NCBI GenBank assembly: GCA_963814275.1
Contig: CAWFCE010000002.1
Location: 702,919 to 766,918, forward strand
Length of the DNA stretch: 64,000 nucleotides
Source: Candidatus Parcubacteria bacterium
GTDB taxonomy: Bacteria > Patescibacteriota > Patescibacteriia > Patescibacteriales > UBA12075
Reading direction: 5' to 3'
Shown: in pieces, positions 1 to 64,000 of the stretch
Layout: every line of letters starts with the position of its first letter
How positions within the stretch are numbered: position 1 is the stretch's first letter
Program-made: the position numbers and the translations under genes
The notes under the pieces: generated by a model
The model's input: the letters and a program-made list of their open reading frames with translations, nothing else
The model's database searches: none
Told to the model about the DNA's origin: nothing

Positions 1-990
1 AGACTTGATGTGGAGCGAATCGGCCAGGGCGCCGGTCAAATGCCGGTATATTTCATCGGCCTCGATAGTCATTTTCAGTTTTTCATTCAGGGCGCTTATG
101 ATATGGCCGGAATCATAAAGGGAAGTGAAAAAGTATTTATTGGCCAGGTGCCCGTAATAGCGGCGCAAAGGGTTGAAGATGAGGATGACTGCCAGCATCA
201 GGGCAATAGATGCCCAGACGTAATATTGGGGAAGCCAATCGTAGATCAGGACACTGGCCAGGATCGAGGGCGCGAATACCGTTACCAGAGAAAGCAGGAA
301 GACCGTGGATTGCTTCAAGGCAAGCCGGATATCCAGAAAACGATGCCTGATTATGGCATAACCGATAAAATAAACGAATAAAGCGCTGAAAATATTGGTT
401 ATCGGGGGGAAGAGAATGCCGTACCAGAGAAACCAATTGGGAACGGCCAGAAGCAGAGAGAGATAAGTGCCGACAAATACCAGCCTGGCCTGGTCTTTTT
501 TGAGACCCTGTGATTTTTTGTAATTACGGTATAAAAGATAATAAGATAAGATGAAGGTCGCGAAGAACACCAGCAAATAAGGATGGTAAAGTATCCCCGG
601 TTTCGGCCAAAAAGGGAACGAAAGGGCCGGCTCGACCGTACGCACTACCAATGGGGTGAAGTCGAACAGGAATATTATCGTAAAAAAAATATAGCCGGCG
701 ATTAACAGGTTTTTTAATCGGTCTTTTTTCCCGACGAAAACAATTACGAAATGCAGAAAGGTGATGGGCAGGAAGATCGAACCGACGGTTAACGCCCTGG
801 TCCAGAAAAGGGCCGCGTTATAGGTGTCGGATATTAGCCACATAAAATAGGAAAACGACCAGACGACTATAAAAAAAGTAAAAATGGAGTAATAAACGGC
901 AAGTTCCGATTTTTTTTTCGACCAGACCAAAATGGCCAGCAATAAACTGGATATGGCGATAAAAATAGCTGAAAAAGGATAATACCACAT
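1..990 (-). CDS. Partial (C-terminus off window) polytopic membrane protein, ~7+ TM helices; resembles the N-terminal 7TM sensor region of histidine kinases
   Basis: Uninterrupted minus-strand reading frame from ATG at 988-990 to position 1 (start MWYYPFSAIFIAISSLLLAILVW...). At least 7 hydrophobic helices, then an amphipathic segment (NEKLKMTIEADEIYRHL) as expected ahead of a cytoplasmic signalling domain. Absent from the ORF track because it is truncated by the window edge. Confidence 0.55.
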   Translation of the reverse strand, partial: MWYYPFSAIFIAISSLLLAILVWSKKKSELAVYYSIFTFFIVVWSFSYFMWLISDTYNAALFWTRALTVGSIFLPITFLHFVIVFVGKKDRLKNLLIAGYIFFTIIFLFDFTPLVVRTVEPALSFPFWPKPGILYHPYLLVFFATFILSYYLLYRNYKKSQGLKKDQARLVFVGTYLSLLLAVPNWFLWYGILFPPITNIFSALFVYFIGYAIIRHRFLDIRLALKQSTVFLLSLVTVFAPSILASVLIYDWLPQYYVWASIALMLAVILIFNPLRRYYGHLANKYFFTSLYDSGHIISALNEKLKMTIEADEIYRHLTGALADSLHIKS

Positions 991-1092
991 ATAAGAGTGT
1001 ATTAATTATACCATTTTATCTGGTTATCAGCTAATAAAAGCGGTAGATGCGGCCATATCGAATAACTGCGGTTAAACTTGACAAATGCCTCT

Positions 1093-1129
1093 TTGACAAA
1101 GTTGAATTAATCACTATTATAAGTATAAT
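1093..1129 (+). promoter_or_regulatory. Candidate sigma70-like promoter (TTGACA -35; TATAAG/TATAAT -10 candidates) upstream of the 1174 gene; AAGGAG RBS at ~1158-1163
   Basis: TTGACA at 1093-1098, TATAAG 1118-1123 and TATAAT 1124-1129; AAGGAG 10 nt before the ATG. Confidence 0.3.
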
Positions 1130-1173
1130 AGATAATTTTTTGATCTTTCAAAACTAACCGGAATTTAAGGAGA

Positions 1174-2283
1174 TTGAACATGGAAAAAAAAGACAAGAGC
1201 AACAAGAAGAATATGTGCGATAAGGAAGCTTATTCCTGGGCCGAGATCGTGCTATGTGGCGACGACGGTATGGTCGCCATCGCATCGAGTTACGGGCGGA
1301 TCCCGGAAGAGTTCAGGATAGTCCTGGATAAGCTGGTTTTTACCGAATATATGAATAAGATATTTATAGAACCCCTCCTGCAACTTTCCCACATACTCAT
1401 CTTTTGCAAAAGTATTCCACGCATCGAAGAGAAGGAATATCACGATTTGAAAATGCAGGCGGCAAAACTGCTATTTGCTTTTCATCCGCCCAGTATCGAA
1501 AATCGTGATCATTTCGACGCAATCACTGCCAGTCTGCTGGAGAACGAGAAGAAAAGGGGAGCGGAACTGGTGGCCAAGAGAACACCGGACGATATTGTGG
1601 TGGCTGTTTTCCGCGACTCTGAAGCAATCGCCACCATGTCATTGTTTCCCTTCAAAAACAAAACGGATATCCCAAGTCGGATTTATCTTGATGTGGACGA
1701 GTATGCAGAAGAGCATTTGCCGGACGCGCAGGGGGTCGAGGTCGGCCGAATGGCCAGAAAAACCAGGAATGGCCTCGTTGGCCAGAAAATGGAATTTTCC
1801 TATAATCTCTCCTGGGCGATGGCTTTTGCGGTTGCGGATTTCTATATCCTGGCGCATGGCCTGGTAGATGACGAAAATTCCTATATATGCGGCGATACGC
1901 ATGGCAACTTGCTTAGCAAGTTAGAGAGAATTTTCAATATTAAGAAATTTTGCCCCAGGTTAAATTACGAAATGCTGGATAACCGGAGGGATTATCCCGG
2001 CCTGAGTATGTATTTCACCCAACGCCGGGTCCTGGGACAATTTTTGAGCGCAGAAGAATTGCTTGCCGTTTTGGAAGGACTTTGCCGGGATAATCCGGTT
2101 TTGGGGCGAAGGGTAAGAAGGTATCTGGTTGAGGGTATGGCCCGTTTAGGCCTAAAACGGGCGGAGGATTTTATCCCGGAACTGTTCAAATTGTTTTTTT
2201 TCCATTTTAAATATCGTGAACGCAGAACACAGGAGATATTCGCGAATATGAAGCGGCTTTTCCGGCAGCCGGTATATTATTAA
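1174..2283 (+). CDS. Hypothetical protein (369 aa), no recognised domain
   Basis: Long ORF with AAGGAG RBS; followed by a hairpin terminator. Confidence 0.6.
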   Translation: MNMEKKDKSNKKNMCDKEAYSWAEIVLCGDDGMVAIASSYGRIPEEFRIVLDKLVFTEYMNKIFIEPLLQLSHILIFCKSIPRIEEKEYHDLKMQAAKLLFAFHPPSIENRDHFDAITASLLENEKKRGAELVAKRTPDDIVVAVFRDSEAIATMSLFPFKNKTDIPSRIYLDVDEYAEEHLPDAQGVEVGRMARKTRNGLVGQKMEFSYNLSWAMAFAVADFYILAHGLVDDENSYICGDTHGNLLSKLERIFNIKKFCPRLNYEMLDNRRDYPGLSMYFTQRRVLGQFLSAEELLAVLEGLCRDNPVLGRRVRRYLVEGMARLGLKRAEDFIPELFKLFFFHFKYRERRTQEIFANMKRLFRQPVYY

Positions 2284-2325
2284 AAAAGCCTCGATCCGTT
2301 ACCGGATCAGAGGCTTTTTATATAT
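2283..2325. terminator. Bidirectional rho-independent-type hairpin between convergent genes
   Basis: aagcctcgatccgttaccggatcagaggcttttt: GC stem plus T-run, sitting between the stop of the 1174 gene and the stop of valS. Confidence 0.5.
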
Positions 2326-2365
2326 TGCGCCGGGGATGATTAGCCGAAATAATATCAGATTAATA

Positions 2366-5300
2366 TCAAAATGATCTTAGTTGTTTTTCCAGTTTTTCTT
2401 TCTCGGCTCCGAATTCCTTGAGCCGGTTTTTTTCCTTGTCGATTATCGGCTGGGGTGCCCGCTCCATGAAATTATTGTCCGCCAGCTTGTTTTCGGTCAT
2501 ATTAATAAGCTGTTCAAGCCGCCCGATCGATTCCCGGAGGCGCTTCCTTTCTTTCTCCTCGTCGACCGCGCCCAATAAATAGACCTCGGTATCTCCGACC
2601 GGGGCGAAAATCGCCTTCTCGGGCCTGGAAGCTTTCGCTTCGCTTATTTCTATATCCCCGATTCCGGTCCGCATGCCCCTGATCAATGCTTCATTTTCCC
2701 TAATCAAACCGGCTTTGCCGCCGGCATATATAAGCGCTTTTATTTTCCGTCCCGGCTCGACCTTATTCTCGGCGCGGGCGTTGCGGATCGATTCGATGAT
2801 ACTCTTGATTGTTTCAAAATCATTTTTAACCCCTTCTTCCGAAAATTTTTCGATCTCATCGTTTTTTCGCGGCCACTCGGCAACAATCAGGTCTTTTCTG
2901 CCCATTTCTTCCCAGATCTTTTCCGTTACGAAGGGGATGAACGGATGCCAAAGCTTCAGGATATTTTCCAATACGTAAAGTAAGACTTTGTCCTTTTCCG
3001 GGCTGTTATCGAATTTAGTCGCCTCGATATACCAGTCCGCCAATTTGCTCCAGGTGAAATCCCTCAGTTCTTCTCCGGCCAGGGAAAAATTATATGTAGA
3101 TAGATGGTTCGTAACGGCTTCGATGGCGCTGTCCAATTCGGATAATATCCATTTGTCGGAAAGAACCAGCTTGTCAAAATTAATTCCTGCCATCCGCTGC
3201 CTGCCATCCGCTGTTTGTAAAATATATCTTGCCACATTCCAAAGCTTATTGACCAGATTGCGCGCGGATTCGACTTTTTCTTCATAATAACGCGAATCGT
3301 TGCCCGGAGTGTTGCCGGATATCAGGCTGAAACGCAGGGCGTCAGTGCCGTATTGCTTGGCCACCTCTATCGGATCGATCCCGTTGCCCAGGGACTTGGA
3401 GAATTTGTTGCCGTTCTTGTCGCGCAACATGCCGTGTATATAAACGTCCCTGAAGGGAATATCGGCAAGCGCGTAAGTCGACATCAGGATCATCCTGGCC
3501 ATCCAGAAGAATAATATCTCATACCCCATCTGCATCCAGGCGGTCGGATGGTATTGTCTGAAGTCATCGGTCGCATCCGGCCAGCCCAAAGTCGAAAAGG
3601 TCCACAGCCCGGAGGAGAACCAGGTATCGAGCGTATCCTCATCCTGGACCCAGCCTTCGCCCTCCGGCGGCTGCTCGCCAACGTAAGTCTCAAATGTCGA
3701 ATGACGAATGTCGAATGATGAATTTTTCACTGTTTCGATTTCCAAAGCGATTATCCCGTTTTTTTCGATTTTTTCGGCGTATCCGGGAATTTTTTTCCAG
3801 AATTCCGCAATGTCGTCCTTCGATTTGCCCGGGTAAATTATGTTGGCATTATATTTATCGAAAAGTTCATCGCTGTTTTTGAATTTAACCGCCTTGCCGA
3901 TTTTGACCCTGATGCTTTCGAAAATTTTGTCGTTTTCGATATAGTTCAAGGTGATATCATCGCCGGTCTTGATTTTGCCGAAATAACGGTCAGGCTCCTC
4001 AGGGTTTAACGCCCTGGTTTCCACCGTTTTTTTGCCGCTTTTTATCAAGTCGTACATTTCCCGGTTCCGAAAATTCAATTCGACATTCGACATTCGTGAT
4101 TCGGCATTTGCACGGTACCATACGGGTATGCGGTGCCCCCACCAGACTTGCCGGGAAATGCACCAGTCGCGGAGATTATCGATCCAGTGCAAGTATTGCT
4201 TTTCGAAGCGCTCGGGATTTATTTTGATGGTTTTGCCTTTGTCGCCGTTAAGGCCGGTCGTGACTGCCTCGCGCATCAAGTCCTTCAGGGTTTTGCCCCG
4301 GCCGGGAATTATTTTATTGACCATTACGAACCATTGCTCCATTGGAATGACCTCAACGATATCCTTGAAGCGGTCTGATTTGCCGATATTGTGGACGATT
4401 TCTTCTTCTTTTTCCATTAACCCCTTGTCTTTGAGCCACCCGACCATTTTTTCCCTGGCTTCGGTTACTGTCAGCCCGGCGTAATCCCGGCCGGCCTCTG
4501 CGGTCATGCGCCCGTCTTCACCGATAACCTTGATCAATTCCAGGTTATGCCTGTTTTTCAATTCATAATCGACCATGCTGTGCGCCGGCGTTACGCCGAC
4601 CGCGCCGGTCCCGAATGCCGGGTCGATTTCCGGGTCTGCGATTATTTTGATCATTAACGGTTTCTTGGCGCCAATGTCAACCTTGAACTCCCGACCGATA
4701 TATTCTTTGTAGCGGTCATCCTCCGGGTTGACCGCCACCGCCGTATCGCCGAGCTTGGTTTCCGGACGGGTGGTTGCGATCTTGATCGGGAAATCAGGCG
4801 AGTACTTGAATGTATAGAGTACGGCCTTTTGCTCCTCATGCTCCAATTCATCATCCGAGCAGGTCGATTGGCCCTTTACCGACCAGTTCACTACGCGGTA
4901 GCCTTTCTCTATCAAACCGTCATTGTACATTTTTACAAATACCTGGTTGACCGCCCGTGATCTGGCTTCATCAAAAGTATAAGACAGGCGCGACCAGTCG
5001 CAGCTGGTGCCCATGGTCCGGATCTGCTTCAGGATAGTCGCCTTTGAATCTTCGGCAAAATCGCGGATAATATCCAGAAGTTTTTCCCGTCCGAGTTCCT
5101 GCCGGGGATTTGGCATGCCTTCCCCGATCAATTTTTTCTCGACCTTGGCCTGGGTCGCTACGGCCGCGTGGTCGGTACCGGGCAAAAGCAAGACTTTCTT
5201 CCCGTTCATCCGCTGGAATCTGGTTTCGATATCCATGATCGTATTCTCCAGGGCATGGCCGAGATGAAGCACTCCGGTCACGTTCGGCGGCGGCATGGCA

Positions 5301-5419
5301 ATCGCGTAATTTTCCGCGTCCGCGGGCAGGTCGAGATTGTCCGGGTTGAAAAAGCCGGATTTCTCCCACTGCTCATAGATCTTATCCTCGTAATCGTTAA
5401 AATTATATGATTTATCCAT
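2366..5419 (-). CDS. valS: Valyl-tRNA synthetase (class I), 1017 aa, with C-terminal coiled-coil and an inserted ~130 aa ASCH/YqfB-like domain
   Basis: HIGH motif PPPNVTGVLHLGHAL, KMSKS motif KFSKSLGN, WCISRQVWWGHRIP motif, editing-domain region, C-terminal coiled coil. Between WWGHRIPVWY and EDTLDTWFSS lies an extra ~130 aa carrying a GKKTVETR (GxKxxExR) ASCH motif. Confidence 0.95.
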   Translation of the reverse strand: MDKSYNFNDYEDKIYEQWEKSGFFNPDNLDLPADAENYAIAMPPPNVTGVLHLGHALENTIMDIETRFQRMNGKKVLLLPGTDHAAVATQAKVEKKLIGEGMPNPRQELGREKLLDIIRDFAEDSKATILKQIRTMGTSCDWSRLSYTFDEARSRAVNQVFVKMYNDGLIEKGYRVVNWSVKGQSTCSDDELEHEEQKAVLYTFKYSPDFPIKIATTRPETKLGDTAVAVNPEDDRYKEYIGREFKVDIGAKKPLMIKIIADPEIDPAFGTGAVGVTPAHSMVDYELKNRHNLELIKVIGEDGRMTAEAGRDYAGLTVTEAREKMVGWLKDKGLMEKEEEIVHNIGKSDRFKDIVEVIPMEQWFVMVNKIIPGRGKTLKDLMREAVTTGLNGDKGKTIKINPERFEKQYLHWIDNLRDWCISRQVWWGHRIPVWYRANAESRMSNVELNFRNREMYDLIKSGKKTVETRALNPEEPDRYFGKIKTGDDITLNYIENDKIFESIRVKIGKAVKFKNSDELFDKYNANIIYPGKSKDDIAEFWKKIPGYAEKIEKNGIIALEIETVKNSSFDIRHSTFETYVGEQPPEGEGWVQDEDTLDTWFSSGLWTFSTLGWPDATDDFRQYHPTAWMQMGYEILFFWMARMILMSTYALADIPFRDVYIHGMLRDKNGNKFSKSLGNGIDPIEVAKQYGTDALRFSLISGNTPGNDSRYYEEKVESARNLVNKLWNVARYILQTADGRQRMAGINFDKLVLSDKWILSELDSAIEAVTNHLSTYNFSLAGEELRDFTWSKLADWYIEATKFDNSPEKDKVLLYVLENILKLWHPFIPFVTEKIWEEMGRKDLIVAEWPRKNDEIEKFSEEGVKNDFETIKSIIESIRNARAENKVEPGRKIKALIYAGGKAGLIRENEALIRGMRTGIGDIEISEAKASRPEKAIFAPVGDTEVYLLGAVDEEKERKRLRESIGRLEQLINMTENKLADNNFMERAPQPIIDKEKNRLKEFGAEKEKLEKQLRSF
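3696..4103. repeat. Pair of ~27-bp imperfect inverted repeats (3696-3724 and 4077-4103) bracketing the ASCH-domain coding segment inside valS
   Basis: gtcgaatgacgaatgtcgaatgatgaatt versus aattcgacattcgacattcgtgattcg (reverse complements, ~3 mismatches). Both arms are translated in frame on the minus strand (ESRMSNVELNF ... SFDIRHSTFET). Confidence 0.6.
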
Positions 5420-5496
5420 GTTAATAAATATAAGTTATTTATCGGAATTGATTGGTTTATTTGTATAGTATCTCTTAATTATGGTATAAGATAAAT

Positions 5497-5655
5497 TCTA
5501 AATACTAATTTCTAATATCTAAACAAATACTAATTTCCAAAATTTCAAACGCTGGACAAAGTCAGAAATTTTTACTTGTAAATCAATCGCGCAAATTATT
5601 ATTTGGTATTTGTAATTTGTTTAGGATCTAGCATTTAGGGCTTAGAAATTATTTC
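5497..5655. repeat. AT-rich palindromic intergenic element, family A copy 1 (ctaatatctaa...aaacaaat // atttgtttag arms)
   Basis: Shares arms and a similar centre with the elements at 7100-7265 and 27978-28153. Lies in the divergent region between valS and the 5878 gene. Confidence 0.6.
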
Positions 5656-5877
5656 GGGTATATTTGATAAAGCCATATCTGTTATTTACTTTATTATGAT
5701 AAATAACAACATAATGTCTATTATCCAATATCCTAATATTAAAACAAAAGCCGAAAAGAATCAAATGAGCCCAGTGCTTTTTTCAATTGACACGACTCCC
5801 GAAAGATTTTATAATTAAAATTACTATTTCGTTTTTTATTAGGAAATATTTATCCTTTTCATACGTATTATATAGAT

Positions 5878-7038
5878 ATGGCTAGTGAACGAAAATATTA
5901 TATTAAAAAAATTAACCGGCTGACCAGGGAAGTCGTTTCCCTGGAATTGCGCGACCCGGAAGGCCGGCCGGTTTTTGGTTTCCGACCCGGCCAATATCTT
6001 ATGTTGAGTTACCGCAACAGCCGGGGGAAGGTCGAGCTCAGGCATTCTTTTTCGATTGCCAGTTCGCCCTCAGACCGTAATAAATTGGACCTGGGTATCA
6101 AAGTTCTGGGGAATTTCACCCAGGGGCTCGGCCGGCTTAAGGCCGGGGATACGGTTTTCGCAACCGGACCATTCGGCCGTTTCGTGTTCAAAGAAAAGAA
6201 ACACCGGGACCTGGTGATGATCGCCGGCGGCATCGGCATCACCCCTTTTATGAGCACGCTGCGCTATGCGGCTGGCCAAGGATTGCCGAACAGATTATCG
6301 CTTCTCTATAGCGCCAAAACCAGGGAAGATCTCGCTTATTATGAGGAGATCAGGAATTTGTCCGCGAGCAACCGGAATTTCCGCGCGCTTTTCTCCGTAA
6401 CGGACGGAAAAGCGGCGCCTCGCGGGATCGATATGGTGGCTGGCCGGCTCAATGCCGGAGTGATCGGCGGCTGGCTCGGGGACCTTAAGGGAAAAACTTT
6501 TTTTATCTGCGGTCCCAGGGGCTTTATGGATGCGATGCAGGCGGATTTGTCTGCGCTGGGCGTGGGCAAATCAAGGATAAAAACCGAAGAATTCGTTATG
6601 ATCCCGGATGAGGGGCTATGGCTGCCGGCCAGGAATCTGGCCTATGCCCTGACAGCGAGCGCGGCGGTTTTCATTATCGCTTTCAATCTGGTCAACCGGC
6701 CGGCGGTGGCCGATGTCGCGAATACCGCGGTATTACCGGATCAGGCCGCGTACGATACGCTCAATCAGGCCGCCTACGACCGTTTGCTCGGTATTATTAA
6801 CAGCAAGAACCAATCTGTAGCCGATCTGCAAAACCGATTGAACCGGGAATTGTCCGCTTTGAATTCGGCCAATATCCCCAGCGCACCGGTGAATAGCGGA
6901 TCAGCGCCAGTCCCGTCAGCGTCCGTTCCGGCGCGCGCAGTCTGTTTCCGCCCCGGCCCCGATCCAGGCACCGGTGGTCAGGCCCAGACAGATGACTATG
7001 CCGGCACCGATGCCGCGGACGAGAATGTCGTAGGTTAA
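5878..7038 (+). CDS. FNR-like FAD/NAD(P)-binding oxidoreductase (ferredoxin-reductase fold) with C-terminal TM helix and Ala/Pro/Ser-rich tail
   Basis: RHSFSIAS (RxYS FAD motif), GPFG, GGIGITP (NAD-binding) and CGPxxFM motifs; hydrophobic helix LAYALTASAAVFIIAFNLV followed by a low-complexity tail. Confidence 0.8.
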   Translation: MASERKYYIKKINRLTREVVSLELRDPEGRPVFGFRPGQYLMLSYRNSRGKVELRHSFSIASSPSDRNKLDLGIKVLGNFTQGLGRLKAGDTVFATGPFGRFVFKEKKHRDLVMIAGGIGITPFMSTLRYAAGQGLPNRLSLLYSAKTREDLAYYEEIRNLSASNRNFRALFSVTDGKAAPRGIDMVAGRLNAGVIGGWLGDLKGKTFFICGPRGFMDAMQADLSALGVGKSRIKTEEFVMIPDEGLWLPARNLAYALTASAAVFIIAFNLVNRPAVADVANTAVLPDQAAYDTLNQAAYDRLLGIINSKNQSVADLQNRLNRELSALNSANIPSAPVNSGSAPVPSASVPARAVCFRPGPDPGTGGQAQTDDYAGTDAADENVVG

Positions 7039-7099
7039 AGGCGGTTATCCAAATATAACGTATAATTGATTTTATTGGCTGTACCGCTTTTAGAGTGTC

Positions 7100-7507
7100 A
7101 TAAATTTCTAATATCTAATATCTAAATCCTGAACAAATTCGAAATTAGAATGACAAAAACCCGATTAGCGGCCGTTTAAAGGTTGTCACGTATTTCTTGG
7201 CGGGTTTGGAATTTGGGATTTTGGCATTTGTAATTTGTTTAGAATTTAGAAATTAGGGGTTAATATTGGAATGAAATGACAACACTTTTGTTGATAAACT
7301 CCAAGCACCAAATACCAAATACCAAATAAATTCAAAATCACAAATCCAAAATTCAAAACATTTATTTAAAGCCGACATTCGCGTATTCAGGGTTTTGAAT
7401 TTGGAATTTTGAATTTGGAACTTATTTGGGATTTGGTGCTGAAATTTTCTTGTTTCGCCCGTTTCATTTTCATTCCAATATTAATATTAGGATTTAGTGT
7501 TTAGAAG
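7100..7507. repeat. Family A palindromic element copy 2 (7100-7265), followed by a second long imperfect inverted repeat (~50-bp arms, 7295-7445)
   Basis: caccaaataccaaataccaaataaattcaaaatcacaaatccaaaattcaaaac pairs with gttttgaatttggaattttgaatttggaacttatttgggatttggtg. Family A arms lie at 7100-7140 and 7225-7260. Confidence 0.6.
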
Positions 7508-7561
7508 ACGACAAAAACAAAATCAACTGAAAATCGAGTGCATTTACAAAAATATCAATAA

Positions 7562-8008
7562 ATGTATAAACAAGAAAAAATGAAAAATAATACCCCGATA
7601 ATTATCGCTATAGCGGTTATATTGTTGTTCATGTCTTTTTACGTTGTTTGGGCGGAGCTGGATGATGAAGAATACGGGGAAGAAAGCGAACGGGAGTATT
7701 ATGCGGAGCAGGCGCGTCCCGAAACGGAGGATGACAATACGGCATACGACCAGGCGCCTGCCGCGCCGGCAGCGGCAGTGCCGGAGGTATTACCGGCGCC
7801 GACAGCAGCCATGCCGGACGCTTCCGTTCCGGCGGCAGGAGTGAATTCGGACACGGTCCAGGCGATATCCCAGCGCTATGCCGATTCTGACGGGGACGGC
7901 ATACCCGATTCGATCGACAAATATCCCGGGGAAGACGATTTCGCTTATGCGATAATCGACAAAAACGGCAACGGTATTGCCGACGAACTGGAAATAATTT
8001 ACCCCTAG
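7562..8008 (+). CDS. Small membrane-anchored acidic protein with a thrombospondin-type-3-like Ca-binding repeat
   Basis: N-terminal TM helix, Asp/Glu-rich region, DSDGDGIPDSIDKYPGEDD motif. Confidence 0.55.
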   Translation: MYKQEKMKNNTPIIIAIAVILLFMSFYVVWAELDDEEYGEESEREYYAEQARPETEDDNTAYDQAPAAPAAAVPEVLPAPTAAMPDASVPAAGVNSDTVQAISQRYADSDGDGIPDSIDKYPGEDDFAYAIIDKNGNGIADELEIIYP

Positions 8009-8021
8009 GCAGAAGAATCAT

Positions 8022-8954
8022 ATGGAATGGCGAAAGTTCAAAACGATGGGGACGGAAATGGAATTCTATCTGCCCGCGGCGGATAAAGGAATATTGGACG
8101 AGGCGGAAAAGATTGTCCGTTCGTTCGACGCCGAATACAGCCGTTTCCGGACCGGCAATGAGCTGTCCCGCCTGAACGGCGCGAACGGCGGAACGATCAG
8201 GGTCAGCCCGATGATGGCGGAAATGCTCAAGGCCGCCATAAAGTTCCACGATGAGACCGGCGGAATATTCGATCCGACCGTGCTCGGCAGCCTGGAGGCA
8301 GTCGGTTATGACCGGGATTTTGAAGCGATCGGCAAGAAAAGCGGGAAGGAGGCGGCGGTCGATACCGAAAAGATCCGGCGTGACCATGATAACCGGGCCC
8401 GAATAGTCGATTTGGCGATCCATAACAACACCATTACCGCGCCGGCCGGCTTCCGCTTCGATACCGGCGGCATCGGCAAGGGGTATATCGTGGATTATCT
8501 GGCCCGTACGGTTTTTCCCGGCCAGGCGGATTATCTCATATCAGCCGGCGGCGATCTGACGGCGAAAGGCAGCCGGGCAGGCGGGACCGGCTGGACAATA
8601 GGCGTCGAGGATCCGCATGCTCCGGATCAGGACATTTTTAGTTTGAACACCCGGGGCAAGAACGCGGCGGTTGCCACTTCCGGCCGGGTCAAAAGACGCG
8701 GTGTCAAGGCAGGCTATGCCTGGCACCATATCATCGATCCGCGCACCGGTGAACCGGCACAGAGCGATATTCTGTCCGTTACCGTGATTACCACGGATAC
8801 CATGCGGGCGGATGTTTACGCCAAAACGGTCCTGATACTGGGTCCGGAACGCGGCCTTGATTTCATTGAACAGCGCGGCGATACCGCCGGTGTGATATTT
8901 ACCGACCGCCATGGCATAATATATTCCAGCCGGATGAAGGAATATTTGAATTGA
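8022..8954 (+). CDS. apbE: FAD:protein FMN transferase (ApbE/Ftp family)
   Basis: MGT motif near the N-terminus (KTMGTEMEF), SRFRTGNELSRLN, TGGIFDPTV, GGIGKGYIVD: the characteristic ApbE signature. Confidence 0.85.
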   Translation: MEWRKFKTMGTEMEFYLPAADKGILDEAEKIVRSFDAEYSRFRTGNELSRLNGANGGTIRVSPMMAEMLKAAIKFHDETGGIFDPTVLGSLEAVGYDRDFEAIGKKSGKEAAVDTEKIRRDHDNRARIVDLAIHNNTITAPAGFRFDTGGIGKGYIVDYLARTVFPGQADYLISAGGDLTAKGSRAGGTGWTIGVEDPHAPDQDIFSLNTRGKNAAVATSGRVKRRGVKAGYAWHHIIDPRTGEPAQSDILSVTVITTDTMRADVYAKTVLILGPERGLDFIEQRGDTAGVIFTDRHGIIYSSRMKEYLN

Positions 8955-9033
8955 ACTAATTGTCCAGATTATTCTAATTAACCTAAGGAAACCCCGATCA
9001 CCAAGCCAATAAATCCCAAGCAGGGCCTACATT

Positions 9034-9915
9034 ATGAATAAATTCAAAATTGCCATATCAATAATTTTTTTAATGAGCGGGATAATTTCCGGTTCTTTTT
9101 TGCTGATGAAGCCAGATAACATCCCCGGTCTATTATCAATAACGGCGGCGCGGGCGCAGAGCGTGGCACAGAAAGACAGCGATTATGACGGATTGACCGA
9201 TGAGATCGAGACCGCCGTATACCGGACCGACCCCAATAACGCCGATACCGACAACGACGGCTATCTGGATGCGACGGAAGCGATTGCCGCGACCGATCCG
9301 CTCAACCCGTATGACCCGGCCGGACCCACCGCGGCCGCGGGCGTAAGCGCGCCGGCTTCAAGTCTGCCTTGGTTCATCACCAGGGCGGCGGCTATTACCT
9401 CTTACGTCCTGATGTTTTTTATTATCGTCTTCGGGGAAGGCATGGCGGCCGGCTATATTTACCGGTTTTTGAGTCCGGTCCGGGCCTGGGTGGTGCACAA
9501 ATACCTGGGCATCGCCCTGGGTGTTTCGCTTCTGGTCCATATTTTTTCCCTTTTGTTCGATAATTACATCGCCCTAGGCCTGTCCGATATCCTCTTGCCG
9601 TTTACCGCCGATTACCGGCCGGTATTTTTGTCATTCGGCATCGTCGGTTTCTATATGCTGTTGATCATCGTATCAAGCTCTCTCCTTATCCGCCTGCGGC
9701 TACCGCGTTTCTGGATCAATATCCATTATTTTGTCTATCCGTTTTTTATTTTTTCTTTCATTCACGGCGTTTTTATCGGCAGCGATTCCGGCTTGCCGCT
9801 GATGCAAGCGACATATTGGCTGACCGGGATCATATTTTTTATCTTATTAATGCATCGTTTACTATTATTTCGCTCGAGGCGCGTTAGCACGCAGCACGCA
9901 GCACGCAGCACGTAG
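9034..9915 (+). CDS. Ferric-reductase-like bis-heme transmembrane protein (YedZ/NOX TM-domain type) with N-terminal secreted TSP3-repeat region
   Basis: Signal/TM, DSDYDGLTDEIE and DTDNDGYLDATE Ca-binding repeats. Six TM helices with His pairs HKYLGIALGVSLLVH (H-x13-H) and HYFVYPFFIFSFIH (H-x12-H), as in ferric reductase/NOX heme ligands. The ORF's last codons run into a heptamer repeat. Confidence 0.7.
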   Translation: MNKFKIAISIIFLMSGIISGSFLLMKPDNIPGLLSITAARAQSVAQKDSDYDGLTDEIETAVYRTDPNNADTDNDGYLDATEAIAATDPLNPYDPAGPTAAAGVSAPASSLPWFITRAAAITSYVLMFFIIVFGEGMAAGYIYRFLSPVRAWVVHKYLGIALGVSLLVHIFSLLFDNYIALGLSDILLPFTADYRPVFLSFGIVGFYMLLIIVSSSLLIRLRLPRFWINIHYFVYPFFIFSFIHGVFIGSDSGLPLMQATYWLTGIIFFILLMHRLLLFRSRRVSTQHAARST

Positions 9916-10012
9916 CACGCAGCACGTAACACGTAACATATAATACTTAATACATAATACTTAATACATAATACATAATACATAATACATAATACTTAAT
10001 ACTAAAAACTTT
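9880..10012. repeat. Family D repeat copy 1: (gcacgca)x~7 heptamer tandem followed by an atacttaatac(at)aatac tandem
   Basis: gcacgcagcacgcagcacgcagcacgtagcacgcagcacgtaacacgtaacatataatacttaatacataatac...; related copies at 30470-30520 and 36432-36505. Confidence 0.6.
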
Positions 10013-10026
10013 ATCCCCATTAAAGC

Positions 10027-10052
10027 TAGCCCCGTTAATCGGGGTTTTTAGT
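10027..10052 (+). terminator. Rho-independent terminator hairpin
   Basis: agccccgttaatcggggttttt. Confidence 0.55.
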
Positions 10053-10335
10053 TATCCACAGAGGGGATTTTCGGCGTTTTGGGGGATTGAAACAGGATTA
10101 AAAATGTCTAAGAAGACTCTTTCATCTGTCTCTAATTTTAGACCCGCCATTCCCAAAGGCTGAAATTTAATCTGTTTTTTGTATAATTAACTGCATCCTG
10201 GCACTTTTCACACAGCCGGACCAGATCGCTAAATAATAATCGTAAATGGCCCCCGTCCAAGACGGGGAGCGAGCGATATCAGGCGGCCGTCCGGCAGAGC
10301 GCAAGCGGGCAGGAAATTTATAATTAAATCCATTT

Positions 10336-11400
10336 ATGCCGAAGAAACCCTTAATTGTTTCGTCGATCATTTTAATTTGTTTATTCATTTTCCCTTCCCT
10401 TTCCCGGGCCGAAAGCGTTTGCCGCGGGTTGAACGGCCGTATCCTTTTGCAGGTTGAGGAGAACGGCGAGGCCTGGTATGTCAGTCCGCAGAAGGACGAG
10501 CGCACCTATCTGGGCACCCCGGCCGATGCCTGGCAGGTGATGCGCAATGACGGTCTGGGAGTCGCCAACAGCGACCTCGGACGCTTCCGCGGCCGGGCAC
10601 CACTGCGGCTGGCCGGGCATATCCTGTTGGCGGTCGAGGATAAGGGGCAAGCTTATTATGTCAACCCTGTCGACTGCCGCCTCCATTATCTGGGCACCCC
10701 GGCCGATGCCTGGCAGGTGATGCGCGAGCAGGGGCTGGGAATAAGCGACTCTGACCTGGCAAAGATCCCGGTAAATTCCGACGGATCCGCCGTTAGCGGG
10801 CAAGAAGGTGAGGCCGATATCAATAACGCGGAAACGGATGAAGTAGCGCCGCCCATTGCAGAAAACATAGCCGCAGAGGCCGCCCACAATGATGAAGTAA
10901 AGACGATAATCGAAAATATTATTGAAGAAGCGGATGAGCCGGCACCGGTTGCCGATGAGACTGTTGTAGTCGAAGCCGCCGGTAATACCGGCCAAAGCGA
11001 TCCGCAGGAGGCGGAGACGGCTGCCATGGAACGGCGGATATTCGCTTCGATCAACGATTACCGCGCCGGCCGGGGGCTCGCCGCGCTCGCCTGGAATGAC
11101 GATATCGCCGCGCTCGCCCGGGCCAAAAGCGCGGCCATGGCGGACGGCAGCGTACCTTTCAGCCATGACGGGTTCAATAGCCGTTTCAATGAGCTCAAAA
11201 CCGCGCTGGGCGCCGTGGCGATGGGGGAGAACATCGCTTACAATTATCTGGCGGATGATCCGGCCGGATTGGCTGTCGGTGATTGGATAAAAAGCGACGG
11301 CCACCGGGAGAATATCGAAGGCAATTACGATTTGACCGGGATCGGCGTTATCCGGAACGCGGCCGGCTATTATTATTTCACCCAGATATTCATCCGTTAA
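10336..11400 (+). CDS. Secreted CAP/SCP/PR-1-like domain protein with two N-terminal ~55-aa internal repeats
   Basis: Signal peptide; duplicated YLGTPADAWQVMR modules. C-terminal CAP motifs INDYRAGRGL, LAWNDDIAALARAKSAAMA, FSHDGF, GENIAYNY, GHRENI. Confidence 0.75.
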   Translation: MPKKPLIVSSIILICLFIFPSLSRAESVCRGLNGRILLQVEENGEAWYVSPQKDERTYLGTPADAWQVMRNDGLGVANSDLGRFRGRAPLRLAGHILLAVEDKGQAYYVNPVDCRLHYLGTPADAWQVMREQGLGISDSDLAKIPVNSDGSAVSGQEGEADINNAETDEVAPPIAENIAAEAAHNDEVKTIIENIIEEADEPAPVADETVVVEAAGNTGQSDPQEAETAAMERRIFASINDYRAGRGLAALAWNDDIAALARAKSAAMADGSVPFSHDGFNSRFNELKTALGAVAMGENIAYNYLADDPAGLAVGDWIKSDGHRENIEGNYDLTGIGVIRNAAGYYYFTQIFIR

Positions 11401-11420
11401 CAAAGTTATCAACACTCCAA

Positions 11421-11490
11421 CCGGGACACCAGGCGATGGCCGTCCCGGTTTTTTGTATAAATAAAAAGGCAGGGCCAGTGATGGTCCTGC
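11421..11490. terminator. Two hairpins between convergent genes (plus-strand terminator 11421-11455; hairpin 11466-11490 for the minus gene)
   Basis: ccgggacaccaggcgatggccgtcccggtttttt and ggcagggccagtgatggtcctgcc. Confidence 0.45.
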
Positions 11491-11502
11491 CGCATTGAGC
11501 GA

Positions 11503-11703
11503 TTACGCGCTCATTCGTCCGCCCATCCTGGTGACGGCATCCTCGCATTCGGGACAGAATTTTTCGGCAAAGCCCGGGGCGCGGGAGTAGCCGACTTTTT
11601 TACGGTAATTATTACAGGGCTTTGTACAAGTGTTGCAGGAGTTAAAGATTCGGTTCGTGAGGCAGCTGTGAATTCTTCGGTCGCAGTTGCAATAATACGT
11701 CAT
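11503..11703 (-). CDS. Small Cys-rich protein (66 aa), possible zinc-ribbon
   Basis: CNC, CNTCTKPC and CPEC motifs; purine-rich RBS (aaggggg) upstream on the minus strand. Confidence 0.4.
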   Translation of the reverse strand: MTYYCNCDRRIHSCLTNRIFNSCNTCTKPCNNYRKKVGYSRAPGFAEKFCPECEDAVTRMGGRMSA

Positions 11704-12224
11704 GGCGCACCCCCCTTCTATTTGGATTACCGGAACGTTATAAAAAACAAAAAAGCCGGTATTGGCCGGCTTAAAAATGAAGTTCTATTTTCGGACAAGG
11801 ACGAAATCATATTCGTTTTTGTTGCGTAAAACATACCCGTGGATAGATTCGTATTAACTTATACCTATATTATAGCATAGGTCATTTAATTGGAAAAGTA
11901 TGGCAGCCACGCTCAATTGAAATATCCGTCAGTTATTTTTCCAGTTAGCAATTTTTGTGCCAGGTCATAAACGAAGAATGGTTGCAAACGAAGGTTTTTC
12001 CCTCGATGGAAATTTCTCTCGCGTAAACCGCGCCAGCGGGTTTAGCCCTAAAACGAAACCGGACCCAACCGTCCGGTTTTTTTATGGGGCAATAAGATCG
12101 ATTTTCCCTGAATTTCGTGCATTTGTCATTAGTTTGTGTTAAAATAAAGTTAAGTTTCAGTATAGATTATTTTACATTTTTATTTGTCATTTTGATTTTT
12201 GCATTTTGAATTTATATATCCAAT

Positions 12225-15200
12225 ATGAAATTTTTTCCCCAAGAGCCGTTAACCGCCCTGAAAGGGAAAAAGCACGCCGTATTCGTCGGTTTGATCGCTT
12301 TTTTCTCCCTGTGGGCGGTTATTTTTGTCTTTATTTATACCCGAGATCTGCGGATCGCCCGCGAACCGGTGCGGCAAAAGCGCGATTGGCAGTATGAGCT
12401 GTTCGCCGCACCGCCGGCTTACCGGGCGGTCGATGCGATCGTGGCCAAGAGCGTGTCGCAGAGCGCCGCGATCGCGATCAATCTGCCCCCGGACCTTGGC
12501 GTCAGTACGGATGAGGCCAAAACAGCAGTCGCATTCACGCCCGCGATCGCCGGCGAATGGCAGGCAGGAGCGGAAGACAAGCTGGTCTACCGCCCCCAGG
12601 ACAAGCTGGTGGTGGGCAATTATTATACCGTTACCCTGGCGCTTTCCGACGGGACGATCGGGGCCGATTTCGTGGTCGAGGACGACCCGGCGGTCCTCAA
12701 TGTGTTCCCCAAGGCCGGCAGCGAAACCCACGAGAATTCCGAGATCACGATCCTCTTCAACCGGCCGATGGTGCCCCTGTCCAGCCTGGATATCATGGCG
12801 CCGGACGATATCCCGGTCGAGATCACCCCGGCCACCGCCGGGCGCTTCAAATGGATCGGCACCCGTTCGCTCAAATTCATTCCCGACTCCGCCCTGGTCC
12901 GCTCCGCGAATTACAGCGTTAAGATCAAGCCGGATTTCCAGTCGATGGACGGGCTGGGTATTGCCGGATTCGACCATCAGTTCAGCACCAGGCATCTGCG
13001 CTACGAAAGCGTAAGCCAGGGTTCGCTCATATACGACGCGCCGATCCGGGTCAAATTCAATATGCCGGTTGACCTGGATAAGACCAAAGACCATATCTGG
13101 ATGAAAGATACGGACAAAAACCAAAGGATCGATTTCATCGCCGAATACGCAATTAAGAAGATATACGATCCCGAGAAAAAGGCCTGGAACGATTTCGAGG
13201 ACCAGTCTGAATTATGGATTTACAACAAAGCCGACCGGTACGGCCGGGAAAAGCTCTGGGATTTCGGCGGCCATTATTTCCTGATGGTCGAAAAAGCGGT
13301 TCCGAGCGAAGGCGATATTATCCTCACCGAATCGCGGCAGGCGCAATACCAGGCGACCGGGATCATCGAGTCGATCGGCGCCGAATCGGAACAGAGCAAA
13401 TGGGTGGACAAGGACCTGTTTGACGCAAGCGGCAAGCTGACGATCAAATTCTATGAAGATATCGATCTGGCGGGCTCGCGCATCACGGGCGACCGCCTGG
13501 CCGATATAGAATACGGGGAGAAATGCAAGGATGACGGGGGCGGGCTGGTAATGTACGGCAGCGCCGACTGCGAGAAGGAAACCGACCATTCGCTTCTGCT
13601 CCTGGCGTTCGACCAGGACAAGATCAAGCGGGGTGATGTGCTGAAGCTGAATCTGGAGAAGATCGTCAATTCCGAAGGATTCACCATTAACACCGAACCG
13701 ATCGAAGAAACGATCCGGGTAATACCGGAACTTAAGGTATTATCGACCGAACCGGCCGATGGCAGCAGCAATGCCAGTCTGACCGATTTTTATCTCTGTA
13801 CCAATCTTCCGCTGGTCGTTCCGGCCAAGGAGGACATCGATGCTTATCTGGAAGTGAATCTGCCCTATAATTACAGCGATTGGGGGCAGTCCTACCGGGT
13901 GCCGGACAGCGCCGACAGTTATTGGAAATGCCGGCCCGGGGAATTCCGGACTCAGATCTTTTACGGCTTGGCTCCGGAAAGCGATTATCGGCTCAAGTTC
14001 GACCTACAGGACGAATTCGGCGGCGAGCTGGAAAAGACGATTGCCGTACGGACGGCAGCAATGAGCGATTTTTTCCTTAATTTCTATCACCTGCAGGACA
14101 AAGTGCTATTGACTACGCCGGACAAGACCAAGCTGACTTTTGCGGCGGAGAATATGGATTACGTCGACATGGATATCTGCCGGCTGGACGCCGAAGCGAT
14201 GGTCCGGCTGTTAAGCGGCAAGCCGGATTATTGGGCCGGCCCGGATACGATCAAAAATTGCCGGGAACGGATCAAGAAAAGGATCGATCTGCCCAAGCTG
14301 TACTGGGCCAAGAATTATTTCCAGGTTGACCTTAAGGATTACGTACCGGACACCAAGGGGCATTGGCTCATTACCTTTTCCAATCCCCATTACATCGAAT
14401 ATTACGGGGACAAGCGCCCAGTATACGAGCGCGTCTACCTGACCGTCAGCAATATCGGCATAACGGAGAAAAAGATCGATATCGGCACGATCGAGAATAC
14501 CGATATGGCAGAACTCAAAAATATTTTCTGGATAACTGACCTGAAGACCCTCGCGCCGGTCAGCGGAGCCGCAATAAGGATATTCAACCGTATTACGAAT
14601 GATTCCCTCGAAGAGAGCGGTACGGTGGTTACCGACAGCCGGGGAATTGCCGAGTATCAGGCGGCCGGCCAGCCACAGGCCCTCATCGTGGCTGCCGGCG
14701 ATGACAGCGCGGTCATGGCCAATAACGACTCGACCCTGGAGTATGCCGCACGGGCCGGCAGCAGCGCGAGAATATACGCCTATACCGACCGTCCGATCTA
14801 CCGTCCGGGGCAAGAGGTCCATATCAAGGGCATCTACCGGATCGGCTATGACAACGATTACGAGATCTTTGCGGACAGGAAGGTCGAGGTGGTTGTCCGC
14901 GACAGCCGCTACATGGAGATATCGAAACAATCGGTCGCGGTCAATGATTTCGGCACTTTCGCGCTGGACCTGGAACTGCCCCCGGATGCCGCCCTGGGCA
15001 CTTATTCGGTCAGGACCGACAACTCCAATTCGAATTTCGATGTCGAGGAATACGTGCCGGCCGCTTTCAAAGTCGACGTAACGAGCCGCCAGGAAGAGTA
15101 TATTTCCCGCGATACGGTTACCCTGGACATCGACGCCAGTTATTATTTCGGCGCGCCGGTCGAAGGCGGTGAGGTGGAATACGCGATCGGCAGCCAGGAT

Positions 15201-18200
15201 TACCATTTCGACCGCTACAGCGATCCCAACTTCCGCTTCGGTTCGGATTGGTACCGGTGCTACTGGGATTGCAGCTACAACGATAAATTCATCCTGCGCA
15301 ATACCGCCAAGCTGGGAGCGGACGGCAAAGCCACGATCTCCCACAAGTTGGACCTAAGCGAGATATTCAAGGACGAAGAAGAGGCCATGAGCAAGATCAT
15401 CGTCGTCTATGTGACCGTTAAGAACTCGAGCGGCCAGTCCGTCTCCGCCCAGCAGTCCTTCATCATGCACCGGGGGGAGTATTATCTGGGAATAAGCGCC
15501 GCTAAGCGGTTTCTGGGCGAAGGGGAGAAGTTCGACTTGAAGCTCAAATCAGTCGATACCAAGGGTAACAATTCTCCGGACAGAAAGATCGAATTGAGCA
15601 TCAGCCGCATCGAGTGGAAATCCGTCAAGCGCAAGGAGGTAGACGGCGGGTATTACTACCGCTGGGAAGAGACGCTCATGCCGGCGGTAAATGACAGCGT
15701 AACGACCGACAAGAACGGCGACTTCAAAAAGGAATATGCGCTTCAGGACAGCGGCGAATACAAGGTCGTGGTGAAAGGGAGCGATAGCCGCGGCAATGAG
15801 ATACGCAATTCATATTATCTATATGTGTACGGCAGCGGCCAGGCCGATGTCCGGCCGACCAACGACCATACGCTTGAGATCGAGGCGGGGCAGAGCGCGT
15901 ACCAGACGGGTGATACCGCCGAAGTGATCATCAAATCGCCTTTCGAAAAGGGGAAAGCCCTGATCTCGCTCGAGCGGGGCCGGGTATTCCATTACGATAT
16001 CGTGGACGTGGACCAGGGGCTCTACCGCTACCAGTTCCCGGTTACCGAGGATTATATCCCCAATATATTCGTTTCCGCCACTCTGCTTTCCGGCGAGCCG
16101 GATATCAAATACGGCTCCACCCAGCTGATGGTCGATACCGACCGGAAGGAGATAACGATCGACGTCAGCACGGAGAAGGACCATTATTTGCCGGGTGAAG
16201 AGGTCAATCTGTCGCTCTATGCGTATGATGCGGACAAGCGGCCGGTGGAGGCCGATATCTCGGTCGCGGTGGCGGACCTGAGCGTCCTGGCCCTGAAAGG
16301 CAACCCCAAGAAGAATCCGGTGGTCTTTTTTTACAGCGGCTTCCCCTTGACGGTCATGACCGCATCCAATATGAAGAATATCCTGTTCGAGACCGACGTG
16401 CCCACCGGGACCAAGGGCGGCGGCGGCGCGGAAGCCGAAGATCTCGCCAAGAAGAAACGCGGGATATTCAAGGATACCGCCCTCTGGGAGGCGTTTGTCC
16501 GGACCGATAAGAGCGGCCGGGCCAGCCTGCATTTCACTTTGCCGGACAATCTGACCACCTGGCAGGTCGAAGCGCTCGGTGTTACCCGCGATACGCGCCT
16601 GGGCGTGGAATACGCGGAATTCGTCGCCCGCAAGGACCTGATGCTGACGCCGCTCGTGCCCCGCTTCATCGTGCCGGGGGACGAATTCGCGGTCGGCGCC
16701 AAGATATTCAACCAGACCAAGGAAGCCCAGGACCTGGACGTCAGTCTGGCCGAAACCGGTCTGGCACTGGTTGACGACGCTAAGGCGGCGATCAGGATCC
16801 CGGCCGGAGCGAGTGATACGGTCTATTTCCGGGTCAAGGCGCCGGCGGATACGGATGAAGGCGGCTATGGCTTTACGCTTTCGGCCGGCAACAAAGCAGT
16901 CGAAGATACGGTCGCCGGCAGCGTCCAGATCCGGCCGAACGACACCTACGAAACCACCGCCACCGCCGGCTATTCGCGCGATACCGAGGTGAACGAATAT
17001 GTGTATCTGCCGGAAAGCGTCCTGCCGGACAAGGGCGGCCTGTCCATCACCACCAGCGCCACCTTGGCGGTATTCCTGAGCGATGCCCTGAATTCCCTCC
17101 TGGATTATCCCTATGGCTGCAGCGAGCAGATCGCGAGCAAGCTGGACGCGATCGCGATCATCAAGCGCGGCCTCAATCTGGAAAACATCGGCGACAAATT
17201 CGTGCCTGACAAGGTCGAATATGACGGCCAAAAGTATACGATCGACGAGCTGGTCGCGATTGGACTCGCCGATATTTACAAAGACCAGGATACCGGGGGC
17301 GGTTTCCGGTATTATCCCGGCAGCGGTACGGCCAGCTTTTATCTTTCGCTCCATATCGCCGATACCCTGCGCAATCTGGAGGCAGCCGGCTATCCGGTCG
17401 ATGAGGCTGTGTTCGGCAGACTTTTCAATTATCTGCAAAAACAAATCGTATATGAACAGTACCCGCGCCTGGGTAATGAGGATTATATCTACGCCGCCAG
17501 GACGCTCTACTCCCTTAAGGATAAATGGCCGGTAAACGCCGCTATCGGCAAGCGGATCGCCGCCATCCTGAACAACGACAAATACCTGAACGAGGACATC
17601 GGTTCGCTCGCGCTCGCCAATCTGGCCCTGATGCTGAGCGAGAATCCCGGCATTTTCGGCAATAATTACCTTAACCGGGCCCTCGACAACCTGGAGAACC
17701 GGATCGAGATCGACTCGCGCGGGGCTTTCCTGCCCCAGGGCGATACCTGGTCGTGGTTCTATTACGAAACGCCGGTCAGGGACAGCGCCATGCTGCTCAA
17801 AGCCCTGGTCAGCGCCGAACGCGACAATAATATATTGGACCGGGTGTTGCGCTGGCTCCTGAACAGCCGCTACAAGGACGGCGCCTGGGGGTCGACCAAC
17901 AATACCCTGGGCGCGGTGGACGCGCTGGTTGATTACATCAAATGGCAAAACGAGAACAAGTCCAATTTTACGCTGTCCGTCAATTTCAACCAGGCAACCC
18001 TGAAAAATATGACTTTCGGCCCGGGGAACATATTCGAGCAAAGCCGGCTGGAAATGTCCGTGCCGGAGATCGGCCTGGGCCAGCTCGACCGGATAAGCTT
18101 CGCGAAGGAGAATCTGAACGAAGAGAATAATAATTTTTATTATGACCTTGCCCTGCGCTATTACCTGCCGGCCGAATCCCTGCCGCCGCGGGATGAAGGG

Positions 18201-18737
18201 TTCGTGATCGAGCGCGGCTTCTACCGGGTGAGCGACAAGGAATACGCCGAACCGGTCGCTTCCGCCGCGGTCGGGGACGTCCTGCGCGGACACCTGAAGA
18301 TCAGCGTGCCCAAGCAGAGGAATTTCGTCTCGGTCGAGGATTTCATACCGGCCGGCGTGGAAATAGTGAATTTCAACCTGGATACGGAAAACGCGGCCGC
18401 GGTGCAGGATTATTCCGGGGAGATGGCGGACAGCGATTTCATAGACGCCGGCAGCGCCGCTGATTATTATAACGATTATTATAATCCCTGGTACTATAGC
18501 TGGCGCGATTCCCATAAGCTATATCCGGATTTTACCGAATCGCACGACGACCGCGTATTCCTCTATAAGGAACGGCTCGCTCCGGGCGAGTACGAATATG
18601 ATTATTTCGTGCGGGCGCTCGTACCCGGCCGCTTCCAATGGCTGCCGGCCCGGATCCAGGAGATGTATTTTCCGGAGAATTTCGGCCGGACCGGCGGGGG
18701 GATATTCGTGGTGAATGAGAAGAAGACGGAGATTTGA
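12225..18737 (+). CDS. Bacterial alpha-2-macroglobulin family protein (thioester-containing, YfhM/ECAM-like), 2170 aa, N-terminal TM anchor
   Basis: Thioester motif GCSEQ (DYPYGCSEQIASKLD), very large beta-rich protein, N-terminal hydrophobic helix, adjacent to pbpC. Confidence 0.88.
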   Translation: MKFFPQEPLTALKGKKHAVFVGLIAFFSLWAVIFVFIYTRDLRIAREPVRQKRDWQYELFAAPPAYRAVDAIVAKSVSQSAAIAINLPPDLGVSTDEAKTAVAFTPAIAGEWQAGAEDKLVYRPQDKLVVGNYYTVTLALSDGTIGADFVVEDDPAVLNVFPKAGSETHENSEITILFNRPMVPLSSLDIMAPDDIPVEITPATAGRFKWIGTRSLKFIPDSALVRSANYSVKIKPDFQSMDGLGIAGFDHQFSTRHLRYESVSQGSLIYDAPIRVKFNMPVDLDKTKDHIWMKDTDKNQRIDFIAEYAIKKIYDPEKKAWNDFEDQSELWIYNKADRYGREKLWDFGGHYFLMVEKAVPSEGDIILTESRQAQYQATGIIESIGAESEQSKWVDKDLFDASGKLTIKFYEDIDLAGSRITGDRLADIEYGEKCKDDGGGLVMYGSADCEKETDHSLLLLAFDQDKIKRGDVLKLNLEKIVNSEGFTINTEPIEETIRVIPELKVLSTEPADGSSNASLTDFYLCTNLPLVVPAKEDIDAYLEVNLPYNYSDWGQSYRVPDSADSYWKCRPGEFRTQIFYGLAPESDYRLKFDLQDEFGGELEKTIAVRTAAMSDFFLNFYHLQDKVLLTTPDKTKLTFAAENMDYVDMDICRLDAEAMVRLLSGKPDYWAGPDTIKNCRERIKKRIDLPKLYWAKNYFQVDLKDYVPDTKGHWLITFSNPHYIEYYGDKRPVYERVYLTVSNIGITEKKIDIGTIENTDMAELKNIFWITDLKTLAPVSGAAIRIFNRITNDSLEESGTVVTDSRGIAEYQAAGQPQALIVAAGDDSAVMANNDSTLEYAARAGSSARIYAYTDRPIYRPGQEVHIKGIYRIGYDNDYEIFADRKVEVVVRDSRYMEISKQSVAVNDFGTFALDLELPPDAALGTYSVRTDNSNSNFDVEEYVPAAFKVDVTSRQEEYISRDTVTLDIDASYYFGAPVEGGEVEYAIGSQDYHFDRYSDPNFRFGSDWYRCYWDCSYNDKFILRNTAKLGADGKATISHKLDLSEIFKDEEEAMSKIIVVYVTVKNSSGQSVSAQQSFIMHRGEYYLGISAAKRFLGEGEKFDLKLKSVDTKGNNSPDRKIELSISRIEWKSVKRKEVDGGYYYRWEETLMPAVNDSVTTDKNGDFKKEYALQDSGEYKVVVKGSDSRGNEIRNSYYLYVYGSGQADVRPTNDHTLEIEAGQSAYQTGDTAEVIIKSPFEKGKALISLERGRVFHYDIVDVDQGLYRYQFPVTEDYIPNIFVSATLLSGEPDIKYGSTQLMVDTDRKEITIDVSTEKDHYLPGEEVNLSLYAYDADKRPVEADISVAVADLSVLALKGNPKKNPVVFFYSGFPLTVMTASNMKNILFETDVPTGTKGGGGAEAEDLAKKKRGIFKDTALWEAFVRTDKSGRASLHFTLPDNLTTWQVEALGVTRDTRLGVEYAEFVARKDLMLTPLVPRFIVPGDEFAVGAKIFNQTKEAQDLDVSLAETGLALVDDAKAAIRIPAGASDTVYFRVKAPADTDEGGYGFTLSAGNKAVEDTVAGSVQIRPNDTYETTATAGYSRDTEVNEYVYLPESVLPDKGGLSITTSATLAVFLSDALNSLLDYPYGCSEQIASKLDAIAIIKRGLNLENIGDKFVPDKVEYDGQKYTIDELVAIGLADIYKDQDTGGGFRYYPGSGTASFYLSLHIADTLRNLEAAGYPVDEAVFGRLFNYLQKQIVYEQYPRLGNEDYIYAARTLYSLKDKWPVNAAIGKRIAAILNNDKYLNEDIGSLALANLALMLSENPGIFGNNYLNRALDNLENRIEIDSRGAFLPQGDTWSWFYYETPVRDSAMLLKALVSAERDNNILDRVLRWLLNSRYKDGAWGSTNNTLGAVDALVDYIKWQNENKSNFTLSVNFNQATLKNMTFGPGNIFEQSRLEMSVPEIGLGQLDRISFAKENLNEENNNFYYDLALRYYLPAESLPPRDEGFVIERGFYRVSDKEYAEPVASAAVGDVLRGHLKISVPKQRNFVSVEDFIPAGVEIVNFNLDTENAAAVQDYSGEMADSDFIDAGSAADYYNDYYNPWYYSWRDSHKLYPDFTESHDDRVFLYKERLAPGEYEYDYFVRALVPGRFQWLPARIQEMYFPENFGRTGGGIFVVNEKKTEI

Positions 18738-18853
18738 GATTGGAAATTGGAAATTGGAAATTTGAAATTCGAAAAGACGCCCAGGCTTTGCCGGGGCGTC
18801 TTTTGTATTTTATTGAACCTGTTTGCCGGGGCATTGCGCGCAATGCCCCGGAC
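18737..18853. terminator. (ggaaatt)x4 micro-tandem followed by two GC hairpins between convergent A2M and pbpC
   Basis: gattggaaattggaaattggaaatttgaaattcgaaaagacgcccaggctttgccggggcgtcttttg; gccggggcattgcgcgcaatgccccggac. Confidence 0.5.
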
Positions 18854-18928
18854 GGTGATATTTGGAGCGGTGGCGGGTAGACCACGAAGGGCGTAGCACG
18901 CTACGCCCCTACGACGGTATTATCATGC

Positions 18929-21049
18929 CTATTCTTCCCTATTCACATAAACCGTTATTTCTTCTTCCCGGCCGTCCGCGCTGGCCCGAATGCGGTAAGT
19001 GCCGGGGGCGGGGGGCGAGTAGAACTCCGCGGCGCCGGAGCCGAGGGGCTCGCCGTTAACCGACCATTCAGCGGCGGCCGCGGATTTGAGGGCGAGCGAC
19101 ATGCTGTCCGCATAGAGGAATTCATCACCGTTATGCGGGCTTAAGATCAACTGGTCGGTAGTGAGAAGATTCTTTTGCCGTTCGTAGTCGTCGCCCGGCA
19201 GTCCGTATTCGATCGAATCGCCTTCGCTGAAATCCTTCAGGCCGGAGAAATCGAACTCCGAACCGCGGTTGTAAGGGGAATTATAGAGCAGATCCATGAC
19301 CTGGCTCCAGATTTCGCCGGCGCCGGCGGCGCCGGAAACCTCATCCATCGGCTCGTCCTCGGCATTCCCGACCCAGACGCCGACCGTGAAATCCGGCGTA
19401 TAGCCGAGTGTCCAGCTGTCGTGGAATTCCCGCGAAGTGCCGGTTTTGACCGCGTAATCGCGGAAGGGCAGATTCAAGGCGCTTTTCAGGCCGAATTCCT
19501 CGCTGCCGGTTTGCCGGTCGGCGATGATCCTGTTGGCAAGCCGGGCATAAGCCGGCTCGAAGATCTTCTTTTCAGCCTGGAAATCGGCGCCGGCTTCGAA
19601 GTAGGCGCCTTTTCCGGAATCTGCCTGGAGCGGCTGCAATATCCCGTCATTCGGGAAGATGGTGAAATAATGGGTGAGCGTCAGCAGGTCCATTTCGAGC
19701 TCGCCCAGGGCGATGCCCAGCTGGTAATTGGCCAGGTCCTGGACCGGCCTGAAGCGCAGATCGTTTTCCAGGAGGCTGTAGAAATCAGGCGGAGTAATAT
19801 ATTCCAGGACTTTGACGGTCGGGACGTTCAGGCTATTGGCCAGGGCGTAATGCAGGTTGACCGTGCCGCGGTATTCATAGTCATAGTTCTTGGGGTAGAA
19901 GGCATAGCCGGTGCCGATCGTATATTTGTATTCCCGGTCTTCGACCAGCGTATAGGGCCGCAGGCCCAGTGTGAAAGCGCGCGCGTAGATGAAAGGCTTG
20001 ATGGTAGAGCCGATCGCCCGCGGCCTGAGGGCCATGTTGATCTTATAGCCCCGGGCGTCGACCGACGGGTCAGGCGAGCCGACCAGGGCCAGGAGCTCAT
20101 TCCCGCCTTTGCCGCGGGGGGTGGCGATCACCGCCACTGCCGCGTTGCGGGCGCCGCTCTTGTACATATTTGCCAGACTGTCACCGGCGATCTGCCTGAT
20201 CTTGGCGGTCAGTCCGCTGTCGATCGTCAGGCGCGAGCCGCCCGGCGAGGCGGATCGGAGATCGCCCATTTCAAAAGCCGCTTCGTTTTGCCGGTAAGCG
20301 GTAAAATCGTTAACGGCGGCTTCCTCGCTAATGGCCGGGTATTCCCCGCGGTCTGTGGCCGATCCCAGCCGGCGGGCCAGGGCTTCGCTGCGCGCGATAT
20401 TGTTTTCCCGGAACGGATTGTCTCCGGCCGGATTGCCCAAGGCCGCCAGCAGGCGGACCGTTTGCGCGCCGGTCAGTTCGCGCAGGTCCCGCCCGCAGTA
20501 CAGCCGGGCTGCCGTTTGCAGGCCTTCGGCCTGGTTGCCGAAAAAAGCGGTATTGGCGTACATCACGAGGATCGAGTCTTTGCCGGCATGCGCTTCCAGG
20601 GCCAGGGCGTACCAGGCTTCTTTCAGTTTGTTCCCGATACTGCGTTCCCGCTCCTGCCCGAGCAGCAGTTTGGCGGTTTGCTGGGTAATAGTCGAGGAAC
20701 TGGGGTAGCCGCCGCCGGCGACCAGGCGCCAGGCCGCCCGGACGAGGCTCAGGGGATTGATCCCGGGATGGTAATAGAACCAGCGGTCTTCTTTGCGGAT
20801 GATCATGCGGGCGGTTGCCGCCGGCAGGCGGTCCAGGCGCAGGGCGTAATTGCCGGCTGAGTTAAGCCTAATATCGACAATTTCGCCGTTCCGGTCGGTC
20901 AGCACGGCCGATGCGCGCGCCCGGTACAGGGCCTTTAAATGATCGGCGCCGGGAATAGTGGCCAGGAAAAAAAGCGCCCAGATAAGCGCGGCCAGGGCGA
21001 AGACGATTGACCAGGTTTTGCTGCGGTATTTTTTCGGCATAGTTCTCAT
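18929..21049 (-). CDS. pbpC: Penicillin-binding protein 1C (glycosyltransferase GT51 + transpeptidase)
   Basis: N-terminal TM. GT51 motifs EDRWFYYHPGINP and SSTITQQTAKLL. Transpeptidase-like central domain. Size and adjacency to A2M match PbpC. Confidence 0.88.
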   Translation of the reverse strand: MRTMPKKYRSKTWSIVFALAALIWALFFLATIPGADHLKALYRARASAVLTDRNGEIVDIRLNSAGNYALRLDRLPAATARMIIRKEDRWFYYHPGINPLSLVRAAWRLVAGGGYPSSSTITQQTAKLLLGQERERSIGNKLKEAWYALALEAHAGKDSILVMYANTAFFGNQAEGLQTAARLYCGRDLRELTGAQTVRLLAALGNPAGDNPFRENNIARSEALARRLGSATDRGEYPAISEEAAVNDFTAYRQNEAAFEMGDLRSASPGGSRLTIDSGLTAKIRQIAGDSLANMYKSGARNAAVAVIATPRGKGGNELLALVGSPDPSVDARGYKINMALRPRAIGSTIKPFIYARAFTLGLRPYTLVEDREYKYTIGTGYAFYPKNYDYEYRGTVNLHYALANSLNVPTVKVLEYITPPDFYSLLENDLRFRPVQDLANYQLGIALGELEMDLLTLTHYFTIFPNDGILQPLQADSGKGAYFEAGADFQAEKKIFEPAYARLANRIIADRQTGSEEFGLKSALNLPFRDYAVKTGTSREFHDSWTLGYTPDFTVGVWVGNAEDEPMDEVSGAAGAGEIWSQVMDLLYNSPYNRGSEFDFSGLKDFSEGDSIEYGLPGDDYERQKNLLTTDQLILSPHNGDEFLYADSMSLALKSAAAAEWSVNGEPLGSGAAEFYSPPAPGTYRIRASADGREEEITVYVNREE

Positions 21050-21411
21050 GTCTCAAGTATAACAATATTTACGGGCAGAGTGCCAGTTCCCTGGGCCGGT
21101 TAATCGGCAAAAAGAAATTATTGTTTAAAGCCGGATTTGATGGTCTGGATTTTATTTATGGCCGTTAAATCGATTTTGCCAATGATTAGCCAAATTTACA
21201 CTTGACAAAATTATCTATTCGTGATATTTTTACAAGATTTATTCAGTTTAATATAAAAGGAAAAAGTAATAATGTTTTTGCTAATATTTAAGTTTTTACT
21301 AGATATTGGTATTTTTTACCGCTGATTAGGCGCAGATTATTACGCGGATATGGCGCTGATAATAAACAATATAAATTTGTTTTTAATTTAAATTATTAAT
21401 AGATTCAAATT

Positions 21412-23949
21412 ATGAAGAATTTTAAGATTTTGGGAGGGGTTTTTTGCGGTTTGTTTATATTGTTTTTATTCACTTTCATCCCCGTTGCCCGGGCGCAAAG
21501 CACTGGCGGCGGCGGTGGGGGAGGCGGCGGCAGTTATGGCGGGCCAATGCCGCATCTCTCGGCCATGATCGACAATTACAAAGACGCGCGTCCGGCAGCC
21601 GGGATCAATGAGGCGGACGCGGTTTTTGAGTATCCGGTCGAGGGCGGCATTACCCGGATGATGGCGGTCTACAAGGCGGATACGGCGGCGGATCCGGCCA
21701 CCAAGATCGGCCCGATCCGTTCCGCCCGTCCCTATTTCGCGCGCACGGCCGGTTCGCTGGAGTCCGTCTACGCCCATGCCGGCGGCAGCCCGGCAGCCTT
21801 AGCCGGCCTTATCAGGGGGGATTATGATCTGTATGACATGGACGCGCTTCAGACGCCGGCCAGCGAGTATTTCTGGCGTGACGACAGCTTGGCCATGCCC
21901 CATAATCTCTTCACTTCGATCAGTGACCTGGAAGATTACCGCGCCCGTTTCGGTTATGACGACAGCCAAACGGCTGTTTGGCCGTGGATATTTTCCGCTG
22001 ACCCGGAAGAAACCGGCATGTTTGCCCTGGCGGAAGTGGCGGTCGATTATGACGGCGAAGACTACGATCTCAAATGGGTATATGACAATAGCCTTTCCGC
22101 TTATCGGCGGCAGATCAAGATGAACGGGAAATACATTCCCTATCTCGATGCCGGCGGCAATGCGGTAACGGCGGAAAATATCGCCGTGCAGTATGACGAA
22201 ACCGATTCGCTCAAGGAAACGGCGGCCATGGCCGGCCGGGCGCTCATGTGCCGCGGCGGATATTGCCAGGACGGCGCCTGGCGGAAGGAGGGGCTTAGTG
22301 AGCCGGTAAAATTCTACGATGGGCAAAATAACGAATTTATATTCAGCGCCGGCCGCCTCTGGGTGAACGTAACCGGCAACCGCTATTTCCACGATATCAC
22401 GCTCCAAAGCGGCTGGAATGTCGTTTCCACGCCGCGCCTGGTGGCCAGCCACCGCTTTTCCGCGCCGGAAACCGCGGCCAATTTCGATATTTACGTGCTG
22501 GACCCGGCGAGCCCTTCCGGCTGGTCCACGCCCGATGATCTGGGCCAGACCGAATTCACCCCGCTCTTCGGTTATTTCATATACAATAAGACCGGCAGCA
22601 ATGCCGTTTTGACCATGGATTACCGCCGGGAAGTTGATCCCAACGAGCGTATTTTTACCCGGACGGTAGAGTCGGGATGGAACTCGATCGGCGTGGCCAA
22701 TCCCAGTTACGCGCAGCGGCAGAAAGCGGCCAGCAACGCCGACGCCAATAATGTTAAAAATATTCTGAGTTCACTGTCGGCGAATACGGATACGGTGCTG
22801 GACTTTACGGCCGGATCGCCGGATCGCTCGGCGGTCCTCGTGGCCGAACGCTGGGATGCCAAGGTGTTGAGTCAGCTCGATTATCTGGGTGATCTCCGGG
22901 AGACCAAGGGCTATGCGGTCTATACTACCGACACCGGCATTTACCAGGGTTTTCAGAATACCAGCCCCTTGCATGAGGTCCGGCCTCTTACGGTCGGCCT
23001 GAACGGACCGGCCGCCGGCAAGATAGTTGCCGGTTCCGGAGCTGTATTATTGGCCGATATCAGCGTATCGGTAGGCGACCGGGATATCGTGGTTGAAAAC
23101 CTGCCGCTCAAGCTCGAAATGGCCAGCGCCCGGGTGGGTGATAATCCCAGGAATATCACCCTGGTCAATTATTATGGTGGCAATTATTACCGGACGGCCG
23201 ACCCGGAATCCGCCGCGCGGGAAACGATATTGAATTTCCGCAATATTTATCTCTATGCGGAGCAGAGTTACCGGTTCCAGATATTTGCCGAAATACCGGC
23301 CGGAGCGGCTGATGGCCAGGCTTATCGCCTGAAAATGGCTGAATATCCGCCGATCACCGCCCGCTTTTTGTCCGGCAATGCTTTGCTCGATATCTCTGAT
23401 GTGTCATTCAATGCCCAAACTGCGAATTGGCAGACCGTAAAAAATGCCATACCTCAGACCTATAGCTTGTTCAAAGTCACGACCAATAACACCACCGTGC
23501 CCGCCGACGCCCGGGGGGTTTTACTCTATAAGGGTAAAGTGGTAAATAATTATGGCGACATGACGGTTACCAAAATGAGTTTTGCCGGACTGGTCGGTGA
23601 TGGCAGTGAAGGTGGTTTTTTCGATGATTGGTCAAGCTTTTATCTGAACCTAATCGATCCGACGAATGGCGCGGAAACTTTGCTGGCCTCGGTAAATACC
23701 GGCCAATCGGACGGAAGCATTATCGAGTTCAGCGGATTCAATTTATCCGTTATATCGAATACATCATTTCTGTATCCATATTTTTCCATTCGGGGCAATG
23801 TAAAAAACGACCCTCACGGCCGGACACTGTCCCTCAGGATGATCAATGATGCCAATGCTTATACCGTGGTAAACCCACTCAGTTATCCGGTGGCCAAGGG
23901 CAATATCGACACGAGCTATGGCCAGGTTACAACCGTGGTGGCGGATTGA
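21412..23949 (+). CDS. Secreted DUF3048 (YerB-like) domain protein with poly-Gly linker and long C-terminal extension
   Basis: Signal peptide, G9 tract, DARPAAGINEADAVFEYPVEGGITRMMAVY and IRSARPYF...HAGGS motifs typical of DUF3048. Confidence 0.65.
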   Translation: MKNFKILGGVFCGLFILFLFTFIPVARAQSTGGGGGGGGGSYGGPMPHLSAMIDNYKDARPAAGINEADAVFEYPVEGGITRMMAVYKADTAADPATKIGPIRSARPYFARTAGSLESVYAHAGGSPAALAGLIRGDYDLYDMDALQTPASEYFWRDDSLAMPHNLFTSISDLEDYRARFGYDDSQTAVWPWIFSADPEETGMFALAEVAVDYDGEDYDLKWVYDNSLSAYRRQIKMNGKYIPYLDAGGNAVTAENIAVQYDETDSLKETAAMAGRALMCRGGYCQDGAWRKEGLSEPVKFYDGQNNEFIFSAGRLWVNVTGNRYFHDITLQSGWNVVSTPRLVASHRFSAPETAANFDIYVLDPASPSGWSTPDDLGQTEFTPLFGYFIYNKTGSNAVLTMDYRREVDPNERIFTRTVESGWNSIGVANPSYAQRQKAASNADANNVKNILSSLSANTDTVLDFTAGSPDRSAVLVAERWDAKVLSQLDYLGDLRETKGYAVYTTDTGIYQGFQNTSPLHEVRPLTVGLNGPAAGKIVAGSGAVLLADISVSVGDRDIVVENLPLKLEMASARVGDNPRNITLVNYYGGNYYRTADPESAARETILNFRNIYLYAEQSYRFQIFAEIPAGAADGQAYRLKMAEYPPITARFLSGNALLDISDVSFNAQTANWQTVKNAIPQTYSLFKVTTNNTTVPADARGVLLYKGKVVNNYGDMTVTKMSFAGLVGDGSEGGFFDDWSSFYLNLIDPTNGAETLLASVNTGQSDGSIIEFSGFNLSVISNTSFLYPYFSIRGNVKNDPHGRTLSLRMINDANAYTVVNPLSYPVAKGNIDTSYGQVTTVVAD

Positions 23950-24014
23950 CGCTGACTGGCCGAAAATATTTTATATCACAAACAGGTTATTATTCTATAA
24001 CATTTAAAATCCAT

Positions 24015-25730
24015 ATGAAGAAATTATTCCCAATTGTGCCGATCGTGATTGTCCTCAGCTTGTTTTTGCCGCTGTCGTCCCGGGCGGCAGGGGATTTTCC
24101 CGCTTTTCCGATGGCGTTTTACGGGCAGGCGACCCTGGACGGGGCAGCCTTGCCGGCCGGCTCCAGAATCGAGGCGTATGACAACGAAACCATGGTCGGG
24201 GAGATTACGCTTGGCGCGGCCGGCCGCTACGGCGAAGATGCCCCGATGGGGGCGAAGCTCCTGGTCGGTTCGTATGCTGGCTACAGGATCCTGTTCAAAT
24301 ATGCTTTGCCCGGCGCGGCAGAAGCGCCGGCCGGCTTGTCGCCGGCCAGTTATGACCATGAATTCTCCGCCGGCCAGTCGGTGGCGCTCGACCTTAAGTT
24401 CATTTCCGACGCGGTTGCGCCGAAAGTCCTGAATGGCTGGCCCAGCGGCACGCTGGCCAGGGGCATCAATAGCGCGACCATTTCGGTCAATACAGACGAA
24501 GTTGCGGTATGCCGCTATGCCGCCGCGCCGAATAGCGATTTCGGCGCGATGAAGGATTTTGACGGGACCGGTTCCCTGACCCACACCGCCCTGATCGAAG
24601 GGCTCAAAAGCGGCAGCCAGTACAAATTTTATATCCGTTGCCGCGACCAGGCCGGCAATATCGGCTCGGTAGATTATACGATTGCGTTTTCCGTAGCCGC
24701 AGCATCGTCTTCGGGCGGCAGCGGCGGCGGAAGCTCCAGTGGAGGAGGAAATAATACTGCCGCCGACCGGACCGCGCCGGGCAAAGTGGCAGGCCTCAGG
24801 ATATCGCGCAGCGGCCGGACTGTCAGTGTAAGCTGGACCAATCCTTCGGACAGCGATATTATGGGTGTCATACTGGCGCGGAGCGAATCGGCCATTGGCG
24901 CAGACGCGAGCGGAAAAAGCCTGCTCGATATCGACGGCCTGGTAATTAACGGCCTGATGAGCGCCTACATCGATAATTACGCCGATGCGGCGAAAGGCTA
25001 TTATTATGCGGTCAGCGTCTATGACTCGAGCCTCAATTATGGCGCACCGATGGTTGTCTACAGTCCGCCGGCCGTTCAACCGAATGGGCAAACGGACGAG
25101 GCGGTGGTCGTCCTGGGCGAAGAATACGACCCTTACGCCGGGATCAAGAGTCTGTACGGCGTCGATGGCGATACCTCTAATGACGTCAGCTTACGGGAAG
25201 GCGGGTCGATCTGGTCGCAGAACGGATACATCGCTATGGCCGAAGACAGCAAGGGGATTTACGGCCGTGTTACCGTCGGTCAGGCGGGATTGTCTGACAA
25301 GGCCAAATATTCGATCGCCTATTTCATCCAGTACGGCACGCCCACGACCCTGCGCCTGGGCGCGGGCGAGCGGGGCGGCGCGCTGAATTCTTACGCGGCC
25401 GCTTTCGGCCGCATGCCCGCGGGCGCAGCGGACTGGCAGGACGTGGTCAAGATCGCCAACGGCCGCTGGCCGCAGGCGAGGAATACAGCCGCAGAGGAGG
25501 CGGCTAAGGCCGGATTCAGGAAGATCTACCGCAAGGACGCGGATATGAACGACGCACACGACAACGCGGCCGTGACCATCATGGCCTATGGCCTCCGGCC
25601 GGCGAACCGCAATCTGTCCAGCGAGCAAGCGGCTATTAGAATATTCAAGGCGATCTACGGATACGCCCCGGTTTCAGCGACGGATTGGGACGCGGTGCGG
25701 GCGATCGCGTATAGCGGCGCTACCCGCTAA
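24015..25730 (+). CDS. Secreted protein with Gly/Ser linker and FN3-like segment; function unknown
   Basis: ORF 23946-25730; likely start at MKKLFPIVPIVIVLSLFLPLSSRA (signal peptide). GGSGGGSSSGGG linker. Confidence 0.6.
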   Translation: MKKLFPIVPIVIVLSLFLPLSSRAAGDFPAFPMAFYGQATLDGAALPAGSRIEAYDNETMVGEITLGAAGRYGEDAPMGAKLLVGSYAGYRILFKYALPGAAEAPAGLSPASYDHEFSAGQSVALDLKFISDAVAPKVLNGWPSGTLARGINSATISVNTDEVAVCRYAAAPNSDFGAMKDFDGTGSLTHTALIEGLKSGSQYKFYIRCRDQAGNIGSVDYTIAFSVAAASSSGGSGGGSSSGGGNNTAADRTAPGKVAGLRISRSGRTVSVSWTNPSDSDIMGVILARSESAIGADASGKSLLDIDGLVINGLMSAYIDNYADAAKGYYYAVSVYDSSLNYGAPMVVYSPPAVQPNGQTDEAVVVLGEEYDPYAGIKSLYGVDGDTSNDVSLREGGSIWSQNGYIAMAEDSKGIYGRVTVGQAGLSDKAKYSIAYFIQYGTPTTLRLGAGERGGALNSYAAAFGRMPAGAADWQDVVKIANGRWPQARNTAAEEAAKAGFRKIYRKDADMNDAHDNAAVTIMAYGLRPANRNLSSEQAAIRIFKAIYGYAPVSATDWDAVRAIAYSGATR

Positions 25731-25775
25731 AGCGCGCCGGATCTTAAAAATTATTACATCAAATTAAATATAATA

Positions 25776-25815
25776 AAATAGACGCCAGGCTTTGTTTTAA
25801 AGCCTGGCGTTTTTG
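25776..25815 (+). terminator. Rho-independent terminator
   Basis: gacgccaggctttgttttaaagcctggcgtttttg. Confidence 0.6.
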
Positions 25816-26118
25816 ATGGAAAATAAAAAAGGGTACGATCATGGCGATTTCCCGGTTTTGATCGGGATAAATCTCCAGAGCGTACCCTGCCGTATTCGGC
25901 TAAGCGCGATTTTGGCTTCGCGCAAAGCCTTTAAAGGAAGGAGAAGAACTATATAGTAGTATATGGAATCTAAAATAATTGTCAAGGATGAAGAGCTCAA
26001 TTAAAAAGCGATAACTTGATTTTTTGGCTGTAATTTGCTAGTATTTAGGCAAATATATTTTGACGCACTTTGCCCTTTTTATCGGCATTTAACCAAAGAA
26101 CAGACAAAGGAGCTTGAG

Positions 26119-26415
26119 ATGGCAGACAGAAAAATCATCGTTTTTGTGCCGAACATGGTCAAGATGGCTGATGAGGTCGTCGAGCTTGACGGCCAATGCA
26201 AGGAACTCCTGGCCCAGCTGCACCGCCATGTCCGGCAAGCCGCCAAACTGCTGCAGTCGGTCGCGGATATCGCCGCCGCCAAAGGATACAAAGATCTTTA
26301 CGGGGATCTGAAGATAGCGGTTAAGGATTTTAATAAATGGGCGGCGCAGTCGGAAGATATGGACCATATCTACAACATAGACGTACTGAAGGAGGTAACG
26401 AAAGATGAAACATAG
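26119..26415 (+). CDS. Small hypothetical protein (~98 aa)
   Basis: AAGGAG RBS 6 nt before ATG 26119; overlaps the next ORF start (translational coupling). Confidence 0.45.
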   Translation: MADRKIIVFVPNMVKMADEVVELDGQCKELLAQLHRHVRQAAKLLQSVADIAAAKGYKDLYGDLKIAVKDFNKWAAQSEDMDHIYNIDVLKEVTKDET

Positions 26416-26863
26416 ACGGATCATCGGCATGACCATGGCGTTCGCGGTTGTCATCCTGCCCCTGGGCAGCTTCTGCCACTTCATTACCCTGATCGGGCCG
26501 GACGAATTCAGACTGATCCCGTTTTGGGTGAGGCTGCTGGTGTCGGCTTTTTATCTTACGTCAATGGTAGGGGTGACTATATTCGCCCCGTACGATTGGC
26601 GCATGAAAGAGGGCATAAGGGATATTTTCACCAGCTTTCCGGCCTGGTTGAAAGCTGCCATTATGCCGCTGGCCGCATTCTCCGCCTTGGTAATAATCAT
26701 TCTGTTCTGCGCGGGCCCCCATTTGCCGGAACAGGCCAAGTGGCCGTTTATTATCGAGAGCCTGGCCATTCTCAGCCTGTATCTGCTCCAGGTGGTGGTA
26801 TTTACCTATGATCATCTGGCGAAATTCGGGGAGGAAGCCGCCTCATTGATCGTGGGGCTGTAG
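26405..26863 (+). CDS. Hypothetical 4-TM membrane protein
   Basis: GGAGG RBS; four hydrophobic helices. Confidence 0.5.
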   Translation: MKHRRIIGMTMAFAVVILPLGSFCHFITLIGPDEFRLIPFWVRLLVSAFYLTSMVGVTIFAPYDWRMKEGIRDIFTSFPAWLKAAIMPLAAFSALVIIILFCAGPHLPEQAKWPFIIESLAILSLYLLQVVVFTYDHLAKFGEEAASLIVGL

Positions 26864-27008
26864 CAACGCGAATGAAGAGCCATAAGCCGGAACGGAATTT
26901 CCTTCCGGCTTTGTCATAATTATTACTGATAACATAAACTGCACACAACCCGCCAATCGCGCGTGAATATTAATTATAACCATACAAAGATTATAACCCG
27001 ATAACTTT

Positions 27009-27929
27009 ATGGAAAATCCATCCAATCAATTCGAGCTAAACGGCCGGGAGCAGAAACGGGAGCGCCGGGAAATCCTGGGCGAAATGCTTAAGGAAATTTC
27101 GGACCGGCTTAATAAGCAATTCAGGAATGAATCGGGCGAATCGGCAGGAGCCGATATATTGGACGGCGAATGCCGCATTGATATCAGGGCTTTCGCCGAG
27201 AGGGAAAAAGGGCCATACACGGAAGAAGAGATATCGGGCGACCAAGAAGAAGTCCGCCGCAAAGAAGAAGGGGAATTCCTGCCCGACCTGGATAATCCCA
27301 ATGTGGCCGCCTATTGCCGCGATAAGGGGGCGGTTACCCGGGAGGAAATGATCGAGGTTTTCCGCCGGGAGCGCCGGCAGGCCAATCCGGAAGCGCAGGA
27401 GATGGCGGTAACCGCGGCCTTGTACAAATTCCTGCCGGATGATTACGTGGCGGTCAGGACTTCCAAATACGACGATTACGTGAACGGTATCGATACCCTG
27501 ATTGTCAACCGGAAAACCGGTGAAGCGGTCTGCACGATCGATGAATTCAGCGCCCCGGAAAAAAGCGAACGGGGAGAGAAGAAAATGAAAAAGATTTTGA
27601 GCAAGGCCAGGCAGGGCGGCGCCCGGGCAAAATACGGCCTGGGCTACACCGAGGGCCGGCTTACGAAGAAGCCGGTCGGGCGCATACCCGCTTTCAATCT
27701 GCGCTTGTCCAGCCGGGATTTGCACGAGTTGATGGCGGAAATGGGCGGCGATATCGATGCCGCGCCGACAGAAAAAGAGAAAGCCATCATTTCGGCATTG
27801 ATCAGGGATTTTCGCGAACAAATAAGAGTGCTCCTGGATAGCGGCTTGCGCCCGGATATGGAGCGGAAGATCAACCATTTCAAAGAGTGGCTGGGGGAAT
27901 GGGAAGAAAGCGATAGAAGAGGTTTGTGA
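27009..27929 (+). CDS. Hypothetical charged protein (306 aa), no recognised domain
   Basis: Long ORF, high GC third position, Glu/Arg-rich. Confidence 0.55.
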   Translation: MENPSNQFELNGREQKRERREILGEMLKEISDRLNKQFRNESGESAGADILDGECRIDIRAFAEREKGPYTEEEISGDQEEVRRKEEGEFLPDLDNPNVAAYCRDKGAVTREEMIEVFRRERRQANPEAQEMAVTAALYKFLPDDYVAVRTSKYDDYVNGIDTLIVNRKTGEAVCTIDEFSAPEKSERGEKKMKKILSKARQGGARAKYGLGYTEGRLTKKPVGRIPAFNLRLSSRDLHELMAEMGGDIDAAPTEKEKAIISALIRDFREQIRVLLDSGLRPDMERKINHFKEWLGEWEESDRRGL

Positions 27930-27977
27930 TCGTTTTTCATATTATTTACGTGAAATAATATGACCACACCCCTATCT

Positions 27978-28153
27978 GTAAATTTCTAATATCTAATTCC
28001 TAAATCCTAAACAAATCCCAAATTCCAATGTCGAAAAAACCGAAACACGGCCGTTTATCAATATTCGCGATAATATTATGCGTTTAGAGTTTTGAATTTG
28101 GGATATTTGAATTTGTTTAGGATTTATGATTTAGAGTTTAGGATTTGTTGATC
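27978..28153. repeat. Family A palindromic element copy 3
   Basis: taaatttctaatatctaattcctaaatcctaaacaaatcc ... ggatttgtttaggatttatgatttagagtttaggatttg. Confidence 0.6.
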
Positions 28154-28203
28154 AATTCAACCATGGTTCATTCATAACCGAAAAGGAAAGGAGCTAAGGA
28201 AAA

Positions 28204-29304
28204 ATGGAGAATAGGATAATGCGCAGGATTTCCGACATGCATTGCGATTTCCGCATGCCGTATGATTGCTGGCGCCAGATGGATTACAATTTCGCGACAC
28301 GCCAGCAGTACAGGGAGCCGGCTTTCGATAATTGGCATATGATGCTGGCGCGCGCCTGGCAATTCGGGGTCAGGCCCGCCTCCGCCGGCCTGGACCCCGA
28401 TAATGACGACATTTCGGAAGACCGGTATGACCGTGTGATGAGCGAGGTAGTGGCGCGGTATTACCGTATCGCCTTTTGTTCGATCTATTTCGACTGGCAG
28501 GCTTTCGATAGCCGCCGCCAGCGGATGGACTTCATCCGCCACACGGTCGGGCGCTACCGTTCCTGGAATCTGCCGATCCTCGCTCCTGGTGTGCCGCTCG
28601 GGGATGAGGGCACGGCCCTGGTCCTGGTCCTGGAAGGCAGCGGGATCGTCAGGGGAATGGAAGACGTTTGTTTTCTGGCTGAAGCGGGTATCCGCGTCCT
28701 GGTGCCGCAGTATGGACACGAGCCAAAAGCCAAGGTCAAAAACGAGTTGGCCGACGGGATGGGATTGACTCCGATGGGCAATGTAATGATACACGAACTG
28801 CTGGAGCGGGGAGTGGTGATCGACCTGGCGCATGCCCTGCCCTATACCCGCGGCGATATCCTGGCCCTGGCCGAGTATGGCGGCTTTACCGGGCAGGTGA
28901 TCTATTCCCATGGATCATTCGGAGAGGATATGGCCGCGGCCGGCGCCAGCGAACAACAGGCGCGCGAACGCGGCATCTCGCGTGATGTGGCGAAGCGGAT
29001 CATCGATCTGGGCGGTATGATCGGCCTGAGCGTTTCCCGGCCGTTTTTTGCCGGCGTCGACGCGGTCGTCAACCGGATCATCGCGATCTGCGTGCTGGCC
29101 GGCAACTACCGGCAAGTGGCGATCGGCTCCGACTTCGGCGGCGTTTCCCCGAGCTATCTCATCGGCATCGACAACATCTATGATTTCGACAAGCTGGCAG
29201 AGGCGCTCCGGGAACGCGGTCTGGATGAAGAAGCGGTCCGCGGGATCACCTGCGACAACGCGGCTGTCTGGCTCGATTCCATTTCAACGCAGTTCATTTT
29301 ATGA
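28204..29304 (+). CDS. Zn-dependent dipeptidase-like protein (peptidase M19 / amidohydrolase fold)
   Basis: N-terminal DMHCDF (H-x-D), DLAHALPYTRGDILAL...SHGS, IGSDFGGV (cf. M19 lGtDfdG). Confidence 0.5.
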   Translation: MENRIMRRISDMHCDFRMPYDCWRQMDYNFATRQQYREPAFDNWHMMLARAWQFGVRPASAGLDPDNDDISEDRYDRVMSEVVARYYRIAFCSIYFDWQAFDSRRQRMDFIRHTVGRYRSWNLPILAPGVPLGDEGTALVLVLEGSGIVRGMEDVCFLAEAGIRVLVPQYGHEPKAKVKNELADGMGLTPMGNVMIHELLERGVVIDLAHALPYTRGDILALAEYGGFTGQVIYSHGSFGEDMAAAGASEQQARERGISRDVAKRIIDLGGMIGLSVSRPFFAGVDAVVNRIIAICVLAGNYRQVAIGSDFGGVSPSYLIGIDNIYDFDKLAEALRERGLDEEAVRGITCDNAAVWLDSISTQFIL

Positions 29305-29387
29305 CACAAAAGAATGCCCAAGCGCGAATTAAGCACTTGGGCATTTTATTTTCGTATTATTATATGCTAATAATGACAGATCGCTAC

Positions 29388-29752
29388 CATTGTCATTGCA
29401 AGCCTCGCACGCTACGGCGCGAATCGGTCCCGAGGCGTTTTTTAACCTGTCATTGCGAGCGACAGAAATAATTATTATCTGAACGCAGGCCGGAAAAACA
29501 TCAAGAACTCATTTTTACGAACCTGAAGTCGCGAAGCAATCCCGAGGCGCGCGGAACCAGCCCTTTTTACCTTTCTTTTATAAACGTTTTGTGTATTGTG
29601 GCACGGGATTGCTTCGCGACTCCATGATCGAAAAATATACCAGTCAGGTTTTTATCGCAGTTGCAAGAAGCTAATATTTATTTCTGTCGCTCGCAATGAC
29701 AGATTAATTAAGATTGCTTCGCCCCGCAGTGTGCGAGGCTCGCAATGACTGT
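29388..29752. repeat. GC-rich nested-palindrome element, family C copy 1 (~365 bp)
   Basis: Modules tgtcattgcaagcctcgcac..., tgtcattgcgagcgacagaaa, gaagtcgcgaagcaatcccgaggcg, then their reverse complements ggcacgggattgcttcgcgactcc, tctgtcgctcgcaatgaca, gattgcttcgccccgcagtgtgcgaggctcgcaatgac in mirror order. Confidence 0.7.
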
Positions 29753-29849
29753 ATATTAACAATACTGCAGATAATGTTCGTTATGCCAGATAAAGAAAAG
29801 CCGTTTCCCCGGAGGGAAACGGCAATTTTGATTCAGGGTATTTAGCGCC

Positions 29850-30158
29850 CTAGTTATACATTATACCCCTGACCTCCAGGCATTCCAGGCCCGGTTTGGG
29901 GGTGTCCAGTGACCTTTTCTCTCCATTCCGGAGCCAATAGTACCAACCGTCGTACTGCTCGCTGTTGGCGAAAAAAAGCATTTCTGCCGGCTGGCCGTCC
30001 ATGCCGAGCCTTTTTTTGATCGGTTGGATGATGCGCATATTCCGACAAAGTTTTCCCTCGGCTATGATAGTGACCGGCATAGCGGCTTCGCCATTCTCGC
30101 CGAATGTGTTCAGGAAATAACCGATCATTTTGCCGGAAAGGGTATGAGTGAACCGCAT
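29850..30158 (-). CDS. Hypothetical protein (102 aa)
   Basis: AGGAGG RBS upstream on the minus strand (rc of ccctcctt at ~30166). Confidence 0.5.
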   Translation of the reverse strand: MRFTHTLSGKMIGYFLNTFGENGEAAMPVTIIAEGKLCRNMRIIQPIKKRLGMDGQPAEMLFFANSEQYDGWYYWLRNGEKRSLDTPKPGLECLEVRGIMYN

Positions 30159-30243
30159 GACTAATTCCCTCCTTTCATGTGTTTTGGTTTTCGATACCTA
30201 AAAATTAGCTCAAGGGGAAGAAAATGTCAATGCGGAACGAGTT

Positions 30244-30425
30244 GTAAAGTTATAAAGTTTGTAAAGTTATAAAGTTTTTAAAGTTTGTAAAGTTGAAAGT
30301 TATAAAGTTTTTAAAGTTTGTAAAGTTGAAAGTTATAAAGTTTTTAAAGTTTGTAAAGTTGAAAGTTATAAAGTTTTTAAAGTTTGTAAAGTTGAAAGTT
30401 ATAATGTTATAAAGTTTTTTAAGGT
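30244..30425. repeat. 33-bp tandem repeat x~5 (aagtttttaaagtttgtaaagttgaaagttata) in a divergent promoter region
   Basis: Direct reading of perfect and near-perfect 33-bp units. Confidence 0.85.
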
Positions 30426-30469
30426 TATTAGTGGGGTATTTACAAAATGGTGGTTTTGTTGTATATTAT

Positions 30470-30520
30470 CACGCAGCACAATATACTTAATACTAAATAC
30501 TAAATACTTAATACTAAAAA
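30470..30520. repeat. Family D repeat copy 2
   Basis: cacgcagcacaatatacttaatactaaatactaaatacttaatactaaaaa. Confidence 0.5.
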
Positions 30521-30564
30521 GGGTTCTTTCAAACAACTATTTTTTAAAAAAGGGGAGGGAAATA

Positions 30565-30945
30565 ATGAAAAAACATTGGTTGATTTTCGGCGTTATGGTG
30601 CTGCTCTTGTTTCAATTCTCCGGCCGGGCGGTTTTTGGCGGGGAAAACGGTCTGTTGTCCCGGCAGAAAGAGGCGATGAAGAGAAATATAACGGCGTTCT
30701 ACTATTACGGTTACAATGATTATGATTGCTATGTAGAGCTTGATAATCTGCGCAGTGATATTGAGGCGGGCGCGTTTTTCAGCAAGAATTATCAGACCCT
30801 TAAGGATTTCAAGGATAACGAACCGGAGCGGTTCGGCAATTTTATGGGAGTGCTGGAAATTGCCTGCCGCATCGGCCATATGGACCTGGAGCAAAAGCAG
30901 CAGCGCCTGCCGCTTTTGCTCTATGAGATAGAAAATACGCAATAG
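30565..30945 (+). CDS. Small secreted hypothetical protein
   Basis: GGGAGGG RBS, signal peptide MKKHWLIFGVMVLLLFQFSGRAVFG. Confidence 0.5.
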   Translation: MKKHWLIFGVMVLLLFQFSGRAVFGGENGLLSRQKEAMKRNITAFYYYGYNDYDCYVELDNLRSDIEAGAFFSKNYQTLKDFKDNEPERFGNFMGVLEIACRIGHMDLEQKQQRLPLLLYEIENTQ

Positions 30946-30947
30946 AT

Positions 30948-31003
30948 TTACGGGGAAAATCCCCGTAAAAAGCGCCAGTACATAAATACTGGCGCTTTTT
31001 TAT
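30948..31003 (+). terminator. Tandem hairpins / rho-independent terminator
   Basis: tacggggaaaatccccgta and aagcgccagtacataaatactggcgctttttt. Confidence 0.6.
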
Positions 31004-31077
31004 TTCTGTGAAAATGATAATTTAATAATCCATTAACCTGAATAATATATACTTTTAAATATAATAATTCGATTAAT

Positions 31078-31689
31078 ATGGAAAAATATACTTTACCCAA
31101 ATTAAAATACGGCTATGGCGATCTGGAGCCTTATATCTCTGAAGAAATAATGACACTTCACCACAGCAAGCACCACCAGGCCTATGTCAACGGCGCCAAC
31201 GCGGTGGTCGAGAGACTCAGGAAGGCGCGGGAGGCCGGCGCGGAAGTCGATATGAAAAGCGAATTGAAGACCCTGTCCTTCAACCTGAACGGCCATCTGC
31301 TCCATTCCCGGTTCTGGGATATATTGGGGCCGGCCAAGGACGTGGCCAAATTGCCGTCCGGCAAGCTAAAGGAGGATATGGATGCGGCCTTCGGCGGCTG
31401 GGAGCGCTTCATGAAAGAATTCACCCAGGCCGCCATGAGCGTCGAGGGCTCGGGCTGGGCGGCCTTGGTCTACCACCCCGTAAGCGGGTTGCTCATCATG
31501 CAGATCGAGAAGCACAATGCCAATTGCTATGCCGGACACGAGATACTGATGCTCGTCGATGTCTGGGAGCACGCCTACTACCTTGACTACAAGAACGACC
31601 GGGGGAAGTATCTGGAGGGTTTTTGGAATGTGGTGGACTGGGAGGAAGTGGGGAAGAATTATGGCAATATTAAGAAGAAATATATTTAA
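31078..31689 (+). CDS. Superoxide dismutase, Fe/Mn family
   Basis: HHSKHHQAYV, DVWEHAYYLDY signature. Confidence 0.92.
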   Translation: MEKYTLPKLKYGYGDLEPYISEEIMTLHHSKHHQAYVNGANAVVERLRKAREAGAEVDMKSELKTLSFNLNGHLLHSRFWDILGPAKDVAKLPSGKLKEDMDAAFGGWERFMKEFTQAAMSVEGSGWAALVYHPVSGLLIMQIEKHNANCYAGHEILMLVDVWEHAYYLDYKNDRGKYLEGFWNVVDWEEVGKNYGNIKKKYI

Positions 31690-31692
31690 TTT

Positions 31693-31870
31693 ACAATAAT
31701 CCAATAATCCAATTTTCAATTAATATTTAATATCTAATTTTTAATTTTCAAACCAGTCTATTTTAATATTTGATATTGAAAATTAAATATTGTTTGGATT
31801 ATTGGATTATTGAAAATTGGATTATTCAGACTGGATTATTGAAAATTATTGCGTTGATTATTCTTAATAA
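31693..31870. repeat. Family B palindromic element copy 1 (caataatccaataatcc arms; centre tattttaatatttgatattgaaaattaaatatt)
   Basis: Imperfect inverted arms ~35 bp; copies also at 32500-32640 and 63378-63545. Confidence 0.65.
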
Positions 31871-31895
31871 TAAAAATAAATATAGCAATTAACCT

Positions 31896-32459
31896 ATGTT
31901 ATCCATCAACGATCCCATTCCCGAGATGGAACTCGAAGCCTATGTACCGGACAAATTCGAAAAGATCAAACTCTCGGACTACCTGGGCCAATGGCTCGTC
32001 ATATTGTTCTACCCGGCCGATTTCACATTTGTCTGTCCTACCGAGCTGGAAGACGCCGCCAGCCACGAAAAGGAGTTCGCCGAAGAGGGCGCCGCAATCG
32101 TCAGCGTCAGTGCGGATACCGCCTTTGTCCATAAGGCCTGGCATGACCACTCGGAGTCGATCCGCCAGATCAATTATCCGATGATCGCCGACCCGACCGG
32201 CAAGCTGTGCGAGGCATTCGGCACCTATCTTCCGGGCGAGGGATTGTCGCTCCGGGCCACCTTTATCGTCGATCCGGACGGCCTGGTCAAATCGCTCGAG
32301 CTCCACGACAACAGCATCGGCCGCAATATCACCGAGATCCTGCGCAAACTGCGCGCCGCCAAATTCGTCCGCGAACACCCGGGCCTGGCCTGCCCCGCCA
32401 ACTGGCAGCCGGGGAATAAAAGCTTAAAACCCGGTGTTGAGCTGGTTGGTAAAATATGA
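31896..32459 (+). CDS. Peroxiredoxin (AhpC/TSA family)
   Basis: Peroxidatic Cys motif FTFVCPTE, thioredoxin fold length. Confidence 0.9.
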   Translation: MLSINDPIPEMELEAYVPDKFEKIKLSDYLGQWLVILFYPADFTFVCPTELEDAASHEKEFAEEGAAIVSVSADTAFVHKAWHDHSESIRQINYPMIADPTGKLCEAFGTYLPGEGLSLRATFIVDPDGLVKSLELHDNSIGRNITEILRKLRAAKFVREHPGLACPANWQPGNKSLKPGVELVGKI

Positions 32460-32499
32460 TTGAATGTTATTATTATTTAGCCTGAATGACCAAAATTTA

Positions 32500-32640
32500 G
32501 TTACTCAATTTTCAATAATCCAATAATCCAAACAATATTTAATATCTAATACTTAATTTTCAATCCGGCCTATTTTAATATTTGATATTGAAAATTAAAT
32601 ATTGATTGAGTCACTGGATTATTGGATTATTGATAATTTA
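32500..32640. repeat. Family B palindromic element copy 2
   Basis: caataatccaataatccaaacaatatttaat ... attaaatattgattgagtcactggattattggattattg. Confidence 0.65.
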
Positions 32641-32651
32641 AATAAAAAGTT

Positions 32652-33038
32652 ATGTTCAAAGTACAACATTTCGAAATACCCGCCGCAGATGTGGAGCGGG
32701 CGAAAAAATTCTATGAGGAGGTGATGGGCTGGCGGGTCTCAGCGATGCCGGCGGCAGATATGGAGTATTGGGGCGTCTACACGACCGAGATTGACGACCA
32801 GCGCATGCCCAAAGAGGCGGGCGCGATCAACGGCGGCCTTTATAAGAAGATGCGGGAAAACGAGGTATTGACGGTCTACGCGACGGTGGATTCGATCGAT
32901 GACGTAGTGCAAAAGGTCACCGCCCACGGCGGCCGGGTGATCCAGCCCAAAACCACGGTAGGGGATATGGGCTTCTCCGCCCGCATCGCCGACCCGGAAG
33001 GGAATGTGGTGGGGATATGGGAAATGATGAAAAAATGA
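32652..33038 (+). CDS. VOC/glyoxalase-bleomycin resistance family protein
   Basis: N-terminal HFEIPAADVERAKKFYEEVMGW beta-alpha-beta-beta-beta module, 128 aa. Confidence 0.75.
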   Translation: MFKVQHFEIPAADVERAKKFYEEVMGWRVSAMPAADMEYWGVYTTEIDDQRMPKEAGAINGGLYKKMRENEVLTVYATVDSIDDVVQKVTAHGGRVIQPKTTVGDMGFSARIADPEGNVVGIWEMMKK

Positions 33039-33149
33039 TTTAAGACAGGGAAAAAGCGCCCGGCTTTCTTTGTTTGTTATACACGAAACCTTAAATATTG
33101 ACCGTTTGTCCGCGGAATTAACGCGGACCCTACGCGGATTTTACGCTGA

Positions 33150-33760
33150 AAATAATAATCCGCTATAAACGTTTAGTGTAATGTGGCACGGGATTGCTTC
33201 GCCCCGCAGTGTGTGGGGCTCGCAATGACAGGTTGATTAGGATTGCTTCGTCCCGCAGCGTTTTTATATACTGTCATTGCGAGCGACAGAAAAGATTATT
33301 ATATACGGATAATATTTGGATGAAGATATAAGCAGTTGTTTGAACGTATGTGAAGTCGCGAAGCAATCCCGAAGCGTTTTTTTTCTGTCATTGCGAGCGA
33401 CAGAAATAAATTATGGTTTATGAACCGATTTTGATAAAGTACTATGAAGTTGCTTCCGTGTACGAGAAGTCGCGAAGCAATCCCGAGGCGCGAGGAACCA
33501 GCCCTTTTTACCTCTCTTTTATAAACGCTTAGTGATTTGTGGCACGGGATTGCTTCGCGACTCCATGACCGAAAAATATACCAGTCAGATTTTTATCGCA
33601 GTTCCGATAAGCTAATATGTATTTGCGGTCGCTCGCAATGACAGGTTAATACGGGATTGCTTCGCCCCGCAGTGTGCGGGGCTCGCAATGACAGATTAAA
33701 TTGGATTGCTTCGCTCCCCAGCGTACAGGGCTCGCTGGTACTGTAAAAATGTAATGCTAC
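33150..33760. repeat. GC-rich nested-palindrome element, family C copy 2 (expanded, ~610 bp)
   Basis: Multiple copies of tgtcattgcgagcgacagaaa, gaagtcgcgaagcaatcccgaggcg, ggcacgggattgcttcgc[gactcc/cccgcagtgtgcggggctcgcaatgaca]; ~85-90% identical to 35470-35890 over ~420 bp. Confidence 0.7.
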
Positions 33761-33812
33761 TTTAAAATTATCCGGTATTCGCGATGGAAAAATTTTCTGA
33801 TATAATTGTTGT

Positions 33813-34145
33813 ATGAAGGACTATGTCTATTTCACATATATCGCCACGAATTTTCCCCGTTGTACCGTTTTATACACCGGAATAACCAGCGACCCTTACG
33901 GCCGTGAATGGGAACACCAGAACAAGGAATTTCCCGACAGCTTTTCCGCGCGTTACAATATTAACCGCATTGTTTATTTTGAATATTATGACGATGTGAA
34001 TGTCGCGATCAAAAGAGAGAAGGCGATTAAAGGAAGTTCGAGAAAGAAAAAAATGAAATTGATCGAGTCGATCAATCCGGATTGGTCTGATTTGGTTGAA
34101 AAAATGCGAAATGAGGAAAACGTGGTTGGCAATACGCGCGATTGA
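33813..34145 (+). CDS. GIY-YIG nuclease superfamily protein (small COG2827/UPF0213-type)
   Basis: YVYFTYIATN...LYTGITSDPYGREWEHQN...YFEYYDDVNVAIKREKAIKGSSRKKK pattern. Confidence 0.7.
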   Translation: MKDYVYFTYIATNFPRCTVLYTGITSDPYGREWEHQNKEFPDSFSARYNINRIVYFEYYDDVNVAIKREKAIKGSSRKKKMKLIESINPDWSDLVEKMRNEENVVGNTRD

Positions 34146-34346
34146 AGTGAATCATGATAATCCGGATAAATAATCACGGCCCCACCATTCCGCCATTCCA
34201 GTCTTGAATTGTAGAGAATAAGTGTGTTATAATAATCCTATAAATCATATTAATGGAATTACGCTATATTGCGTAATTTTTTTTAATTACAGAGTTTCAG
34301 CCAGCTGGCTGATCCGCCTTTGGAGGAAATTCTGTAATTCCATATT

Positions 34347-34529
34347 ATGGCCAGATTAAGCCTTGAAAACAGGAATATTAGGAAATTGTGCAAGGTCGGG
34401 GGATGGAAGACCTACTCCGTAACCCTGCCGATCGAAGCGATCAGGGAGCTGGGCTGGCAGAAGAAGCAGAAAGTGGTCGTGGAGACCGATTTGAAGAATA
34501 AGCGTTTAACGATTAAGGACTGGAAATAG
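34347..34529 (+). CDS. Small AbrB/SpoVT-like (looped-hinge helix) DNA-binding / antitoxin-like protein, 60 aa
   Basis: KVGGWKTYSVTLPIEAIRELGW resembles the swapped-hairpin motif. Confidence 0.35.
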   Translation: MARLSLENRNIRKLCKVGGWKTYSVTLPIEAIRELGWQKKQKVVVETDLKNKRLTIKDWK

Positions 34530-34533
34530 ACCT

Positions 34534-35393
34534 ATGCCGGCAGCCTATCCTCGGTTATTCCATATTGGCACGCAGAAGGCCGGCTCGACCTATCTGTACA
34601 ATATTCTTGCGCAGCATCCTGATTTGTCGTTGCCAAAGATCAAAGAACCGGCGTATTTTACCACGAATTACGAACGCGGACTGGAATGGTATTCGGGGTT
34701 GTTCGAAGGAGAGGGGATCCGCCTTGATACCACCCCCAAATATTTCCAGTTGGGGGAGAAAGCAGCGCCGCGGATCAAAGAGTATGCCGACAGACATCTG
34801 GCCGAACCGCCCCGCTTCCTCCTGATCCTGCGCAATCCGGTCGATTACCTCAATTCTCATTTCGAAATGCAGAAATACCACGGTTTTTCCGGAATAACCC
34901 CGGGGATTACCCGGAACCGATGGATAAGCTCATTGACCACCTTAGGCGCTACCCCAAGTACCTGGAGCGCGCCCGCTACGCCAAGATTTTGAGGAGCCAT
35001 TGGCTCAGCCGCTGGCCGCTCGAAAATTTTCTGATAGTTTATTTCGAGGATTTCATCGCTGATCCGAATGGAACTGCCAACCGGATCTGCCGTTTTTTCG
35101 GGGTCAGCGAGCATGAGTTCAACACCGCCAATCAAGTGAGCCGCAACAAAATGCTGAGGAATGACTGGCTCTTCCGTCTCCAGTCCTGGACAGTGAAAAG
35201 GGAAGGGATCAAAAATGTTTTGAAGAAAAGCCGCTTGTTCAATTATGCTTATAAGAATGTCCTGACCGGGAAATCAGGCAGTAAATTACCGCCGGGAGAC
35301 CGCCGGGAGATCGCCGCCATGCTCAAGCCCGATGTTGCCGAATTGGAGGTATTGCTAGGCAAGAAGATAGAGGTTTGGCCCGATTTCAAATAA
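34534..35393 (+). pseudogene. Sulfotransferase-family gene interrupted by a frameshift at a C4G4 run (~34905-34920)
   Basis: N-terminal PAPS 5'-phosphosulfate-binding motif GTQKAGSTYL in the 34534 frame. C-terminal sulfotransferase part (FLIVYFEDFIADPNGTANRICRFFGV) in the 34920 frame; junction at taaccccggggatt. Confidence 0.6.
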
Positions 35394-35424
35394 TTTCACC
35401 CTGGCGACTTTTTTTGTCATTTCG

Positions 35425-35895
35425 AACCACCACCTTTCTGTCATTGCGAATCCCGAAGCGTTTTTTACATTGTCATTGCGAGCGACAGAAAAAACTATTA
35501 TCTACGGATATATATGGATGAAGATTTAAGCAGTTGCTTCCGCATACGAGAAGTCGCAAACCAGTCCCGAGGCGTTTTTTACATTGTCATTGCGAGCGAC
35601 AGAAATAAATTATGGTTTATGAACCGATTTTGATAAAGTACTATGAAGTTGCATCCGCATACGAGAAGTCGCGAAGCAATCCCGAGGCGCGAGGAACTAG
35701 CCTTTTTTAACCGCTTCGTAATCAACGCTTAGTGATTTGTGGCACGGGATTGCTTCGCGACTCCATGATCGAGAATAAAACCAATCAGATCGTTATCGCA
35801 ATTACCAGAAGCTAATATGTATTTGCGGTCGCTCGCAATGACAGATTAATTAGGATTGCTTCGCCCCGCAGCGCGCTGGGCTCGCAACGACAGGA
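35425..35895. repeat. GC-rich nested-palindrome element, family C copy 3; direct repeat of copy 2
   Basis: Same module order and orientation as 33290-33700. Confidence 0.7.
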
Positions 35896-35914
35896 TATTA
35901 TTAACAATAAATAT

Positions 35915-36451
35915 ATGATCAACAAAAAATCCATCATTATTTTCACCGCAATAATTATCTTGGCGGCTGCTTCCCGTTTAATAAACCATCCCTACAATTT
36001 CACCCCGCTCGGAGCGATGGCGCTTTTTGCCGGCGCGTATGGACTGAAAAAGAGCTGGGTAATCCTGCCGCTGGCCGCCCTCCTGATCGGCGACTATTTT
36101 ATCGGATTTTATGCCTGGCCGGTGATGGCCGCAGTTTACGGTTCCTTCGCCCTGGCCTTCGTCATTGGCTGGCAGATGAGGAAGCGGGCAAAATGGCAGA
36201 ACATAGCCGCCGCCTCGCTGGTTTCTTCCCTAGCTTTTTTCCTCATCACCAATTTCGCCGTCTGGGCATTCGCCAGCTGGTACCCGCACACCCTCGCCGG
36301 CCTGTTGAATTGTTTTACTCTCGCCATCCCGTTTTTCCGCAATACTCTCCTGGGTGACCTGGTTTACAGCGGAGCGCTGTTCGGAGGATATGAGCTGGTT
36401 AGTTATTTCGTTGTAAATAGTAAAACAAAATTTGCATCACGCAACATGTAA
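35915..36451 (+). CDS. Small polytopic membrane protein, possibly ECF-transporter S-component-like
   Basis: 178 aa, 5-6 TM helices; precedes a DUF4430 lipoprotein gene. Confidence 0.45.
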   Translation: MINKKSIIIFTAIIILAAASRLINHPYNFTPLGAMALFAGAYGLKKSWVILPLAALLIGDYFIGFYAWPVMAAVYGSFALAFVIGWQMRKRAKWQNIAAASLVSSLAFFLITNFAVWAFASWYPHTLAGLLNCFTLAIPFFRNTLLGDLVYSGALFGGYELVSYFVVNSKTKFASRNM

Positions 36452-36505
36452 CATATAGCACGCAACAAATTATACTTAATACTAAATACTTAATACTATT
36501 AAGCC
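36432..36505. repeat. Family D repeat copy 3 (overlaps stop of the 35915 gene)
   Basis: gcatcacgcaacatgtaacatatagcacgcaacaaattatacttaatactaaatacttaatactatt. Confidence 0.5.
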
Positions 36506-36511
36506 CCTCGT

Positions 36512-36985
36512 ATGATAATCAAAAAGATAAAATTTTCGATTTTAATTATCCCGCTGCTATTGGTGACGACCGCTTGTATCAACCAAGCAACAGCACCTGG
36601 TCCGGATGAGGAAGCTACCAATACGGAATCAATGGCGCAGGAAGAGCCGGCGGTCAATACGGTTCAGGCGTATCTGCGTTTTGTCGTGGCGGGGCAGGAC
36701 GACCCGATCTATGGCGAGACGCTGGAAGCGGAAACCGGTGTTGATCTGCTGACGCTGATGCAGACGCTTAATAATGAGGACAGGATCCAGATGGTGGTGA
36801 ATGGCGAAGGGGATATGGCGTTTGTCGAAAGCCTGGACGGCATGGCGGGCGACGCGGCTACGAACAAGTATTGGATGCTCTATGTGAACGATGACCTGGC
36901 CACAGTCGGCGCCGGCGCCTATATCATCCAGGACGGCGATTTCATAGAGTGGCGATACCAAGATACGACGGATATAAGTTTATAA
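36512..36985 (+). CDS. DUF4430-domain lipoprotein (transcobalamin-like C-terminal-domain fold)
   Basis: Lipobox-like LLVTTAC, C-terminal YWMLYVNDDLATVGAGAYIIQDGDFIEWRY matches the DUF4430 signature. Confidence 0.65.
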   Translation: MIIKKIKFSILIIPLLLVTTACINQATAPGPDEEATNTESMAQEEPAVNTVQAYLRFVVAGQDDPIYGETLEAETGVDLLTLMQTLNNEDRIQMVVNGEGDMAFVESLDGMAGDAATNKYWMLYVNDDLATVGAGAYIIQDGDFIEWRYQDTTDISL

Positions 36986-37159
36986 CCAAGGATATTTTTT
37001 ATAGAGTTTTTGCGAAATAAGAATGTTTCACCGCAGATAAATCGCTGATGAGTACGCTGATTTTTCGCTGAATCGTCTATCAGCGTTTGATCAACGTAGC
37101 AAGCCGCGATATATCAGCGGTCAAGCCGTGAATAGTTAGCCACGAGCAGAATAATAAGT

Positions 37160-38236
37160 ATGAGACTTTTAATAATCACCCAGAAGATAGATATTAATGA
37201 TTCAATTCTCGGCTTTTTCCATTCCTGGGTTCAGGAGTTCGCCAAGCACACCGAAAAATTAACGGTAATCTGCCTCCAAAAAGGCGAATATGATCTGCCG
37301 GATAATGTATCCGTATACAGCCTCGGTAAAGAGAATTCCAATTTCCAATTTCCAATTTCCAATTCCTCGATTTTCAAAAGAATAAACTACATTTACCGCT
37401 TCTACGGTTTGATCTGGCAAAAACGTAAAGAATACGACACAATCTTCGTCCACATGAACCCCGAATACGCGGTCCTGGCCGGCTGGCTCTGGAAATTGTG
37501 GCACAAAAAAGTCGCCCTTTGGTATACTCATAAGCAGGTTGATCTTAAACTACGTTTAGCGGAAAAGATTGTAGACGTTATATTTACTGCCAGCAAAGAA
37601 AGTTTTCGTCTTCCCAGTAATAAACTGAAGATTACAGGACACGGTATCGATCTTGAAAAGTTTCAACCGTCAAAGAGTAAAAACTCAAATTCAGGAGTTA
37701 AATTTAAAATTTTGTCGGTAGGCAGGATTTCGCCCAGTAAAGATTATGAGACATTGATAAAAGCCCTTAAAATTTTAAAAATGCAAGGTTTTTTATTTCG
37801 GACAAAGATCGTGGGAGGGCCGGTTTATGACAGTGATAAAGTATATTATGAACGATTAAAAAATTTAGTGAAGAATGAAAACCTGGAATCCGAAATTGAA
37901 TTTATCGGTCCTATACCAAATAATAAAATTGTTGATTATTATAATGATGCCGATATTTTCGTTCATATGAGCCAAACTGGCAGTTTAGACAAAGTAGTTC
38001 TTGAAGCGATGGCATGTGGGTTGATTATAATTTCAAATAACGATGCTGTTGTGAGAGATGTATTAATTGAATATAAGGAATATTTATCGTATCCAAAACA
38101 TGATTCAAATGCGTTGGTTGAACGTATTAAAAATTTAGTTGTTTTAGATAGAAGACAATTTTTAGATATAAAAAACGATTTGCATAGATTAGTATCTACG
38201 AATCATGATTTGAAAAGATTAATCAAAATATCATAA
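37160..38236 (+). CDS. Glycosyltransferase family 1/4 (intact)
   Basis: GRISPSKDYETLIKAL, EAMACGLIIISNN (EX7E-region). AT-rich gene. Confidence 0.8.
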   Translation: MRLLIITQKIDINDSILGFFHSWVQEFAKHTEKLTVICLQKGEYDLPDNVSVYSLGKENSNFQFPISNSSIFKRINYIYRFYGLIWQKRKEYDTIFVHMNPEYAVLAGWLWKLWHKKVALWYTHKQVDLKLRLAEKIVDVIFTASKESFRLPSNKLKITGHGIDLEKFQPSKSKNSNSGVKFKILSVGRISPSKDYETLIKALKILKMQGFLFRTKIVGGPVYDSDKVYYERLKNLVKNENLESEIEFIGPIPNNKIVDYYNDADIFVHMSQTGSLDKVVLEAMACGLIIISNNDAVVRDVLIEYKEYLSYPKHDSNALVERIKNLVVLDRRQFLDIKNDLHRLVSTNHDLKRLIKIS

Positions 38237-38256
38237 ACGGATTAAAATAAAAGTTT

Positions 38257-38633
38257 ATGCGCGTATGCTATTTTGGCTACTATAATCCTGAATACAGCCG
38301 CAACCGGGTATTGAGGCAAGGGCTTAGGGAAAACGGAGCAGAGATCGTTGATTGCCGAAGCCGGAGAAGGGGATAAGAAAATATTACGAGTTATATAATA
38401 AGCACAAGAAAATAAAAAAGGACGGCTATGATTTTCTGTTGGTCGGGTTTCCCGGCCATTTAGCCGCTATTCTGGCGCGTTTCCTGACCCGGAAAAAAAT
38501 AATCTTTGATTGTTTTACGTCCCTTTATGACTCTGCGGTTTATGACCGGAAGAAAGCGGGGAAAATAAGTTTGATAGCCGGTTATTATTGGCTCCTGGAT
38601 TACTTATCCTGCCGACTGGCCGATACGGTTTGA
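38257..38633 (+). pseudogene. Truncated/frameshifted glycosyltransferase N-terminal fragment (YFGxYNPEYSRNRVL family)
   Basis: MRVCYFGYYNPEYSRNRVLRQGLRENGAEIVDC (frame 1), then GYDFLLVGFPGHLAAILARFL...FDCFTSLYDSAVYDRK (frame 0). Paralogous to the fragments at 43921-44438. Confidence 0.55.
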
Positions 38634-38719
38634 CTGAATTACAAAACATTGTCAGGGAGTGTCATAGTCTGCCGGTATTGATCAGTAAAATGAATAAATA
38701 TATCAAAGAAGGAAACTAA

Positions 38720-39762
38720 GATGAAAATAGCTTTAATCGGCGGAGCCAGGCCGAATTTTATGAAAATAGCGCCATTGGCGCTGGCGCTTAAAAAAAATAA
38801 AATTAACTATTTTTTGGTCAATACCGGCCAGCATTTTAGAAGGTAATGGCTGATGATTTTTTCGAGGAATTCGGGTTGCGGCCGATTACCAGCTCAAGCC
38901 GAAGCGCTATACAGTGGTCAGCCAGTTAGCGAATAATGATCAGGTTGGAAAAGATATTCATAGCTGAATCGCCGGATTTGGTTTTGGTCGTAGGAGACGT
39001 GAATTCCACTTTGGCGGCAGCGCTTACGGCCAACAAATTGCGAATCAAGCTGGCTCATGTGGAAGCTGGACTGCGATCTTACAGTAGCAGCATGCCTGAA
39101 GAGTATAATAGAGTGTTAACGGATCATCTAGCCGATTTTTTGTTCGTGACCGAGGAAAACGGGATCGCCAATTTGAAAAAGAGGGAATAACCAAAAATGT
39201 ACATTTTGTAGGCAATATCATGATTGATAATTTAAAAAGATTTTTACCACAGATAAAAAGTACACAAGAAGAATTCGACTATTGTACTTTAATGGGCTGA
39301 GAATGTAGATAACCGGTCAGTTTTTAAGGAAATATTGTCTGCAATCAAAGAAGTTCCGGCGACCGCCGGATATATCTACCTCTGCATCCGCGAACCAAAA
39401 AGATGGCATTGCAATTCGGGTTGATGAAGGATATTAAGCGAATATTTACGATCGTTCCTCCGCTTAGTTACCACGAATCTTTGTATTACCAAAAAAACGC
39501 CCAAGTGGTACTGACCGATTCAGGCGGCATCCAGGAGGAGTCCAGCTTTTTAGGCACACCTTGTGTGACGCTCCGGACTGAAACAGAGCGTCCGATCACG
39601 CTTAAGTGCGGTACCAATGTCTTAGGTGGTGTAAAAAAGGAAGGTATATTAAAAGCATATCAAACAGCACTTAATAAAAAAGGCAAAGCGAAAATTTCAT
39701 ACTGGGACGGTAAAACTTCCCAAAGAATAATTAAAATTTTAAAAGAATATGGCGAGAACTAA
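38720..39762 (+). pseudogene. wecB: UDP-N-acetylglucosamine 2-epimerase (WecB-like) broken into at least 4 frame-shifted pieces
   Basis: MKIALIGGARPNFMKIAPLALAL...NTGQHF; SPDLVLVVGDVNSTLAAALTA...HVEAGLRSY...PEEYNRVLTDHLAD; HFVGNIMIDNL; VLTDSGGIQEESSFLGTPCVTLRTETERP. Confidence 0.65.
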
Positions 39763-40495
39763 ATACGTCGATGTTCGTTCATCACAGAGTTATTACACCC
39801 GTAACGCTTATATTAAAGAATATTTGGCAGACAAAAAAGTCAAACTATTGGATGTCGGCAACTTGGGCGATGGGAAATTGATTGTGGATCTACCAACCAT
39901 GGTCAAAATAACGGTGGTGAATATTACGGTCTGGACTGTAACGAAAATTTAGCCAACGATATGAAGCTGAAAAATCAACTGATAGGCCGGGTTACACGAT
40001 TTGAGTGGTTTGGTAAATGATGCTCAGTTTGACGTAAACGATGCCGGGCAGGTGATAGAACATACCTGGCAGCCGGGACTTATAATCAAAGAGTGCAGCC
40101 GAATTTTGAAAAAAGATGGCGTTTTGATCTTGGACACGCCTAACGTCTATGGCTTTCGTGCTTTGATAAGATATTTTATTCTAGGCAAAGATACGGTCGG
40201 TATGGATGATAATTTACTAGGTTACAACGAAGCCAAAGATAATTACAAACAATATCGCAGCGACAAACAGCACATCTTAAGTCAACCCCAACACAAAATT
40301 TTTTACAGTGCTGCCATGTTAAGACAGCTTCTAAATATGCACGGATTTGCAATTGAAAAGTTGATATACGTAAAGAAACCGAAAAATATCATTTACAAAC
40401 TTTTATTAAATATATTCCCACAAGGCGGACAAAAAATTGCCGTAATCGCTAGAAAAAAAAGTTTAGAGGATATATTTAGTATTAATTCAATATAA
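39749..40495 (+). pseudogene. Class I SAM-dependent methyltransferase, frameshifted
   Basis: KVKLLDVGNLGDGKL (motif I-like) in one frame; VIEHTWQP...KKDGVLILDTPN in the next. Confidence 0.45.
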
Positions 40496-40588
40496 CGATA
40501 TAACGATGGATTATTTTTTTAAATTAAATAACAAGAATGCCACGATAATAATTATAAAATTGGTCGATTAACATATAATCAAATATTC

Positions 40589-41893
40589 ATGGCGAATATA
40601 AGTGAAAAAAAAATTAAAATAAGAATCCCACAATTGCCTCTCGACAAGGCAAGCGAATTTTTTTCAGATGAAATATTAACTCAACCAGGAGTAAGAAAAA
40701 TCGTATTGTTTCCCGATTCTTTTACTAAAGAAAAATATTTAAAAATTAATTATAAAGCAACCATTCCCTCAAGTGTTGTTATCGCAAGCGCCCCTATTAT
40801 TTATATCCTCAATTCAGGTCGCGTGGGATTAATTGCGGGATGATGGCCGTAGCCTTGCCATTAACTATCGATCAGTTGCCAAAAAAATTTATAGAAAACT
40901 TGCATAAAAATATTTTGTATACTTTATATTATTATTTAAATTATCGATTAAGGATGCCATTCGCAGATAGCAGATATGATTTAAATAAAAGTGAGTTCAA
41001 AAAGGTTTTACAAAGTGGCGCAAAAGGTTTTGCTGAACTTAAAAATATTCCGACTAATTTAATAAATAATTTTGAGTTTGGAGGGAGCCCCCATATATTT
41101 CATCCGAAGAGATAATTAATTATATTAATCCGGACTGGTTTGCAAAGAGAAACATTCGTTTACGTAGGTCGTTCGGACGTTATTTTGGTGGAAATCATTT
41201 TTTCGAAATTCAAGTTGTTGAAGAGATAATTAAAAATGATTACTGGTCGAAGAGGTTGACCCCCAAACAATTAGTCGTAATGTTTCATACTGCCGGGAAT
41301 TGTTAGAAGATATTATTTTACCTAAATGGCGCGATAAATATATCCGTACAAATAAATTCACTCCCATTATAAACGATCTTGAAGCGTATAAAGGCTTTTT
41401 TGTGGGACAGAATGTGGCTATGAATTATGGCTACGCTTATAGATTGGCAAGTTTCTCCTTAATAAACCAAGCTTTTCAGTCAATGTTCGGTAATGATAAA
41501 AATTGTGAGGTATTAATTGATAAAGGCCATAATTTTACTTTGCAAGAATCAATTAATGATCATAAATACCTACTTTATCGCCATAACGCAGAAAGACTAT
41601 TGCCAAATGATTATGCGATTTTATCCGGTTACTATACTCATCCATCATATATAGTATCCGGCGGTAATAATTTGACAACATCTCTCAACACGATTGACCA
41701 CGGACTTGGTAGTCTGATTGAAGCTGATAAAAATAAAGACTTCAAAAAAGTAAATGTTAAATTACATCGTTTTAGAAAAGGCATTAAGTTTTTGGGAAAA
41801 CCGCAAACTAACGATTTTGAGCTAACTGAATCTTATTTTGTTAAACAGTACTTTAAATTAATGTCTGAAAAGAATTATTATACCCAGTTGTAA
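40589..41893 (+). pseudogene. rtcB: RtcB-like RNA ligase remnants in at least 4 fragments
   Basis: LTQPGVRKIVLFPDSF (cf. lPGvv..amPDvH), GRYFGGNHFFEIQ (RtcB GGNHFiE motif), LVVMFHTAGN (cf. HsGSRG), DHGLGS (cf. NHGAGR). The motifs fall in different frames. Confidence 0.4.
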
Positions 41894-41935
41894 AATTATT
41901 GCCAATTAATAATATGAAATTTATTTAATTCAATT

Positions 41936-42723
41936 ATGGAAACCATTTGCGAGTTAAGGGAAATATGCCAGTCGCAAAAGATTAATAAACCGAAATTTTT
42001 ACTAGCAATCGGCTATACCTGGCATCGAAGATTATCTATATATATCACTTATATATTATTGTCTATATTCCCTCGTATTACTCCAAATACGATTAGCTTT
42101 TCGATGATTATTGTCAGTATTATCGGCTGTACATCACTTTTACCCGGAATTCGTAATTTAAGTATAGCCGGCATGTTAATCGTTTATTTGGGGTTTTTAC
42201 TCGATAAATGCGATGGTGAAGTAGCGAGATACAAAAAAATTAACACCTTGCGTGGTGTTTATTTAGATGAACTTTATCTTTACTTATACCAAGCTGTTTA
42301 ATTTTTTGTTTTACTTATAATTTATTTGATTACAGTAGGGAGTTATTTATTTTGAATCTACTAGCGATTTTATTTAATGTTTTTAATCGTATTAATAGAA
42401 AAATTGCTTTAATTATTTATGCCAAGAAAAGGGTACCGTTCGAGAAAGGAGTTTTTGAGAAATATGCTGGCAATCGATTTGTAGACAAAATTTTAAATAG
42501 CTATATTTTTAAAATATTCAGTATTGTCGATAGATTCGACTTGATTGTATTTGTGATGACTTTTATTATATTTATCAAACCGCTTCATCATTATCCATTG
42601 CGACTCTGGTATATATATGTGTTTACATCGTTTTCTATTATTTATTTTTTCCGCTGGGTTATGTTATATTATTTTGGCCAAGTCTATAAAATGGTAAACG
42701 AAATGGCTAACAAAGGGTATTAG
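41936..42723 (+). pseudogene. CDP-alcohol phosphatidyltransferase-family membrane protein, interrupted
   Basis: LDKCDGEVARYKKINTLRGVYLDELYL matches DxxDGxxAR...G...D...D. The ORF stops at 42301 and resumes at 42352 in another frame. Confidence 0.5.
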
Positions 42724-42766
42724 GAATATATGTTAACAATTATCTTAACTTTGAATAAATATCTCT

Positions 42767-43850
42767 ATGAAAATTATATATATTGGCAACACAAGAATTC
42801 CAACTGAATTGGCACATGGTTATCAAATTAGTAAAATGTGCGAAATGTTTGGAAGAAACGGAGTTGATCTATCCCTGGTATTACCGGAGTTAGTTAACAA
42901 TATTGCTTTCGATTTGTTTAGTTATTATGCAATACAAAAAAGTTTTAAGGTTCAATATTTAAGAATTTTTCACAATATAAATATTACAAATAAAATAAAA
43001 AATTTTTCTTTTAATTTATTCTCCTTGTTTTATTTGTATAAGTTATTTTTTTTAAAAATAGATAAAAATATCTTGATTTATACTAGGGCACAAGAAATTG
43101 CTGGGTTATTTAAATTGAAGGGATATAAAGTGGTTTATGAATGCCATAATTGGTTGGAGAAAAAAAATTTTTTATTAAAAAATATAAATTTAATTATTAC
43201 TACAAATTTATATATAAGAAAGAGATTGTAAAAAATGTACATTATAACGAAAAAAAAATTATAACAATACCAAACGGTGTAGATTTAGATATATTTAATG
43301 TTCCCTTTACAAAAGAAGAAGTGATAGAGAAAATAGGAAGTAGGTTAATCGGAATGGAGTTAATGAATAAAAAGATATTGATGTATACCGGAACGTTTCG
43401 AACAAAAGGCTATGAAAAGGGGATCGGGGATATATTGGAGGCGTTAAGAAAAATGCAATCACCAAATATTGTATTTTTCGGAATTGGTGGTAGCGATTGC
43501 GAGATAAAGGAATATTCAAATCTAGCAAAAAAATTAGGAGTATCAGATAAGGTTATTTTTATAGGAAGACAGGAAAGAAAAATATTAGCGCTATACCAAC
43601 ATTTAGCCAGCGTAATGCTTATGCCATTCCCCAAAATAGCACATTATGAATTTTACATGACCCCATTAAAATGTTTGAATATATGGCAAGCAAGAAACCG
43701 ATAATAGCAAGCGACCTGCCTAGTATAAAATGTATTTTAAACAAGGAAAATGCAATATTTTGCAAACCCGGAGACCCCAATGATTTGGCCGAAAAGATTT
43801 CTTATCTATTAAACAATGAAGATATCGGCGGAAAGTTTTCATGAAAATCT
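42767..43850 (+). pseudogene. Glycosyltransferase family 4, three frame-shifted pieces
   Basis: N-terminal MKIIYIGNTRIPTELAHGYQ; middle ITIPNGVDLDIF...KKILMYTGTFRTKGYEKGIGDILEA; C-terminal KKPIIASDLPSIKCILNKENAIFCKPGDPNDLAEKISYLL after 43687. Confidence 0.55.
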
Positions 43851-43920
43851 TTCTAGGATGTGCAACAGTATTCTTGGCATAAAGGGCAAAAAATTTTGAA
43901 ATTTATGATCAATATTTAAG

Positions 43921-45060
43921 TAATTAAAGCCATGTATAATAATTTTGATATTGATAGGATTATGGGTATAATTAATAGACTAATAACTTTTTGCTTTTTA
44001 GGAAATTATAATTCGGAATATTCTAGAAACAGAGTCCTTATTCGTGGCCTGGAAGAAAATGGCGTAACTGTTTTTCAATGTAACGATGAAAATAAAGGAA
44101 TTAAATTATGATATAATTTAATGAGAAAGCATCGACGAATTAAGGATGACTACGATATTTTATTTATTCCATATTCTGGCGGATCAAGATTTGTAGTGTT
44201 TTTATCATATTTTTTAACAAATAAAATGATATTATGGGATGCATTTTTCTCGCTTTATGATTCGTGGGTATTTGACAGAAAGTACGTTGATAGATATTCT
44301 CTAAAATCATTTGTATATTGGTTTTATGACTGGCTGGGCTGTGCTATAGCAGATAAAGTGTTACTTGACACTAATGAACATATTGAATATTTTATCAAAA
44401 CTTTTAAAATTAAAAGAGAAAGTTTATTAGAGTTTTAATTGGCTCAGATAATAATATTTTTCTTCCGAAATTTAATTAAACCTATAATAAATAATCTAAA
44501 TGTTTAATGTATTATTCTGGGGGAATTATATTCCTTTACAAGGAATAAAATATATTATTTTAGCAGCTAAGGAATTAGAAAAACATTCCGACATTTGTTT
44601 TACTTTAATTGGCAAAGGTCAAGATTATAATAATATTTATAATTTTAGTTAAAAAATTAGAATTAAATAATTTAATTTTTGTTAATTTTATTCCTTTAGA
44701 AAGCTGCCAAGTTATATCAAATAAAGTCTGATATTTGTCTTAGGTATTTTTGGAGATACTCCAAAAACAAAAAGAGTTATACCCAATAAAGTATATGAAG
44801 CTATTGCAATGGCAAAACCAACTATTTCTTCAGATACGCCAGCAATAAAAGAAATATTTACTGATCGCAAAAATATATTGTTGAGTAATATTGCCGACTC
44901 CCATGATTTGGCGAATAAAATATTAGAATTGAAAGATAACGAAGAGCTGAGGGTAGCGATAGCAAACGGTGGTTATAAATTATATAACGAATTAGCTGTG
45001 CCACAAATTATAGTGAAGCGCTTATTAAATGATTTAATAATTGATGAAATTTACCGGTGA
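43921..45060 (+). pseudogene. Glycosyltransferase (YFGxYNxEYSRNRVL family) in at least 4 fragments
   Basis: LGNYNSEYSRNRVLIRGLEENGVTVFQC; IPYSGGSRFVVFLSYFL...FFSLYDSWVFDRK; FWGNYIPLQGIKYIILAAKELEK; C-terminal KPTISSDTPAIKEIFTDRKNILLSNIADSHDLANKILEL. Confidence 0.55.
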
Positions 45061-45590
45061 ACAATTCATACCCGGCATAGCAAAAAAAAGACTTTTCTCG
45101 GATGAGCATGAAAAAAGATATGAATTCGCTACGAAATATGCTAAGGGAAAAAACGTCCTAGACATAGCGTGCGGGACAGGTTATGGTTGTAATTCTTTAC
45201 TCTGCAACCGCCTTCAAGGTTACCGGAGTTGATATATCCAAAGAAAGTATTCATTTTGCGAAGAACCATTGTGAGTCAAGAAATATAAATTTTATTGAAG
45301 CATCAGCAACAGATAATTTATTTGATAAAAATGAATTTGATCTGATTTGCACATTCGAAACAATTGAACATCTGACATCTTCGCAAAGAAATATGTTCTT
45401 AGAAAATTTAGTTAAATGGATTAAAAAGGATGGTGTAATATTGCTTTCAACTCCAAATAAATATGTTACCTCCCCGTTCACTGACAAGCCTTTGAATAAA
45501 TTTCATGTATTAGAATACACCGAAATATCCCTTTTGGACGAATTAAATAATTATTTTTATGTGAGGAAATTTTGGGCCAAAGAATTATAA
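45041..45590 (+). pseudogene. Class I SAM-dependent methyltransferase split by a frameshift
   Basis: KNVLDIACGTGYGCNSL (motif I) in the first frame; TGVDISKESIHFAKNH...FDLICTFETIEHL...KKDGVILLSTPN in the second. Confidence 0.55.
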
Positions 45591-45754
45591 ATAAATTTTA
45601 TTTGAATTATCTTGTAAGAAAATTTATATCAATAATTCAAAAAATTATTAAAACGAATTTCAGGATATATGAAGATCGTTCCGGACCTCTTGTTGAAGTG
45701 TATAATCATTTATTTTATGAGCCAAGGATTTTCGTATTAGTATAAGAAAAAAGC

Positions 45755-46352
45755 ATGAACAAATTTAAAACGTATATAATTAAATTGTTGAACATGGAAA
45801 ATAATTTGTCTAAATTTGGGGTACGTATACGAAGAAATTATAAAATAAAGAAATTTAACAACTCGGATTACAAGGTAATAGAAATTTGTGGTGGTAAAAA
45901 TCCATTAGAAAAAAATAATTTGAACATCGATGTTATGGACCATCCATTGGTTGATTTAGTCAGCAATGTTAAAAATCGGAATACCAATACAAGATAATGA
46001 TATAGACAAAATAATTTCTATTGCTACCCTGGAGCATTTTAGTATTATCGATTTAAAATTTTTACTTAAAGATTTCTATAGAATATTAAAAAAAGATGGG
46101 ATACTAGAAATAGGCGTTCCATCTTTGAAAAAAATTATTGATTATTATAGTAAAAACGGTTGCGATGATTATGTAATTAGATATTTACATGGGGGGCAGA
46201 AAGATGTATATGATATACATTTAAATATTTTGGATTTTAGCAGATTTAAAGCTGAATTAAATATAGCGGGATTTAGTTCTGTCTCTCAATGTGATTATGA
46301 TTTTCCCATGCACGATAAGAAATTTATGATGAAAATAATTGCCAAAAAATGA
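45755..46352 (+). pseudogene. Methyltransferase type-11-like, split by a frameshift
   Basis: KVIEICGGKNPLEKNNLNIDV then IATLEHFSIIDLKF...KKDGILEIGVPSL. Confidence 0.45.
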
Positions 46353-47595
46353 TCAGCTTGCCTTTTTGGATGCGAAAAACAAATATATAGACCCAAGTAG
46401 CTTATATATGACTTTTGAAATAACAAGACCGATAATACCGTAGTTAATAAAATATAGATAAAGCAATACAAGAACAAAGGGACCAAAAAAATTGAATTTA
46501 TATAATATATTAGTTTTTTTTTGTGATTCAAGCGCGGATATTAACAGAATATTGGCCGAAGCCAATAGGGATATTGAGTAAATTTGTGAATATAAAATTG
46601 ATTTAAGATATTGTGGAAATAGTATTTTAAATAACAATGGGCTTAATACAAAATATATAACAATAAGGGAAAAAATGAATATTAGTAATTTAAAATATTT
46701 ATTAAATATATTTTTTTTTATTTTTTCATAATTATATTTGGAGTATTTAGCAAATGAAAGTTGGTATATAGGGCCAATTAAGCTTTTTATTTGGTCTGGT
46801 ACGCCCATGGCAATGGAGTATATTGCAAGATCTGTGGCGGAAAAAAAATGGAAAATCATCAATTTGTCGATCTGACTTGTTAATGATGAAATTAAATTTA
46901 AAAATGTTAAATTCTTTCCATATTTTTCTAAACCAATTTCTTTTTTATTAATTCTTATCTTATTTAATATTATTATGGTGAATATAAGTCTTATAATTGT
47001 ATAAGATGCAAAATAAGACAAGATTATTATGAAGATATTTTTTGTAAAAAGACTAATGAATATTATAAATGATGCAATTATCTTGGCGATTATGTAGTTT
47101 CTTGCAGATAGTTTAAATTCTTTTCTGCCGTTGTAGTATGCCCATATATATTCAAAGAATCTAAAAAGGGAATAAATATAGCTGTAATTAAAAATCCTAT
47201 TGCAAGATTCGTGTTATTGCCATGCCAATAATACCCAGCAAGTATTAAACCAGATATTCCACCAAGCAATCCCCAGCGTATCTTAGTTTTTATAGCAGGC
47301 AATACCGAACCCTCGTAGCCTTTTGCAATCGCTCTAGTTAGCGCAGTGTTCATTCCCGACAACGTAGGAATAGTGAGAAGCTTGCTATAGATAAAACATA
47401 TTTATAAACGCCATAAATTTCTTTTGGTAATATATTAGCAAAAGCGATCGCCAATAGAAATGCAGAAAGACTGGATATTATTTGTCCCAGTGAAAGCCAA
47501 AAACCACCTTTAAATAAATAAACCATATCCGTTTTTGTCCAGCGTTCAGACCAGCGTAATAATTTGTATAATTTAATTTTGTATTTTTCGATCAT
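46353..47595 (-). pseudogene. wzx: Wzx-like polysaccharide flippase (MOP superfamily) in three fragments
   Basis: N-terminal fragment KGGFWLSLGQIISSLSAFLLAIAFANILPKEIYGVYKYVLSIAS; middle and C-terminal multi-TM fragments in different frames. Confidence 0.5.
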
Positions 47596-48113
47596 AATTT
47601 ATTACATAAAACACTAATTGATTATAACTTTTATTTTTATTTTTAGCAATAAAATAAACATGTAAACGGTAAGTTTGCTTATGTATAAAAACAATATTCA
47701 GGATATCGAAAATATAGTTAGCTGCATCTACCAGTCAATGATTCGATTCTTAGAAAAGACGATTTTTGATCCGTCGCCAGTTATATGCGAATTACCAATA
47801 GAAGCCATGGAGTATCCCTTTGGCCATTCCATTCGGTAGGAAAACGTACGAGATGCTTAAGAACGAAAGCGAATTAAAACAAATGAACAGCTATACAAGG
47901 AAAATCAATACAATCGCCCATATCATTATTTTACTAACCGGGCAGCATTACGAGGAAATTTATATTAAAAAGCATGTATTCTCCAGGTGTAAATTGGAAA
48001 ATGCATGAATGATCGTATATGTATTTAAAAGATTATAATATTTTAGAAAATTAGTTTACTAAATTATATATGGTCGATTTTTTCATGCCAAAAAAAACTA
48101 CCTAGTCATTTTC

Positions 48114-49157
48114 TTGCTTATTATATACGCCGCGTTCAACATAATTTTTAAATTTACTATTGCCAGAGACACATACTATGTTGGCGAGGGAACCACATAT
48201 GTCAATGCGGTTCATTGGCTAGAGGGTGGTGAGCCTGATAACCCTAAGAGATTGACTAGATTATTAAAACCTTTAGGGCCTGCTGGAATTATTTTAATTT
48301 CAGAAATAAGCGGACTGGATTTCTATGATTCATTGATGGTCGAGGTAATAGTATTTTATATAGCTTTGGCAATAGCGATTTATTTTTTTGTACAGCTATT
48401 TTTCGAAAATAAATATTTGGCATTATTGGGTGCGATATTTTACATCAGCACCTATCCCATGCTTTTTTATGACTTAAACCTATTGACCGAATCTGGTGCC
48501 AATTTTTTTTATGTATTGAGCGCAATTTTTGTATATAAATTTTATGTCGATCCGAAAAATCGATATTTTTATTATTCGGTATTAATTATAATTTTAGGCA
48601 TACTATGGAAAGAATATGAATTCCAGATCGGGTTATTGCTTGGATTGGCAATATTGCTTCACCCCGACTTAAAGCTAAAAAATAAATTATATAAAATATT
48701 GATTTATGGCGCATTAGTAGCAATTACCTGGGGCTCCTGGCAAGTATTTGTATATTTGAAGTGGCATTATACTTATTTAAGCTGGAGCCGCGGTCCGTCA
48801 GGAATTGATTTGTTTTTCCAGCTGAAAAGTATATTTGCTTTAGTTTTGGCCGGCTGGCTTTTGGTCCCCTTCGGCGCATTGGGTTGGAAAAAATTTAGCA
48901 AAAGACAACGAATAATGATTATCTTGCTAATAATAATATGTACGCCCATGGTTCTGTTCTGGTTTGGTATTAATTCGCGTTTATATTATCCATTGGTTTT
49001 ACCTTTGATAATTTTGATAATGAATGGCTTTGAATATCTCTGTCAGCGGTATAGTCCATATTTAGGTCACACACTATATGTTGTCGCTATTTTAAGTAAT
49101 TATATATGGTTATTAATTGGCAATAATTTTCGTCAATATTTAGGTATCCATACTTAA
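48114..49157 (+). CDS. Polytopic membrane protein (intact), possibly O-antigen polymerase / GT-C-like
   Basis: 347 aa, 10+ hydrophobic helices, located in the polysaccharide island. Confidence 0.45.
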   Translation: MLIIYAAFNIIFKFTIARDTYYVGEGTTYVNAVHWLEGGEPDNPKRLTRLLKPLGPAGIILISEISGLDFYDSLMVEVIVFYIALAIAIYFFVQLFFENKYLALLGAIFYISTYPMLFYDLNLLTESGANFFYVLSAIFVYKFYVDPKNRYFYYSVLIIILGILWKEYEFQIGLLLGLAILLHPDLKLKNKLYKILIYGALVAITWGSWQVFVYLKWHYTYLSWSRGPSGIDLFFQLKSIFALVLAGWLLVPFGALGWKKFSKRQRIMIILLIIICTPMVLFWFGINSRLYYPLVLPLIILIMNGFEYLCQRYSPYLGHTLYVVAILSNYIWLLIGNNFRQYLGIHT

Positions 49158-49162
49158 TAACT

Positions 49163-50603
49163 ATGAAAAATATAATCATTTTAGGCGGCGGTCCGGCCGG
49201 CATGGCTTGTGCGTTGGAACTTAGCAATCACGGAGTTAATTCGACCGTAGTTGAAGCCGATAATAATGTCGGTGGATCGGCGAAAACTTTATTTTTAAAG
49301 AGGGGAATGACACTTTCCGTTCGGATATCGGACCCCATCGTTTTTATTCCAAAAATAAATATCTTTATAAAATGATCGAAGATATTCTGGGTGATGATTG
49401 GATATTGGTTGATCGCCTTACCAGGCAGTATATTGAGGGCAAGTATTATGATTATCCGATAAAAATACTTAACGCTTTTAAAAATATCGGATTGAAAAGA
49501 GCTATATTAATGGCTATTTCTTATATGGCCGCCTTGATGAAATACCGTTTGTTAAAGAAATTACGAATTTCGAAGAATATATCGTGGCGAATTTTGGCCG
49601 CCGGCTGGGCGAATTCAGCATGCTCAATTATTCACAAAAGATTTGGGGAACAGATTGCAAGAAGCTGCATATAGACTGGGCTGGACAAAGGATCAAGGGA
49701 TTGAATTTGTTTAGCGCCTTAATAAAAGCAATTTCCATCAATAAAAAACAAACCCCTAAAACATTGATTGATCAGTTCTATTATCCGTTAAGAGGTACCG
49801 GAACCATATATGAGACGATTGCTGACAAAATAAATAAAAGAGGAAGCGAAGTATATTTAAACAGCCGGCCGACCAGGATTTACCACAATGGAAAACGCAT
49901 TAATAACGTCGATATAAATATTAACAATAAAGTGGTAAATCGGGCATTGGATAATTTGGTGACTTCAATACCTATTACCACCTTTATTGATTTACTGGAT
50001 CCGGCACCGGACAAAGAGGTGCAAAATGCGATAAATAAATTGAAGTGGCGGTCACAGGTTTATTTATTCATAACTCTTGATAAAAAAAGTATCAGCAAGG
50101 ACAACTGGATTTATTTCCCGAATTTGGAAATACCTTTCGGCAGGATTTCGGAAATGAAAAATTTCAGCAAAGATTGTGTCCCGAAGATAAAACGATTGTT
50201 GTGGTTGAATATTTTGTTTGGAAAGATGATTTTATTTGGCATATGTCGAAAGAAGAATTAACCGAATTAACATTGAAGCCATACCGAACGGGCGGGATTA
50301 TTCGGGCGGAAAGACATCAGGAACGTTTATCACAGAAAAAATCATTTCGTATATCCAGTGTATGATCTGGATTATAATAATAATCTGCATACAATAAAAA
50401 AGTATCTGGACAAATTTGAAAATTTAGAATATATTGGCCGACCGGGACGATTTTTCTATACAAATCAGGACCATAGCTTGGAAATGGGAATAATGGCTGC
50501 CCGCAGTATAATGGAAAATAAGCATTATGATTTAGAAAAAATCGGCACAGATCAAGAATATTTTGAAAATGGTTATATTAAAAACGAAGAAAAAGATGGG
50601 TAA
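49163..50603 (+). pseudogene. FAD-dependent oxidoreductase (amine-oxidase/desaturase-like) in at least 5 fragments
   Basis: N-terminal dinucleotide motif IIILGGGPAGMACALEL; C-terminal YIGRPGRFFYTNQDHSLEMGIMAARS in another frame. Confidence 0.5.
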
Positions 50604-52221
50604 TACGCGACAAATATTTGTTAAGAAAGATTTAATTCAGGATATTGAAAATATTGTTAATGGTATTTTCTCGCCGTTAAAAGGTTTTTTTCGTAAAGAC
50701 GATTTTTGGTCAGTTGCCAATGATATGCGTCTCTCAGACGATACCCCTTGGAGTATCCCTTTTGCCATTCCGATCGAGTCGGGAAACCTATGATGAGCTT
50801 AAAGATGAGAATGAAGTCAAGTTGATGAATGGTGATTCATGGACGGTACTCCAAAACATCGAAGTCTATCCGCACGACAAAGAAGCGCATGCGCGGCTGG
50901 TATATGGTACCCTTGACCAGTCGCATCCGGCAGTTGCGGAGATTATGGGATCAGGAGACTATTTGCTGGGCGGGGATATCGCCGAATATCATATTTCAGA
51001 GGATATCAAGCACAAGGAATTCTATTATTCTCCTGCGGAAACGAAGAAGATGTTTAGCGGAGAAGGGATGGAAGACCGTGGCTGCCTTTCAGACGCGGAA
51101 TGTGCCGCATCGGGGGCATGAGTTTTTGCATCATGAGGCTTTGAAAATTACCGATGGGCTACTCATTCAGTCCGGTGATCGGGGAGAAGAAGATGGCGGA
51201 TTTTAAGGACGAGTATATTTTGGCCGTTTATAAAACTTTGATCGAGCAGGGGGTGTATGGCGAGCGGGCGGTATTGGCGGCATTGCCTCTCAAGATGCGC
51301 TATGCCGGTCCGCGGGAGGCTTTGCACCACGCGCTTATCCGGCGCAACTTCGGCTGTACCCATTTTATCGTCGGCCGCGACCATGCCGGCGTTGGCAATT
51401 TCTACGCGCCCACGGCGGCTCAGGAAATATTTAAGGAATTCAGCAAGGAAGAGTTGGGGATCGAGATTATACCCATGGACGAGGTGGTTTATGACGGGCG
51501 GCGCAAGGTGCACTGCTTTATTGACGAATGCGCTGAAACTGATAAAATAAAATTTAGCGGCACTAAATTACGACGGTATATTGAAAACAAAGAAGTGCCG
51601 CCGGACTATCTCATACGCCCCGAGGTGTATGATATTTTAGTTAACACCAAAAATTCATTGGTTGATGAGATGTATAAAAACAGCAACAATAAAAAGGGCT
51701 TTGTCCTTTGGTTTACCGGGCTTTCCGCCGCCGGCAAGACCACGATTGCGGATAAGGTTTATGAGGAATTGATGGACAACGGTACCCGGCTGGAGCGCCT
51801 GGACGGTGACGTGGTGCGGGAGCGGCTGACCAAGGGGCTCGGGTTCGGCCGCGACGGGCGGATCGAGAACATCAACCGCATCGGCTTCGTGGCCAATCTC
51901 TTGTCCCGGAACGGCGTCGGCGTAATGGCCTCCTTCATCACCCCTTACCGGGAAATGCGCGACCGCCTGCGCGAAGGCGTCCACAATTACATCGAGGTAT
52001 TCGTCGACACGCCGCTCGCGGTCTGCGAAGCGCGCGACCCGAAAGGTCTCTACAAGAAGGCGCGCACCGGCGAAATCCCTCAGTTCACCGGAGTGAGCGA
52101 CCCGTTCGACGCGCCGGCCAATCCCCACATCCGCCTGCAGACCGATTGTCAGAGTCTGGATGAATGCGCGAAAATGGTAGTGGATTATTTGCGGGATAAT
52201 GGGTATTTGGATACTGAGTAA
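50563..52221 (+). pseudogene. Bifunctional sulfate adenylyltransferase / APS kinase (PAPS synthase) interrupted by three successive +1 frameshifts; the 3' 1.07 kb is intact
   Basis: Frame 1: GIFSPLKGFF...MRLSDDTPWSIP (ATP-sulfurylase N-terminal domain). Frame 2: [18 protein letters not shown]. Frame 3: [17 protein letters not shown]. Frame 1 again: GRDHAGVGNFY plus APS-kinase P-loop FTGLSAAGKTTIADKV. Confidence 0.7.
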
Positions 52222-52368
52222 TATAAATTGTAGAATATTTATAAAATATAAATGCCACCCAATAAATTGGGTGGTATTTATTTTTTATTTTTTCCTTATA
52301 TTTTATTTAATTTTATTTCATATGAGTTTTGTTAGAATATAATTAGATAATTATTAATAATAAATTTC

Positions 52369-54780
52369 ATGAAAAAATTATTTTGGACAATTATATTTTT
52401 ATTTATATTTTGTCTTGCTTCCTGGTTCTGCCCCAGGATAGCTTATGCAGGAAATGATATAAAAACCATAAATATTTATGCCGAAAGAAGCGATACTAGT
52501 TTTTCTAATTATAAGGTTGGTAACTTTGTTACATGGAATAAAATAAGAAACGATGCATATGGATATAGGGTAAACGATAATTTTGAATATGTTCATATGC
52601 GAATACGGGGCAAAGGTGGGGCAATTAATTCTAATAGATTTATGGATTTACAAAGAATTGGGTTAAGTTTTGATACAAGCATTCTCGGAGATAATGTACA
52701 GCTTGAAAGCGTCAAGCTGTACATATTTGGGGCGTCAACAACCATTGACAAGCTAGGCATGAGTTCTGTTGACAGAGAAGTTTCGTTGGTTGATTTTTAT
52801 CCCAGTTCTTCAGTAAAATATACGATTTATGATTATAATAAATTTGGCACTGAAAAGTTAGCAGACAATATCGATCCTGGTGAAAATTTTTCTTTATGGA
52901 AATATAACGAATATAATGTATTTGACATGTATCAGTCAGTTTTTAACAGAATTGATAAAACAGGGTTTACAAATTTAGGATTAAGGTTTGAGTGTGATCG
53001 TGTTAACCATGAACCGTCTTTTGAAAATACACAAGATCAAAACGCATTATTGTATATGTATTTCAGGGACTCGAGAAATCAAAATTTTTGGCCCTATTTA
53101 GAAGTAAGCTATTCCGTTCCAGATGATAATGAAGAATTAAATCCGGTAGTTGTTGTGCCCGGCATTGGGGGGAGTTGGGAGAAAGACCGGGAGTGGGTGA
53201 TTGATCCGATCTTGCATACCTATGATTATCTTCTGGAGGCATTCGAGGCAGCCGGGTATGTGCCGGGAGAGACATTGTTCACTATGCCCTATGACTGGCG
53301 CAACGACAACCGCTACAGCGCGATCCAGCTCCGGGAGGCGATCGAGGCGGCCAAAGGGGACGCGGGCGGGAAAGTCGATATTGTCGCCCATAGCATGGGC
53401 GGACTGGTGGCCCGGTCCTATATCGAGAGCGACAACTACCGGGATGATGTCGATCAGCTGATCTTTCTCGACACCCCGCAAGCCGGGGCGCCCGAGAGCT
53501 ACTTGGCTTATGAAGGGGCGTATCTGCCCGGAATGATCGGCGCGATCAAGAAATTCTATTTCGAGGTCGAGGGGAAGCTGCATGGCTATGACAGCTTGCC
53601 GGAATATTTTCGGGAAAAGGTAATCGGCCTGGGCCAGCTTCTGCCTGATTACAGCTATTTGTATGATAATACGGGTAATGAGTGGCAGCTCCGCGCGTAT
53701 CCGGATAACTACCCCCGGAATGTATTCCTGGAAGATCTCAATTTGGCGGGAAATATCGACAAACTGCTCATGCGGAGCAATACCTATAATATCTACAGCT
53801 ATGCCGGGGTCATTGATACGGATGATACAACTATGACGGGTTTCCGGGTCGAATTGCCCAAGAAAAATGATCCCGATTGGCTGCATGGCTATCCGGTTAA
53901 TTTGTCGTCTGCCAAAGACGGGGTGATGATGGGCGCGGGCGACGGCACGGTGCCGCTGGAGAGCCTTGTAGCCCTGCCAATGGCGGACAGCAAAATCGTC
54001 GCTTCGGCCGGACACCGCGAGATCGTCACCCAGGCCCAGCAGGAGGTGATCGAAGCCCTGACCGGCGAGCGTCCGGATGATTTCGTGTCCGGCCCTCTGG
54101 CCAGGATCAAGCGGCTCTTATTCGTGCGCGTCTATTCGCCGGTTGATCTTCTGGTCACCACCCCAGCCGGCGAGCGCCTGGGCTACGACGCGGCCACCGG
54201 CGCGGACATCTTCGAGCCCTTCGGCAGCTTCTATAGCGGGCACAGCGCCGCGGCCGAATTCGCCACCTGGCCGGTGCCTGCGGAGGGTACTTATCAAGTG
54301 GCCCTGACCGGCACGGCGGACGGTTATTACCGGTTGGGGTTCGATGTGCTTACGGATGCGGCGGAGGAAGCCGCAGAGCCGGCCATTTACGGCATTATCC
54401 GGAACGGTGAAAGCAAAAATTACGCATATACTTTGACACCAGACAGCGCCGGACAGACGGAAATTAATCTGAATACGGAAATTAGCCCGAACGATTTTGC
54501 CCGGGATATCGAAGCGATCAACGGCCTGGGCGGCTTCTCGCGCAAAGCAGTCTACAACTATCTCCGGGCGCAGGCGAAGATTATCGGCAAAGAGTGGGAC
54601 AAGCTTGATTCCGGCAGCAAACGCGCCCGACCGTTATTGTCGCTCATCGCCAAAGGCCATCTGCTGGTACTCGAAAAATTACTGGATTTTTATCTTAACA
54701 AGCAATGGATAACGCCGGAGGGGCATGGAGTGTTGCACGGGGATATTGGATGGCTGAGAATTACGTTAGCTGGAAAATAG
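52369..54780 (+). CDS. Secreted LCAT-like / lipase-class alpha/beta hydrolase (803 aa)
   Basis: Signal peptide. VVVPGIGGSW...YDWRNDN...VDIVAHSMGGLVARSY (GxSxG nucleophile elbow). Paralogous to the 56621 gene. Confidence 0.65.
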   Translation: MKKLFWTIIFLFIFCLASWFCPRIAYAGNDIKTINIYAERSDTSFSNYKVGNFVTWNKIRNDAYGYRVNDNFEYVHMRIRGKGGAINSNRFMDLQRIGLSFDTSILGDNVQLESVKLYIFGASTTIDKLGMSSVDREVSLVDFYPSSSVKYTIYDYNKFGTEKLADNIDPGENFSLWKYNEYNVFDMYQSVFNRIDKTGFTNLGLRFECDRVNHEPSFENTQDQNALLYMYFRDSRNQNFWPYLEVSYSVPDDNEELNPVVVVPGIGGSWEKDREWVIDPILHTYDYLLEAFEAAGYVPGETLFTMPYDWRNDNRYSAIQLREAIEAAKGDAGGKVDIVAHSMGGLVARSYIESDNYRDDVDQLIFLDTPQAGAPESYLAYEGAYLPGMIGAIKKFYFEVEGKLHGYDSLPEYFREKVIGLGQLLPDYSYLYDNTGNEWQLRAYPDNYPRNVFLEDLNLAGNIDKLLMRSNTYNIYSYAGVIDTDDTTMTGFRVELPKKNDPDWLHGYPVNLSSAKDGVMMGAGDGTVPLESLVALPMADSKIVASAGHREIVTQAQQEVIEALTGERPDDFVSGPLARIKRLLFVRVYSPVDLLVTTPAGERLGYDAATGADIFEPFGSFYSGHSAAAEFATWPVPAEGTYQVALTGTADGYYRLGFDVLTDAAEEAAEPAIYGIIRNGESKNYAYTLTPDSAGQTEINLNTEISPNDFARDIEAINGLGGFSRKAVYNYLRAQAKIIGKEWDKLDSGSKRARPLLSLIAKGHLLVLEKLLDFYLNKQWITPEGHGVLHGDIGWLRITLAGK

Positions 54781-54787
54781 CGATTTA

Positions 54788-56190
54788 TGTGGTTTAGCCG
54801 TGTATTATAGATTTCTCACTGCGCCGCGGCTCCGTTCGAAATGACAGAAAAGAGAGGATTCGAAATGACAGAAAAGAGAGGATTCGAAATGGCAGAAAAG
54901 AGAGGATTCGAAATGGCAGAAAAGAGAGGATTCGAAATGGCAGAAAAGAGAGGATTCGAAATGGCAGAAAAGAGAGGATTCGAAATGGCAGAAAAGAGAG
55001 GATTCGAAATGGCAGAAAAGAGAGGATTCGAAATGGCAGAAAAAAGGGAAGTTCTGCAGGGATGAAAGTAGCATGGTGGTGTCGGAAAACATGAAATGAT
55101 ACGGCCACATTCGTACTCGACGAACCGCCCATCTTTTTCAATTCGACGACCCCCCCTTCTGTCATCTCGATCCGCCGACGAGGCGGAGAGAGATCTATAA
55201 TACGTGGGTTGCGCAACAAGCAGTCTTTGTGGTTTAGCCGTGTATTATAGATTTCTCACTGCGCTCCGCTCCGTTCGAAATGACAAAAAAGAGAGGATTC
55301 GAAATGACAGAAAAGAGAGGATTCGAAATGACAGAAAAGAGAGGATTCGAAATGACAGAAAAGAGAGGATTCGAAATGACAGAAAAGAGAGGATTCGAAA
55401 TGACAGAAAAGAGAGGATTCGAAATGACAGAAAAAAGGGAAGTTCTGCAGGGATGAAAGTAGCATGGTGGTGTCGGAAAACATGAAATGATACGGCCACA
55501 TTCGTACTCGACGAACCGCCCATCTTTTTCAATTCGACGACCCCCCTTCTGTCATCTCGAGGCCGCAGCCGAGAGATCTATAATACGCGGATAACGCAGG
55601 CGGACGGGTTTGTGGGTGAGCGGAGTATTATAGATTTCTCACTGCGCTCCGCTCCGTTCGAAATGACAGAAAAAAGGGGAGGTTCGAAATGACAGAAAAG
55701 AGAGGATTCGAAATGACAGAAAAGAGAGGATTCGAAATGACAGAAAAGAGAGGATTCGAAATGACAGAAAAGAGAGGATTCGAAATGACAGAAAAGAGAG
55801 GATTCGAAATGACAGAAAAGAGAGGATTCGAAATGACAGAAAAAAGGGAAGTTCTGCAGGGATGAAAGTAGCATGGTGGTGTCGGAAAACATGAAATGAT
55901 ACGGCCACATTCGTACTCGACGAACCGCCCATCTTTTTCAATTCGACGACCCCCCTTCTGTCATCTCGATCCGCCGACGAGGCGGAGAGAGATCTATAAT
56001 ACGTGGGTTGCGCAACAAGCAGTCTTTGTGGTTTAGCCGTGTATTATAGATTTCTCACTGCGCTCCGCTCCGTTCGAAATGACAGAAAAGAGAGGATTCG
56101 AAATGACAGAAAAGAGAGGATTCGAAATGACAGAAAAGAGAGGATTCGAAATGACAGAAAAAAGGGGAGGTTCGAAATGACAGAAAAAAA
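54788..56190. repeat. Higher-order tandem array: ~390-440 bp super-unit x3.5, each holding 4-9 perfect copies of a 24-bp unit (ttcgaaatgacagaaaagagagga), a conserved ~140-bp tail and a ~60-bp header
   Basis: Headers tgtggtttagccgtgtattatagatttctcactgcgc at ~54788, 55227, (variant) 55618 and 56026. Tails ...agggaagttctgcagggatgaaagtagcatggtggtgtcggaaaacatgaaatgatacggccacattcgtactcgacgaaccgcccatctttttcaattcgacgaccccccttctgtcatctcga. No unique spacers. Confidence 0.9.
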
Positions 56191-56208
56191 GTTAAAGTAG
56201 TTAAATAA

Positions 56209-56610
56209 ATGAGAAAATATCATAACTTTGATACCCAAAAATATCGTTTCGATGTTTATATTTTGAGTAATTATGATCGTATAGTTTTCTATGTCGGCTA
56301 CACGAACAGTCTTGCCCGCCGCATAATTGAGCATCGGCTGGGTATCGGCAGTAAATTTACTGCCAAATATAAATGTTTTTATCCGGTTTTTTATGAAAGC
56401 TATCAATATGTATATGACGCGATAAGCCGGGAAAAAGAAATGAAAAAGTGGAGAAGAGCGAAAAAATTGAAATTGATCGAAGAAAATAATCCACAGTTTG
56501 TTGATTTGAGCAGAAATATATTCGAAGAGTTTGATTTGGATAATAAAGCGGTCAAGTCAGTCGCGACAGAATTATCGCTTAGAGCAGGAAAACAAACAGA
56601 TTATAAATAA
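56209..56610 (+). CDS. GIY-YIG nuclease superfamily protein (COG2827/UPF0213-type)
   Basis: RFDVYILSNYDRIVFYVGYTNSLARRIIEHRLG...AKY...PVFYESY...AISREKEMKKWRRAKKLKLIE. Confidence 0.75.
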   Translation: MRKYHNFDTQKYRFDVYILSNYDRIVFYVGYTNSLARRIIEHRLGIGSKFTAKYKCFYPVFYESYQYVYDAISREKEMKKWRRAKKLKLIEENNPQFVDLSRNIFEEFDLDNKAVKSVATELSLRAGKQTDYK

Positions 56611-56620
56611 TATCAATACT

Positions 56621-59197
56621 ATGCGCAAGATTATCATTTCGATTTTTATCATCGGCGCGTTGTTATTGCCGATTACGTTTAGCGCCAACCGGATAGCAGT
56701 CAGGATCGGAGAGACGGCCACCCAGCCGAGCCTGTATATCGATACCGAAGTGATCTGGACCGCGGAAGACAGTCCGTATGTGATCGGCAGCTACCCGAAT
56801 GCTTCACTCTATATCGCCCCGGGCGGGTCTTTGTTCATCGAGCCGGGCGTGGCGGTCATGATGTATGACGGGGCCAGTATCCGGGTGGACGGGGAATTGT
56901 TCCTGAATGGCGGGCCCGATAACCCGGTAATTATTACGTCTCATTGGGACGATGCCGATGAGGGCGCCGGTCCGGACGGGCGGGAGCCGGCGCCGGGAGA
57001 CTGGCAGGGGATTTACGTGGAGGATGACGGCTATCTCAGCCTGGAGAACACGGCTATCCGCTACGGCGGTTATCAGACCTATTTGTATGACCGGGCGACA
57101 GACGGCTATTGGATAGGGAACCGCGCCCGGGCCCAGGAGGATAACGGGCGCGCAGTCGGCGCGATCAATATGGTCGGCGAGGGGAACATAGAGATTGAAG
57201 ACTCGGTAATTACCGGAAATACGATCGGCCTGTGGATCGCCGCCGCCGCCGTCGGCGAGGAAGACAAGGAAATCACGATCAGCGGCAGCGAAATATGGGG
57301 CAATACGGCCGCGGGGATAATAAACGACACCGAATATGTGATAAATGCGGAAGAGAACTGGTGGGGCGACAATTCCGGACCCTACCACGAGACTGGTAAC
57401 CCGGCAGGCTTGGGGGAGAGGCTGGTCGGACCGGTCGATTTCGACAATTGGCTGACGCGCGAAAATGGCGGGGACGAAGAGAGCGGTCCGTATCCGGTGA
57501 TCATAGTCCCGGGGATCGGCGCTTCGGTCAACCTGGACCTGATGATCGGGGGCATTTTCAACGATAACTGGAAGATGTTCGACCATACCTACGACGGGAT
57601 CATCGAGGCCTTCAAAGCGATGGGATATGAAGAGGATATAGACCTGTACATCTGCTACTATGACTGGCGGCAGGACAATGCCGTCTCGGCCGCGGAATTC
57701 CTGAAGCCGCTCATCGACCGGGCTCTGGCGGCCAGCGGCTCGTCCAAGGTGAACATAGTCGCCCATAGCATGGGCGGCCTGGTGGCCCGGAGCTATATCC
57801 AGGGCGATAATTACGGAAATGACGTGGATAATCTGTTCCTGATCGGCACGCCTAACCACGGCTCATCAGACATCTATCCGGTCTGGGAGGGCGGTTATGT
57901 GCCGAAGAATTGGGATCACCGTGTAATTATGAATGCCTATATTAACTTATTGAAGGTTAAAGGTTGGAGTAAATCCAGTTATGAAACTGTTCACCATTAT
58001 ATTCCTTCTGTAAAACAACTCCTGCCTGTTTATAGCTATATCCATCCCGTAAATGATCCGGAAAACATTTTGAATTATGTTGATATGACCGTACTCAATA
58101 ATTTTCTGCTTGATCTAAACAGTGATATTCCAACGCTTAATGACCGGGCGAAAGTCAGCGTCATCTCCGGCAATGGCCAGGATACGGTCAATATGGTCCC
58201 GGTGATTGAAGCCAGCGAAGAAGCGCCGCTTTGGATGGATGGTAAACCCGTACCGCTTGATCCGGCAAAAAACGATACGGCCGGCGACGGCCGGGTATTG
58301 CTATCCTCATCGGAGATCCAGAGCTATTTCGCCCAGACCCTCTCCGGCAGCCACGGCGCGATCGTCAGCCTGGCCGAGCCGCTAATCGCGACAGAATTGA
58401 ATAAGTATCTGGATATCATGTACCCGGCGCCGGTAATCAATTCGGAGATGCTGGTCTGGGTCGCCTCGCCGGTGGATATTGAGATCAATGACCCGGTTGG
58501 TAAAACGATTTCCTCGTCTATAAACGATATACCGCTGGCCCGATACACTTCGGAGTCGAAGCCGGACGGGGTCAAGCTCATTTCCATCCCCAATCCGGTG
58601 GCCGGAAAATATGAGATTCATCTGACCGGCAACGGCGCGGGCGAATACCATCTCGGCCTGGAATACGCCGATTATACCGGCAGCAAAGAAGACTATTCCG
58701 CCCTGGTCCAGGGCGAGGTCGCGCCGGGTGAAACCAGGGAATACGCGGTTGCCTATGATCCGCAGGCGGAAAGCCCGGTAGGCGGTATTGAATCCGGCGG
58801 TATTACCATCGACAGTACCATCGCCGATATTGATCGACTTTATGAAACGGGCGAGATATCGAAAGAAGCAGCCAGGGATAATCTGGTAAAATCGCTGGAA
58901 TGGATAAAAAGATATGAAGAAAAATACGGCGAAAGGCTGGAGTTACGCGATAAAGTAGCGGACCAGATCATGGACAAATGTTCTGACAAGAGAAGCGACA
59001 AGTGGTGCGCCGGACATATCGGGAAAAAGATCGGCCAGGTAATATACATATTAGACGGTCTGCACGCGATGATAGTGAAGGTGAAATATAATTTGTTGCT
59101 AGCCCAGCTCAAATCTTATTACCGGAAAAACTGGGTAAGCGCGCCGGCTTATGGTATAATTAAGGAAGATATTGAATATTTAATTGATAATTTATGA
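56621..59197 (+). CDS. Secreted protein with N-terminal parallel beta-helix repeats and an LCAT-like alpha/beta hydrolase domain (paralogue of the 52369 gene)
   Basis: Likely start MRKIIISIFIIGALLLPITFSA (signal peptide). NTIGLWIAA...GNTAAGIIND beta-helix-like repeats. VIIVPGIGAS...YDWRQDN...VNIVAHSMGGLVARSY. Confidence 0.65.
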   Translation: MRKIIISIFIIGALLLPITFSANRIAVRIGETATQPSLYIDTEVIWTAEDSPYVIGSYPNASLYIAPGGSLFIEPGVAVMMYDGASIRVDGELFLNGGPDNPVIITSHWDDADEGAGPDGREPAPGDWQGIYVEDDGYLSLENTAIRYGGYQTYLYDRATDGYWIGNRARAQEDNGRAVGAINMVGEGNIEIEDSVITGNTIGLWIAAAAVGEEDKEITISGSEIWGNTAAGIINDTEYVINAEENWWGDNSGPYHETGNPAGLGERLVGPVDFDNWLTRENGGDEESGPYPVIIVPGIGASVNLDLMIGGIFNDNWKMFDHTYDGIIEAFKAMGYEEDIDLYICYYDWRQDNAVSAAEFLKPLIDRALAASGSSKVNIVAHSMGGLVARSYIQGDNYGNDVDNLFLIGTPNHGSSDIYPVWEGGYVPKNWDHRVIMNAYINLLKVKGWSKSSYETVHHYIPSVKQLLPVYSYIHPVNDPENILNYVDMTVLNNFLLDLNSDIPTLNDRAKVSVISGNGQDTVNMVPVIEASEEAPLWMDGKPVPLDPAKNDTAGDGRVLLSSSEIQSYFAQTLSGSHGAIVSLAEPLIATELNKYLDIMYPAPVINSEMLVWVASPVDIEINDPVGKTISSSINDIPLARYTSESKPDGVKLISIPNPVAGKYEIHLTGNGAGEYHLGLEYADYTGSKEDYSALVQGEVAPGETREYAVAYDPQAESPVGGIESGGITIDSTIADIDRLYETGEISKEAARDNLVKSLEWIKRYEEKYGERLELRDKVADQIMDKCSDKRSDKWCAGHIGKKIGQVIYILDGLHAMIVKVKYNLLLAQLKSYYRKNWVSAPAYGIIKEDIEYLIDNL

Positions 59198-59619
59198 AGA
59201 CTGTTTTGATATTGATAACCTCTTTATTTATTGTTGGTGTCATAATTTCTCCGTTCTTCTGGATTAGGTTTTCATCAAAAAGACGTAAAATATTATTTTT
59301 ATCAGTTTGTTCATTGCTTAGTCTCCTTTTAGCAATTTTTTTTCAGTTCTGGCTTTATGATTTTATTTTGGACAATTATATACATACCTATGATGCGCTT
59401 TCATATTTTGATGGTATAAGCACGAATGCACTTTATATTTTTATCGCATTAATATTATTTTCCCCTTTCATTTTCACCAAGATTCTCTACCAGCAATTTA
59501 CCATTAAAAGGATTATTATATCATTACTTCTCTCTATTTTGATATTAACCGCGTTAGTCCTGATTTTTGCGTATGTTATTTTTCCCATGGTCGGCAGCGC
59601 TCTCTTGAATAACGTATAA
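59194..59619 (+). CDS. Hypothetical 4-TM membrane protein
   Basis: Start overlaps the preceding stop (ATGA); hydrophobic helices. Confidence 0.45.
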   Translation: MKTVLILITSLFIVGVIISPFFWIRFSSKRRKILFLSVCSLLSLLLAIFFQFWLYDFILDNYIHTYDALSYFDGISTNALYIFIALILFSPFIFTKILYQQFTIKRIIISLLLSILILTALVLIFAYVIFPMVGSALLNNV

Positions 59620-59644
59620 GTTATAAAAATAAACTGAAAAAGAA

Positions 59645-59678
59645 AAGCGTACCTCTGGGTACGCTTTTGCGTTGCCGG
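59645..59678 (+). terminator. Rho-independent terminator
   Basis: aaagcgtacctctgggtacgcttttg. Confidence 0.6.
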
Positions 59679-60152
59679 GAAACCGGTGATCAAGCCGCCA
59701 GCTTCAAGCGCCGGTTGATAAGATTTTATTTATAAATTCTTTATATATTATTTAAAATTTAATCATATCGGTTTGTTAGAATATTATTAGGATATAATTA
59801 ATTAATATTAATATAATAATAGTTATCGAAAGTGGGCTTATTCGGCTTCTTAAAGCTGTCATTCTGGAGGCCGCAGGCCGATAGAATCCCGAGCCACAAT
59901 ACTCCGTCCCGGTATAACCGCCGTTCAACTCATCGCGCCACCTGGCACAGTACGGGGGTTAATGACGTTTTTCATAAACGCCACGGGGCCCTATCGCCCC
60001 TGCGGGGCTCCAGGGTGACAGGTTTAGGAACCGTTAATTCAAGAGTTAACTCTGTAATTAATATAATCGACAAAATTCAATAATAAGGGAAAGGTACAGT
60101 ATGGGCTCTCGTTCCGCAACACGCGGGGCGGGAGCTCTGCTGTTTCTATTCA

Positions 60153-60696
60153 GTAAACAGTAAATAGTAAGCAGTAAACAGAAACAAAAAACCGCCCTTG
60201 GCAGTTTGGGAACGGAACTTTAATAATCAAATATTATGCGATGGAAGCTTAACTATATGACACAAGATATTAATCATTTTACCCATTTGATCGCCTGGCA
60301 GAAAAACCATTCCGTATTATTGGATTTATATGGTATATCTAAAAAATTTCCCAGTGAAGAATTATTTGTTTTAGTAAGCCAGATAAGAAGAGCCGCTTTA
60401 TCCGTAACCGCTAATTTAGCGGAAGGTTATGGTCGTTATCATATAAAGGATAGGCTCAGATTTTATGTCCAGGCGAGAGGCTCGAATACTGAGCTGCAAA
60501 ATCATATAATAGTAGCTCATGACCTTGATTATATAGACGATTCTGAATTCGAACGATTAAAAGCGGCAATATTCGAAGGCTATAAATTGATTTGCGGATT
60601 AATCAAAAGTACAAATAATATGCTAAATTCCTAAGTTACTAACTTCCTACCGTCGCATAATAAAATTCTGTTTACTGTTTACTATTTACTGTTTAC
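60153..60696. mobile_element. IVS-like cassette: four-helix-bundle gene enclosed by near-perfect 29-bp inverted repeats (60153-60181 / 60668-60696)
   Basis: gtaaacagtaaatagtaagcagtaaacag versus rc of ctgtttactgtttactatttactgtttac (1 mismatch). Confidence 0.55.
60236..60634 (+). CDS. Four-helix-bundle protein (TIGR02436 / 23S rRNA intervening-sequence protein family)
   Basis: HLIAWQK...LLDLY...FPSEELFVLVSQIRRAALSVTANLAEGYGR...FYVQARGSNTELQNHIIVAHDLDYI: typical family signature. Confidence 0.75.
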   Translation: MRWKLNYMTQDINHFTHLIAWQKNHSVLLDLYGISKKFPSEELFVLVSQIRRAALSVTANLAEGYGRYHIKDRLRFYVQARGSNTELQNHIIVAHDLDYIDDSEFERLKAAIFEGYKLICGLIKSTNNMLNS

Positions 60697-60700
60697 TTTT

Positions 60701-62062
60701 TCACACCCCGCTCCTTCTGAAAATCGTGGCGATCGTTTTTAAGACTATCGTCATATCCAGATAGAGCGAGCGGTTTTTGACGTAGTAGAGGTCGTATTGA
60801 AGCTTCTTCAGGGTGTCTTCCTTGGACGGGGAGTGGTATTCGCCCGAGACCTGGTCCCAGCCGGTCGCGCCCGGCTTCACCAGGAGGCGCTCTTCGTAGT
60901 AGGGGATCTCGTACTTCAGGCGGCGGACCAGCTCCGGGCGTTCCGGGCGGGGGCCGATGAAGCTCATCTGGCCCAGGATGACATTGAGCACCTGGGGGAT
61001 CTCGTCGATCCGGGTCTTTCTTAGGAAATTGCCTACCTTGGTCGTGCGCGGATCGTTCGCCAGACTGGGCGACGGGTCCTGGCTGACCGTGTGCTGGGTG
61101 CGGAACTTCAGGATATGGAAGATCCGGCCGTTCTGGCCGACCCGGTCCTGGCTGATGAAGATCGTTTCCTTGTTCTCGATCTTGAGGAGCAGGCCGATTA
61201 TCGGCCAGAAGGGCGCGCTTATCACCAGGATAGAGATGCTTAAGGCCAGGTCATAGGCCCGTTTGAGTAGGTTGTACCACTTCTTATTGCCCTCGCTCAG
61301 ATTCTCGAGGAACCACATCTGGCTGATCGCCTCCAGCGGGATCTTGCCCGTAACCGATTCGTAGAAATTGGCCAGGTTAATGAAATTTATCTTCAGAGGC
61401 AGGCAGGCGAAGAGGATTTGGCGCAGTTCCGGCGACTGGTGCGGATTGGCGGCGAATATGATCGAGCTGACGCGCAGGCGGGTTATGTATTTTTCCAGAT
61501 CAGTGATCTTGTCGGTAATGACAGTATCGTCCCTGGTGCCGCGCGGCAGGCGGCTCGATATTATCAGCTTCACCTCATAGCCGAGATGGGGCTTATCCTC
61601 CAAGGTATCGATCAATTCCTGGACATTGGTATTATAGCCGATCACCGCCAGATGCTCCTTGGGCATCTTGGAGTAGAGCAGCCAATTGAAAAACCGCCGC
61701 CACAAAAGGAACAAGACGATAAATATGGCCAGGTAGATCAAGAGGTTCCTTTTCGGGGCGATCGTAATGCTCGGAGTCGCGTAGAAGAAGACGACCGACA
61801 ACAGTCCCGCGATCACGGCCGAACGGACAGTGTTGACGAAGAATTTCCGGTTGTTGACGGCCATGTGGATATTATAGAGGTCCGCGATATAGAAAATGAA
61901 GATCCAGGCGATGAAAGCGATAGTAAAGGGCAGGAAGTGCGACTGCCAGGCGCTGGCTGAAGGCAGCGCGAAATAACGCACCAACAGGGTGAGGTAAAGG
62001 GAGAGGTAGAGAACGGCGATATCCCCCAAGAGCAGGATAATTTTTTTCAGTCTTTTTTGCAT
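60701..62062 (-). CDS. Polyprenyl-phosphate sugar phosphotransferase (bacterial sugar transferase, WbaP/WcaJ type)
   Basis: 4-5 N-terminal TM helices, central domain, C-terminal KRAYDLALSISIL...RVGQNG..F.ILKFRT...DEIPQVLNVILGQMSFIGPRPERP...KPGATGW. Confidence 0.88.
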   Translation of the reverse strand: MQKRLKKIILLLGDIAVLYLSLYLTLLVRYFALPSASAWQSHFLPFTIAFIAWIFIFYIADLYNIHMAVNNRKFFVNTVRSAVIAGLLSVVFFYATPSITIAPKRNLLIYLAIFIVLFLLWRRFFNWLLYSKMPKEHLAVIGYNTNVQELIDTLEDKPHLGYEVKLIISSRLPRGTRDDTVITDKITDLEKYITRLRVSSIIFAANPHQSPELRQILFACLPLKINFINLANFYESVTGKIPLEAISQMWFLENLSEGNKKWYNLLKRAYDLALSISILVISAPFWPIIGLLLKIENKETIFISQDRVGQNGRIFHILKFRTQHTVSQDPSPSLANDPRTTKVGNFLRKTRIDEIPQVLNVILGQMSFIGPRPERPELVRRLKYEIPYYEERLLVKPGATGWDQVSGEYHSPSKEDTLKKLQYDLYYVKNRSLYLDMTIVLKTIATIFRRSGV

Positions 62063-62221
62063 GCCGCTACTATAGCAAATTTACGGTAATTTTTCAAGTA
62101 TTTTTCCATAAATTAAAGTTGCAAACAGGAAAGATAATTGTTATAATATTATTGAGTGAAAAGTAAAAAAACATTTAAATAATCAGGAAACTTGCAAATC
62201 ACCAATAACCAAGAAACAATC

Positions 62222-62281
62222 ACCAAACAATAACCAAACCTGCCTGCCCTGCCTGCCCTGCCTACCGGCAGGCAGGCAGCA
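62222..62281. promoter_or_regulatory. Perfect GC-rich hairpin built from ctgcc pentamers in the divergent region between the sugar transferase and holB
   Basis: cctgcctgccctgcctgccctgcctaccggcaggcaggcagcaggcagg. Confidence 0.5.
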
Positions 62282-62322
62282 GGCAGGTTGTATCTTGGTT
62301 ATTGGATATTATTAGTTTTTAG

Positions 62323-63366
62323 ATGACAAAAGGTAAATACAACATGAAGTGGCCGCTCATCGGCAATGCTCACATTACCGATTATCTGACCAAAAGCATC
62401 GAACACGGCGATATCAACAGCGCTTATATTTTTGCCGGGCCGGAAGACCTGGGAAAAACCACGACCGCGTATTATTTCGCGCAAATGCTCCTCTGTGAAC
62501 AGCAGTCGAAGGGCGAAGGCGCCCTGCCCTGCTGCGTCTGCCGTTCGTGCCTGAGCCTCAAGAAGGAAGGCCGGGAAGAGAAAACAATAGTCCACGGCGA
62601 TCTGCATATCCTCAGAAAAGCGGCCGACAAAAAGACCATATCCGTCGAAGCGGTCAGGGAGTTCATCCGCATGCTGTCGATGAGTTCCTTTCTGGGCAAT
62701 TACAAGATCGGGATCATCAAGGACGCCGAGAGCTTGAGCTCCGAGGCCGCCAACGCGCTTCTCAAAACCCTGGAAGAACCGCGCGACAACGTGGTTATCA
62801 TCCTGGTAGCGGAAACCGCCGACCGGCTCCCTTTGACGATCCAATCACGCTCCCAAACCCTGATATTCCGCCCCGTGGCGAGCGACCTCATCTACGAGCA
62901 TTTGCTGGCCGCCTATAAGGCGAAACGGAGCGCGGCCAAGCATCTGTCGCGGATGTGCCTGGGCCGCCCCGCCCTGGCCGTGAAAATGTTCGAGGACCGG
63001 GAATTCCTGGCTGAGCAGGAGAAGCAAGCGGACGACTTCATGGCCTACTGCCTGGAAAACCTGAACGAGCGCCTGATCGGGGTCAGCGAGCTGCTGGGCA
63101 AGCTAGGCGGCCAGGAAGCGGTCGAACGAGCGAAGCTGGCCATCGACACCTGGCGGGGAGTGCTCAGGGACCGCCTGCTCTGGGAGTACAACCTGCCCGA
63201 CCGCCTGCGCTACGATAATCTGGCGGAAAAACAGCGCACGCTGAGTGCCCGCCTGCCGATAGACAGCACCCTGAAGCTCCTCAACATGATGGAACGGTCC
63301 CGCGTTTATCTCGAAGCCAATGTCAGTCCCAGGTTGGTGCTGGAGCAAATTGTGATTAATATCTAA
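62323..63366 (+). CDS. holB: DNA polymerase III delta-prime subunit
   Basis: AYIFAGPEDLGKTTTAYYFAQMLLCEQQ, Cys cluster CCVCRSC, SRSQTLIF sensor-like motif, ~347 aa. Confidence 0.82.
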   Translation: MTKGKYNMKWPLIGNAHITDYLTKSIEHGDINSAYIFAGPEDLGKTTTAYYFAQMLLCEQQSKGEGALPCCVCRSCLSLKKEGREEKTIVHGDLHILRKAADKKTISVEAVREFIRMLSMSSFLGNYKIGIIKDAESLSSEAANALLKTLEEPRDNVVIILVAETADRLPLTIQSRSQTLIFRPVASDLIYEHLLAAYKAKRSAAKHLSRMCLGRPALAVKMFEDREFLAEQEKQADDFMAYCLENLNERLIGVSELLGKLGGQEAVERAKLAIDTWRGVLRDRLLWEYNLPDRLRYDNLAEKQRTLSARLPIDSTLKLLNMMERSRVYLEANVSPRLVLEQIVINI

Positions 63367-63377
63367 AATTCTTCTAT

Positions 63378-63545
63378 TATCAATAATCCTTTTTTAATTT
63401 TCAATAATCCAGTAACTCAATAATCCAAACAATATTTAATTATCAATATCAAATATAAAAACAAAGTTATTCGAATAGTCAGTTTGAAAATTAAATATTT
63501 ATTATTGATTGAAAATTGGATAATTAAAAATTGGATTATTAATAG
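63378..63545. repeat. Family B palindromic element copy 3
   Basis: caataatccagtaactcaataatccaaacaatatttaat ... gaaaattggataattaaaaattggattattaatag. Confidence 0.6.
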
Positions 63546-63572
63546 ATTTTTCTTATAATAAAATTTTTTATA

Positions 63573-64000
63573 TGAATAAAAAATTATTAATAATATTGAT
63601 AGCCTCTTTGTTTGTTACCTCCGGCTGTATCAATGTCAATTCCAAGAATGATACTTCGGCGATCGACGGCGGCATTTTCAAATCGACTGATAACGGCGCG
63701 ACCTGGGCGCAGAAATCACTGATCGCCGCCACTGCCGGGCGTCCCAATTTCGCCGGGACCGATATTGCCAGCTGGGAAATGGACCCGGAGGACAGCCAGG
63801 CGATATATTATGCTCCGATTGGGAACGGCCTCTTCTACACCTATGACGGCGGCAGCAGCTGGATGCGGGCAGCCGGCCTGGGCAATGTCACGGTCAGGTC
63901 GATCGCCGTCGACCCGCGGGACAAATGCACGATCTATGCCACGGTCGGCAACCGGGTGTTCAAATCCAGCGACTGCAGCCGCAGCTGGCAGCAAAAATAC
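63573..64000 (+). CDS. Partial lipoprotein with BNR/sortilin-type (Ycf48-like) beta-propeller repeats; continues beyond the window
   Basis: Lipobox LFVTSGC; SxDxGxTW-type repeats (STDNGATWAQ, TYDGGSSWMR, FKSSDCSRSWQQ). Confidence 0.6.

Follow-up and report, generated by a model that had tools for sequence, protein, structure and literature searches.

Oriented hairpin mosaics beside small GIY-YIG genes in a Candidatus Parcubacteria genome: a probable Ssn/SRM locus

The locus and its repeat mosaics

The window analysed here, 64,000 nucleotides of a Candidatus Parcubacteria contig, carries three related repeat elements in one shared orientation, at ~29392-29773 (copy 1), 33160-33745 (copy 2) and 35413-35915 (copy 3). 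Three coding features lie on the plus strand between copies 2 and 3: a gene for a 110-aa single-domain GIY-YIG nuclease (ssnA-like gene 1, 33813-34145; Pfam E = 1e-8, residues 6-81, no further domain), a 60-aa MazE/AbrB-like ORF (34347-34529) and a sulfotransferase (34534-35393) read as two ORFs (34534-34992 and 34920-35393). These positions and identities are as an earlier sequence-only reading described them, with the AbrB-like match scoring 21.9 bits, below the Pfam cut-off of 24.7; at this locus, the 60-aa ORF shows no sign of belonging to the repeat system. Among NCBIfam models, none of the three proteins (GIY-YIG, AbrB-like and sulfotransferase) had a match. A second ssnA-like gene (gene 2, 56209-56610, plus strand; a 133-aa ORF with GIY-YIG at residues 16-87) follows a second repeat cluster at 54810-56181. 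The repeat clusters of the window adjoin two paralogous lipase-like genes and a cluster of surface-glycan genes, and their units are all intergenic.

Local alignment gave 89.5% identity over 438 columns for copies 2 and 3 (33251-33694 against 35451-35893), 87.7% over 326 columns for copies 1 and 2 and 83.6% over 342 columns for copies 1 and 3, in agreement with the earlier claim of a single family in direct orientation (here Family C; 84-90% identical). The box GTCATTGCGAGC, with up to two mismatches, was matched 25 times against 4.8 expected, a count attained by none of 100 shuffles, and the box CGAAGCAATCCCG 13 times against 2.5 expected. The elements had also been described as nested palindromes of GC-rich modules, and their single-stranded DNA folds are indeed stronger than those of shuffled sequences (z = -14.0, -7.3 and -4.2 for the three copies). 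The central stem has a loop of the size claimed (59 nt), but its ~20 bp are not perfect, with 18-19 of 20 bp paired; likewise, GC-richness holds for the boxes only, whole elements having 43-46% GC against a window mean of 46%. The left and right inter-box stretches are mutually non-complementary, so the palindrome is confined to the boxes, and it arises because a spacer of ~60 nt has plus-oriented units to its left and minus-oriented ones to its right. A Family C element is a mosaic of one oriented hairpin unit, comparable to a BIME and belonging to the CGTC/TGTC-tagged REP class. The repetition involves entire mosaics of 360-580 nt, and since the non-box interior is common to all three (84-90% identity) while their flanks differ, the mosaics were probably copied as wholes.

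In each hairpin unit, a (C/T)GTC head and a final C stay unpaired on either side of an ATTGC...GCAAT stem, such that the sequence reads CTGTC or TTGTC, then ATT...AAT, then C(CC), around a variable and often self-complementary inner part. Two sizes occur: short units of 38 nt and split or long units of ~95 nt. In the predicted folds of three short units (33655-33692, 33192-33229 and 29712-29749), GTC and C remain unpaired, as in the NTS repeats of Neisseria. The long units have ~65-nt loops and marginal predicted stability (z = -2.2 and -0.8), and are candidate nuclease sites. Many units contain GAGCGAAGCGAC-like inserts, for which the RNA energy model predicts no fold; in DNA, the sequence GCGAAGC forms a stable mini-hairpin. 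Self-complementarity exceeded that of shuffled sequences in only 31% of 150 distinct inner segments.

Copy 1 is the simplest mosaic. A plus-oriented outer left short unit with a decayed tail (GTCATTGCAAG...CGAATCGGTC CCG; 29392-29432) is followed by a plus-oriented long unit (29449-29541; head GTCATTGCGAGCGAC, loop of ~65 nt, tail GTCGCGAAGCAATC), a central spacer of ~60 nt between tail-to-tail long units (29542-29606), an inverted long unit (29607-29700, minus strand) and an outer right short unit (29712-29749, GTCATTGCGAGCCTCGCACACTGCGGGGCGAAGCAATC on the minus strand), with likeness to copy 3 extending to ~29773. The central spacer is the place held by the nuclease gene in gene-bearing elements. 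As the 360-nt length of copy 1 equals that of gene-bearing elements, we considered whether its interior is a decayed GIY-YIG ORF; tblastn found no trace of one, and this idea was ruled out.

Copy 2 begins with an extra left block on the minus strand (33160-33260), comprising a spacer-like stretch, a short unit (33192-33229) and a truncated unit (33241-33260), which looks like a derivative of the right half formed by box-to-box deletion. Two plus-oriented long units follow (33273-33368, a 114-nt tandem duplicate, and 33387-33482), then the central spacer (33483-33547) and three minus-oriented units: a long unit (33548-33642), a short unit with the NTS-like fold, its GTC head and 3' C unpaired (33655-33692), and a decayed short unit (33704-33741) with the nuclease start codon 72 nt downstream. 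In the sister strain, a 27-nt patch within copy 2 is identical to copy 3. Copy 3 itself has a plus-oriented left edge (35416-35459) made of a GTCATTTCGAA-type half unit (35416-35436) and a collapsed GTCATTGCGA/ATCCCG unit (35440-35459). This is followed by two plus-oriented long units, one with a decayed tail (35472-35566) and one at 35586-35681, the central spacer (35682-35747), and, on the minus strand, a long unit (35748-35842) and a short unit with the decayed head GTCGTTGCGAG (35854-35891); likeness to copy 1 extends to ~35915.

Nuclease genes and their linkage to the repeats

The two ssnA-like genes encode proteins with 39% identity to each other, and both aligned over their full length with a GIY-YIG ORF of N. 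gonorrhoeae (38% identity, E = 7e-17 for gene 1; 44% identity, E = 3e-25 for gene 2) that is surrounded by 13 NTS repeats. A profile of the family scored 97.5 bits on this ORF and 35 bits on the UPF0213 structure 1ZG2. Judged by these alignments, the window proteins are homologues of Neisseria SsnA and probable members of the cd10448 clade. Homologues are 90-110 aa long, with invariant columns that include R31, H35, E69 and N88, and the closest protein among genome representatives has 56% identity to the gene 1 protein. Both genes are compositionally foreign, with 41% (gene 1) and 34% GC (gene 2) against 51-57% in their neighbours.

Each gene adjoins its own repeat type, GTCATTGC for gene 1 and GTCATTTCGAA for gene 2, and the repeat clusters stop 72 and 28 nt, respectively, ahead of the start codons. 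Cognate units lie only upstream and in minus orientation, with none within 300 nt downstream of either gene. The second cluster (54810-56181, minus strand) contains four GTCATTTCGAAC...GAGAAATC hairpin units, and in front of each stands a tandem array of a 24-nt half site, CTGTCATTTCGAATCCTCTCTTTT. The GTCATTTCGAA-type unit has a 5-bp outer stem but otherwise no fold stronger than that of shuffled sequences (z = 0.28). With its different stem type, this second pair of paralogue and cluster replicates the pairing of gene and repeat inside the window.

The sequence-only reading was right to draw attention to the neighbouring GIY-YIG gene, as the repeat is linked to homologues of this gene across phyla. 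Our sample comprised 80 genome loci with homologues at 47-56% identity to the gene 1 protein, from Bacteroidota, Chloroflexota, Patescibacteria, Cyanobacteriota, Pseudomonadota, Bacillota, WOR-3 and others. The motif GTCATTNC occurs within 300 nt of the GIY-YIG gene in 57 of the 80 loci; its density falls from 4.5 per kb close to the gene to 0.26 per kb farther off, a 17-fold enrichment. The commonest layout, found in 23 loci, is a plus unit, the gene and a minus unit, with a median span of 402 bp; in 10 of the 80, the stop codon lies directly against GATTGCTTC. The same unit-gene-inverted-unit layout recurs in independent loci found via protein look-ups. Stem pairs vary across loci (ATTGC/GCAAT 168, ATTCT/AGAAT 26, ATTCC/GGAAT 16 and ATTTC/GAAAT 10), and Watson-Crick pairing at both positions was seen in 226 of 358 units, compared with 105 expected, so that the stem covaries while GTC and C stay constant.

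Interpretation and rival readings

We consider it likely that the elements are hairpin mosaics of the SRM type, that the 110-aa GIY-YIG protein belongs to the Ssn family of nucleases and that the genes of the interval do not form a cassette. Ssn nucleases and their SRM repeats, known as NTS in Neisseria, were described by Chenal et al. (Nat Commun 2025, PMC11893778). In that system, a small single-domain GIY-YIG nuclease of ~94 aa cuts single-stranded DNA only, site-specifically and on one strand, just upstream of the motif, and the critical positions are the GTC triplet ahead of the palindrome and the C that follows it (PMC11893778). That the units of the window keep the critical GTC and C and fold like NTS was counted in favour of the Ssn reading. 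Counted against it were the failure of the published search string to match either repeat type, the one-sided, minus-oriented placement of the cognate units, the marginal folds of the long units and the weak fold of the GTCATTTCGAA-type unit; a nuclease alone would also not account for the copying of whole mosaics. The elements had been called an unrecognised family, but they match characterised repeats at the level of kind, namely the Ssn-related motifs (PMC11893778) and the CGTC (TGTC)-tagged REPs (PMC3733652); the description of a genuine repeated family built as a modular palindrome stands.

We propose the gene 1 protein as the enzyme cognate to the GTCATTGC-type units. By homology with N. 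meningitidis SsnA, it should bind a unit in its folded form and in single-stranded DNA only, should recognise only the strand that reads GTCATT...AATC and is predicted to cut a few nucleotides 5' of the hairpin. We infer that the Ssn-like proteins of the window would cleave single-stranded DNA site-specifically, and that such cleavage might trim incoming or exposed single strands and so modulate recombination around the flanked genes. The spread of mosaics as whole units may have involved an Ssn-dependent process or recombination.

Copies 2 and 3 had been read as direct repeats at the ends of a 1.6-kb cassette, mobile or excisable, that carries the GIY-YIG, AbrB-like and sulfotransferase genes. 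Direct repeats of ~440 nt with 89.5% identity do enclose all three genes, recombination between copies 2 and 3 could remove the segment, and the arrangement is identical in the sister contig L001, but we consider a cassette highly improbable. Copy 1 is solitary, with no such genes separating it from another copy, and GC content is unequal across the interval (41% for the GIY-YIG gene, 48% for the AbrB-like ORF and 51% for the sulfotransferase), where the downstream genes, at 51-52%, resemble the sulfotransferase. The best homologues of the latter (44-52% identity) belong to glycosyltransferase/methyltransferase clusters and have no GIY-YIG gene less than 5 kb away, and the same gene classes are found downstream of this locus. 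Elsewhere, GIY-YIG homologues are enclosed by single units tens of nucleotides away, in cargo-free spans of ~400 bp, and the outer ends of the supposed cassette have no visible target-site duplication. The interval between copies 2 and 3 is one ssnA gene plus ordinary host genes, of which the sulfotransferase, judged by its homologues, appears to be a host glycan-cluster gene and not cargo. The sulfotransferase had further been called frameshifted; its reading is split, and the cause is a single T of a homopolymer. A T5 run at ~34884 gives the two ORFs, whereas the near-identical contig L001 has T6 and an intact 286-aa ORF, so the frameshift may be a sequencing error.

Two further readings take the mosaics either as RNA or as the products of a conventional transposase. 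A large structured ncRNA, or RNA hairpins with the terminator or mRNA-stabilising role suggested for classical REPs, would fit the strong predicted folds, the intrinsic-terminator-like GCGTTTTTT after several plus-oriented units and the location of elements downstream of plus-strand genes. A search with Rfam 15 gave nothing at the gathering threshold across the window and nothing at E <= 1 inside the elements, the sole weak matches between 29300 and 36000 being at a terminator near 30960. Inside the elements, a scan for terminators was negative, and upstream genes have terminator-like hairpins of their own (e.g. 29313-29345). In addition, both unit orientations are present, boxes are conserved while loops vary, and the unpaired GTC head and C tail correspond to the features recognised by a single-stranded DNA nuclease for which RNA binding is absent (PMC11893778), making an RNA function, also raised by the earlier reading, most unlikely. 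Slightly less improbable, though still very unlikely, is that the elements are MITEs moved by a transposase encoded elsewhere (an IS family or an IS200/IS605-type Y1 enzyme), with the GIY-YIG gene a bystander or passenger. Inverted ends around a short interior, gene-less inverted pairs with 50-60-nt spacers in other organisms and a Y1_Tnp fragment 3.3 kb from the GIY-YIG gene of one related locus (L002) are consistent with this idea, as is the frequency of GC-type units in contigs with no ssnA nearby (among viral contigs, 1 of 120 has ssnA). However, the genes adjoining the window clusters have no transposase domain, it is the GIY-YIG gene itself to which the repeat is linked across phyla, CGTC-tagged REPs had no associated transposase in an earlier survey (PMC3733652) and no target-site duplications are visible. 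When metagenome contigs were searched for the central (+)half-spacer-(-)half pattern of Family C, the 10 loci recovered were all simple inverted pairs from other organisms, none of them Family C, and a Family C-specific 28-mer had no match in viral contigs.

A bolder extension of the Ssn reading, which we regard as unlikely, is that the mosaics and the ~400-bp unit-gene-unit modules are active mobile DNA, copied through a single-stranded intermediate by the Ssn nuclease itself. It is compatible with the whole-copied mosaics, the foreign GC of the ssnA genes and the 27-nt patch of copy 3 in copy 2 of the sister strain. If it were true, Ssn/SRM would be the first bacterial DNA transposon or homing system run by a stand-alone GIY-YIG domain, and pairing at a distance would rebuild functional sites from the split long units and the arrays of 24-nt half sites.

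Taking the locus as an example of the Ssn/SRM system, its novelty is modest: two stem variants missed by the published motif, two nuclease/repeat pairs in one window, repetition of whole mosaics and arrays of 24-nt half sites. The identification accounts for conspicuous repeats that disrupt metagenome assemblies and yield spurious ORFs (CHCE.../...LLRPAVCGARND). Every new nuclease/repeat pair is also a candidate sequence-specific cutter of single-stranded DNA, a use proposed for the Ssn family, and the CTGTCATTGCGAGCCCCGCACACTGCGGGGCGAAGCAATCCCG and GTCATTTC units are candidate site oligonucleotide sequences from the window. Finally, the locus makes it possible to ask, in a small genome, if recombination at variable loci is limited by Ssn/SRM or if the repeats spread selfishly.

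Comparison with known systems

Compact elements with end hairpins recognised in single-stranded DNA recall IS200/IS605, but the enzyme family is different, the ends of IS200/IS605 are not inverted copies of one another and Ssn elements are not known to transpose. The resemblance to REP/BIME/REPIN repeats and their RAYT proteins extends to short palindromes with a conserved unpaired head, inverted pairs, mosaic clusters and a single-copy gene amid its own repeats, encoding an enzyme that acts on single-stranded DNA hairpins. Here, however, the head is (C/T)GTC instead of GTAG, and a hydrolytic GIY-YIG nuclease replaces the tyrosine (Y1) HUH transposase, which implies no covalent intermediate and no known strand-transfer chemistry. 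Y1_Tnp is absent from the genes adjoining the clusters (M19 peptidase, glyoxalase, GIY-YIG genes, sulfotransferase, DUF6580 and lipase-like proteins).

The CGTC-tagged REP superfamily of Di Nocera, De Gregorio and Rocco (BMC Genomics 2013, PMC3733652), which includes Neisseria dRS3 and Rickettsia RPE-4 and RPE-6 and in which TGTC variants are common, is closer in form. Like the units described here, its members have an unpaired four-base tag of CGTC, TGTC or CCTC, A-T as the first two stem pairs and a short unpaired tail, and they are multi-copy and intergenic, forming inverted dimers and, in some genera, large clusters with no associated transposase (PMC3733652). The four surveyed families differ in having 8-9-bp stems and 4-5-nt loops (PMC3733652), whereas units of the window have a 5-bp outer stem, an internal loop and a variable inner hairpin, and their dimers are tail-to-tail around a spacer where those of the survey are mostly head-to-head (PMC3733652).

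The closest counterpart is Ssn/SRM. The published degenerate string, HGTCWYN(0-2)YYVSBRHN(0-5)WNVSBRGN(0-2)RNCYNB, found the NTS control but matched none of the window units, its one match in the window (53244-53274) lying outside the clusters; the ATTGC and ATTTC stems fall outside it. This string is a search aid derived from 29 genomes (PMC11893778) and not a definition, so the window units are variants that it does not capture, and since it misses both nuclease/repeat pairs, the reach of Ssn is probably underestimated. Other differences are that many units are split by ~65-nt loops, mosaics of 360-580 nt are repeated whole, one unit type occurs as arrays of 24-nt half sites, two paralogue/repeat pairs lie within 23 kb and the host is probably a Patescibacteria-like organism with a small genome, not a proteobacterium; SsnA has been characterised biochemically, whereas the window proteins are known as sequences. 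In both systems, the proteins are small GIY-YIG enzymes of the single-domain class of ~95-110 aa (the gene 2 ORF being 133 aa), the hairpins are oriented and run from a GTC head through an ATT...AAT stem to a C tail, and the repeats cluster beside the gene and in intergenic DNA. Published Ssn homologues have at least one flanking repeat in 71% of cases and repeats on both sides in 42% (PMC11893778), and ~71% of homologue loci have a repeat in both data sets. NTS repeats of Neisseria cluster around surface genes, which is echoed by the placement of the repeats in the window. The locus thus probably adds a further example to the Ssn/SRM system, known since 2025, and does not represent a novel type of mobile cassette.

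Hairpin units and the mosaics they form

Alignment and a repeat search of the region confirmed that the repeat termed Family C occurs in three copies with one common orientation, at about 29392-29773 (copy 1), 33160-33745 (copy 2) and 35413-35915 (copy 3). Local alignment puts identity at 89.5% for copies 2 and 3 (438 columns; 33251-33694 versus 35451-35893), 87.7% for copies 1 and 2 (326 columns) and 83.6% for copies 1 and 3 (342 columns). Two conserved stem-end motifs, or boxes, recur in both orientations: allowing up to two mismatches, GTCATTGCGAGC has 25 matches in the window (4.8 expected) and CGAAGCAATCCCG has 13 (2.5 expected), and no shuffle equalled either observed count. As single-stranded DNA, the three copies fold with z-scores of -14.0, -7.3 and -4.2 against dinucleotide shuffles. 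The sequence-only reading described these copies as GC-rich nested palindromes, which holds for the boxes but not for the elements as a whole. Overall GC content is 43-46% (window, 46%), and the long stretches between boxes in the left and right halves are not mutually complementary, so the palindrome resides in the boxes.

All Family C modules represent a single kind of unit, and every one is intergenic. Each has an unpaired (C/T)GTC head, a 5-bp ATTGC...GCAAT stem enclosing a small internal loop (GAG/GAA) and a variable inner part, and then an unpaired C. Short units (for example 33192-33229, 33655-33692 and 29712-29749, these three on the minus strand) are 38 nt long with an inner hairpin of 7-8 bp, while long units of 93-96 nt have the same head (GTCATTGCGAGCGAC) and tail (GTCGCGAAGCAATC) set ~65 nt apart. 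Copy 1 reads plus short, plus long, a spacer of ~60 nt, minus long and minus short. The plus long unit is tandemly duplicated (114 nt) in copies 2 and 3, copy 2 carries additional minus units at either end, and copy 3 features, at its left edge, a collapsed unit together with a single half unit that belongs to another type. Since the three mosaics share interior sequence outside the boxes despite different flanking contexts, their sequences indicate that they were copied as whole units. They have clearly also been reshaped by recombination between boxes, as evidenced by the 114-nt tandem duplication, the collapsed unit (35440-35459) and a deletion-like block at 33160-33260.

Other repeats were noticed nearby. 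A peroxiredoxin gene is flanked on both sides by imperfect palindromes, AT-rich and about 110-130 nt long (AATAATCCAATAATCCAA...TTGGATTATTGGATTATT; 31688-31830 and 32487-32658, 84% identical), which belong to a different family that lacks the GTCATT box. A tandem array of AAAGTTATAAAGTTTTTAAAGTTTGTAAAGTTG with a 33-nt period (30230-30435; three exact copies plus decayed ones) lies upstream of an ORF at 30565-30945, and a short motif, CACGCA.CA...TATACTTAATACTAAATACT (30467-30522 and 36456-36502), is found upstream of two plus-strand genes.

Association of the repeat with GIY-YIG genes

The GIY-YIG protein encoded at 33813-34145 (protein 1) has many homologues of 90-110 aa. At the first independent loci, from Daviesbacteria, Ignavibacteriae and two other lineages, a GTCATTGCGA box adjoins the gene and is almost absent elsewhere within 8 kb. 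The family profile was then used to draw 80 loci from species-representative genomes of Bacteroidota, Chloroflexota, Patescibacteria, Cyanobacteriota, Pseudomonadota, Bacillota, WOR-3, Elusimicrobiota and other phyla. At 57 of these, GTCATTNC lies within 300 nt of the gene; its density across the 80 loci is 4.5 per kb near the gene versus 0.26 per kb elsewhere, which equates to 210 boxes near the gene where about 12 were expected. The most frequent layout (23/80, median span 402 bp) is a plus unit, a gap of 10-40 nt, the ORF and a minus unit, and GATTGCTTC abuts the stop codon at 10 of the 80 loci. Head (GTC) and tail (C) are fixed between loci, and the stem covaries: ATTGC/GCAAT was counted 168 times, ATTCT/AGAAT 26, ATTCC/GGAAT 16 and ATTTC/GAAAT 10. 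Both variable positions form Watson-Crick pairs in 226 of 358 units, compared with 105 expected for independent heads and tails. At an Anaerolineaceae locus (L027, 2880-3420), the ~65 nt upstream of the unit-ssnA-unit module, which form the 3' end of the upstream gene, recur as a near-duplicate after the module, suggesting either insertion between tandem paralogues or a target duplication.

A tblastn search of the window revealed a second GIY-YIG gene (56209-56610), whose product (protein 2) is 39% identical to protein 1. It lies directly 3' of a 1.4-kb cluster whose units are of another type, GTCATTTCGAACGGAGCGGAGCGCAGTGAGAAATC; two to eight tandem copies of a 24-nt half site, CTGTCATTTCGAATCCTCTCTTTT, precede each of them. 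Cluster and gene together span 54810-56610, with GTCATTTCGAA-type hairpin units, and the cluster is situated between two LCAT/lipase-like paralogues (52369-54780 and about 56620-59197). Pfam gave no match for the minus-strand ORFs across it (54794-55219, 55578-55910 and 56044-56406), which are probably spurious. The gene for protein 2 adjoins its own cluster, and ATTCT/AGAAT-type units flank relatives of that protein; the window thus appears to hold two nucleases, each paired with a repeat type of its own. One protein 2 relative (L105) is preceded by 800 nt of another palindromic repeat, GCCGGGCATTCCTGCCCGGC, arrayed at a period of about 45-60 nt with AT-rich spacers (2200-2900) and bearing no relation to the GTCATT units.

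Genes between copies 2 and 3 and alternative explanations

Copies 2 and 3 enclose the genes originally described: the GIY-YIG gene, a 60-aa MazE/AbrB-like ORF (34347-34529) that falls below the Pfam cut-off, and a sulfotransferase gene that appears as two ORFs. The reported frameshift comes down to a single T in a homopolymer, T5 in the window (about 34884) versus T6 in L001 (about 1735), a near-identical sister contig in which the 286-aa ORF is intact and the gene otherwise 100% identical. Conversely, ssnA is intact in the window and interrupted in L001, and either or both interruptions may be sequencing errors. L001, the sole close relative contig compared, shares the arrangement of the window. 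From ssnA onwards the two are 98.5-100% identical, whereas identity falls to 90.6% in copy 2 (L001 1-600 versus window 33160-33745; 9.4% difference, comprising 41 mismatches and 14 gap positions). Part of this divergence is explained by a 27-nt patch that exactly matches window copy 3. L001 terminates precisely at copy 2's left edge. Gene conversion between the copies could be responsible for the divergence, as could an assembly mosaic at the end of the contig.

The proposal that copies 2 and 3 are the ends of a mobile three-gene cassette finds little support, and several features argue against it. Copy 1 is solitary, and GC content is uneven across the segment (ssnA 41%, AbrB-like 48%, sulfotransferase 51%), with the downstream DUF6580 and DUF4430 genes at 51-52%. 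The closest sulfotransferase homologues (44-52% identity) reside in glycosyltransferase/methyltransferase/sulfotransferase clusters that lack a GIY-YIG gene within 5 kb, the genes downstream of the window locus belong to the same classes as those around these homologues, and elsewhere the nuclease gene is tightly bounded by single units without cargo. About 240 nt 3' of the closest sulfotransferase homologue (L101; 52% identity, no ssnA within 5 kb) is an inverted pair of GTCATTCCGGA...TCCGGAATC units with an ATTCC stem (6090-6270), and hairpin repeats of this class may recur beside surface-glycan gene clusters.

A structured RNA is likewise poorly supported, as the Family C elements have no Rfam matches. 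The abundance of GC-type units in contigs without a nearby ssnA is compatible with either a MITE or a REP-like population, and gene-less inverted pairs also occur in other organisms. GTCATTGCGAG...CGAAGCAATC GC-type units occur in at least 120 predicted viral contigs (IMG/VR), where only one of 120 fetched stretches encodes an Ssn-like protein. Mobilisation of a MITE by a conventional transposase nevertheless has little in its favour: genes adjoining the clusters encode no transposase domain, no target-site duplications are visible and, across phyla, the linked gene is the GIY-YIG gene itself, which also weighs against the other alternatives.

Relationship to Ssn nucleases and CGTC-tagged REPs

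SsnA from Neisseria meningitidis is a 94-aa single-domain GIY-YIG protein (CDD cd10448; Chenal et al. 2025, PMC11893778) that binds the hairpin repeat NTS (CGTCATTCCCGCGMAVGCGGGAATCYRG) solely as ssDNA and solely on that strand, cutting just upstream; the three nucleotides preceding the palindrome matter most for cleavage, and the C following it matters most for binding (PMC11893778). A Neisseria gonorrhoeae record (a 2.17-Mb molecule in a plasmid collection), found by its match to the window protein, carries a corresponding ORF among 13 NTS repeats. This ORF shares 38% identity with protein 1 (E = 7e-17) and 44% with protein 2 (E = 3e-25), and the family profile scores 97.5 bits on it versus 35 bits on UPF0213 protein BH0048, the closest solved structure.

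To these observations of anatomy, gene linkage, homology and covariation, a probable mechanism can be added by homology with SsnA. Units exposed in ssDNA during uptake, replication or repair would fold, and the nuclease would bind the strand reading GTCATT...AATC and cut a few nucleotides 5'. In a mosaic, plus units occupy the left side and minus units the right, so sites would be presented on both strands. In Neisseria, trimming lowers the integration of incoming DNA with NTS repeats around a gene (PMC11893778), and a similar effect on the flanked genes of the window is possible.

Although the repeat was initially not assigned to a known element family, Family C is an example of the Ssn/SRM system and its repeats are CGTC(TGTC)-tagged REPs (PMC11893778, PMC3733652). 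A degenerate Ssn-related motif (SRM) is present at least once at 71% of homologue loci and on both sides at 42%, Ssn enzyme/site pairs are said to be vast in number, and NTS-ssnA-NTS was likened by its authors to an insertion sequence and to REP/RAYT/BIME (PMC11893778). An earlier catalogue placed such repeats in the CGTC-tagged REP superfamily and noted TGTC variants, A-T pairs at the start of the stem, clusters as well as dimers, and no dedicated transposase (PMC3733652). The short unit of the window is predicted to fold like NTS, with GTC and C unpaired. The published degenerate SRM string matches the NTS control and none of the window units, which are thus stem variants that escape that search. 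What is new at this locus are the two stem variants outside the published motif and the two cognate pairs within 23 kb, along with split units, half-site arrays and mosaics apparently copied as wholes.

Follow-up and report, generated by a model that had tools for sequence, protein, structure and literature searches.

Mass gene fragmentation in a low-GC surface-glycan island of a Candidatus Parcubacteria bacterium is probably due to single-base consensus errors

When nearly every gene of a polysaccharide cluster is broken, is a pathway being lost or has the assembly gone wrong? This question arises for a stretch of 64,000 nt from a Candidatus Parcubacteria bacterium (hereafter the window; all coordinates count from its first letter). 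A preliminary description had noted a sharp drop in GC at ~37.0-50.8 kb, and 1-kb bins bear this out, with a GC of 0.25-0.41 at 37-51 kb and of ~0.5-0.6 in most flanking bins. The surface-polysaccharide gene content described at the same time was recovered with Pfam and homologs: GT1/GT4 glycosyltransferases, WecB (Epimerase_2), three SAM methyltransferases, an RtcB-like protein, a CDP-alcohol phosphatidyltransferase (CDP-OH_P_transf), a minus-strand Wzx-type flippase (Polysacc_synt), a PMT_2/GT-C-like membrane protein and a GLF/amine-oxidase-type FAD oxidoreductase (Table 1). The cluster is broken into ~45 stop-free pieces within 37-51 kb. Elsewhere in the window there are uninterrupted ORFs of 2175, 1017, 888, 845 and 803 aa, and the flanks, which include a 6.5-kb ORF, are clean. 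Given these long ORFs, the fragmentation is well beyond chance.

The ORF list and frameshift-aware alignments agree with the earlier view that nearly all genes are fragmented, with four frameshifts in the RtcB-like gene, one in the CDP-alcohol phosphatidyltransferase gene, two to three in wzx, four to five in the FAD oxidoreductase gene, seven in wecB and three in sat. The splits had been ascribed to frameshifts or stops; frameshifts account for nearly all breaks, and stops for few. No in-frame stops were found in the RtcB-like, CDP-alcohol phosphatidyltransferase, Wzx, FAD and sat genes in alignments to distant homologs, which run end to end with junctions that cost zero residues. Two genes regarded as intact (37160-38236 and 48114-49157) both have end lesions, and the supposed rtcB-like remnants turned out to be a full-length gene, conserved after restoration of the frame. 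As previously noticed, the damage extends to the sulfotransferase gene (one lesion) and the PAPS-synthase gene (three lesions, in the sat part).

An independent public assembly (ENA ERZ25039495) contains a contig of 17,966 bp with a Flye-style name, contig_58975, which matches window positions 33148-51094 with 97.7% identity, 302 mismatches and 86 gap openings. It diverges from the window by ~2% across its length, reaching 7-9% at 43.2-45 kb and with ~99.8% identity over 35-43 kb, and it represents a related strain or sample, not the same reads re-assembled. The extent of this contig coincides with the lesion zone. The preliminary description had proposed comparison with a related locus; in contig_58975 the genes are whole and the breaks are private to the window, none of whose 33 lesions recurs there. 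This contig has private lesions of its own at 43780, 45712, 45827, 45954 and 49282, and one at 50602 that abolishes a stop. A hybrid of both assemblies, in which the allele of one or the other was chosen at every indel, yielded full-length ORFs for nearly every gene. Nine hybrid ORFs were restored to length (Table 1), and there are therefore no frameshifts common to both assemblies in these genes.

Table 1. Genes and relics of the island and its borders, with their lesions in the window and their reading frames in contig_58975 and in the hybrid of both assemblies
Feature	Coordinates	Strand	Identification	Lesions	ORF in contig_58975	Hybrid codons
Sulfotransferase	34534..35393	+	Sulfotransfer_1 (contig_58975 ORF)	Two pieces; one T missing from T6 run at 34887	286 aa	286/286
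GT1 glycosyltransferase	37160..38255	+	Pfam Glycos_transf_1, E=1.5e-28; 42% identity to GT1 of L081/L082	Intact-looking (358 aa); 1-nt deletion 38223, 12 nt ahead of stop, alters last residues	363 aa	
Truncated glycosyltransferase	38256..38633	+	Start of ~355-aa family, ends at wecB	1-nt deletion 38362		
wecB (UDP-GlcNAc 2-epimerase)	38715..39762	+	Pfam Epimerase_2 on two fragments; frameshift-aware alignment	Seven deletion events: 38839, 38881, 38930 (2 nt), 39175, 39291, 39293, 39355	349 aa	351/349
SAM methyltransferase	39749..40495	+	Pfam Methyltransf_11/23	Deletion 39904, insertion 39987	248 aa	250/251
RtcB-like protein	40589..41928	+	PF01139, E=1e-10 on one fragment	1-nt deletions 40795, 41093, 41296, 41867	447 aa	447/446
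CDP-alcohol phosphatidyltransferase	41936..42723	+	Pfam PF01066; 53% identity to L081 homolog with one -1 frameshift	1-nt deletion 42278	262 aa	262/262
GT4/GT1 glycosyltransferase	42767..43844	+	Homolog alignments	Deletions 43218, 43667		359
Glycosyltransferase, P0172 family	43932..45060	+	Most divergent, lowest-GC stretch	Several private frameshifts in both assemblies		
SAM methyltransferase	45041..45745	+		45200, 45561, 45742 (140 codons in window); contig-private 45712	202 codons	237/236
SAM methyltransferase	45755..46352	+		45971; contig-private 45827, 45954		199/200
Wzx-type flippase	46356..47598	-	Polysacc_synt; 45% identity to L084 flippase, two -1 frameshifts	Deletions 46380, 47140, 47380		416/416
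sat 5' relic	47666..48005	+	AT-enriched partial copy, ~100 codons			
Polytopic membrane protein	48063..49157	+	Weak PMT_2 (GT-C) match, E=6e-4, below Pfam cut-off	1-nt deletion 48076 clips N-terminus	362-367 codons	
FAD-dependent oxidoreductase (GLF / amine-oxidase type)	49163..50603	+	60-64% identity to P0053-P0055; four frameshifts, zero stops	Five: 49291, 49553 (4 nt), 50174, 50279 and one more		482/481
Bifunctional ATP sulfurylase / APS kinase (PAPS synthase)	50563..52221	+	Aligned with L001 and with archaeal homologs	1-nt insertions at about 50776, 51056, 51171 (0/3 in homopolymer; first two absent from contig_58975); free of lesions from 51157 onward		

Judging from these comparisons, the mass fragmentation of the island very probably consists of single-base consensus errors of the assembly and would not be biological. 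As a near-identical independent contig carries whole genes, the breaks are almost certainly sequencing or assembly errors. The spectrum of the 33 window-defective events points the same way: the second of two explanations offered earlier, indel errors of the assembly, is favoured by the privacy of the lesions, the excess of indels over substitutions and the near absence of nonsense codons. There were 25 1-nt deletions, five 1-nt insertions, one 2-nt deletion and two 4-nt deletions (28/33 deletions). In the near-identical bins (35-43 kb and 49-50 kb, 9 kb), 19 indels were found versus 15 mismatches, with a P value of 4e-6 if indels make up 20% of real mutations and of 4e-11 if they make up 10%; in mutation-accumulation work, indels amount to about a tenth of substitutions. 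The interval 34410-39400 has 12 gaps versus two mismatches, every one of these gaps being a deletion in the window. A stop would arise from about 5.5% of the substitutions that are possible in these ORFs. With five substitutions per indel, ~10 nonsense codons should have been present, versus at most three seen (P about 0.01).

The cause initially put forward for such errors, AT-rich homopolymers, finds no support. At the 30 single-base lesions, the run length was 1 in 15, 2 in six, 3 in two and 4-6 in seven cases, which is near background (15/30 outside any run, for a random expectation of 46% of bases), and no tract of more than 6 bases was found at lesion sites among the window lesions. Moreover, ~190 of the 197 runs of at least 5 bases are concordant between the window and contig_58975. 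The errors are strongly clustered, with none in 35-38.2 kb and 10 in the following 1.1 kb: the low-GC stretch at 37.1-38.2 kb is error-free, and the 10 deletions fall at 38.3-39.4 kb, where GC is 0.39-0.46. Such tight localisation has to be put down to something ad hoc, for instance coverage or polishing that failed locally. The source assembly was most probably built from long metagenomic reads and would have left ~40 single-base consensus errors, mostly lost bases, at 34.0-51.2 kb; the effective coverage of this strain-variable island may have been lower there, or alleles of several strains may have been mixed. We infer both the sequencing platform and the cause, low coverage or strain mixture. 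Indel errors that fragment genes in long-read assemblies have been described (Kastor, PMC12007338; Polypolish, PMC8812927), and the present case resembles them in that single-base indels break conserved ORFs, a close reference restores the genes and the errors vary between assemblies of one lineage. However, residual errors are usually described as affecting homopolymer length and as genome-wide, whereas here half lie outside runs and they are limited to a 17-kb strain-variable island with clean flanks.

The damage falls on one coherent pathway (glycan genes, sulfotransferase and PAPS synthase), as would be expected from a true pathway loss, and this speaks against an artefact. The first of the earlier explanations was massive pseudogenisation, which in its recent form would involve ~40 real frameshifts since the split from the strain of contig_58975, following the loss of selection for a sulfated glycan. 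Besides the coherence of its targets (glycan genes, sulfotransferase and sat), such decay would be in keeping with the true relics of the locus (38256-38633 and 47666-48005) and with a stop at 44497 present in both assemblies. It is contradicted by the whole genes of contig_58975, with which 12 genes share no frameshift despite ~99.8% identity over 35-43 kb, and only a small amount of true decay is left. The ratio of indels to substitutions and the shortage of nonsense codons given above also count against it, as do the size of the events (nearly all exactly 1 nt), the full preservation of gene lengths, the absence of larger deletions, the position of half of the lesions outside runs, unlike slippage mutations, and the private lesions of the same kind in contig_58975. 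We therefore regard real pseudogenisation as improbable. The pseudogene-rich genomes of host-restricted bacteria, such as Mycobacterium leprae and Salmonella Typhi, illustrate true decay, in which nonsense codons occur, indels vary widely in size, gene segments go missing and related strains have lesions in common. The island is like them in having many adjacent interrupted genes, but unlike them its lesions are 1-nt, private and nearly stop-free, and gene lengths are kept.

The divergent segments (dN/dS 0.06-0.44) point to purifying selection. Between the assemblies, the overall dN/dS was 0.27, with 0.06 for Wzx and 0.14-0.15 for both G8a and the 5' part of sat; the near-identical genes differ at too few sites for a verdict, and these differences are mostly non-synonymous, which errors would give too.

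A real, strain-private burst of mostly -1 frameshifts confined to the 17-kb glycan island, arising for example from error-prone repair synthesis, seems very improbable; it would mean that a whole sulfated-glycan pathway had been inactivated within ~0.2% divergence. Still harder to sustain is a chimeric join, by which a low-GC block from another AT-rich organism would have been mis-assembled into the chromosome with the lesions as a by-product. The large GC contrast between island and flanks, the GC of 0.29-0.39 in the contigs that carry the nearest homologs of the island genes, and the named matches of the FAD gene, which are CPR/DPANN MAGs, would suit such a join. However, contig_58975 has the same-order junction between host-GC genes (sulfotransferase, GC 0.53; DUF6580; DUF4430; sat) and the low-GC block, GC declines gradually through the first glycosyltransferase gene and wecB, and a host-type sat relic lies inside the block. 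Low-GC glycan clusters are common within higher-GC genomes. Phase variation or slippage rescue, in which frameshifts in mutable homopolymer tracts would switch glycan genes or be read through, has a very low probability: in other bacteria, genes for surface glycans are textbook contingency loci and a few lesions do lie in runs (T6 at 34887, A6 at 39175, A5 at 41867 and C4 at 47140), but 15 of the 30 single-base lesions are at non-repeated bases and six in dinucleotide runs, the longest tract is of 6 bases, ~190/197 runs of at least 5 bases are identical in both assemblies, and up to seven lesions per gene are more than any switching system needs.

The consensus errors leave a small genuine residue. 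The only inactivating lesions common to both assemblies are the truncated glycosyltransferase, the sat 5' relic and the stop at 44497, with none in the other 12 genes. The first two, and perhaps the third, are genuine remnants of an earlier rearrangement. The truncated glycosyltransferase is short in both assemblies, and its ORF in contig_58975 matches residues 1-125 of three homologs (P0172, P0173 and P0179) at 44-54% identity and then ends. The sat 5' relic aligns at the DNA level to 50630-50830, contains a TGG>TGA stop and frameshifts, and is broken in the window, in contig_58975 and in every hybrid. After comparison of both assemblies, three stops are left over in glycosyltransferase genes at 43.8-44.1 kb: a TGA at 44109, present in the window only, in the gene at 43932-45060, and two further stops (43842 and 43854) past the C-terminus of the GT4 gene. 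The gene at 43932-45060 also has the TAA at 44497 common to both assemblies, followed by an ATG, and is perhaps a natural split glycosyltransferase or a pseudogene.

The region is a real low-GC cluster for a Wzx-dependent cell-surface glycan, in a bacterial chromosome of ~50-60% GC; the glycan is probably sulfated and the island is probably exchanged by recombination. It contains the Wzx, GT1/GT4 and WecB genes of a Wzx/Wzy-type cluster, with an initiating phosphotransferase nearby (Bac_transf at 60701-62062), and the membrane protein at 48063-49157 is the sole Wzy candidate. Low-GC O-antigen/capsule islands, which are Wzx/Wzy-dependent and are swapped through recombination in the conserved genes on either side, are similar in having a GC content far under that of the genome, in their content (glycosyltransferases, WecB, methyltransferases, a Wzx flippase and a polytopic membrane protein), in their mosaic strain divergence, here 0.2% versus 7-9%, and in the presence of a flanking-gene relic (sat) at an old junction. 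Unlike these islands, the cluster contains an RtcB-like protein and a CDP-alcohol phosphatidyltransferase, is flanked by the sulfotransferase and PAPS synthase genes, and revealed neither a clear Wzy nor a clear chain-length regulator.

The RtcB-like protein is 51% identical to a homolog (P0011) over 98% of its length, in an alignment with four -1 frameshifts and zero stops, and all of its homologs carry PF01139. It retains the NH motif and nucleophilic histidine of the RtcB family, with GGNHF, HT.G and DHGLG conserved relative to Pyrococcus horikoshii RtcB (E=3e-8), and its sequence reads FPDSF where the PDxH motif is expected, which suggests that the first histidine has been replaced. As the fixed neighbours of this gene are glycan genes, its substrate may be other than RNA. 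The RtcB-like, CDP-alcohol phosphatidyltransferase and GT1 genes form a conserved, unusual module, which may be worth following.

Taken at face value, the window would have ~14 genes annotated as pseudogenes, or ~45 spurious small ORFs, and the island would be scored as massively decaying. In long-read metagenome assemblies, the local quality of strain-variable low-GC islands can be far worse than that of their flanks, and reading the breaks as consensus errors averts a false story of pathway loss. The repaired gene set would be an intact cluster with an unusual conserved module of RtcB-like, CDP-alcohol phosphatidyltransferase and GT1 proteins.

The window comes from a bacterial chromosome and carries genes for ValRS, a class A PBP, a 2170-aa alpha-2-macroglobulin and DUF3048, and tRNA and Rfam scans of it returned no match. 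The GC content at 37-51 kb was 0.25-0.41, versus ~0.5-0.6 in most flanking kilobases. Outside 34-51 kb, uninterrupted ORFs of 2175, 1017, 888, 845 and 803 aa were found, and the split-gene candidates at 54.8-56.6, 59.2, 30.3, 10.4 and 26.4 kb showed no sign of being gene fragments in Pfam searches; the plus strand of 34-51 kb consists of a series of short stop-free segments overlapping across different frames. The genes recognised in the island are listed in the table; the island lies between the genes for a sulfotransferase and for a bifunctional Sat/CysC (PAPS synthase). The GC bins, the ORF layout and the Pfam and homolog searches therefore bear out the preliminary description of an AT-rich polysaccharide island with fragmented genes. 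Underneath the breaks, the locus is a Wzx-dependent glycan cluster of an ordinary low-GC kind, with some unusual accessories: the RtcB-like/CDP-alcohol phosphatidyltransferase (CDP-OH) pair, the sulfotransferase and the PAPS synthase.

Features of the island and its surroundings, and sites of the RtcB-like/CDP-OH/GT1 module
Feature	Position	Strand	Basis
GT1/GT4 glycosyltransferases	island		Pfam and homolog searches
WecB	island		Pfam and homolog searches
Three SAM methyltransferases	island		Pfam and homolog searches
RtcB-like protein	island		Pfam and homolog searches
CDP-alcohol phosphatidyltransferase	island		Pfam and homolog searches
Wzx-type flippase	island	minus	Pfam and homolog searches
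PMT_2-like membrane protein	island		Pfam and homolog searches
GLF/amine-oxidase-type FAD oxidoreductase	island		Pfam and homolog searches
Truncated glycosyltransferase ORF	38256-38633
Two-domain glycosyltransferase	43932-45060
Copy of the sat 5' part	47666-48005
GIY-YIG nuclease and MazE/AbrB-like genes	33813-34529
Intergenic hairpin blocks	29418-29764; 33251-33694; 35451-35896
33-nt tandem array	30230-30435
AT-rich repeats beside peroxiredoxin gene	31683-31826; 32502-32658
23S rRNA intervening sequence protein family member	60227-60631		PF05635
Bac_transf initiating sugar transferase	60701-62062	minus
Module, window	39749-43844
Module, contig locus L081	6542-10500
Module, contig locus L084	1870-5826
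Module, contig locus L086	4811-8084
Module, contig locus L087	7074-10296
Module, contig locus L088	5970-9193

A search with the FAD gene identified a 98% identical homolog (P0052) on an independent public contig (contig_58975, ENA ERZ25039495), the whole of which (17,966 bp) aligned with 33148-51094 of the window (97.7% identity; 302 mismatches, 86 gap openings). Single ORFs were present in this contig for the sulfotransferase (286 aa), GT1 (363), wecB (349), a SAM methyltransferase (248), the RtcB-like protein (447) and CDP-OH (262); elsewhere it had a few private lesions of its own, with frameshifts at 43780, 45712, 45827, 45954 and 49282 and a stop loss at 50602 that fuses the FAD gene to sat (the Sat portion of the Sat/CysC gene). 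When the alleles of both assemblies were enumerated at every indel, hybrids encoding full-length versions of all three methyltransferases, the RtcB-like protein, CDP-OH, Wzx, the FAD oxidoreductase, WecB, the sulfotransferase and the sat 5' part were obtained. Thus, comparison with the orthologous locus of a relative, a check proposed in the preliminary description, restored the reading frames, and no frameshift was common to both assemblies in these genes.

Alignment with distant homologs, for which we wrote a protein-to-DNA aligner permitting frameshifts, yielded four -1 shifts and no stop in the RtcB-like gene (covering residues 1-448 of a homolog with 51% identity), one -1 shift in CDP-OH, two -1 shifts in Wzx, three -1 and one +1 shifts in the FAD gene and three +1 shifts in Sat, the last four likewise lacking in-frame stops. 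At all junctions, the homolog residues skipped equalled the DNA distance, so the events are 1-nt changes without loss of gene segments. A concatenated 2327-aa query matched only long multidomain proteins, which were used for the wecB alignment. On related contigs (GC ~0.30-0.39), the SAM methyltransferase, RtcB-like, CDP-OH and GT1 genes are intact and in the same order. A scan of genome contigs with the Sat/CysC ORF recovered distant relatives only, the best being a Saccharibacteria MAG at 60%, and none with an orthologous island; scans of metagenome contigs with the membrane protein and the intact RtcB-like protein gave no match. Look-ups of the exact products of the first GT, the 803-aa hydrolase and the SOD gene gave no match either.

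We assigned 33 reading-frame breaks (lesions) to the window assembly rather than to contig_58975, 25 of them 1-nt deletions and five 1-nt insertions. Window lesions lie at 34887, 38223-39355, 39904-42278, 43218, 43667, 45200-45971, 46380-47380, 48076, 49291-50279, 50776, 51056 and 51171. Over the near-identical 9 kb, there were 19 indels versus 15 mismatches, 17 of the 19 being bases absent from the window, and 34410-39400 had 12 gaps versus two mismatches; for the near-identical 9 kb, the indel excess has P = 4e-6 even on the assumption that indels make up 20% of real mutations. Stop-creating changes account for 5.5% of the possible substitutions in the intact island ORFs, and real decay with ~40 indels should therefore leave several nonsense codons; at most three candidates (44109, 43842 and 43854) were found, all within the most divergent stretch. 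The 1-nt lesion sites had run lengths of 1 (15 events), 2 (six), 3 (two) and 4-6 (seven), close to the background, in which runs of these lengths contain 46%, 28%, 13% and 13% of bases, and only ~7 of 197 runs of at least five bases differed between the assemblies.

The lesions are private, dominated by indels, unit-sized and placed almost at random, and lesions of the same kind are private to the other assembly; this is the signature of consensus error rather than of evolution, and, judged from these sequence comparisons, the fragmentation is very probably an assembly or consensus artefact. The preliminary description had also attributed such errors to AT-rich homopolymers. The artefact is favoured by the whole genes of contig_58975 and the hybrid ORFs, but the run-length statistics speak against homopolymer errors as the cause. 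GC as sole determinant is also rejected, since the lesion-free 37.1-38.2 kb (GC 0.35-0.38) has a lower GC content than the worst stretch, 38.3-39.4 kb (0.39-0.46, ten deletions). Homopolymers and GC are thus not the main cause of the lesions. Mass pseudogenisation, the other explanation offered initially, is not supported by private 1-nt, indel-dominated lesions with few nonsense codons. The locus fails the tests applied for true pseudogene clusters, and likewise those for contingency loci.

Two indirect hints, a Flye-style contig name and an index entry placing two flanking proteins also on a >1 Mb contig, point to long-read assemblies. Strain-variable islands tend to assemble as separate short contigs; the other data set yielded the related island on an 18-kb contig of its own, and the lesion zone (34.0-51.2 kb) matches the ends of this contig (33148 and 51094). 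Under the artefact reading, effective coverage of the island in the source assembly may have been lower, or alleles of several strains may have been mixed there, and the consensus would have dropped bases across it. Gene-fragmenting errors of long-read assemblies are well described (PMC12007338, PMC8812927), and we group the fragmentation with them; however, unlike the usual long-read errors, the lesions show only a weak association with homopolymers and are tightly confined to one stretch.

Some damage is present in both assemblies. A 125-codon ORF, a paralog of the two-domain glycosyltransferase gene, corresponds to residues 1-125, or the N-terminal third, of glycosyltransferases ~355 aa long; wecB interrupts it. 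The sat 5' part has an AT-enriched copy of 340 bp (~100 codons, ~70% DNA identity to 50630-50830), which is broken by a TGG>TGA stop and frameshifts. These two are genuine relics. The two-domain gene itself has a TAA at 44497, directly followed by ATG, in its interdomain linker (44485-44502), and is either a natural split of two Rossmann halves (a two-ORF enzyme) or a real pseudogene.

Divergence between the window and contig_58975 is mosaic, with ~99.8% identity at 35-43 kb and 49-50 kb and 5-9% divergence at 43.2-45 kb and in the sat 5' part (50.6-51.1 kb, dS 0.23), and differences in the divergent segments are chiefly synonymous (dN/dS 0.06-0.44, overall 0.27). This mosaic (~0.2% versus 7-9%) indicates strain-level recombination inside the island. 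Both the relic copy of sat and the strong divergence of the sat 5' part suggest that recombination within sat, at the flank of the island, has replaced the island, the relic probably being a scar of an earlier replacement; O-antigen and capsule loci are likewise replaced through recombination in flanking genes.

Several other features were observed around the island. Three related intergenic blocks (~350-450 bp, 79-92% mutual identity, no Rfam match) bracket the SOD/peroxiredoxin and GIY-YIG/MazE/sulfotransferase genes, and are built of hairpin-forming units with the 18-mer TGTCATTGCGAGCGACAG, which occurs eight times (0 expected) and is confined to them. The tandem array (period AAAGTTATAAAGTTTTTAAAGTTTGTAAAGTTG, ~6 copies, GC ~0.18) lies immediately upstream of a 126-aa secreted-looking ORF, and AT-rich direct and inverted repeats (~100 nt, 77-84% identity) lie on both sides of the peroxiredoxin gene. 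The 135-aa intervening sequence protein (E=4e-31) adjoins the Bac_transf gene. The small GIY-YIG nuclease and MazE-like genes upstream of the cluster also occur upstream of GT1 genes in a distant AT-rich locus (L082, 210-3167; MazE-like 57% identical), and synteny therefore reaches beyond the low-GC block.

The RtcB-like (~445 aa, PF01139), CDP-OH (~262 aa) and GT1 (~372 aa) genes keep a constant order, in many cases behind a SAM methyltransferase gene, and this module is also found in the glycan clusters of five separate AT-rich contigs besides the window. The RtcB-like protein retains the GGNHF, HT.G and DHGLG motifs. A search of a literature library for a link between RtcB, CDP-alcohol phosphatidyltransferase and glycosyltransferase found no paper, and the module may represent an undescribed step in the synthesis of a surface glycan or phosphodiester polymer.

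Follow-up and report, generated by a model that had tools for sequence, protein, structure and literature searches.

The window, by which we mean the whole stretch of 64,000 nucleotides of Patescibacteria (CPR) DNA that was analyzed, contains at positions 54788–56190 a 1.4-kb array of repeats, flanked on both sides by genes for LCAT-like hydrolases and adjoined by the gene for a small GIY-YIG nuclease. The first-pass annotation had described a 24-bp unit nested within a higher-order repeat, which description was borne out: Tandem Repeats Finder returned 24-bp arrays at 54835–55043, 55274–55434, 55657–55843, and 56073–56187 together with a 409-bp period spanning 55273–56187, and exact parsing resolved four blocks of 9, 7, 8, and 4 units plus one partial, set within a super-repeat of ca. 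409 bp. The unit, TTCGAAATGACAGAAAAGAGAGGA, matched the window 27 times at three or fewer mismatches, against 0 expected, and at that stringency no copy occurred in the remainder of the window. The array shares with CRISPR the short, regularly spaced direct repeats and a partial dyad symmetry, but its units abut head to tail with no unique spacers, and the gene that accompanies it is no cas gene, so that the exclusion of a CRISPR in that annotation stands. The two hydrolases do lie on either side, as had been noted, though as paralogs they are only 29% identical; and since paralogs so diverged are old, whereas the super-repeats are nearly identical to one another, the array did not duplicate the hydrolase gene, as had been surmised. 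The features are listed below, where the hairpins that we assign to the Ssn-related motifs (SRMs) are given under that name.

33192–33692, minus strand: SRMs of the ATTGC/GCAAT type (33192–33229 and 33655–33692), upstream of the second nuclease gene; DNA fold -14 kcal/mol, z = -4.2
33801–34145, plus strand: second ssnA-like GIY-YIG gene; hmmsearch E = 2.3e-30
35380–35900, no strand assigned: further SRM cluster, an GTCATTTCGAA head half followed 24 nt on by GTCATTGCGAATCC; 115-bp composite repeats
54810–54845, minus strand: SRM of block 1, GTC-ATTTC...GAAAT-C, weak and degenerate, from the signature scan; DNA fold of an equivalent copy -3 kcal/mol, z = +0.5
54835–55050, minus strand: block 1, 9 units of 24 bp; the minus-strand unit, TCCTCTCTTTTC-TGTC-ATTTCGAA, is an SRM head half (flank, tag, 5' arm); 7 units with a GCCAT tag
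55051–55156, no strand assigned: core copy 1, 106 nt between two facing SRM heads; no ORF; no copy elsewhere in the window except the other array cores
55160–55195, plus strand: complete two-tier SRM, TGTC-ATCTC-GA-TCCGCC...GGCGGA-GA-GAGAT-C; DNA fold -10.2 kcal/mol, z = -2.8
55193–55252, no strand assigned: junction 1, where two SRM tail ends meet and which includes the inverted repeat of the header (ATCTATAATAC...GTATTATAGAT, its arms separated by 38 nt)
55250–55284, minus strand: SRM of block 2, from the signature scan
55274–55441, minus strand: block 2, 7 head-half units
55442–55546, no strand assigned: core copy 2, 105 nt
55550–55578, plus strand: SRM variant with a shorter inner stem (GGCCGCAGCC); DNA fold -5.1 kcal/mol
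55576–55635, no strand assigned: tail-to-tail junction 2, its spacer ca. 35% diverged from those of the other two junctions
55633–55667, minus strand: SRM of block 3, from the signature scan
55657–55850, minus strand: block 3, 8 head-half units, the first of 26 bp
55851–55955, no strand assigned: core copy 3, 105 nt
55959–55994, plus strand: SRM identical to the copy at 55160–55195, from the signature scan and parsing
55992–56051, no strand assigned: tail-to-tail junction 3, identical to junction 1
56049–56083, minus strand: SRM of block 4, from the signature scan
56073–56190, minus strand: block 4, 4 units and one partial, ending 18 nt before the nuclease start codon
56209–56610, plus strand: homologue of ssnA encoding 133 aa, a GIY-YIG nuclease with one domain and ca. 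35 additional aa at the C terminus; Pfam PF01541, E = 7.5e-13

The point variants that had been taken to distinguish the blocks and to betray an expansion do so: ATGGCAG—which on the minus strand is the tag variant GCCAT—occurs in 7 of the 9 units of block 1, one unit reads ACAAAAAAG, and blocks 3 and 4 contain 26-bp AAAAAAGGGGAGG units. Because the GCCAT variant fills seven adjacent units, we conclude that the units multiply locally, by slippage or by unequal exchange. Each block has its own distinct first and last units, and the tail SRMs and junction spacers follow an A-B-A pattern along the array. The three cores, of 105–106 nt, are identical save for a run of C that is seven long in one form and six in the other; the candidate interpretation of this tail core as a decayed nuclease gene was dropped, since the core resembled neither the GIY-YIG gene nor any other part of the window.

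The hairpins reported in the array are likewise real, as both the SRM elements and the inverted repeat of the header (ATCTATAATAC / GTATTATAGAT, with 3 and 4 occurrences) attest, but their nature is other than had been supposed. What had been read as a header hairpin is the junction at which two hairpin elements meet back to back by their tail ends, and ATCTATAATAC corresponds to a conserved tail extension of the SRM, to be compared with ATCTAATAC in locus L002. Similarly, the 3' end of each tail does resemble an antisense unit, but the sequence in question, CCCCCCTTCTGTCATCTCGA, is the beginning of a complete SRM in the opposite orientation (TGTC-ATCTC...GAGAT-C, at 55160–55195, 55550–55578, and 55959–55994).

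In the unit core, TCGAAATGACAG, we recognize the head half of a hairpin repeat of wide occurrence, which on the minus strand reads (Y)GTC-AT[stem]...[stem']AT-C, and which we assign to the class named CGTC-tagged REPs, or SRMs. The small GIY-YIG nucleases termed Ssn bind such motifs in single-stranded DNA and cut them there (Chenal et al., Nat Commun, 2025; PMC11893778), and the stems of the CGTC-tagged REPs begin with AT, those repeats being arranged mostly as head-to-head dimers (Di Nocera et al., 2013; PMC3733652). All seven complete elements of the array read (T)GTC-AT...AT-C, the palindrome being preceded on its 5' side by the oriented GTC tag and directly followed by a C, and TGTC-AT is present in every one. 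In each, an outer stem of 5 bp leads through an internal loop to an inner stem, and a CTA tail follows; the hairpin detector had to be relaxed to a 5-bp stem, for the strict 6-bp version missed the SRM family. When we scanned for the signature of G-AT plus at least three further pairs and then AT-GAC, the window contained 16 occurrences, against 2.2 in shuffles (maximum, 6). The published degenerate pattern, HGTCWYN(0-2)YYVSBRHN(0-5)WNVSBRGN(0-2)RNCYNB, had no match in the array and a single chance match in a hydrolase gene, since the loops of the array elements are too long for it; nor do those elements have the stems of 8–9 bp, loops of 4–5 nt, and CCA tail of the CGTC-tagged REPs, which combination is nevertheless present in the homologue loci L017, L024, and L028. 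Each super-repeat can thus be described as a pair of SRMs head to head, the spacer between whose heads holds the 24-bp units and the 105-nt core.

The nuclease gene had been recorded as adjacent to the array, which it is, but that annotation drew no tie between it and the repeats, which tie is the key to the locus. The protein, whose sole domain is PF01541, is 45.9% identical over residues 16–100 (E = 1e-14) to an ORF of N. gonorrhoeae which has 8 canonical NTS repeats around it, in 1.65 kb, and whose numbering reproduces the catalytic residues Y6, Y17, and E64 published for SsnA (PMC11893778). The equivalents here, Y17, Y28, and E75, are invariant or nearly so in the alignment of homologues, and the gene product is therefore a predicted single-strand-DNA nuclease of the Ssn family. 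Other searches were less informative: the PDB matches to the UPF0213 proteins 1ywl and 1zg2 were weak (E about 1e-4), an NCBIfam search of the nuclease gave no family, and the exact-protein look-ups with the second nuclease gene and the upstream hydrolase returned no record. The last SRM of the array ends ca. 100 nt upstream of the nuclease gene, whose upstream SRMs point away from it and which has none downstream, so that the usual bracketing from both sides is lacking; the second nuclease gene also has SRMs upstream.

To place the array among its relatives, we considered loci found either by the repeat or by the gene. Two core boxes 24 bp apart were matched in 11 loci from Bacteroidales, Bacteroidota, Clostridia, and Anaerolineae MAGs, in 10 of which the frame was the same (AGATTTCTC...TCGAAATGACAG); the Anaerolineae locus, L010, was excluded as a chance coding repeat. 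For its part, the search starting from the nuclease used a subset of 11 sequences, the full protein alignment of 38 being too diverse, and of the 80 metagenome loci of GIY-YIG homologues so obtained, 58 had one or more elements within 400 nt. Elements occurred at 2.87 per kb near the nuclease gene versus 0.136 per kb further off—a 21-fold enrichment—and the preferred layout was that of inward-pointing elements bracketing the gene; the association also held in loci L013–L018. The published SRM pattern matched in only 9 of those 80 loci. The stem itself covaries: with no pairing imposed in the search, 87 of 99 distinct GAT-NNN-loop-NNN-ATGAC sequences had fully complementary triplets, where 1.5 would be expected, and the complementary triplets were of 13 different kinds. 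Copying, moreover, is one-sided: of 256 elements, 36 have a further copy of the head half within 45 nt, and 1 a further copy of the tail half; loci chosen solely for the nuclease gene yielded 32 head-half runs, of up to 6 copies. The periods of head-half arrays elsewhere range from 17 to 29 bp, and their spacers are unrelated. In L047, upstream of an ssnA homologue, two blocks of 23–25-bp head-half units are each capped by a complete SRM.

We therefore propose, with a probability of about 0.78, that the region is a cluster of SRMs adjoining the gene of its partner Ssn-family nuclease, and that the super-repeat is a head-to-head SRM pair whose spacer has been filled by copies of the head half. 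The identity of the repeat family, its specific association with ssnA homologues, the covariation of the stem, and the recurrent one-sided copying of the head half are established by the data presented here. According to the proposal, a minus-strand SRM would start each block and a plus-strand SRM would end each tail; between the facing heads would lie the 105-nt core and tandem copies of the minus-strand head half, one copy (pyrimidine-rich flank, tag TGTC, 5' arm of the stem) making up one 24-bp unit. Binding by Ssn requires the hairpin to be in single-stranded DNA, and on the GTC...ATC strand; the cut falls a few nucleotides 5' of the tag, and any loop, even split half-sites, is tolerated; such cutting of single strands only, on one strand and 5' of the motif, is known for only four homologues (PMC11893778). 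The inter-head spacer would accordingly be the place of cutting on both strands, and breaks and stalled replication there might seed short duplications of the head half, which slippage or unequal exchange could then expand, at the level of units and later of whole 409-bp blocks; the link between cleavage and duplication is suggested by position only. The array itself is most likely a by-product rather than a device, and at most could act as a dense set of Ssn sites able to lower the recombination of incoming single-stranded DNA at the locus. Moreover, part of it may no longer be an Ssn substrate, as the unit-bearing SRM folds weakly (-3 kcal/mol) and most of the tags of block 1 are mutated.

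A more specific version, which we regard as doubtful, would make head-half arrays the footprints of an Ssn-linked multiplication of the repeats: the nuclease would cut a few nucleotides 5' of the tag between facing heads, repair would recopy the segment from the cut to the arm, and the 24-bp unit would be one cut-to-cut fragment. If that reading were true, the locus would be an active amplification hotspot and a natural counterpart of the hemi-NTS concatemer built in vitro by Chenal et al., and up to 9 head halves would be open to pairing with a single 3' arm, which could give a multi-register cleavage ladder.

Other explanations of the array were weighed against the same data. The units contain an SD-like AGAGGA 6 nt before each ATG, and ORFs of 74, 58, and 58 aa begin at unit ATGs, so that the plus strand might be thought to load ribosomes and give (MTEKRGFE)n; but the ATG falls within the ATGAC tag of the head, which is invariant, the purine run is the complement of the pyrimidine-rich flank, and the spacers of homologous arrays are unrelated and contain no SD. 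Of the 49 periods measured in other arrays, only 8 are divisible by three, the 26-bp units break the frame here, and the reading frame is kept neither within the array nor in the related ones. The juxtaposition of SD and ATG that the first-pass annotation had singled out is hence coincidental—the spacers being unrelated and the periods mostly not multiples of three—and a ribosome-loading element is scarcely credible. A structured non-coding RNA, transcribed from the TATAAT of the header with a long stem enclosing the tail, would agree with the presence of that hexamer in each header arm and with the folding of the 409-nt super-repeat, which exceeds that of shuffles on both strands (z = -2.85 and -4.0). 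The folding signal, however, stems from the inverted SRM pair and is therefore equally a property of the DNA; ATCTATAATAC is accounted for as an SRM tail extension; and the published SsnA does not bind RNA (PMC11893778). The whole window had no Rfam match at the gathering threshold, and the array and the 33–36-kb region only chance-level ones at E up to 10; no tRNA or tmRNA was found; promoter and terminator scans gave no more sites than shuffles, with no sigma-70-like promoter at the headers; and the core lacks relatives in the metagenome and viral collections, where its 22-mer had 0 matches, the unit pattern being likewise unmatched among viral contigs. An RNA locus is thus highly improbable.

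We give little credence, too, to iterons, that is, 24-bp-phased double-stranded sites for a replication, partition, or transcription protein. The regular spacing, the near-identity of the copies, and the recurrence of periods of ca. 20 and 24 bp in other genomes would be in keeping with them, but the adjacent genes include none for replication or partition, the Ssn nuclease gene is alone in being consistently linked, and the units are halves of a hairpin with a covarying stem, which points to a single-strand structure rather than to reading as duplex. Even so, of the four guesses originally offered, the protein-binding array came closest, because the units appear to bear the recognition tag of the neighboring nuclease. 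That the copy numbers or the entire higher-order arrangement are an assembly artefact is, finally, very unlikely. A short-read contig of the same sequence (L001) does end within the array, several genes of the window look frameshifted, which could mean long-read indel errors, and the C-runs of the cores differ; but the variants are structured by block—the seven G-variant units, the first and last units, the A-B-A tails—in ways that assemblers do not invent, and comparable arrays are present in independent assemblies.

The SRM cluster with its partner nuclease makes an odd array interpretable, as the hairpin repeats belonging to an Ssn nuclease, in a bacterium of the candidate phyla radiation. 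Beyond the literature searched, it also reveals around ssnA homologues a large class of two-tier hairpins, which class the published SRM pattern misses, and such repeats are numerous in Bacteroidales MAGs from rumen and gut and are also present in one Clostridia MAG. The strongly one-sided copying, in hitting the half with the predicted cut site, offers a testable clue to how these repeats spread. The literature retrieved for GIY-YIG enzymes and repeats concerned mostly fungal mitochondria, a 2006 paper on GIY-YIG phylogenomics did not mention repeats, full-text searches with the core sequences retrieved only unrelated primers, and we found no description of head-half arrays in the literature searched. 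CPR bacteria depend on DNA uptake, and therefore, if we may speculate, a nuclease trimming incoming single strands could matter to them.

In comparison with the published Ssn/SRM system (PMC11893778), the present one has in common a small single-domain GIY-YIG SsnA homologue adjoining the repeats, the GTC tag 5' of a palindrome whose stem starts with AT and which is directly followed by C, and the clustering of repeats near the nuclease gene along with others scattered elsewhere; the proportion of homologues with flanking repeats is likewise alike, at 72% here and 71% as published. It differs in the Patescibacteria host; in the two-tier hairpins, whose 5-bp outer stem and long loop, in place of a stem of 8–9 bp, fall outside the published pattern; in the iteration of the head half up to 9 times and of the whole dimer ca. 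3.5 times, which is not in that report; and in the predicted nuclease, which carries a 35-aa C-terminal extension and lacks the usual bracketing. The REP/BIME elements and REPINs with their RAYTs (IS200/IS605-like Y1) also comprise short hairpins, inverted doublets, clusters (BIMEs), and a gene for a single-strand-specific enzyme flanked by its own repeats, but their tag is GTAG and their enzyme a HUH tyrosine transposase, whereas that of the SRMs is a GIY-YIG nuclease and the SRMs are not known to be mobile. The CGTC-tagged REPs, such as Neisseria dRS3 and Rickettsia RPE-4/RPE-6, differ from the array elements in their stems of 8–9 bp, loops of 4–5 nt, and CCA tail, and were described as seldom forming clusters and as having no enzyme dedicated to them (PMC3733652); they share the C/TGTC tag, the AT of the first two pairs, the head-to-head dimers, and the occasional occurrence of copies in frame inside genes, an example of which we observed in L003.

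The array at 54788–56190 is a real feature and is accounted for by the recently described Ssn/SRM system, whose repeats (Ssn-related motifs, SRMs) are hairpins with a GTC tag and an AT-starting stem; what is new here is the hairpin form, the Patescibacteria (CPR) host, and the tandem amplification of the head half, composed of flank, tag, and 5' arm. Judging by its DNA polymerase III delta' homologues, the host stands close to Falkowbacteria; the source contig measures 1,274,625 bp. Tandem Repeats Finder and exact parsing returned the four 24-bp arrays, the 409-bp period, and the header arms (ATCTATAATAC and GTATTATAGAT, by exact parsing). The region reads as the first-pass annotation had described it, with the following elements:

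52369–54780: LCAT-like hydrolase
54810–54845, 55250–55284, 55633–55667, 56049–56083 (plus-strand coordinates), minus strand: complete SRMs, TGTC-ATTTC...GAAAT-C, opening each block
54835–55043, 55274–55434, 55657–55843, 56073–56187: 24-bp arrays (Tandem Repeats Finder)
55160–55195, 55550–55578, 55959–55994, plus strand: complete SRMs, TGTC-ATCTC...GAGAT-C, ending each tail
55273–56187: 409-bp period (Tandem Repeats Finder)
56209–56610: GIY-YIG protein, 133 aa
56621–59197: second LCAT-like hydrolase

The 24-bp unit was matched 27 times in the window at up to three mismatches (0 expected by chance), with no match outside the array. By exact parsing the blocks hold 9, 7, 8, and 4 units, with one additional incomplete unit, these copy numbers being those of one assembly, with a short-read contig breaking within the array; the three cores, of 105–106 nt, have the same sequence apart from a C-run. 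Several genes of the window look frameshifted, the sulfotransferase (34534–35393) and ATP-sulfurylase/APS-kinase (50563–52221) genes each being seemingly split into overlapping ORFs, which are either pseudogenes or assembly indel errors and bear on the trust to be placed in the homopolymer lengths of the array.

On the minus strand the unit is TCCTCTCTTTTC-TGTC-ATTTCGAA, comprising flank, tag, and 5' arm, and is therefore the head half of an SRM. Because a minus-strand SRM opens each block and a plus-strand SRM closes each tail, the super-repeat is a head-to-head SRM dimer, whose inter-head spacer has been enlarged from the usual few nt (9 nt in locus L009) to several units plus the 105-nt core. 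The arms of the header hairpin reported earlier are indeed present and are simply the tail ends (ATC-TATAATAC) of two SRMs standing back to back, and the long stem of the folded 409 nt stems from the inverted SRM pair. In DNA folding, the tail-end plus-strand SRMs formed two-tier hairpins (-10.2 and -5.1 kcal/mol) and the unit-bearing minus-strand SRM folded weakly (-3 kcal/mol).

When one genome per species was searched for pairs of core boxes at 24-bp spacing (TCGAAATGACAGAA-N10-TCGAAATGACAGAA), 11 loci were obtained, in MAGs of Bacteroidales, Bacteroidota, Clostridia, and Anaerolineae, the Anaerolineae locus (L010) being discarded as a chance coding repeat. In all the others the box forms the 3' terminus of an extended element, AGATTTCTC-loop-TCGAAATGACAG, the same as the window header tagatttctcactgcgctccgctccgttcgaaatgacag, after which come 1–4 extra box copies separated by mutually unrelated spacers of ~10 nt. 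Elements of the same design with another stem, GGATTGC...GCAATGACAG, lie in the window at 29712, 33192, 33655, and 35380–35900, and the signature common to all elements, G-AT[xxx]...[x'x'x']AT-GAC, occurs 16 times there against 2.2 in shuffles. With the covariation test anchored on flanks and loop ends only, in order to avoid circularity, the triplets were fully complementary in 87 of 99 distinct sequences (1.5 expected), 13 different triplets being used; the element is therefore a hairpin in which the flanks are constant and the stem covaries freely.

Repeats of this kind were defined as CGTC-tagged REPs, with a CGTC or TGTC tag, AT-starting stems, and a mostly head-to-head dimeric arrangement, and include Neisseria dRS3 and Rickettsia RPE-4 and RPE-6, no dedicated enzyme being known at that time (Di Nocera et al., PMC3733652). 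SsnA, a 94-aa single-domain GIY-YIG protein, was later found to bind the Neisseria version, NTS (CGTCATTCCCGCG...GCGGGAATCYRG), as single-stranded DNA only and on the NTS strand only, and to cut a few nucleotides upstream of it; cutting depends on the three bases before the palindrome and binding on the C after it, whereas the loop is dispensable, two half-site oligonucleotides being enough (Chenal et al., PMC11893778). The same authors found flanking SRMs at 71% of ssnA homologues, and a lowering by the SsnA/NTS pair of N. meningitidis transformation with NTS-bearing DNA. The array elements do not match their published SRM search pattern.

The GIY-YIG protein of the window shares 45.9% identity (E = 1e-14) with an ORF of N. 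gonorrhoeae, which lies in a 1.65-kb stretch with eight canonical NTS copies and whose numbering gives exactly Y6, Y17, and E64. The counterparts of these residues are conserved in the window protein and its homologues; we therefore assign the locus to the Ssn/SRM system. In that chromosome-sized record (L099, NZ_CP119142.1, 2.17 Mb) the ssnA ORF has no in-frame ATG, the frame with those residues beginning at ATT/ATA, and a 10-codon ORF starts from an ATG in a different frame. With an HMM of the window protein's homologues, a second ssnA-like GIY-YIG gene was located at about 33801–34145, directly downstream of strong ATTGC/GCAAT-type SRM hairpins of two-tier form (33190–33740), and thus the window has two nuclease–repeat pairs with different stems. 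All the homologue contexts examined carried such hairpins, with differing stems and often as an inverted pair bracketing the gene. Among 80 metagenome loci picked by protein alone, 58 had one or more elements no further than 400 nt away (72% with flanking repeats here, reproducing the published figure), at a density of 2.87 per kb near the gene versus 0.136 per kb further off, and the favoured orientation had the GTC...ATC strands facing into the gene from either side; the window's gene at 56209–56610 is without this usual two-sided bracketing.

The proposal that each unit carries a Shine–Dalgarno-like element and a start codon is not supported. The ATG belongs to the invariant ATGAC tag, and the AGAGGA is complementary to a pyrimidine-rich flank often seen on the 5' side of that tag (e.g., CTTTTCTGTCAT in the metagenome locus L047 and CCCTTCTGTCAT elsewhere); the spacers of other arrays have no Shine–Dalgarno sequence. 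As to an in-frame coding repeat, the 49 periods measured in other arrays include just 8 divisible by three, and in the present array the frame is interrupted by 26-bp units; for a structured RNA, there was no match to an Rfam family, nor a promoter-like site at the TATAAT. The tag-borne ATG, the unrelated spacers, the non-triplet periods, and the lack of Rfam family or promoter together make the RNA, peptide, and ribosome-loading readings unlikely. The suggestion of a protein-binding array came close to the truth, except that the partner, by analogy with SsnA, would read single-stranded DNA. A recombination hotspot that duplicated the hydrolase gene had also been considered; with the two hydrolases a mere 29% identical and the super-repeats almost uniform, the gene duplication is by far the older event.

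Head halves are copied in tandem at other loci as well. Of the 256 elements in all sequences scanned, a single one had its tail half repeated within 45 nt, compared with 36 for the head half; some of the latter have different stems and thus were not selected by the two-box search (L002 at 4261, L005 at 2991, L009 at 686). The nuclease-selected loci held 32 head-half runs of up to 6 copies, mostly with periods of 19–20 and 23–25 bp, and L047 has, directly upstream of its ssnA homologue, two blocks of 23–25-bp head-half units with a complete SRM capping each block, the same design as that of our array, whose blocks, reaching 9 units, exceed all others in the loci examined. In L014, L015, and L016 an ssnA homologue is preceded by a different higher-order array, of ~290 bp and made of GCCGGGCATTCCTGCCCGGC-type hairpins, whose copy number varies between metagenome samples.

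The analysis thus shows what the repeat is, that it accompanies the nuclease, and that its copying is one-sided; how the array arose and what it might do can be proposed from the Neisseria enzyme, whose cut, as read from oligonucleotide lengths, lies 3 nt 5' of the tag's first base (PMC11893778). By analogy, the predicted cut would fall within the flank of each unit, and in a head-to-head dimer the cut sites of both strands would lie in the inter-head spacer, where breaks or stalled forks might seed head-half duplications that would then grow by slippage or unequal exchange. Block 1 contains a seven-unit run with the mutated tag GCCAT, so that unit expansion does not depend on an intact tag, and the A-B-A pattern followed by the tail SRMs and spacers along the array shows that whole blocks were duplicated later. 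By the same analogy, the array could lower the recombination of incoming single strands near the two secreted hydrolase genes.

SRMs also lie elsewhere. The cluster at 35380–35900 contains 115-bp composite repeats, TGTCATTGCGAGCGAC ... GTCGCGAAGCAATCC around ~85 nt, and includes a GTCATTTCGAA head half with GTCATTGCGAATCC 24 nt further on. Isolated hairpins occur at 29712–29749 and 59858–59888, the latter ~350 nt from a 23S_rRNA_IVP (four-helix-bundle) gene (60236–60634). In locus L003, two head units and one complete SRM (2741–2790) lie in frame within the N-terminal region of an ATP-synthase-subunit-a-like ORF, resembling the in-frame Rickettsia palindromic elements. Heptamer tandem repeats are numerous in the window (e.g., 3693, 4078, 7393, 9886–10002, and 18728), and at 30242–30417 there is an 18-copy array of a 9-bp unit with a 33-bp higher-order period; neither the heptamer nor the 9-bp repeats are related to the SRM units by sequence. 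Finally, the stretch 40000–50000 has a GC content of ~28–34%, versus ~45–58% elsewhere, and may be an acquired island.

Follow-up and report, generated by a model that had tools for sequence, protein, structure and literature searches.

The closest described relatives of the element analysed here are the intervening sequences (IVSs) of bacterial 23S rRNA genes that contain an ORF. In Coxiella burnetii the 23S IVS is 428–444 nt long and ends in a 28-bp terminal stem; three or four tandem GACAGAT heptamers, in a copy number varying among strains, are located upstream of the start of its gene, S23p (PMC4990558). RACE mapping has shown that RNase III cuts this IVS halfway along its stem; the ORF is apparently untranslated and the excised RNA is labile (PMC4990558). 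What the ORF does in rRNA IVSs, and where these IVSs came from, have been standing questions since 1993.

Genes of the same protein family (IVP) have also been placed outside rRNA: one between cmr3 and cmr2 (PMC3936711), another, XCC0516 of Xanthomonas campestris, free-standing beside bccP, where a heptamer array (GGGAATC x4) extends over the annotated start of the gene (supplement of PMC4692102). The product of XCC0516 (PDB 2GSC) is a homopentamer of four-helix bundles. PMC4692102 gives only one arm at XCC0516, takes the repeats as G-quadruplex motifs and does not connect them with the gene family. A homologous fold is found in bAvd of diversity-generating retroelements (DGRs), which assembles into a barrel of five subunits and binds both nucleic acid and a polymerase. 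Finally, the ‘global regulator sites’ of Geobacter metallireducens (PMC2700814), the convergent GGGAATC pairs of Xanthomonas and the heptamer repeats of cyanobacteria are made of tandem 7–8-nt units on opposite strands, potential hairpins in spacers. In none of these descriptions did the loop hold a gene, and the paired sites were taken as protein-binding or G-quadruplex elements. In the papers searched we found no report that connects heptamer stems with IVP genes standing free of rRNA.

We analysed a stretch of 64 000 nt from a Candidatus Parcubacteria contig (referred to as the window), in which the original prediction, made from the letters alone, was of a TIGR02436-family four-helix-bundle gene enclosed by near-perfect 29-bp inverted repeats. 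The element has the following parts:

60152–60697: whole IVS-type unit, 546 bp
60152..60183, + strand: left (5′) arm, tandem heptamers AGTAAAC, AGTAAAT, AGTAAGC and AGTAAAC followed by AG (repeat search, TRF; paired in the MFE fold)
60232..60247, + strand: 5′ half of the inner stem; a weak ribosome-binding-like site, GGAAG, is covered by it and precedes ATG 60257 by 9 nt (repeat search, MFE fold)
60257..60634, + strand: IVP four-helix-bundle gene, 125 aa from the probable start ATG 60257, while 60236 is where the longest ORF begins (Pfam, TIGR02436, PDB 2GSC, homologue alignment)
60647..60662, + strand: 3′ half of the inner stem, beginning 12 nt past the stop codon (repeat search, MFE fold)
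60666..60697, + strand: right (3′) arm, the left arm's reverse complement, in which the variant unit is mirrored (repeat search, TRF, MFE fold)

The family assignment was confirmed. The ORF at 60236–60634 matched PF05635 (23S_rRNA_IVP) with E-value 4e-31 (107.8 bits, cut-off 33.8) and TIGR02436 with E-value 7e-30 (103.5 bits, cut-off 24); the match to PDB 2GSC, the homopentamer, had E-value 1.7e-12. As homologues align from Met8, the true start is probably ATG 60257, with a product of 125 aa. In an alignment of 27 diverse homologues residues Q49, R52, S56, N60, E63, G64, G82, S83 and E86 were invariant, and R81 was present in at least 90%. The window protein carries the family's polar motif, Q-x2-R-x3-S-x3-N-x2-E-G with a later R-G-S-x2-E, that was already noted in PMC3936711. 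The family is large: the protein matched 15,310 representative protein clusters (E ≤ 1e-3). No PADLOC defence model gave a match.

The inverted repeats proved to be real and slightly longer than predicted. Two 32-nt arms, 482 nt apart, are 97% complementary (31 of 32 pairs, the sole exception being a G opposite T, i.e. G·T); the local alignment of the flanks scored 59, while 30 shuffles averaged 17.5 and never exceeded 26. The prediction of an inverted repeat holds as far as the palindrome is concerned, but the arms are also tandem heptamer arrays, as in the Coxiella IVS. TRF delimited the left array as 60151–60186 (CAGTAAA x5.3, period 7) and the right one as 60668–60701 (CTGTTTA x4.9, period 7), with variant heptamer units mirrored between the arms. 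The right arm ends 3 nt short of the stop codon of a convergent sugar-transferase gene. An inner repeat (16 nt per half, 88% complementary) hugs the ORF. The RNA fold of 60140–60710 reached −148.4 kcal/mol (z = −6.0); its MFE structure contains the outer and the inner stems, in agreement with the predicted IVS-type stem, and the outer 32-bp stem (31 pairs) is present in both MFE and centroid folds.

Thus compared, the window copy resembles the ORF-containing 23S IVSs (Coxiella burnetii with S23p; Leptospira) in having a sense PF05635 gene, an element length in the range of 430–760 nt and a stem of ∼28–32 bp. It resembles the Coxiella IVS in addition in its arms of tandem heptamers with a related unit (GACAGAT in Coxiella, AGTAAAC here). 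Unlike the rRNA IVSs, it is located between convergent protein genes and not in a 23S or 16S helix, and it has its own promoter-like site on the inner side of the left arm as well as the second, inner stem. The array unit at XCC0516 is unlike that of the window. No rRNA or other known RNA was detected in the 64-kb window at Rfam gathering thresholds, and no tRNA, in line with the statement of the original prediction that no rRNA is nearby; a relaxed Rfam search (E ≤ 10) over 59400–60900 gave nothing credible.

To the original prediction such a location appeared exceptional; comparison with 80 homologous loci has shown the reverse. All 80 have ORF-dense flanks, none of them rRNA-like, and no rRNA was present in the 18 loci scanned with Rfam. 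A place outside rRNA is, judging by these sequences, the usual form of an apparently mobile element. The repeats are likewise a property of the family: in 64 of the 80 loci, from many phyla, the inverted repeat scored above all 30 shuffles. The original prediction was to be refuted if other copies of the gene lacked the repeats, and this refutation fails. An inverted-repeat score of at least 30 was observed for 62.5% of IVP ORFs and for 1% of size-matched control ORFs from the same loci (n = 310; p = 6e-36). The bracketing arms across the family consist of tandem units of 6–9 nt; among 63 cassettes the period was 7 in 45, 8 in 10, 6 in 6 and 9 in 2. Medians were 30 nt for the arm, 491 nt for the element and 8.5 and 11 nt for the gaps to neighbouring genes, and both flanking genes were co-oriented in 44 of 59 loci; the cassettes occupy spacers between co-directional genes almost exactly. 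In 16 of the 80 copies the arms were weak or absent despite an intact ORF (e.g. 73% complementarity in locus L004).

Arm sequences differ from cassette to cassette, even where a single locus holds two of them (L045, L035, L077), and 54 of 63 left arms pair best with the right arm of their own cassette. As own arms pair best, arm-to-arm complementarity is the conserved property, not a motif. Still, some units are related: AGATGAC (L093), AGATAAC (L005 and L094), AGATAGC (L001), AGTGAAC (L006) and AGTAAAC of the window, the first being the Coxiella heptamer GACAGAT in another register.

Close relatives of the IVP gene were observed at unrelated sites: between glyS and a peptidase M16 gene, between secD and secF, between ybaB and recR, and between fba and a TPR gene. 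Such varied insertion sites suggest mobility, and closely related IVP genes that split unrelated conserved operons are the hallmark of a selfish cassette that moves; the idea of a mobile IVS-like cassette, raised in the original prediction, fits these comparative data. An empty site was seen in the syntenic locus L088, where the lipase and transferase genes are 80 nt apart with one terminator between them; this comparison is a distant one, as the neighbouring gene is just 68% identical and the extra DNA in the window (59194–60700) exceeds the cassette. No target-site duplication was evident at the cassette ends examined, no identical copy of the cassette was found at a second site, and no transposase or recombinase was present in or adjoining any cassette examined. 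Of the marks of a DNA transposon or MITE, inverted repeats are present here, and the different sites of close relatives suggest mobility. REP/BIME and MITE-type hairpins are likewise short palindromic repeats in operon spacers, are co-transcribed and can influence how an mRNA is processed and how stable it is; however, they have conserved sequences and dedicated transposases (e.g. RAYT), whereas the window cassette has cassette-specific tandem arms and a gene in the loop.

The explanation that we consider rather probable is that the element is a free-standing copy of an ORF-containing 23S rRNA IVS, a selfish cassette with a stem that would be cut by RNase III if transcribed through. By analogy with the IVSs described in Coxiella, Leptospira and Salmonella, host transcription through the cassette would let the arms form a dsRNA stem of ∼30 bp, which would close off the insert and reunite the flanking RNA. 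RNase III would then cut the stem and release the IVP message, making an insertion tolerable in rRNA helices and in operon spacers. With their tandem-repeat build the arms could find more than one register in which to pair, and slippage could make them longer or shorter. RNase III cleavage was demonstrated for the Coxiella rRNA copy; for the window copy it is predicted, and we infer this step from the analogy. If the stem does allow an insertion to be taken out of the RNA, the element can persist between essential genes as well as in rRNA, a simple rationale that is testable. No RNase III gene was present among the window ORFs scanned.

Whether the window copy would be processed in this way depends on its surroundings, which include the following features:

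59194–59619: hydrophobic 141-aa ORF with no Pfam match
59832..60100, + strand: non-coding stretch, rich in GC and strongly structured, that includes a ∼30-bp long-range stem (fold)
60103..60137, + strand: GC-rich 15-bp terminator-like hairpin directly upstream of the left arm (fold and pattern search)
60189..60207, − strand: terminator-like hairpin AAACTGCCAAGGGCGGTTT followed by a T-rich run (pattern match only)
60198..60227, + strand: promoter-like site TTGGCA, 18 nt, AATAAT with 10 of 12 matches, inside the cassette and downstream of the left arm (consensus match only)
60701–62062, − strand: sugar transferase (Bac_transf, E-value 3e-56; Pfam)

The cassette is here in a spacer between convergent genes, and the neighbours correspond to the membrane protein and sugar transferase of the original prediction. 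The hairpin at 60103..60137 may limit read-through into the cassette; a transcript with both arms is thus not assured, which is a counterpoint to the RNA reading. Because this terminator-like hairpin precedes the left arm and the promoter-like site follows it, the main mRNA of this copy may lack the left arm. RNase III processing would require read-through from upstream; otherwise, expression would probably start from the internal promoter-like site, with the inner stem alone joining the mRNA ends. The minus-strand hairpin could terminate transcripts of the sugar-transferase gene that cross the cassette in antisense direction.

The structured stretch upstream had been proposed as a leader or ncRNA. 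It is indeed structured (fold of 59820–60150: −134.8 kcal/mol, z = −7.5), but it has no Rfam match at E ≤ 10, no plausible ORF and no homologue, either in the loci fetched or in the rest of the window. It is missing from syntenic relatives, and an alignment with their spacer is meaningless. Nothing in the sequence appears to tie 59832..60100 to the cassette.

Period-7 arrays are also found away from the gene. The window contains 15 others, and the density per 100 kb was 23 in the window, 12.8 around other IVP genes with cassettes masked, and 0 in 50 kb of E. coli. Units vary within the window (CAGTAAA, AATGACG, TTTGGAA, AGCACGC, ATACTAA and others, by TRF). As markers of IVP genes, CAGTAAA-type arrays failed: none of 80 metagenomic CAGTAAA arrays was within 150 nt of an IVP ORF, and 67 of the 80 matches were solo arrays. 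The window also holds ORF-less hairpins with repeat arms (e.g. 31686–31860 and 27961–28160), which the Geobacter, Xanthomonas and cyanobacterial sites resemble. Family A has several copies in the window; family B has three, with 74–82% identity. One ORF-less hairpin element fills a spacer that is only 23 nt long in relatives. In locus L147 inverted heptamer arrays were seen around an ordinary fabH gene.

Long-term selection on an RNA helix would normally yield an excess of G·U over A·C. At non-Watson–Crick positions of the 63 stems, read on the sense strand, we counted 53 G·U and 60 A·C, which as a wobble test points neither to nor away from selection on RNA; since the stems show no G·U excess, the arms may have a role in DNA only. 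They would then be terminal inverted repeats, moved by a recombinase acting in trans or by hairpin-mediated replication and left to neutral decay afterwards, for which such counts are predicted. The copies with intact ORFs and weak or no arms, the multiplication of ORF-less tandem-repeat hairpins of families A and B in the window, the ORF-less element in the otherwise 23-nt spacer and the unrelated sites occupied by close IVP relatives are all in line with this scenario. Still, no transposase or recombinase was seen in or beside the cassettes examined and no target-site duplication, and the homologous Coxiella stem was experimentally cleaved as RNA (PMC4990558); we regard a DNA-only role as rather unlikely. 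It is compatible with the RNA reading, and both may hold. One could also suppose that the arms have no function, being heptanucleotide repeats born by slippage at gene ends, with the inverted pair a by-product, perhaps quasi-palindromes sharpened by template switching. The abundance of period-7 arrays in the window and near other IVP genes, the prevalence of solo arrays and the similarly flanked fabH gene speak for it; yet the inverted repeat is 60 times commoner at IVP ORFs than at size-matched ORFs of the same loci, variant units are mirrored in both arms and arm sequences are cassette-specific even within one locus. This origin appears to us very unlikely.

Two further readings concern proteins. 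The 4–5 tandem units per arm are iteron-like, nucleic-acid binding and a pentameric state are known for relatives of IVP such as Avd (2GSC; PMC10053308), and the authors of the Geobacter study took such paired repeats as regulator sites (PMC2700814), so the heptamers could be iterated binding sites for the pentameric IVP itself (autoregulation) or for a global DNA-bending regulator, cf. Geobacter metallireducens. Unit sequences, however, vary between arrays of this one window and between two cassettes of one locus, and the period ranges from 6 to 9, which makes this interpretation very improbable indeed. That the gene encodes an Avd accessory protein of a DGR is suggested by weak similarity to Avd models (PF22296, 17.8 bits with a cut-off of 40; NF033474, 19.8 bits with a cut-off of 80; PHROG 3206, E-value 9e-7), but the scores are far under the curated cut-offs. 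Unlike in bAvd systems, there was no reverse transcriptase among ORFs scanned over ∼12 kb upstream and 3 kb downstream, which encode lipases, sulfate-activation enzymes, a sugar transferase and a DNA polymerase III delta′ subunit, and no template/variable repeat pair was found by self-BLAST of 59621–60700 against the window. With no reverse transcriptase, no repeat pair and sub-threshold Avd scores, a DGR identity at this locus is effectively refuted, and we give it almost no credence.

With the free-standing IVS as the preferred reading, the rRNA copies would occupy a minor habitat of a cassette that is very widespread and normally resides in operon spacers, as the comparison suggests. Paired heptanucleotide repeats scattered through genome papers (Geobacter, Xanthomonas) are now connected to a gene family. 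For annotation, the stems could delimit cassettes and draw attention to operons whose transcripts are probably split into several messages.

One could speculate further, with a low expectation of being right, that there is a broad class of hairpin cassettes with tandem-repeat arms, independent of cargo and found across bacterial phyla in the spacers of operons, in helices of rRNA and even within reading frames, with rRNA IVSs as its visible tip. The Avd-like IVP pentamer would be a factor belonging to the cassette and would act on the arms as they form, are copied or insert, perhaps alongside a polymerase in the manner of Avd, while ORF-less hairpins and solo arrays would be non-autonomous relatives or scars. 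Xanthomonas, Nostoc and Geobacter are among the genomes in which an excess of heptanucleotide repeats has long been noted; a cargo-independent class, if real, would explain this excess.

We also considered whether the arms could serve as three-frame stop signals for upstream genes. Stops in all three frames were present in 27% of left arms (14% of shuffles) and in 25% of right arms (3% of shuffles); we attributed this to periodicity and not to design. Finally, the valS gene of the window contains a 144-aa domain that is in frame and located between heptamer arms.

The original prediction placed an rRNA intervening sequence (IVS)-type gene between 29-bp inverted repeats, with no rRNA nearby and a membrane protein and a sugar transferase as neighbours, and our searches bear out each of these claims. 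Repeat search found two nested inverted repeats around the gene:

60152-60183 / 60666-60697: terminal inverted repeat arms of the cassette, 32 nt, 97% complementary, spacing 482 nt
60232-60247 / 60647-60662: inner inverted repeat directly flanking the ORF, 16 nt, 88%

The sole non-Watson-Crick position between the outer arms is a G opposite T, and both stems form in the predicted RNA fold of 60140-60710 (-148.4 kcal/mol; z = -6.0 vs shuffles). Both arms are tandem heptamer arrays (TRF: period 7; 5.3 and 4.9 copies), a feature missing from the original prediction; the left arm reads AGTAAAC AGTAAAT AGTAAGC AGTAAAC AG, and the positions of the AAT variant unit are mirrored between the two arms. 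The ORF matches PF05635 (E 4e-31), TIGR02436 (E 7e-30) and Xanthomonas XCC0516 (PDB 2GSC; E 1.7e-12). As homologues of this four-helix-bundle protein (hereafter IVP; 120-127 aa) align from Met8 of the ORF, the gene start is likely to be ATG 60257. Neither a tRNA nor any Rfam family at gathering threshold was detected in the whole 64-kb window. One neighbour of the cassette is a hydrophobic 141-aa ORF without Pfam match; the other is a Bac_transf sugar transferase gene on the opposite strand, with its stop codon 3 nt past the right arm.

A protein search gave 61 relatives of the window IVP, mostly from Patescibacteria, and a scan with one genome per species produced a set of 80 loci from Patescibacteria, Bacteroidota, Acidobacteriota, Chloroflexota, Nitrospirota, Gemmatimonadota and other phyla. 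At each locus the 300 nt preceding the gene were aligned with the reverse-complemented 250 nt that follow it. The question whether other copies of the gene lack the repeats was answered by 64 of the 80 assessable loci, where the best inverted repeat scored above all 30 shuffles. An inverted-repeat score of at least 30 was observed for 62.5% of IVP genes vs 1% of 310 control ORFs (other ORFs of 100-200 aa from the same loci; Mann-Whitney p = 6e-36).

The arms are nearly always short tandem repeats: of 63 cassettes, 45 have period 7, ten period 8, six period 6 and two period 9. The medians are 30 nt for arms and 491 nt for elements. Purines prevail in the 5' arm and C is scarce (A 0.37, G 0.30, T 0.26, C 0.07), and units vary widely among cassettes, e.g. 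AGATAAC, AGTGAAC, TAATTAG, GAAAATG, GGGTATA and AAGGCG. For 54 of the 63 left arms the single best partner was the cassette's own right arm (median pair score 35, vs 8 for foreign partners). Three loci (L045, L035 and L077) carry two cassettes each, with arms unlike each other; thus the match is specific to the cassette, not to the genome. By these sequence comparisons the repeat-armed architecture is a property of the IVP gene family. Some representatives (P0317, P0349, P0384 and P0414) are proteins of 450-890 aa with an N-terminal IVP domain; these may be genuine fusions, or gene calls that ran on from a cassette into the adjacent gene.

The IVS of Coxiella burnetii, located in 23S rRNA helix 45, is 428-444 nt long and has a terminal stem of 28 bp, an S23p (PF05635) ORF and, 5' of this ORF, three tandem GACAGAT heptamers plus a degenerate fourth, in strain-variable copy number; RACE mapped RNase III cuts to the middle of its stem (PMC4990558). 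In another register GACAGAT is AGATGAC, an arm unit of the cassette at locus L093; closely similar units are AGATAAC, AGATAGC, AGTGAAC and, in the window, AGTAAAC. Given the shared ORF, stem and heptamers, the comparison places the window element in one class with ORF-containing IVSs, though in another habitat. None of the 80 loci had rRNA-like surroundings, their flanks being ORF-dense, and on the present sample the non-rRNA habitat is the usual one; IVP ORFs also occur within 16S and 23S gene insertions in the candidate phyla radiation (10.1101/2024.02.27.582315). The gene family, its occurrence outside rRNA and the IVS stem were already known. Free-standing copies with an IVS-type tandem-repeat stem, cassette-specific arms and a tight fit in operon spacers are apparently new; in the literature consulted we found no link between free-standing IVP copies and an IVS-type repeat stem. 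The window locus is ordinary for this under-described class, apart from its convergent context, which is less common; through the class an old question can be approached directly by experiment.

Cassettes fill their spacers almost exactly (median gap 8.5 nt from upstream gene to left arm and 11 nt from right arm to next gene), and at 44 of 59 loci the IVP gene runs in the direction of both its neighbours. The closest relatives of the window protein (64-76% identical) occupy unrelated sites, splitting conserved gene pairs:

L001: glyS / peptidase M16, with the glyS stop codon within the first repeat unit
L004: secD / secF
L093: ybaB / recR
L094: fba / TPR gene

Published cases agree with this pattern: one IVP gene lies between cmr3 and cmr2 (PMC3936711), XCC0516 adjoins bccP and has its start covered by a GGGAATC x4 array (supplement of PMC4692102), and four-helix-bundle genes are found among strain-specific genes of Arthrospira and UCYN-A. 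In the syntenic locus L088, whose transferase is 68% identical, the order lipase, transferase, DNA polymerase III delta' is retained; a spacer of just 80 nt, holding a single bidirectional terminator, separates the convergent lipase and transferase genes. At this site the window instead has ~1.5 kb, containing the AT-rich membrane ORF, the terminator at 59643-59668, AT-rich promoter-like sequence, a GC-rich structured stretch and the cassette. Tight spacer fit, unrelated sites and the short L088 spacer together point to a mobile, selfish cassette. Mobility, as originally suggested, is inferred from this site diversity; at the loci examined we found neither a target-site duplication nor an identical cassette copy at two sites.

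The site empty in L088 and cassette-bearing in the window holds a different GC-rich element in L086 (6400-6720; also in L085 and L087), whose arms are ~45 nt (GTCATTCCCGGCGAGCG...GGGAATGAC) and whose loop is AT-rich. When 18 loci were scanned with Rfam, the sole match was a cobalamin riboswitch (107 bits), with an IVP cassette directly 3' of it (L028, 3636-3832 and 3919-4448); this cassette probably sits between the riboswitch and its controlled gene.

Pairing potential, arm covariation from cassette to cassette, tight fit in co-directional spacers and site diversity are seen directly. We propose that read-through transcription would produce a double-stranded stem of ~30 bp, closing off the insert and bringing the flanking RNA together; RNase III would cut this stem, as in rRNA, which would make the insertion harmless to the host transcript and release the IVP message. 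Arms of three-letter tandem units would not fold on themselves, could pair in several registers and could change length by slippage, which would correspond to the strain variation in Coxiella. Overall, we hold the reading as an IVS-type cassette to be fairly probable; the RNase III step at the window copy is less certain. Further signals lie next to the left arm of this copy:

60103-60137: GC-rich terminator-like hairpin, 15-bp, just before the left arm
60198-60227: promoter-like site, 10/12 matches, just after the left arm
60207-60189, minus strand: terminator-like hairpin

Because the terminator-like hairpin precedes the left arm and the promoter-like site follows it, the main mRNA may carry the inner stem and the right arm only. 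The minus-strand hairpin would end transferase transcripts after antisense passage through the IVP gene.

The arms might act in DNA only, as terminal inverted repeats, which is compatible with the cassette reading and which we consider unlikely, though deserving some weight. As a caveat on the proposed RNA stem, among 257 non-Watson-Crick positions in the stems there was no excess of G·U (53) over A·C (60), unlike the outcome of long-term selection on an RNA helix; this balance fits arms that were created perfect and then decayed, or that were homogenised at DNA level. A functionless by-product of heptamer slippage is contradicted by the 60-fold enrichment of the inverted repeat over control ORFs and by variant units mirrored between arms, and we regard it as improbable. 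Protein-binding iterons are a quite improbable explanation as well, since unit sequences differ among arrays of one genome and the conserved property is complementarity. That the IVP gene is the accessory protein (Avd) of a diversity-generating retroelement has a negligible chance: no reverse transcriptase was seen among the ORFs scanned within ~12 kb upstream and 3 kb downstream, the locus has no repeat pair of such an element, and Avd scores were under cut-offs.

TRF over the window found 15 further period-7 arrays and none of period 4, 5, 6, 10 or 12; period 7 outnumbers every other short period. Several arrays pair as inverted repeats without an ORF:

5493-5653, 7101-7262, 7333-7417, 27961-28160: family A, ORF-less long hairpins, intergenic, e.g. 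upstream of the peptidase M19 gene
31686-31860: family B, ORF-less AT-rich hairpin between sodA and ahpC
32506-32641: family B, ORF-less AT-rich hairpin between ahpC and the glyoxalase gene
63376-63542: family B, ORF-less AT-rich hairpin after holB

Family A arms have heptamer-like units (TTTGGAA, AATTCCT, TAAATTC; copies ~74% identical), and family B arms are tandem octamers (CAATAATC / TTGGATTA; three copies, 74-82% identical). The spacer after holB is 206 nt in the window vs 23 nt in the syntenic L088 and L086. Most rRNA IVSs are stem-loops lacking an ORF and the gene is present in only some, so the parallel to the window's ORF-less and gene-bearing hairpins is close. Either the gene invades hairpins or the hairpins are relics of its cassettes; we favour neither alternative.

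Around other IVP genes, with cassettes masked, period-7 arrays number 12.8 per 100 kb vs none in 50 kb of E. coli. At 80 metagenomic loci with a CAGTAAA-type array we found no IVP ORF within 150 nt of it, and an inverted partner at only 13; heptamer arrays are common near IVP genes, but the converse does not hold. Similar repeat pairs have been described as regulator sites in Geobacter metallireducens (PMC2700814) and as G-quadruplex motifs in Xanthomonas (PMC4692102). In L147, an apparently cyanobacterial contig, inverted CAGTAAA-type arrays (4339-4399 and 5439-5501, 1040 nt apart) surround an ordinary fabH gene; repeat-armed brackets are therefore not limited to small accessory genes. Solo tandem heptamer arrays of unrelated units (AGCACGC x5.9 then ATAATAC x9, ATTTTGC x6.6, GGAAATT x6.7, ATACTAA at two sites, TTCCAAT x4.1) lie at 9886-10002, 12169-12213, 18728-18774, 30483-30518, 36472-36498 and 37336-37364. 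A further pair lies within a coding region:

3691-3724 / 4077-4110: inverted repeat in valS (2366-5419, minus strand), 34 nt, 88%, heptamers AATGTCG/AATGACG

It brackets an in-frame insert of ~144 aa (weak ASCH match, E 0.09) between the conserved HRIPVWY and WVQDEDTLDTWFSS motifs of valyl-tRNA synthetase. Orthologues P0190 and P0199 are without insert, the L089 valS has the same domain with no inverted repeat, and others have a histidine phosphatase or hydrolase domain at the same point.

Upstream of the cassette, a leader or non-coding RNA had been proposed:

59832-60148: GC-rich structured non-coding stretch, fold z = -7.5, long-range stem ~30 bp

The strong structure and lack of a plausible ORF stand; the Rfam scan gave no match, homologues are lacking in all fetched loci, and syntenic relatives do not have the stretch. 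A small structured RNA and an independent GC-rich palindromic insertion are two candidate identities; nothing ties the stretch to the cassette. It is followed by the 15-bp terminator-like hairpin and preceded by an AT-rich segment (59726-59811, past the terminator of the 141-aa ORF), whose 77% identity to 52281-52363, upstream of gene 52369, suggests a shared promoter region. The membrane ORF itself (59194-59619) is AT-rich (~30% GC vs 55-60% in neighbour genes) and absent from syntenic relatives.

The window has two paralogous LCAT-like lipase genes (52369-54780 and 56531-59197), syntenic relatives one. Between the two, a near-perfect 24-nt tandem repeat occurs in four blocks (54835-56187; TTCGAAATGACAGAAAAGAGAGGA; 4.7-8.7 copies each), arranged as a 409-nt higher-order repeat. 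GC-rich repeat copies with GTCATTGCGAGCG... and GGATTGCTTCGC at 33620-33740, 35430-35700 and 35810-35900, with a 115-nt unit repeated twice, seem to form a family of their own, of small intergenic palindromes. Between the divergent sugar transferase and holB genes lies a near-perfect GC-rich hairpin of CCTGCCTGC repeats and their complement (62239-62287; -44.8 kcal/mol over 66 nt), and at 30242-30417 a long array of 18 copies of a 9-nt unit, TTGTAAAGT, is arranged as a 33-nt higher-order repeat.
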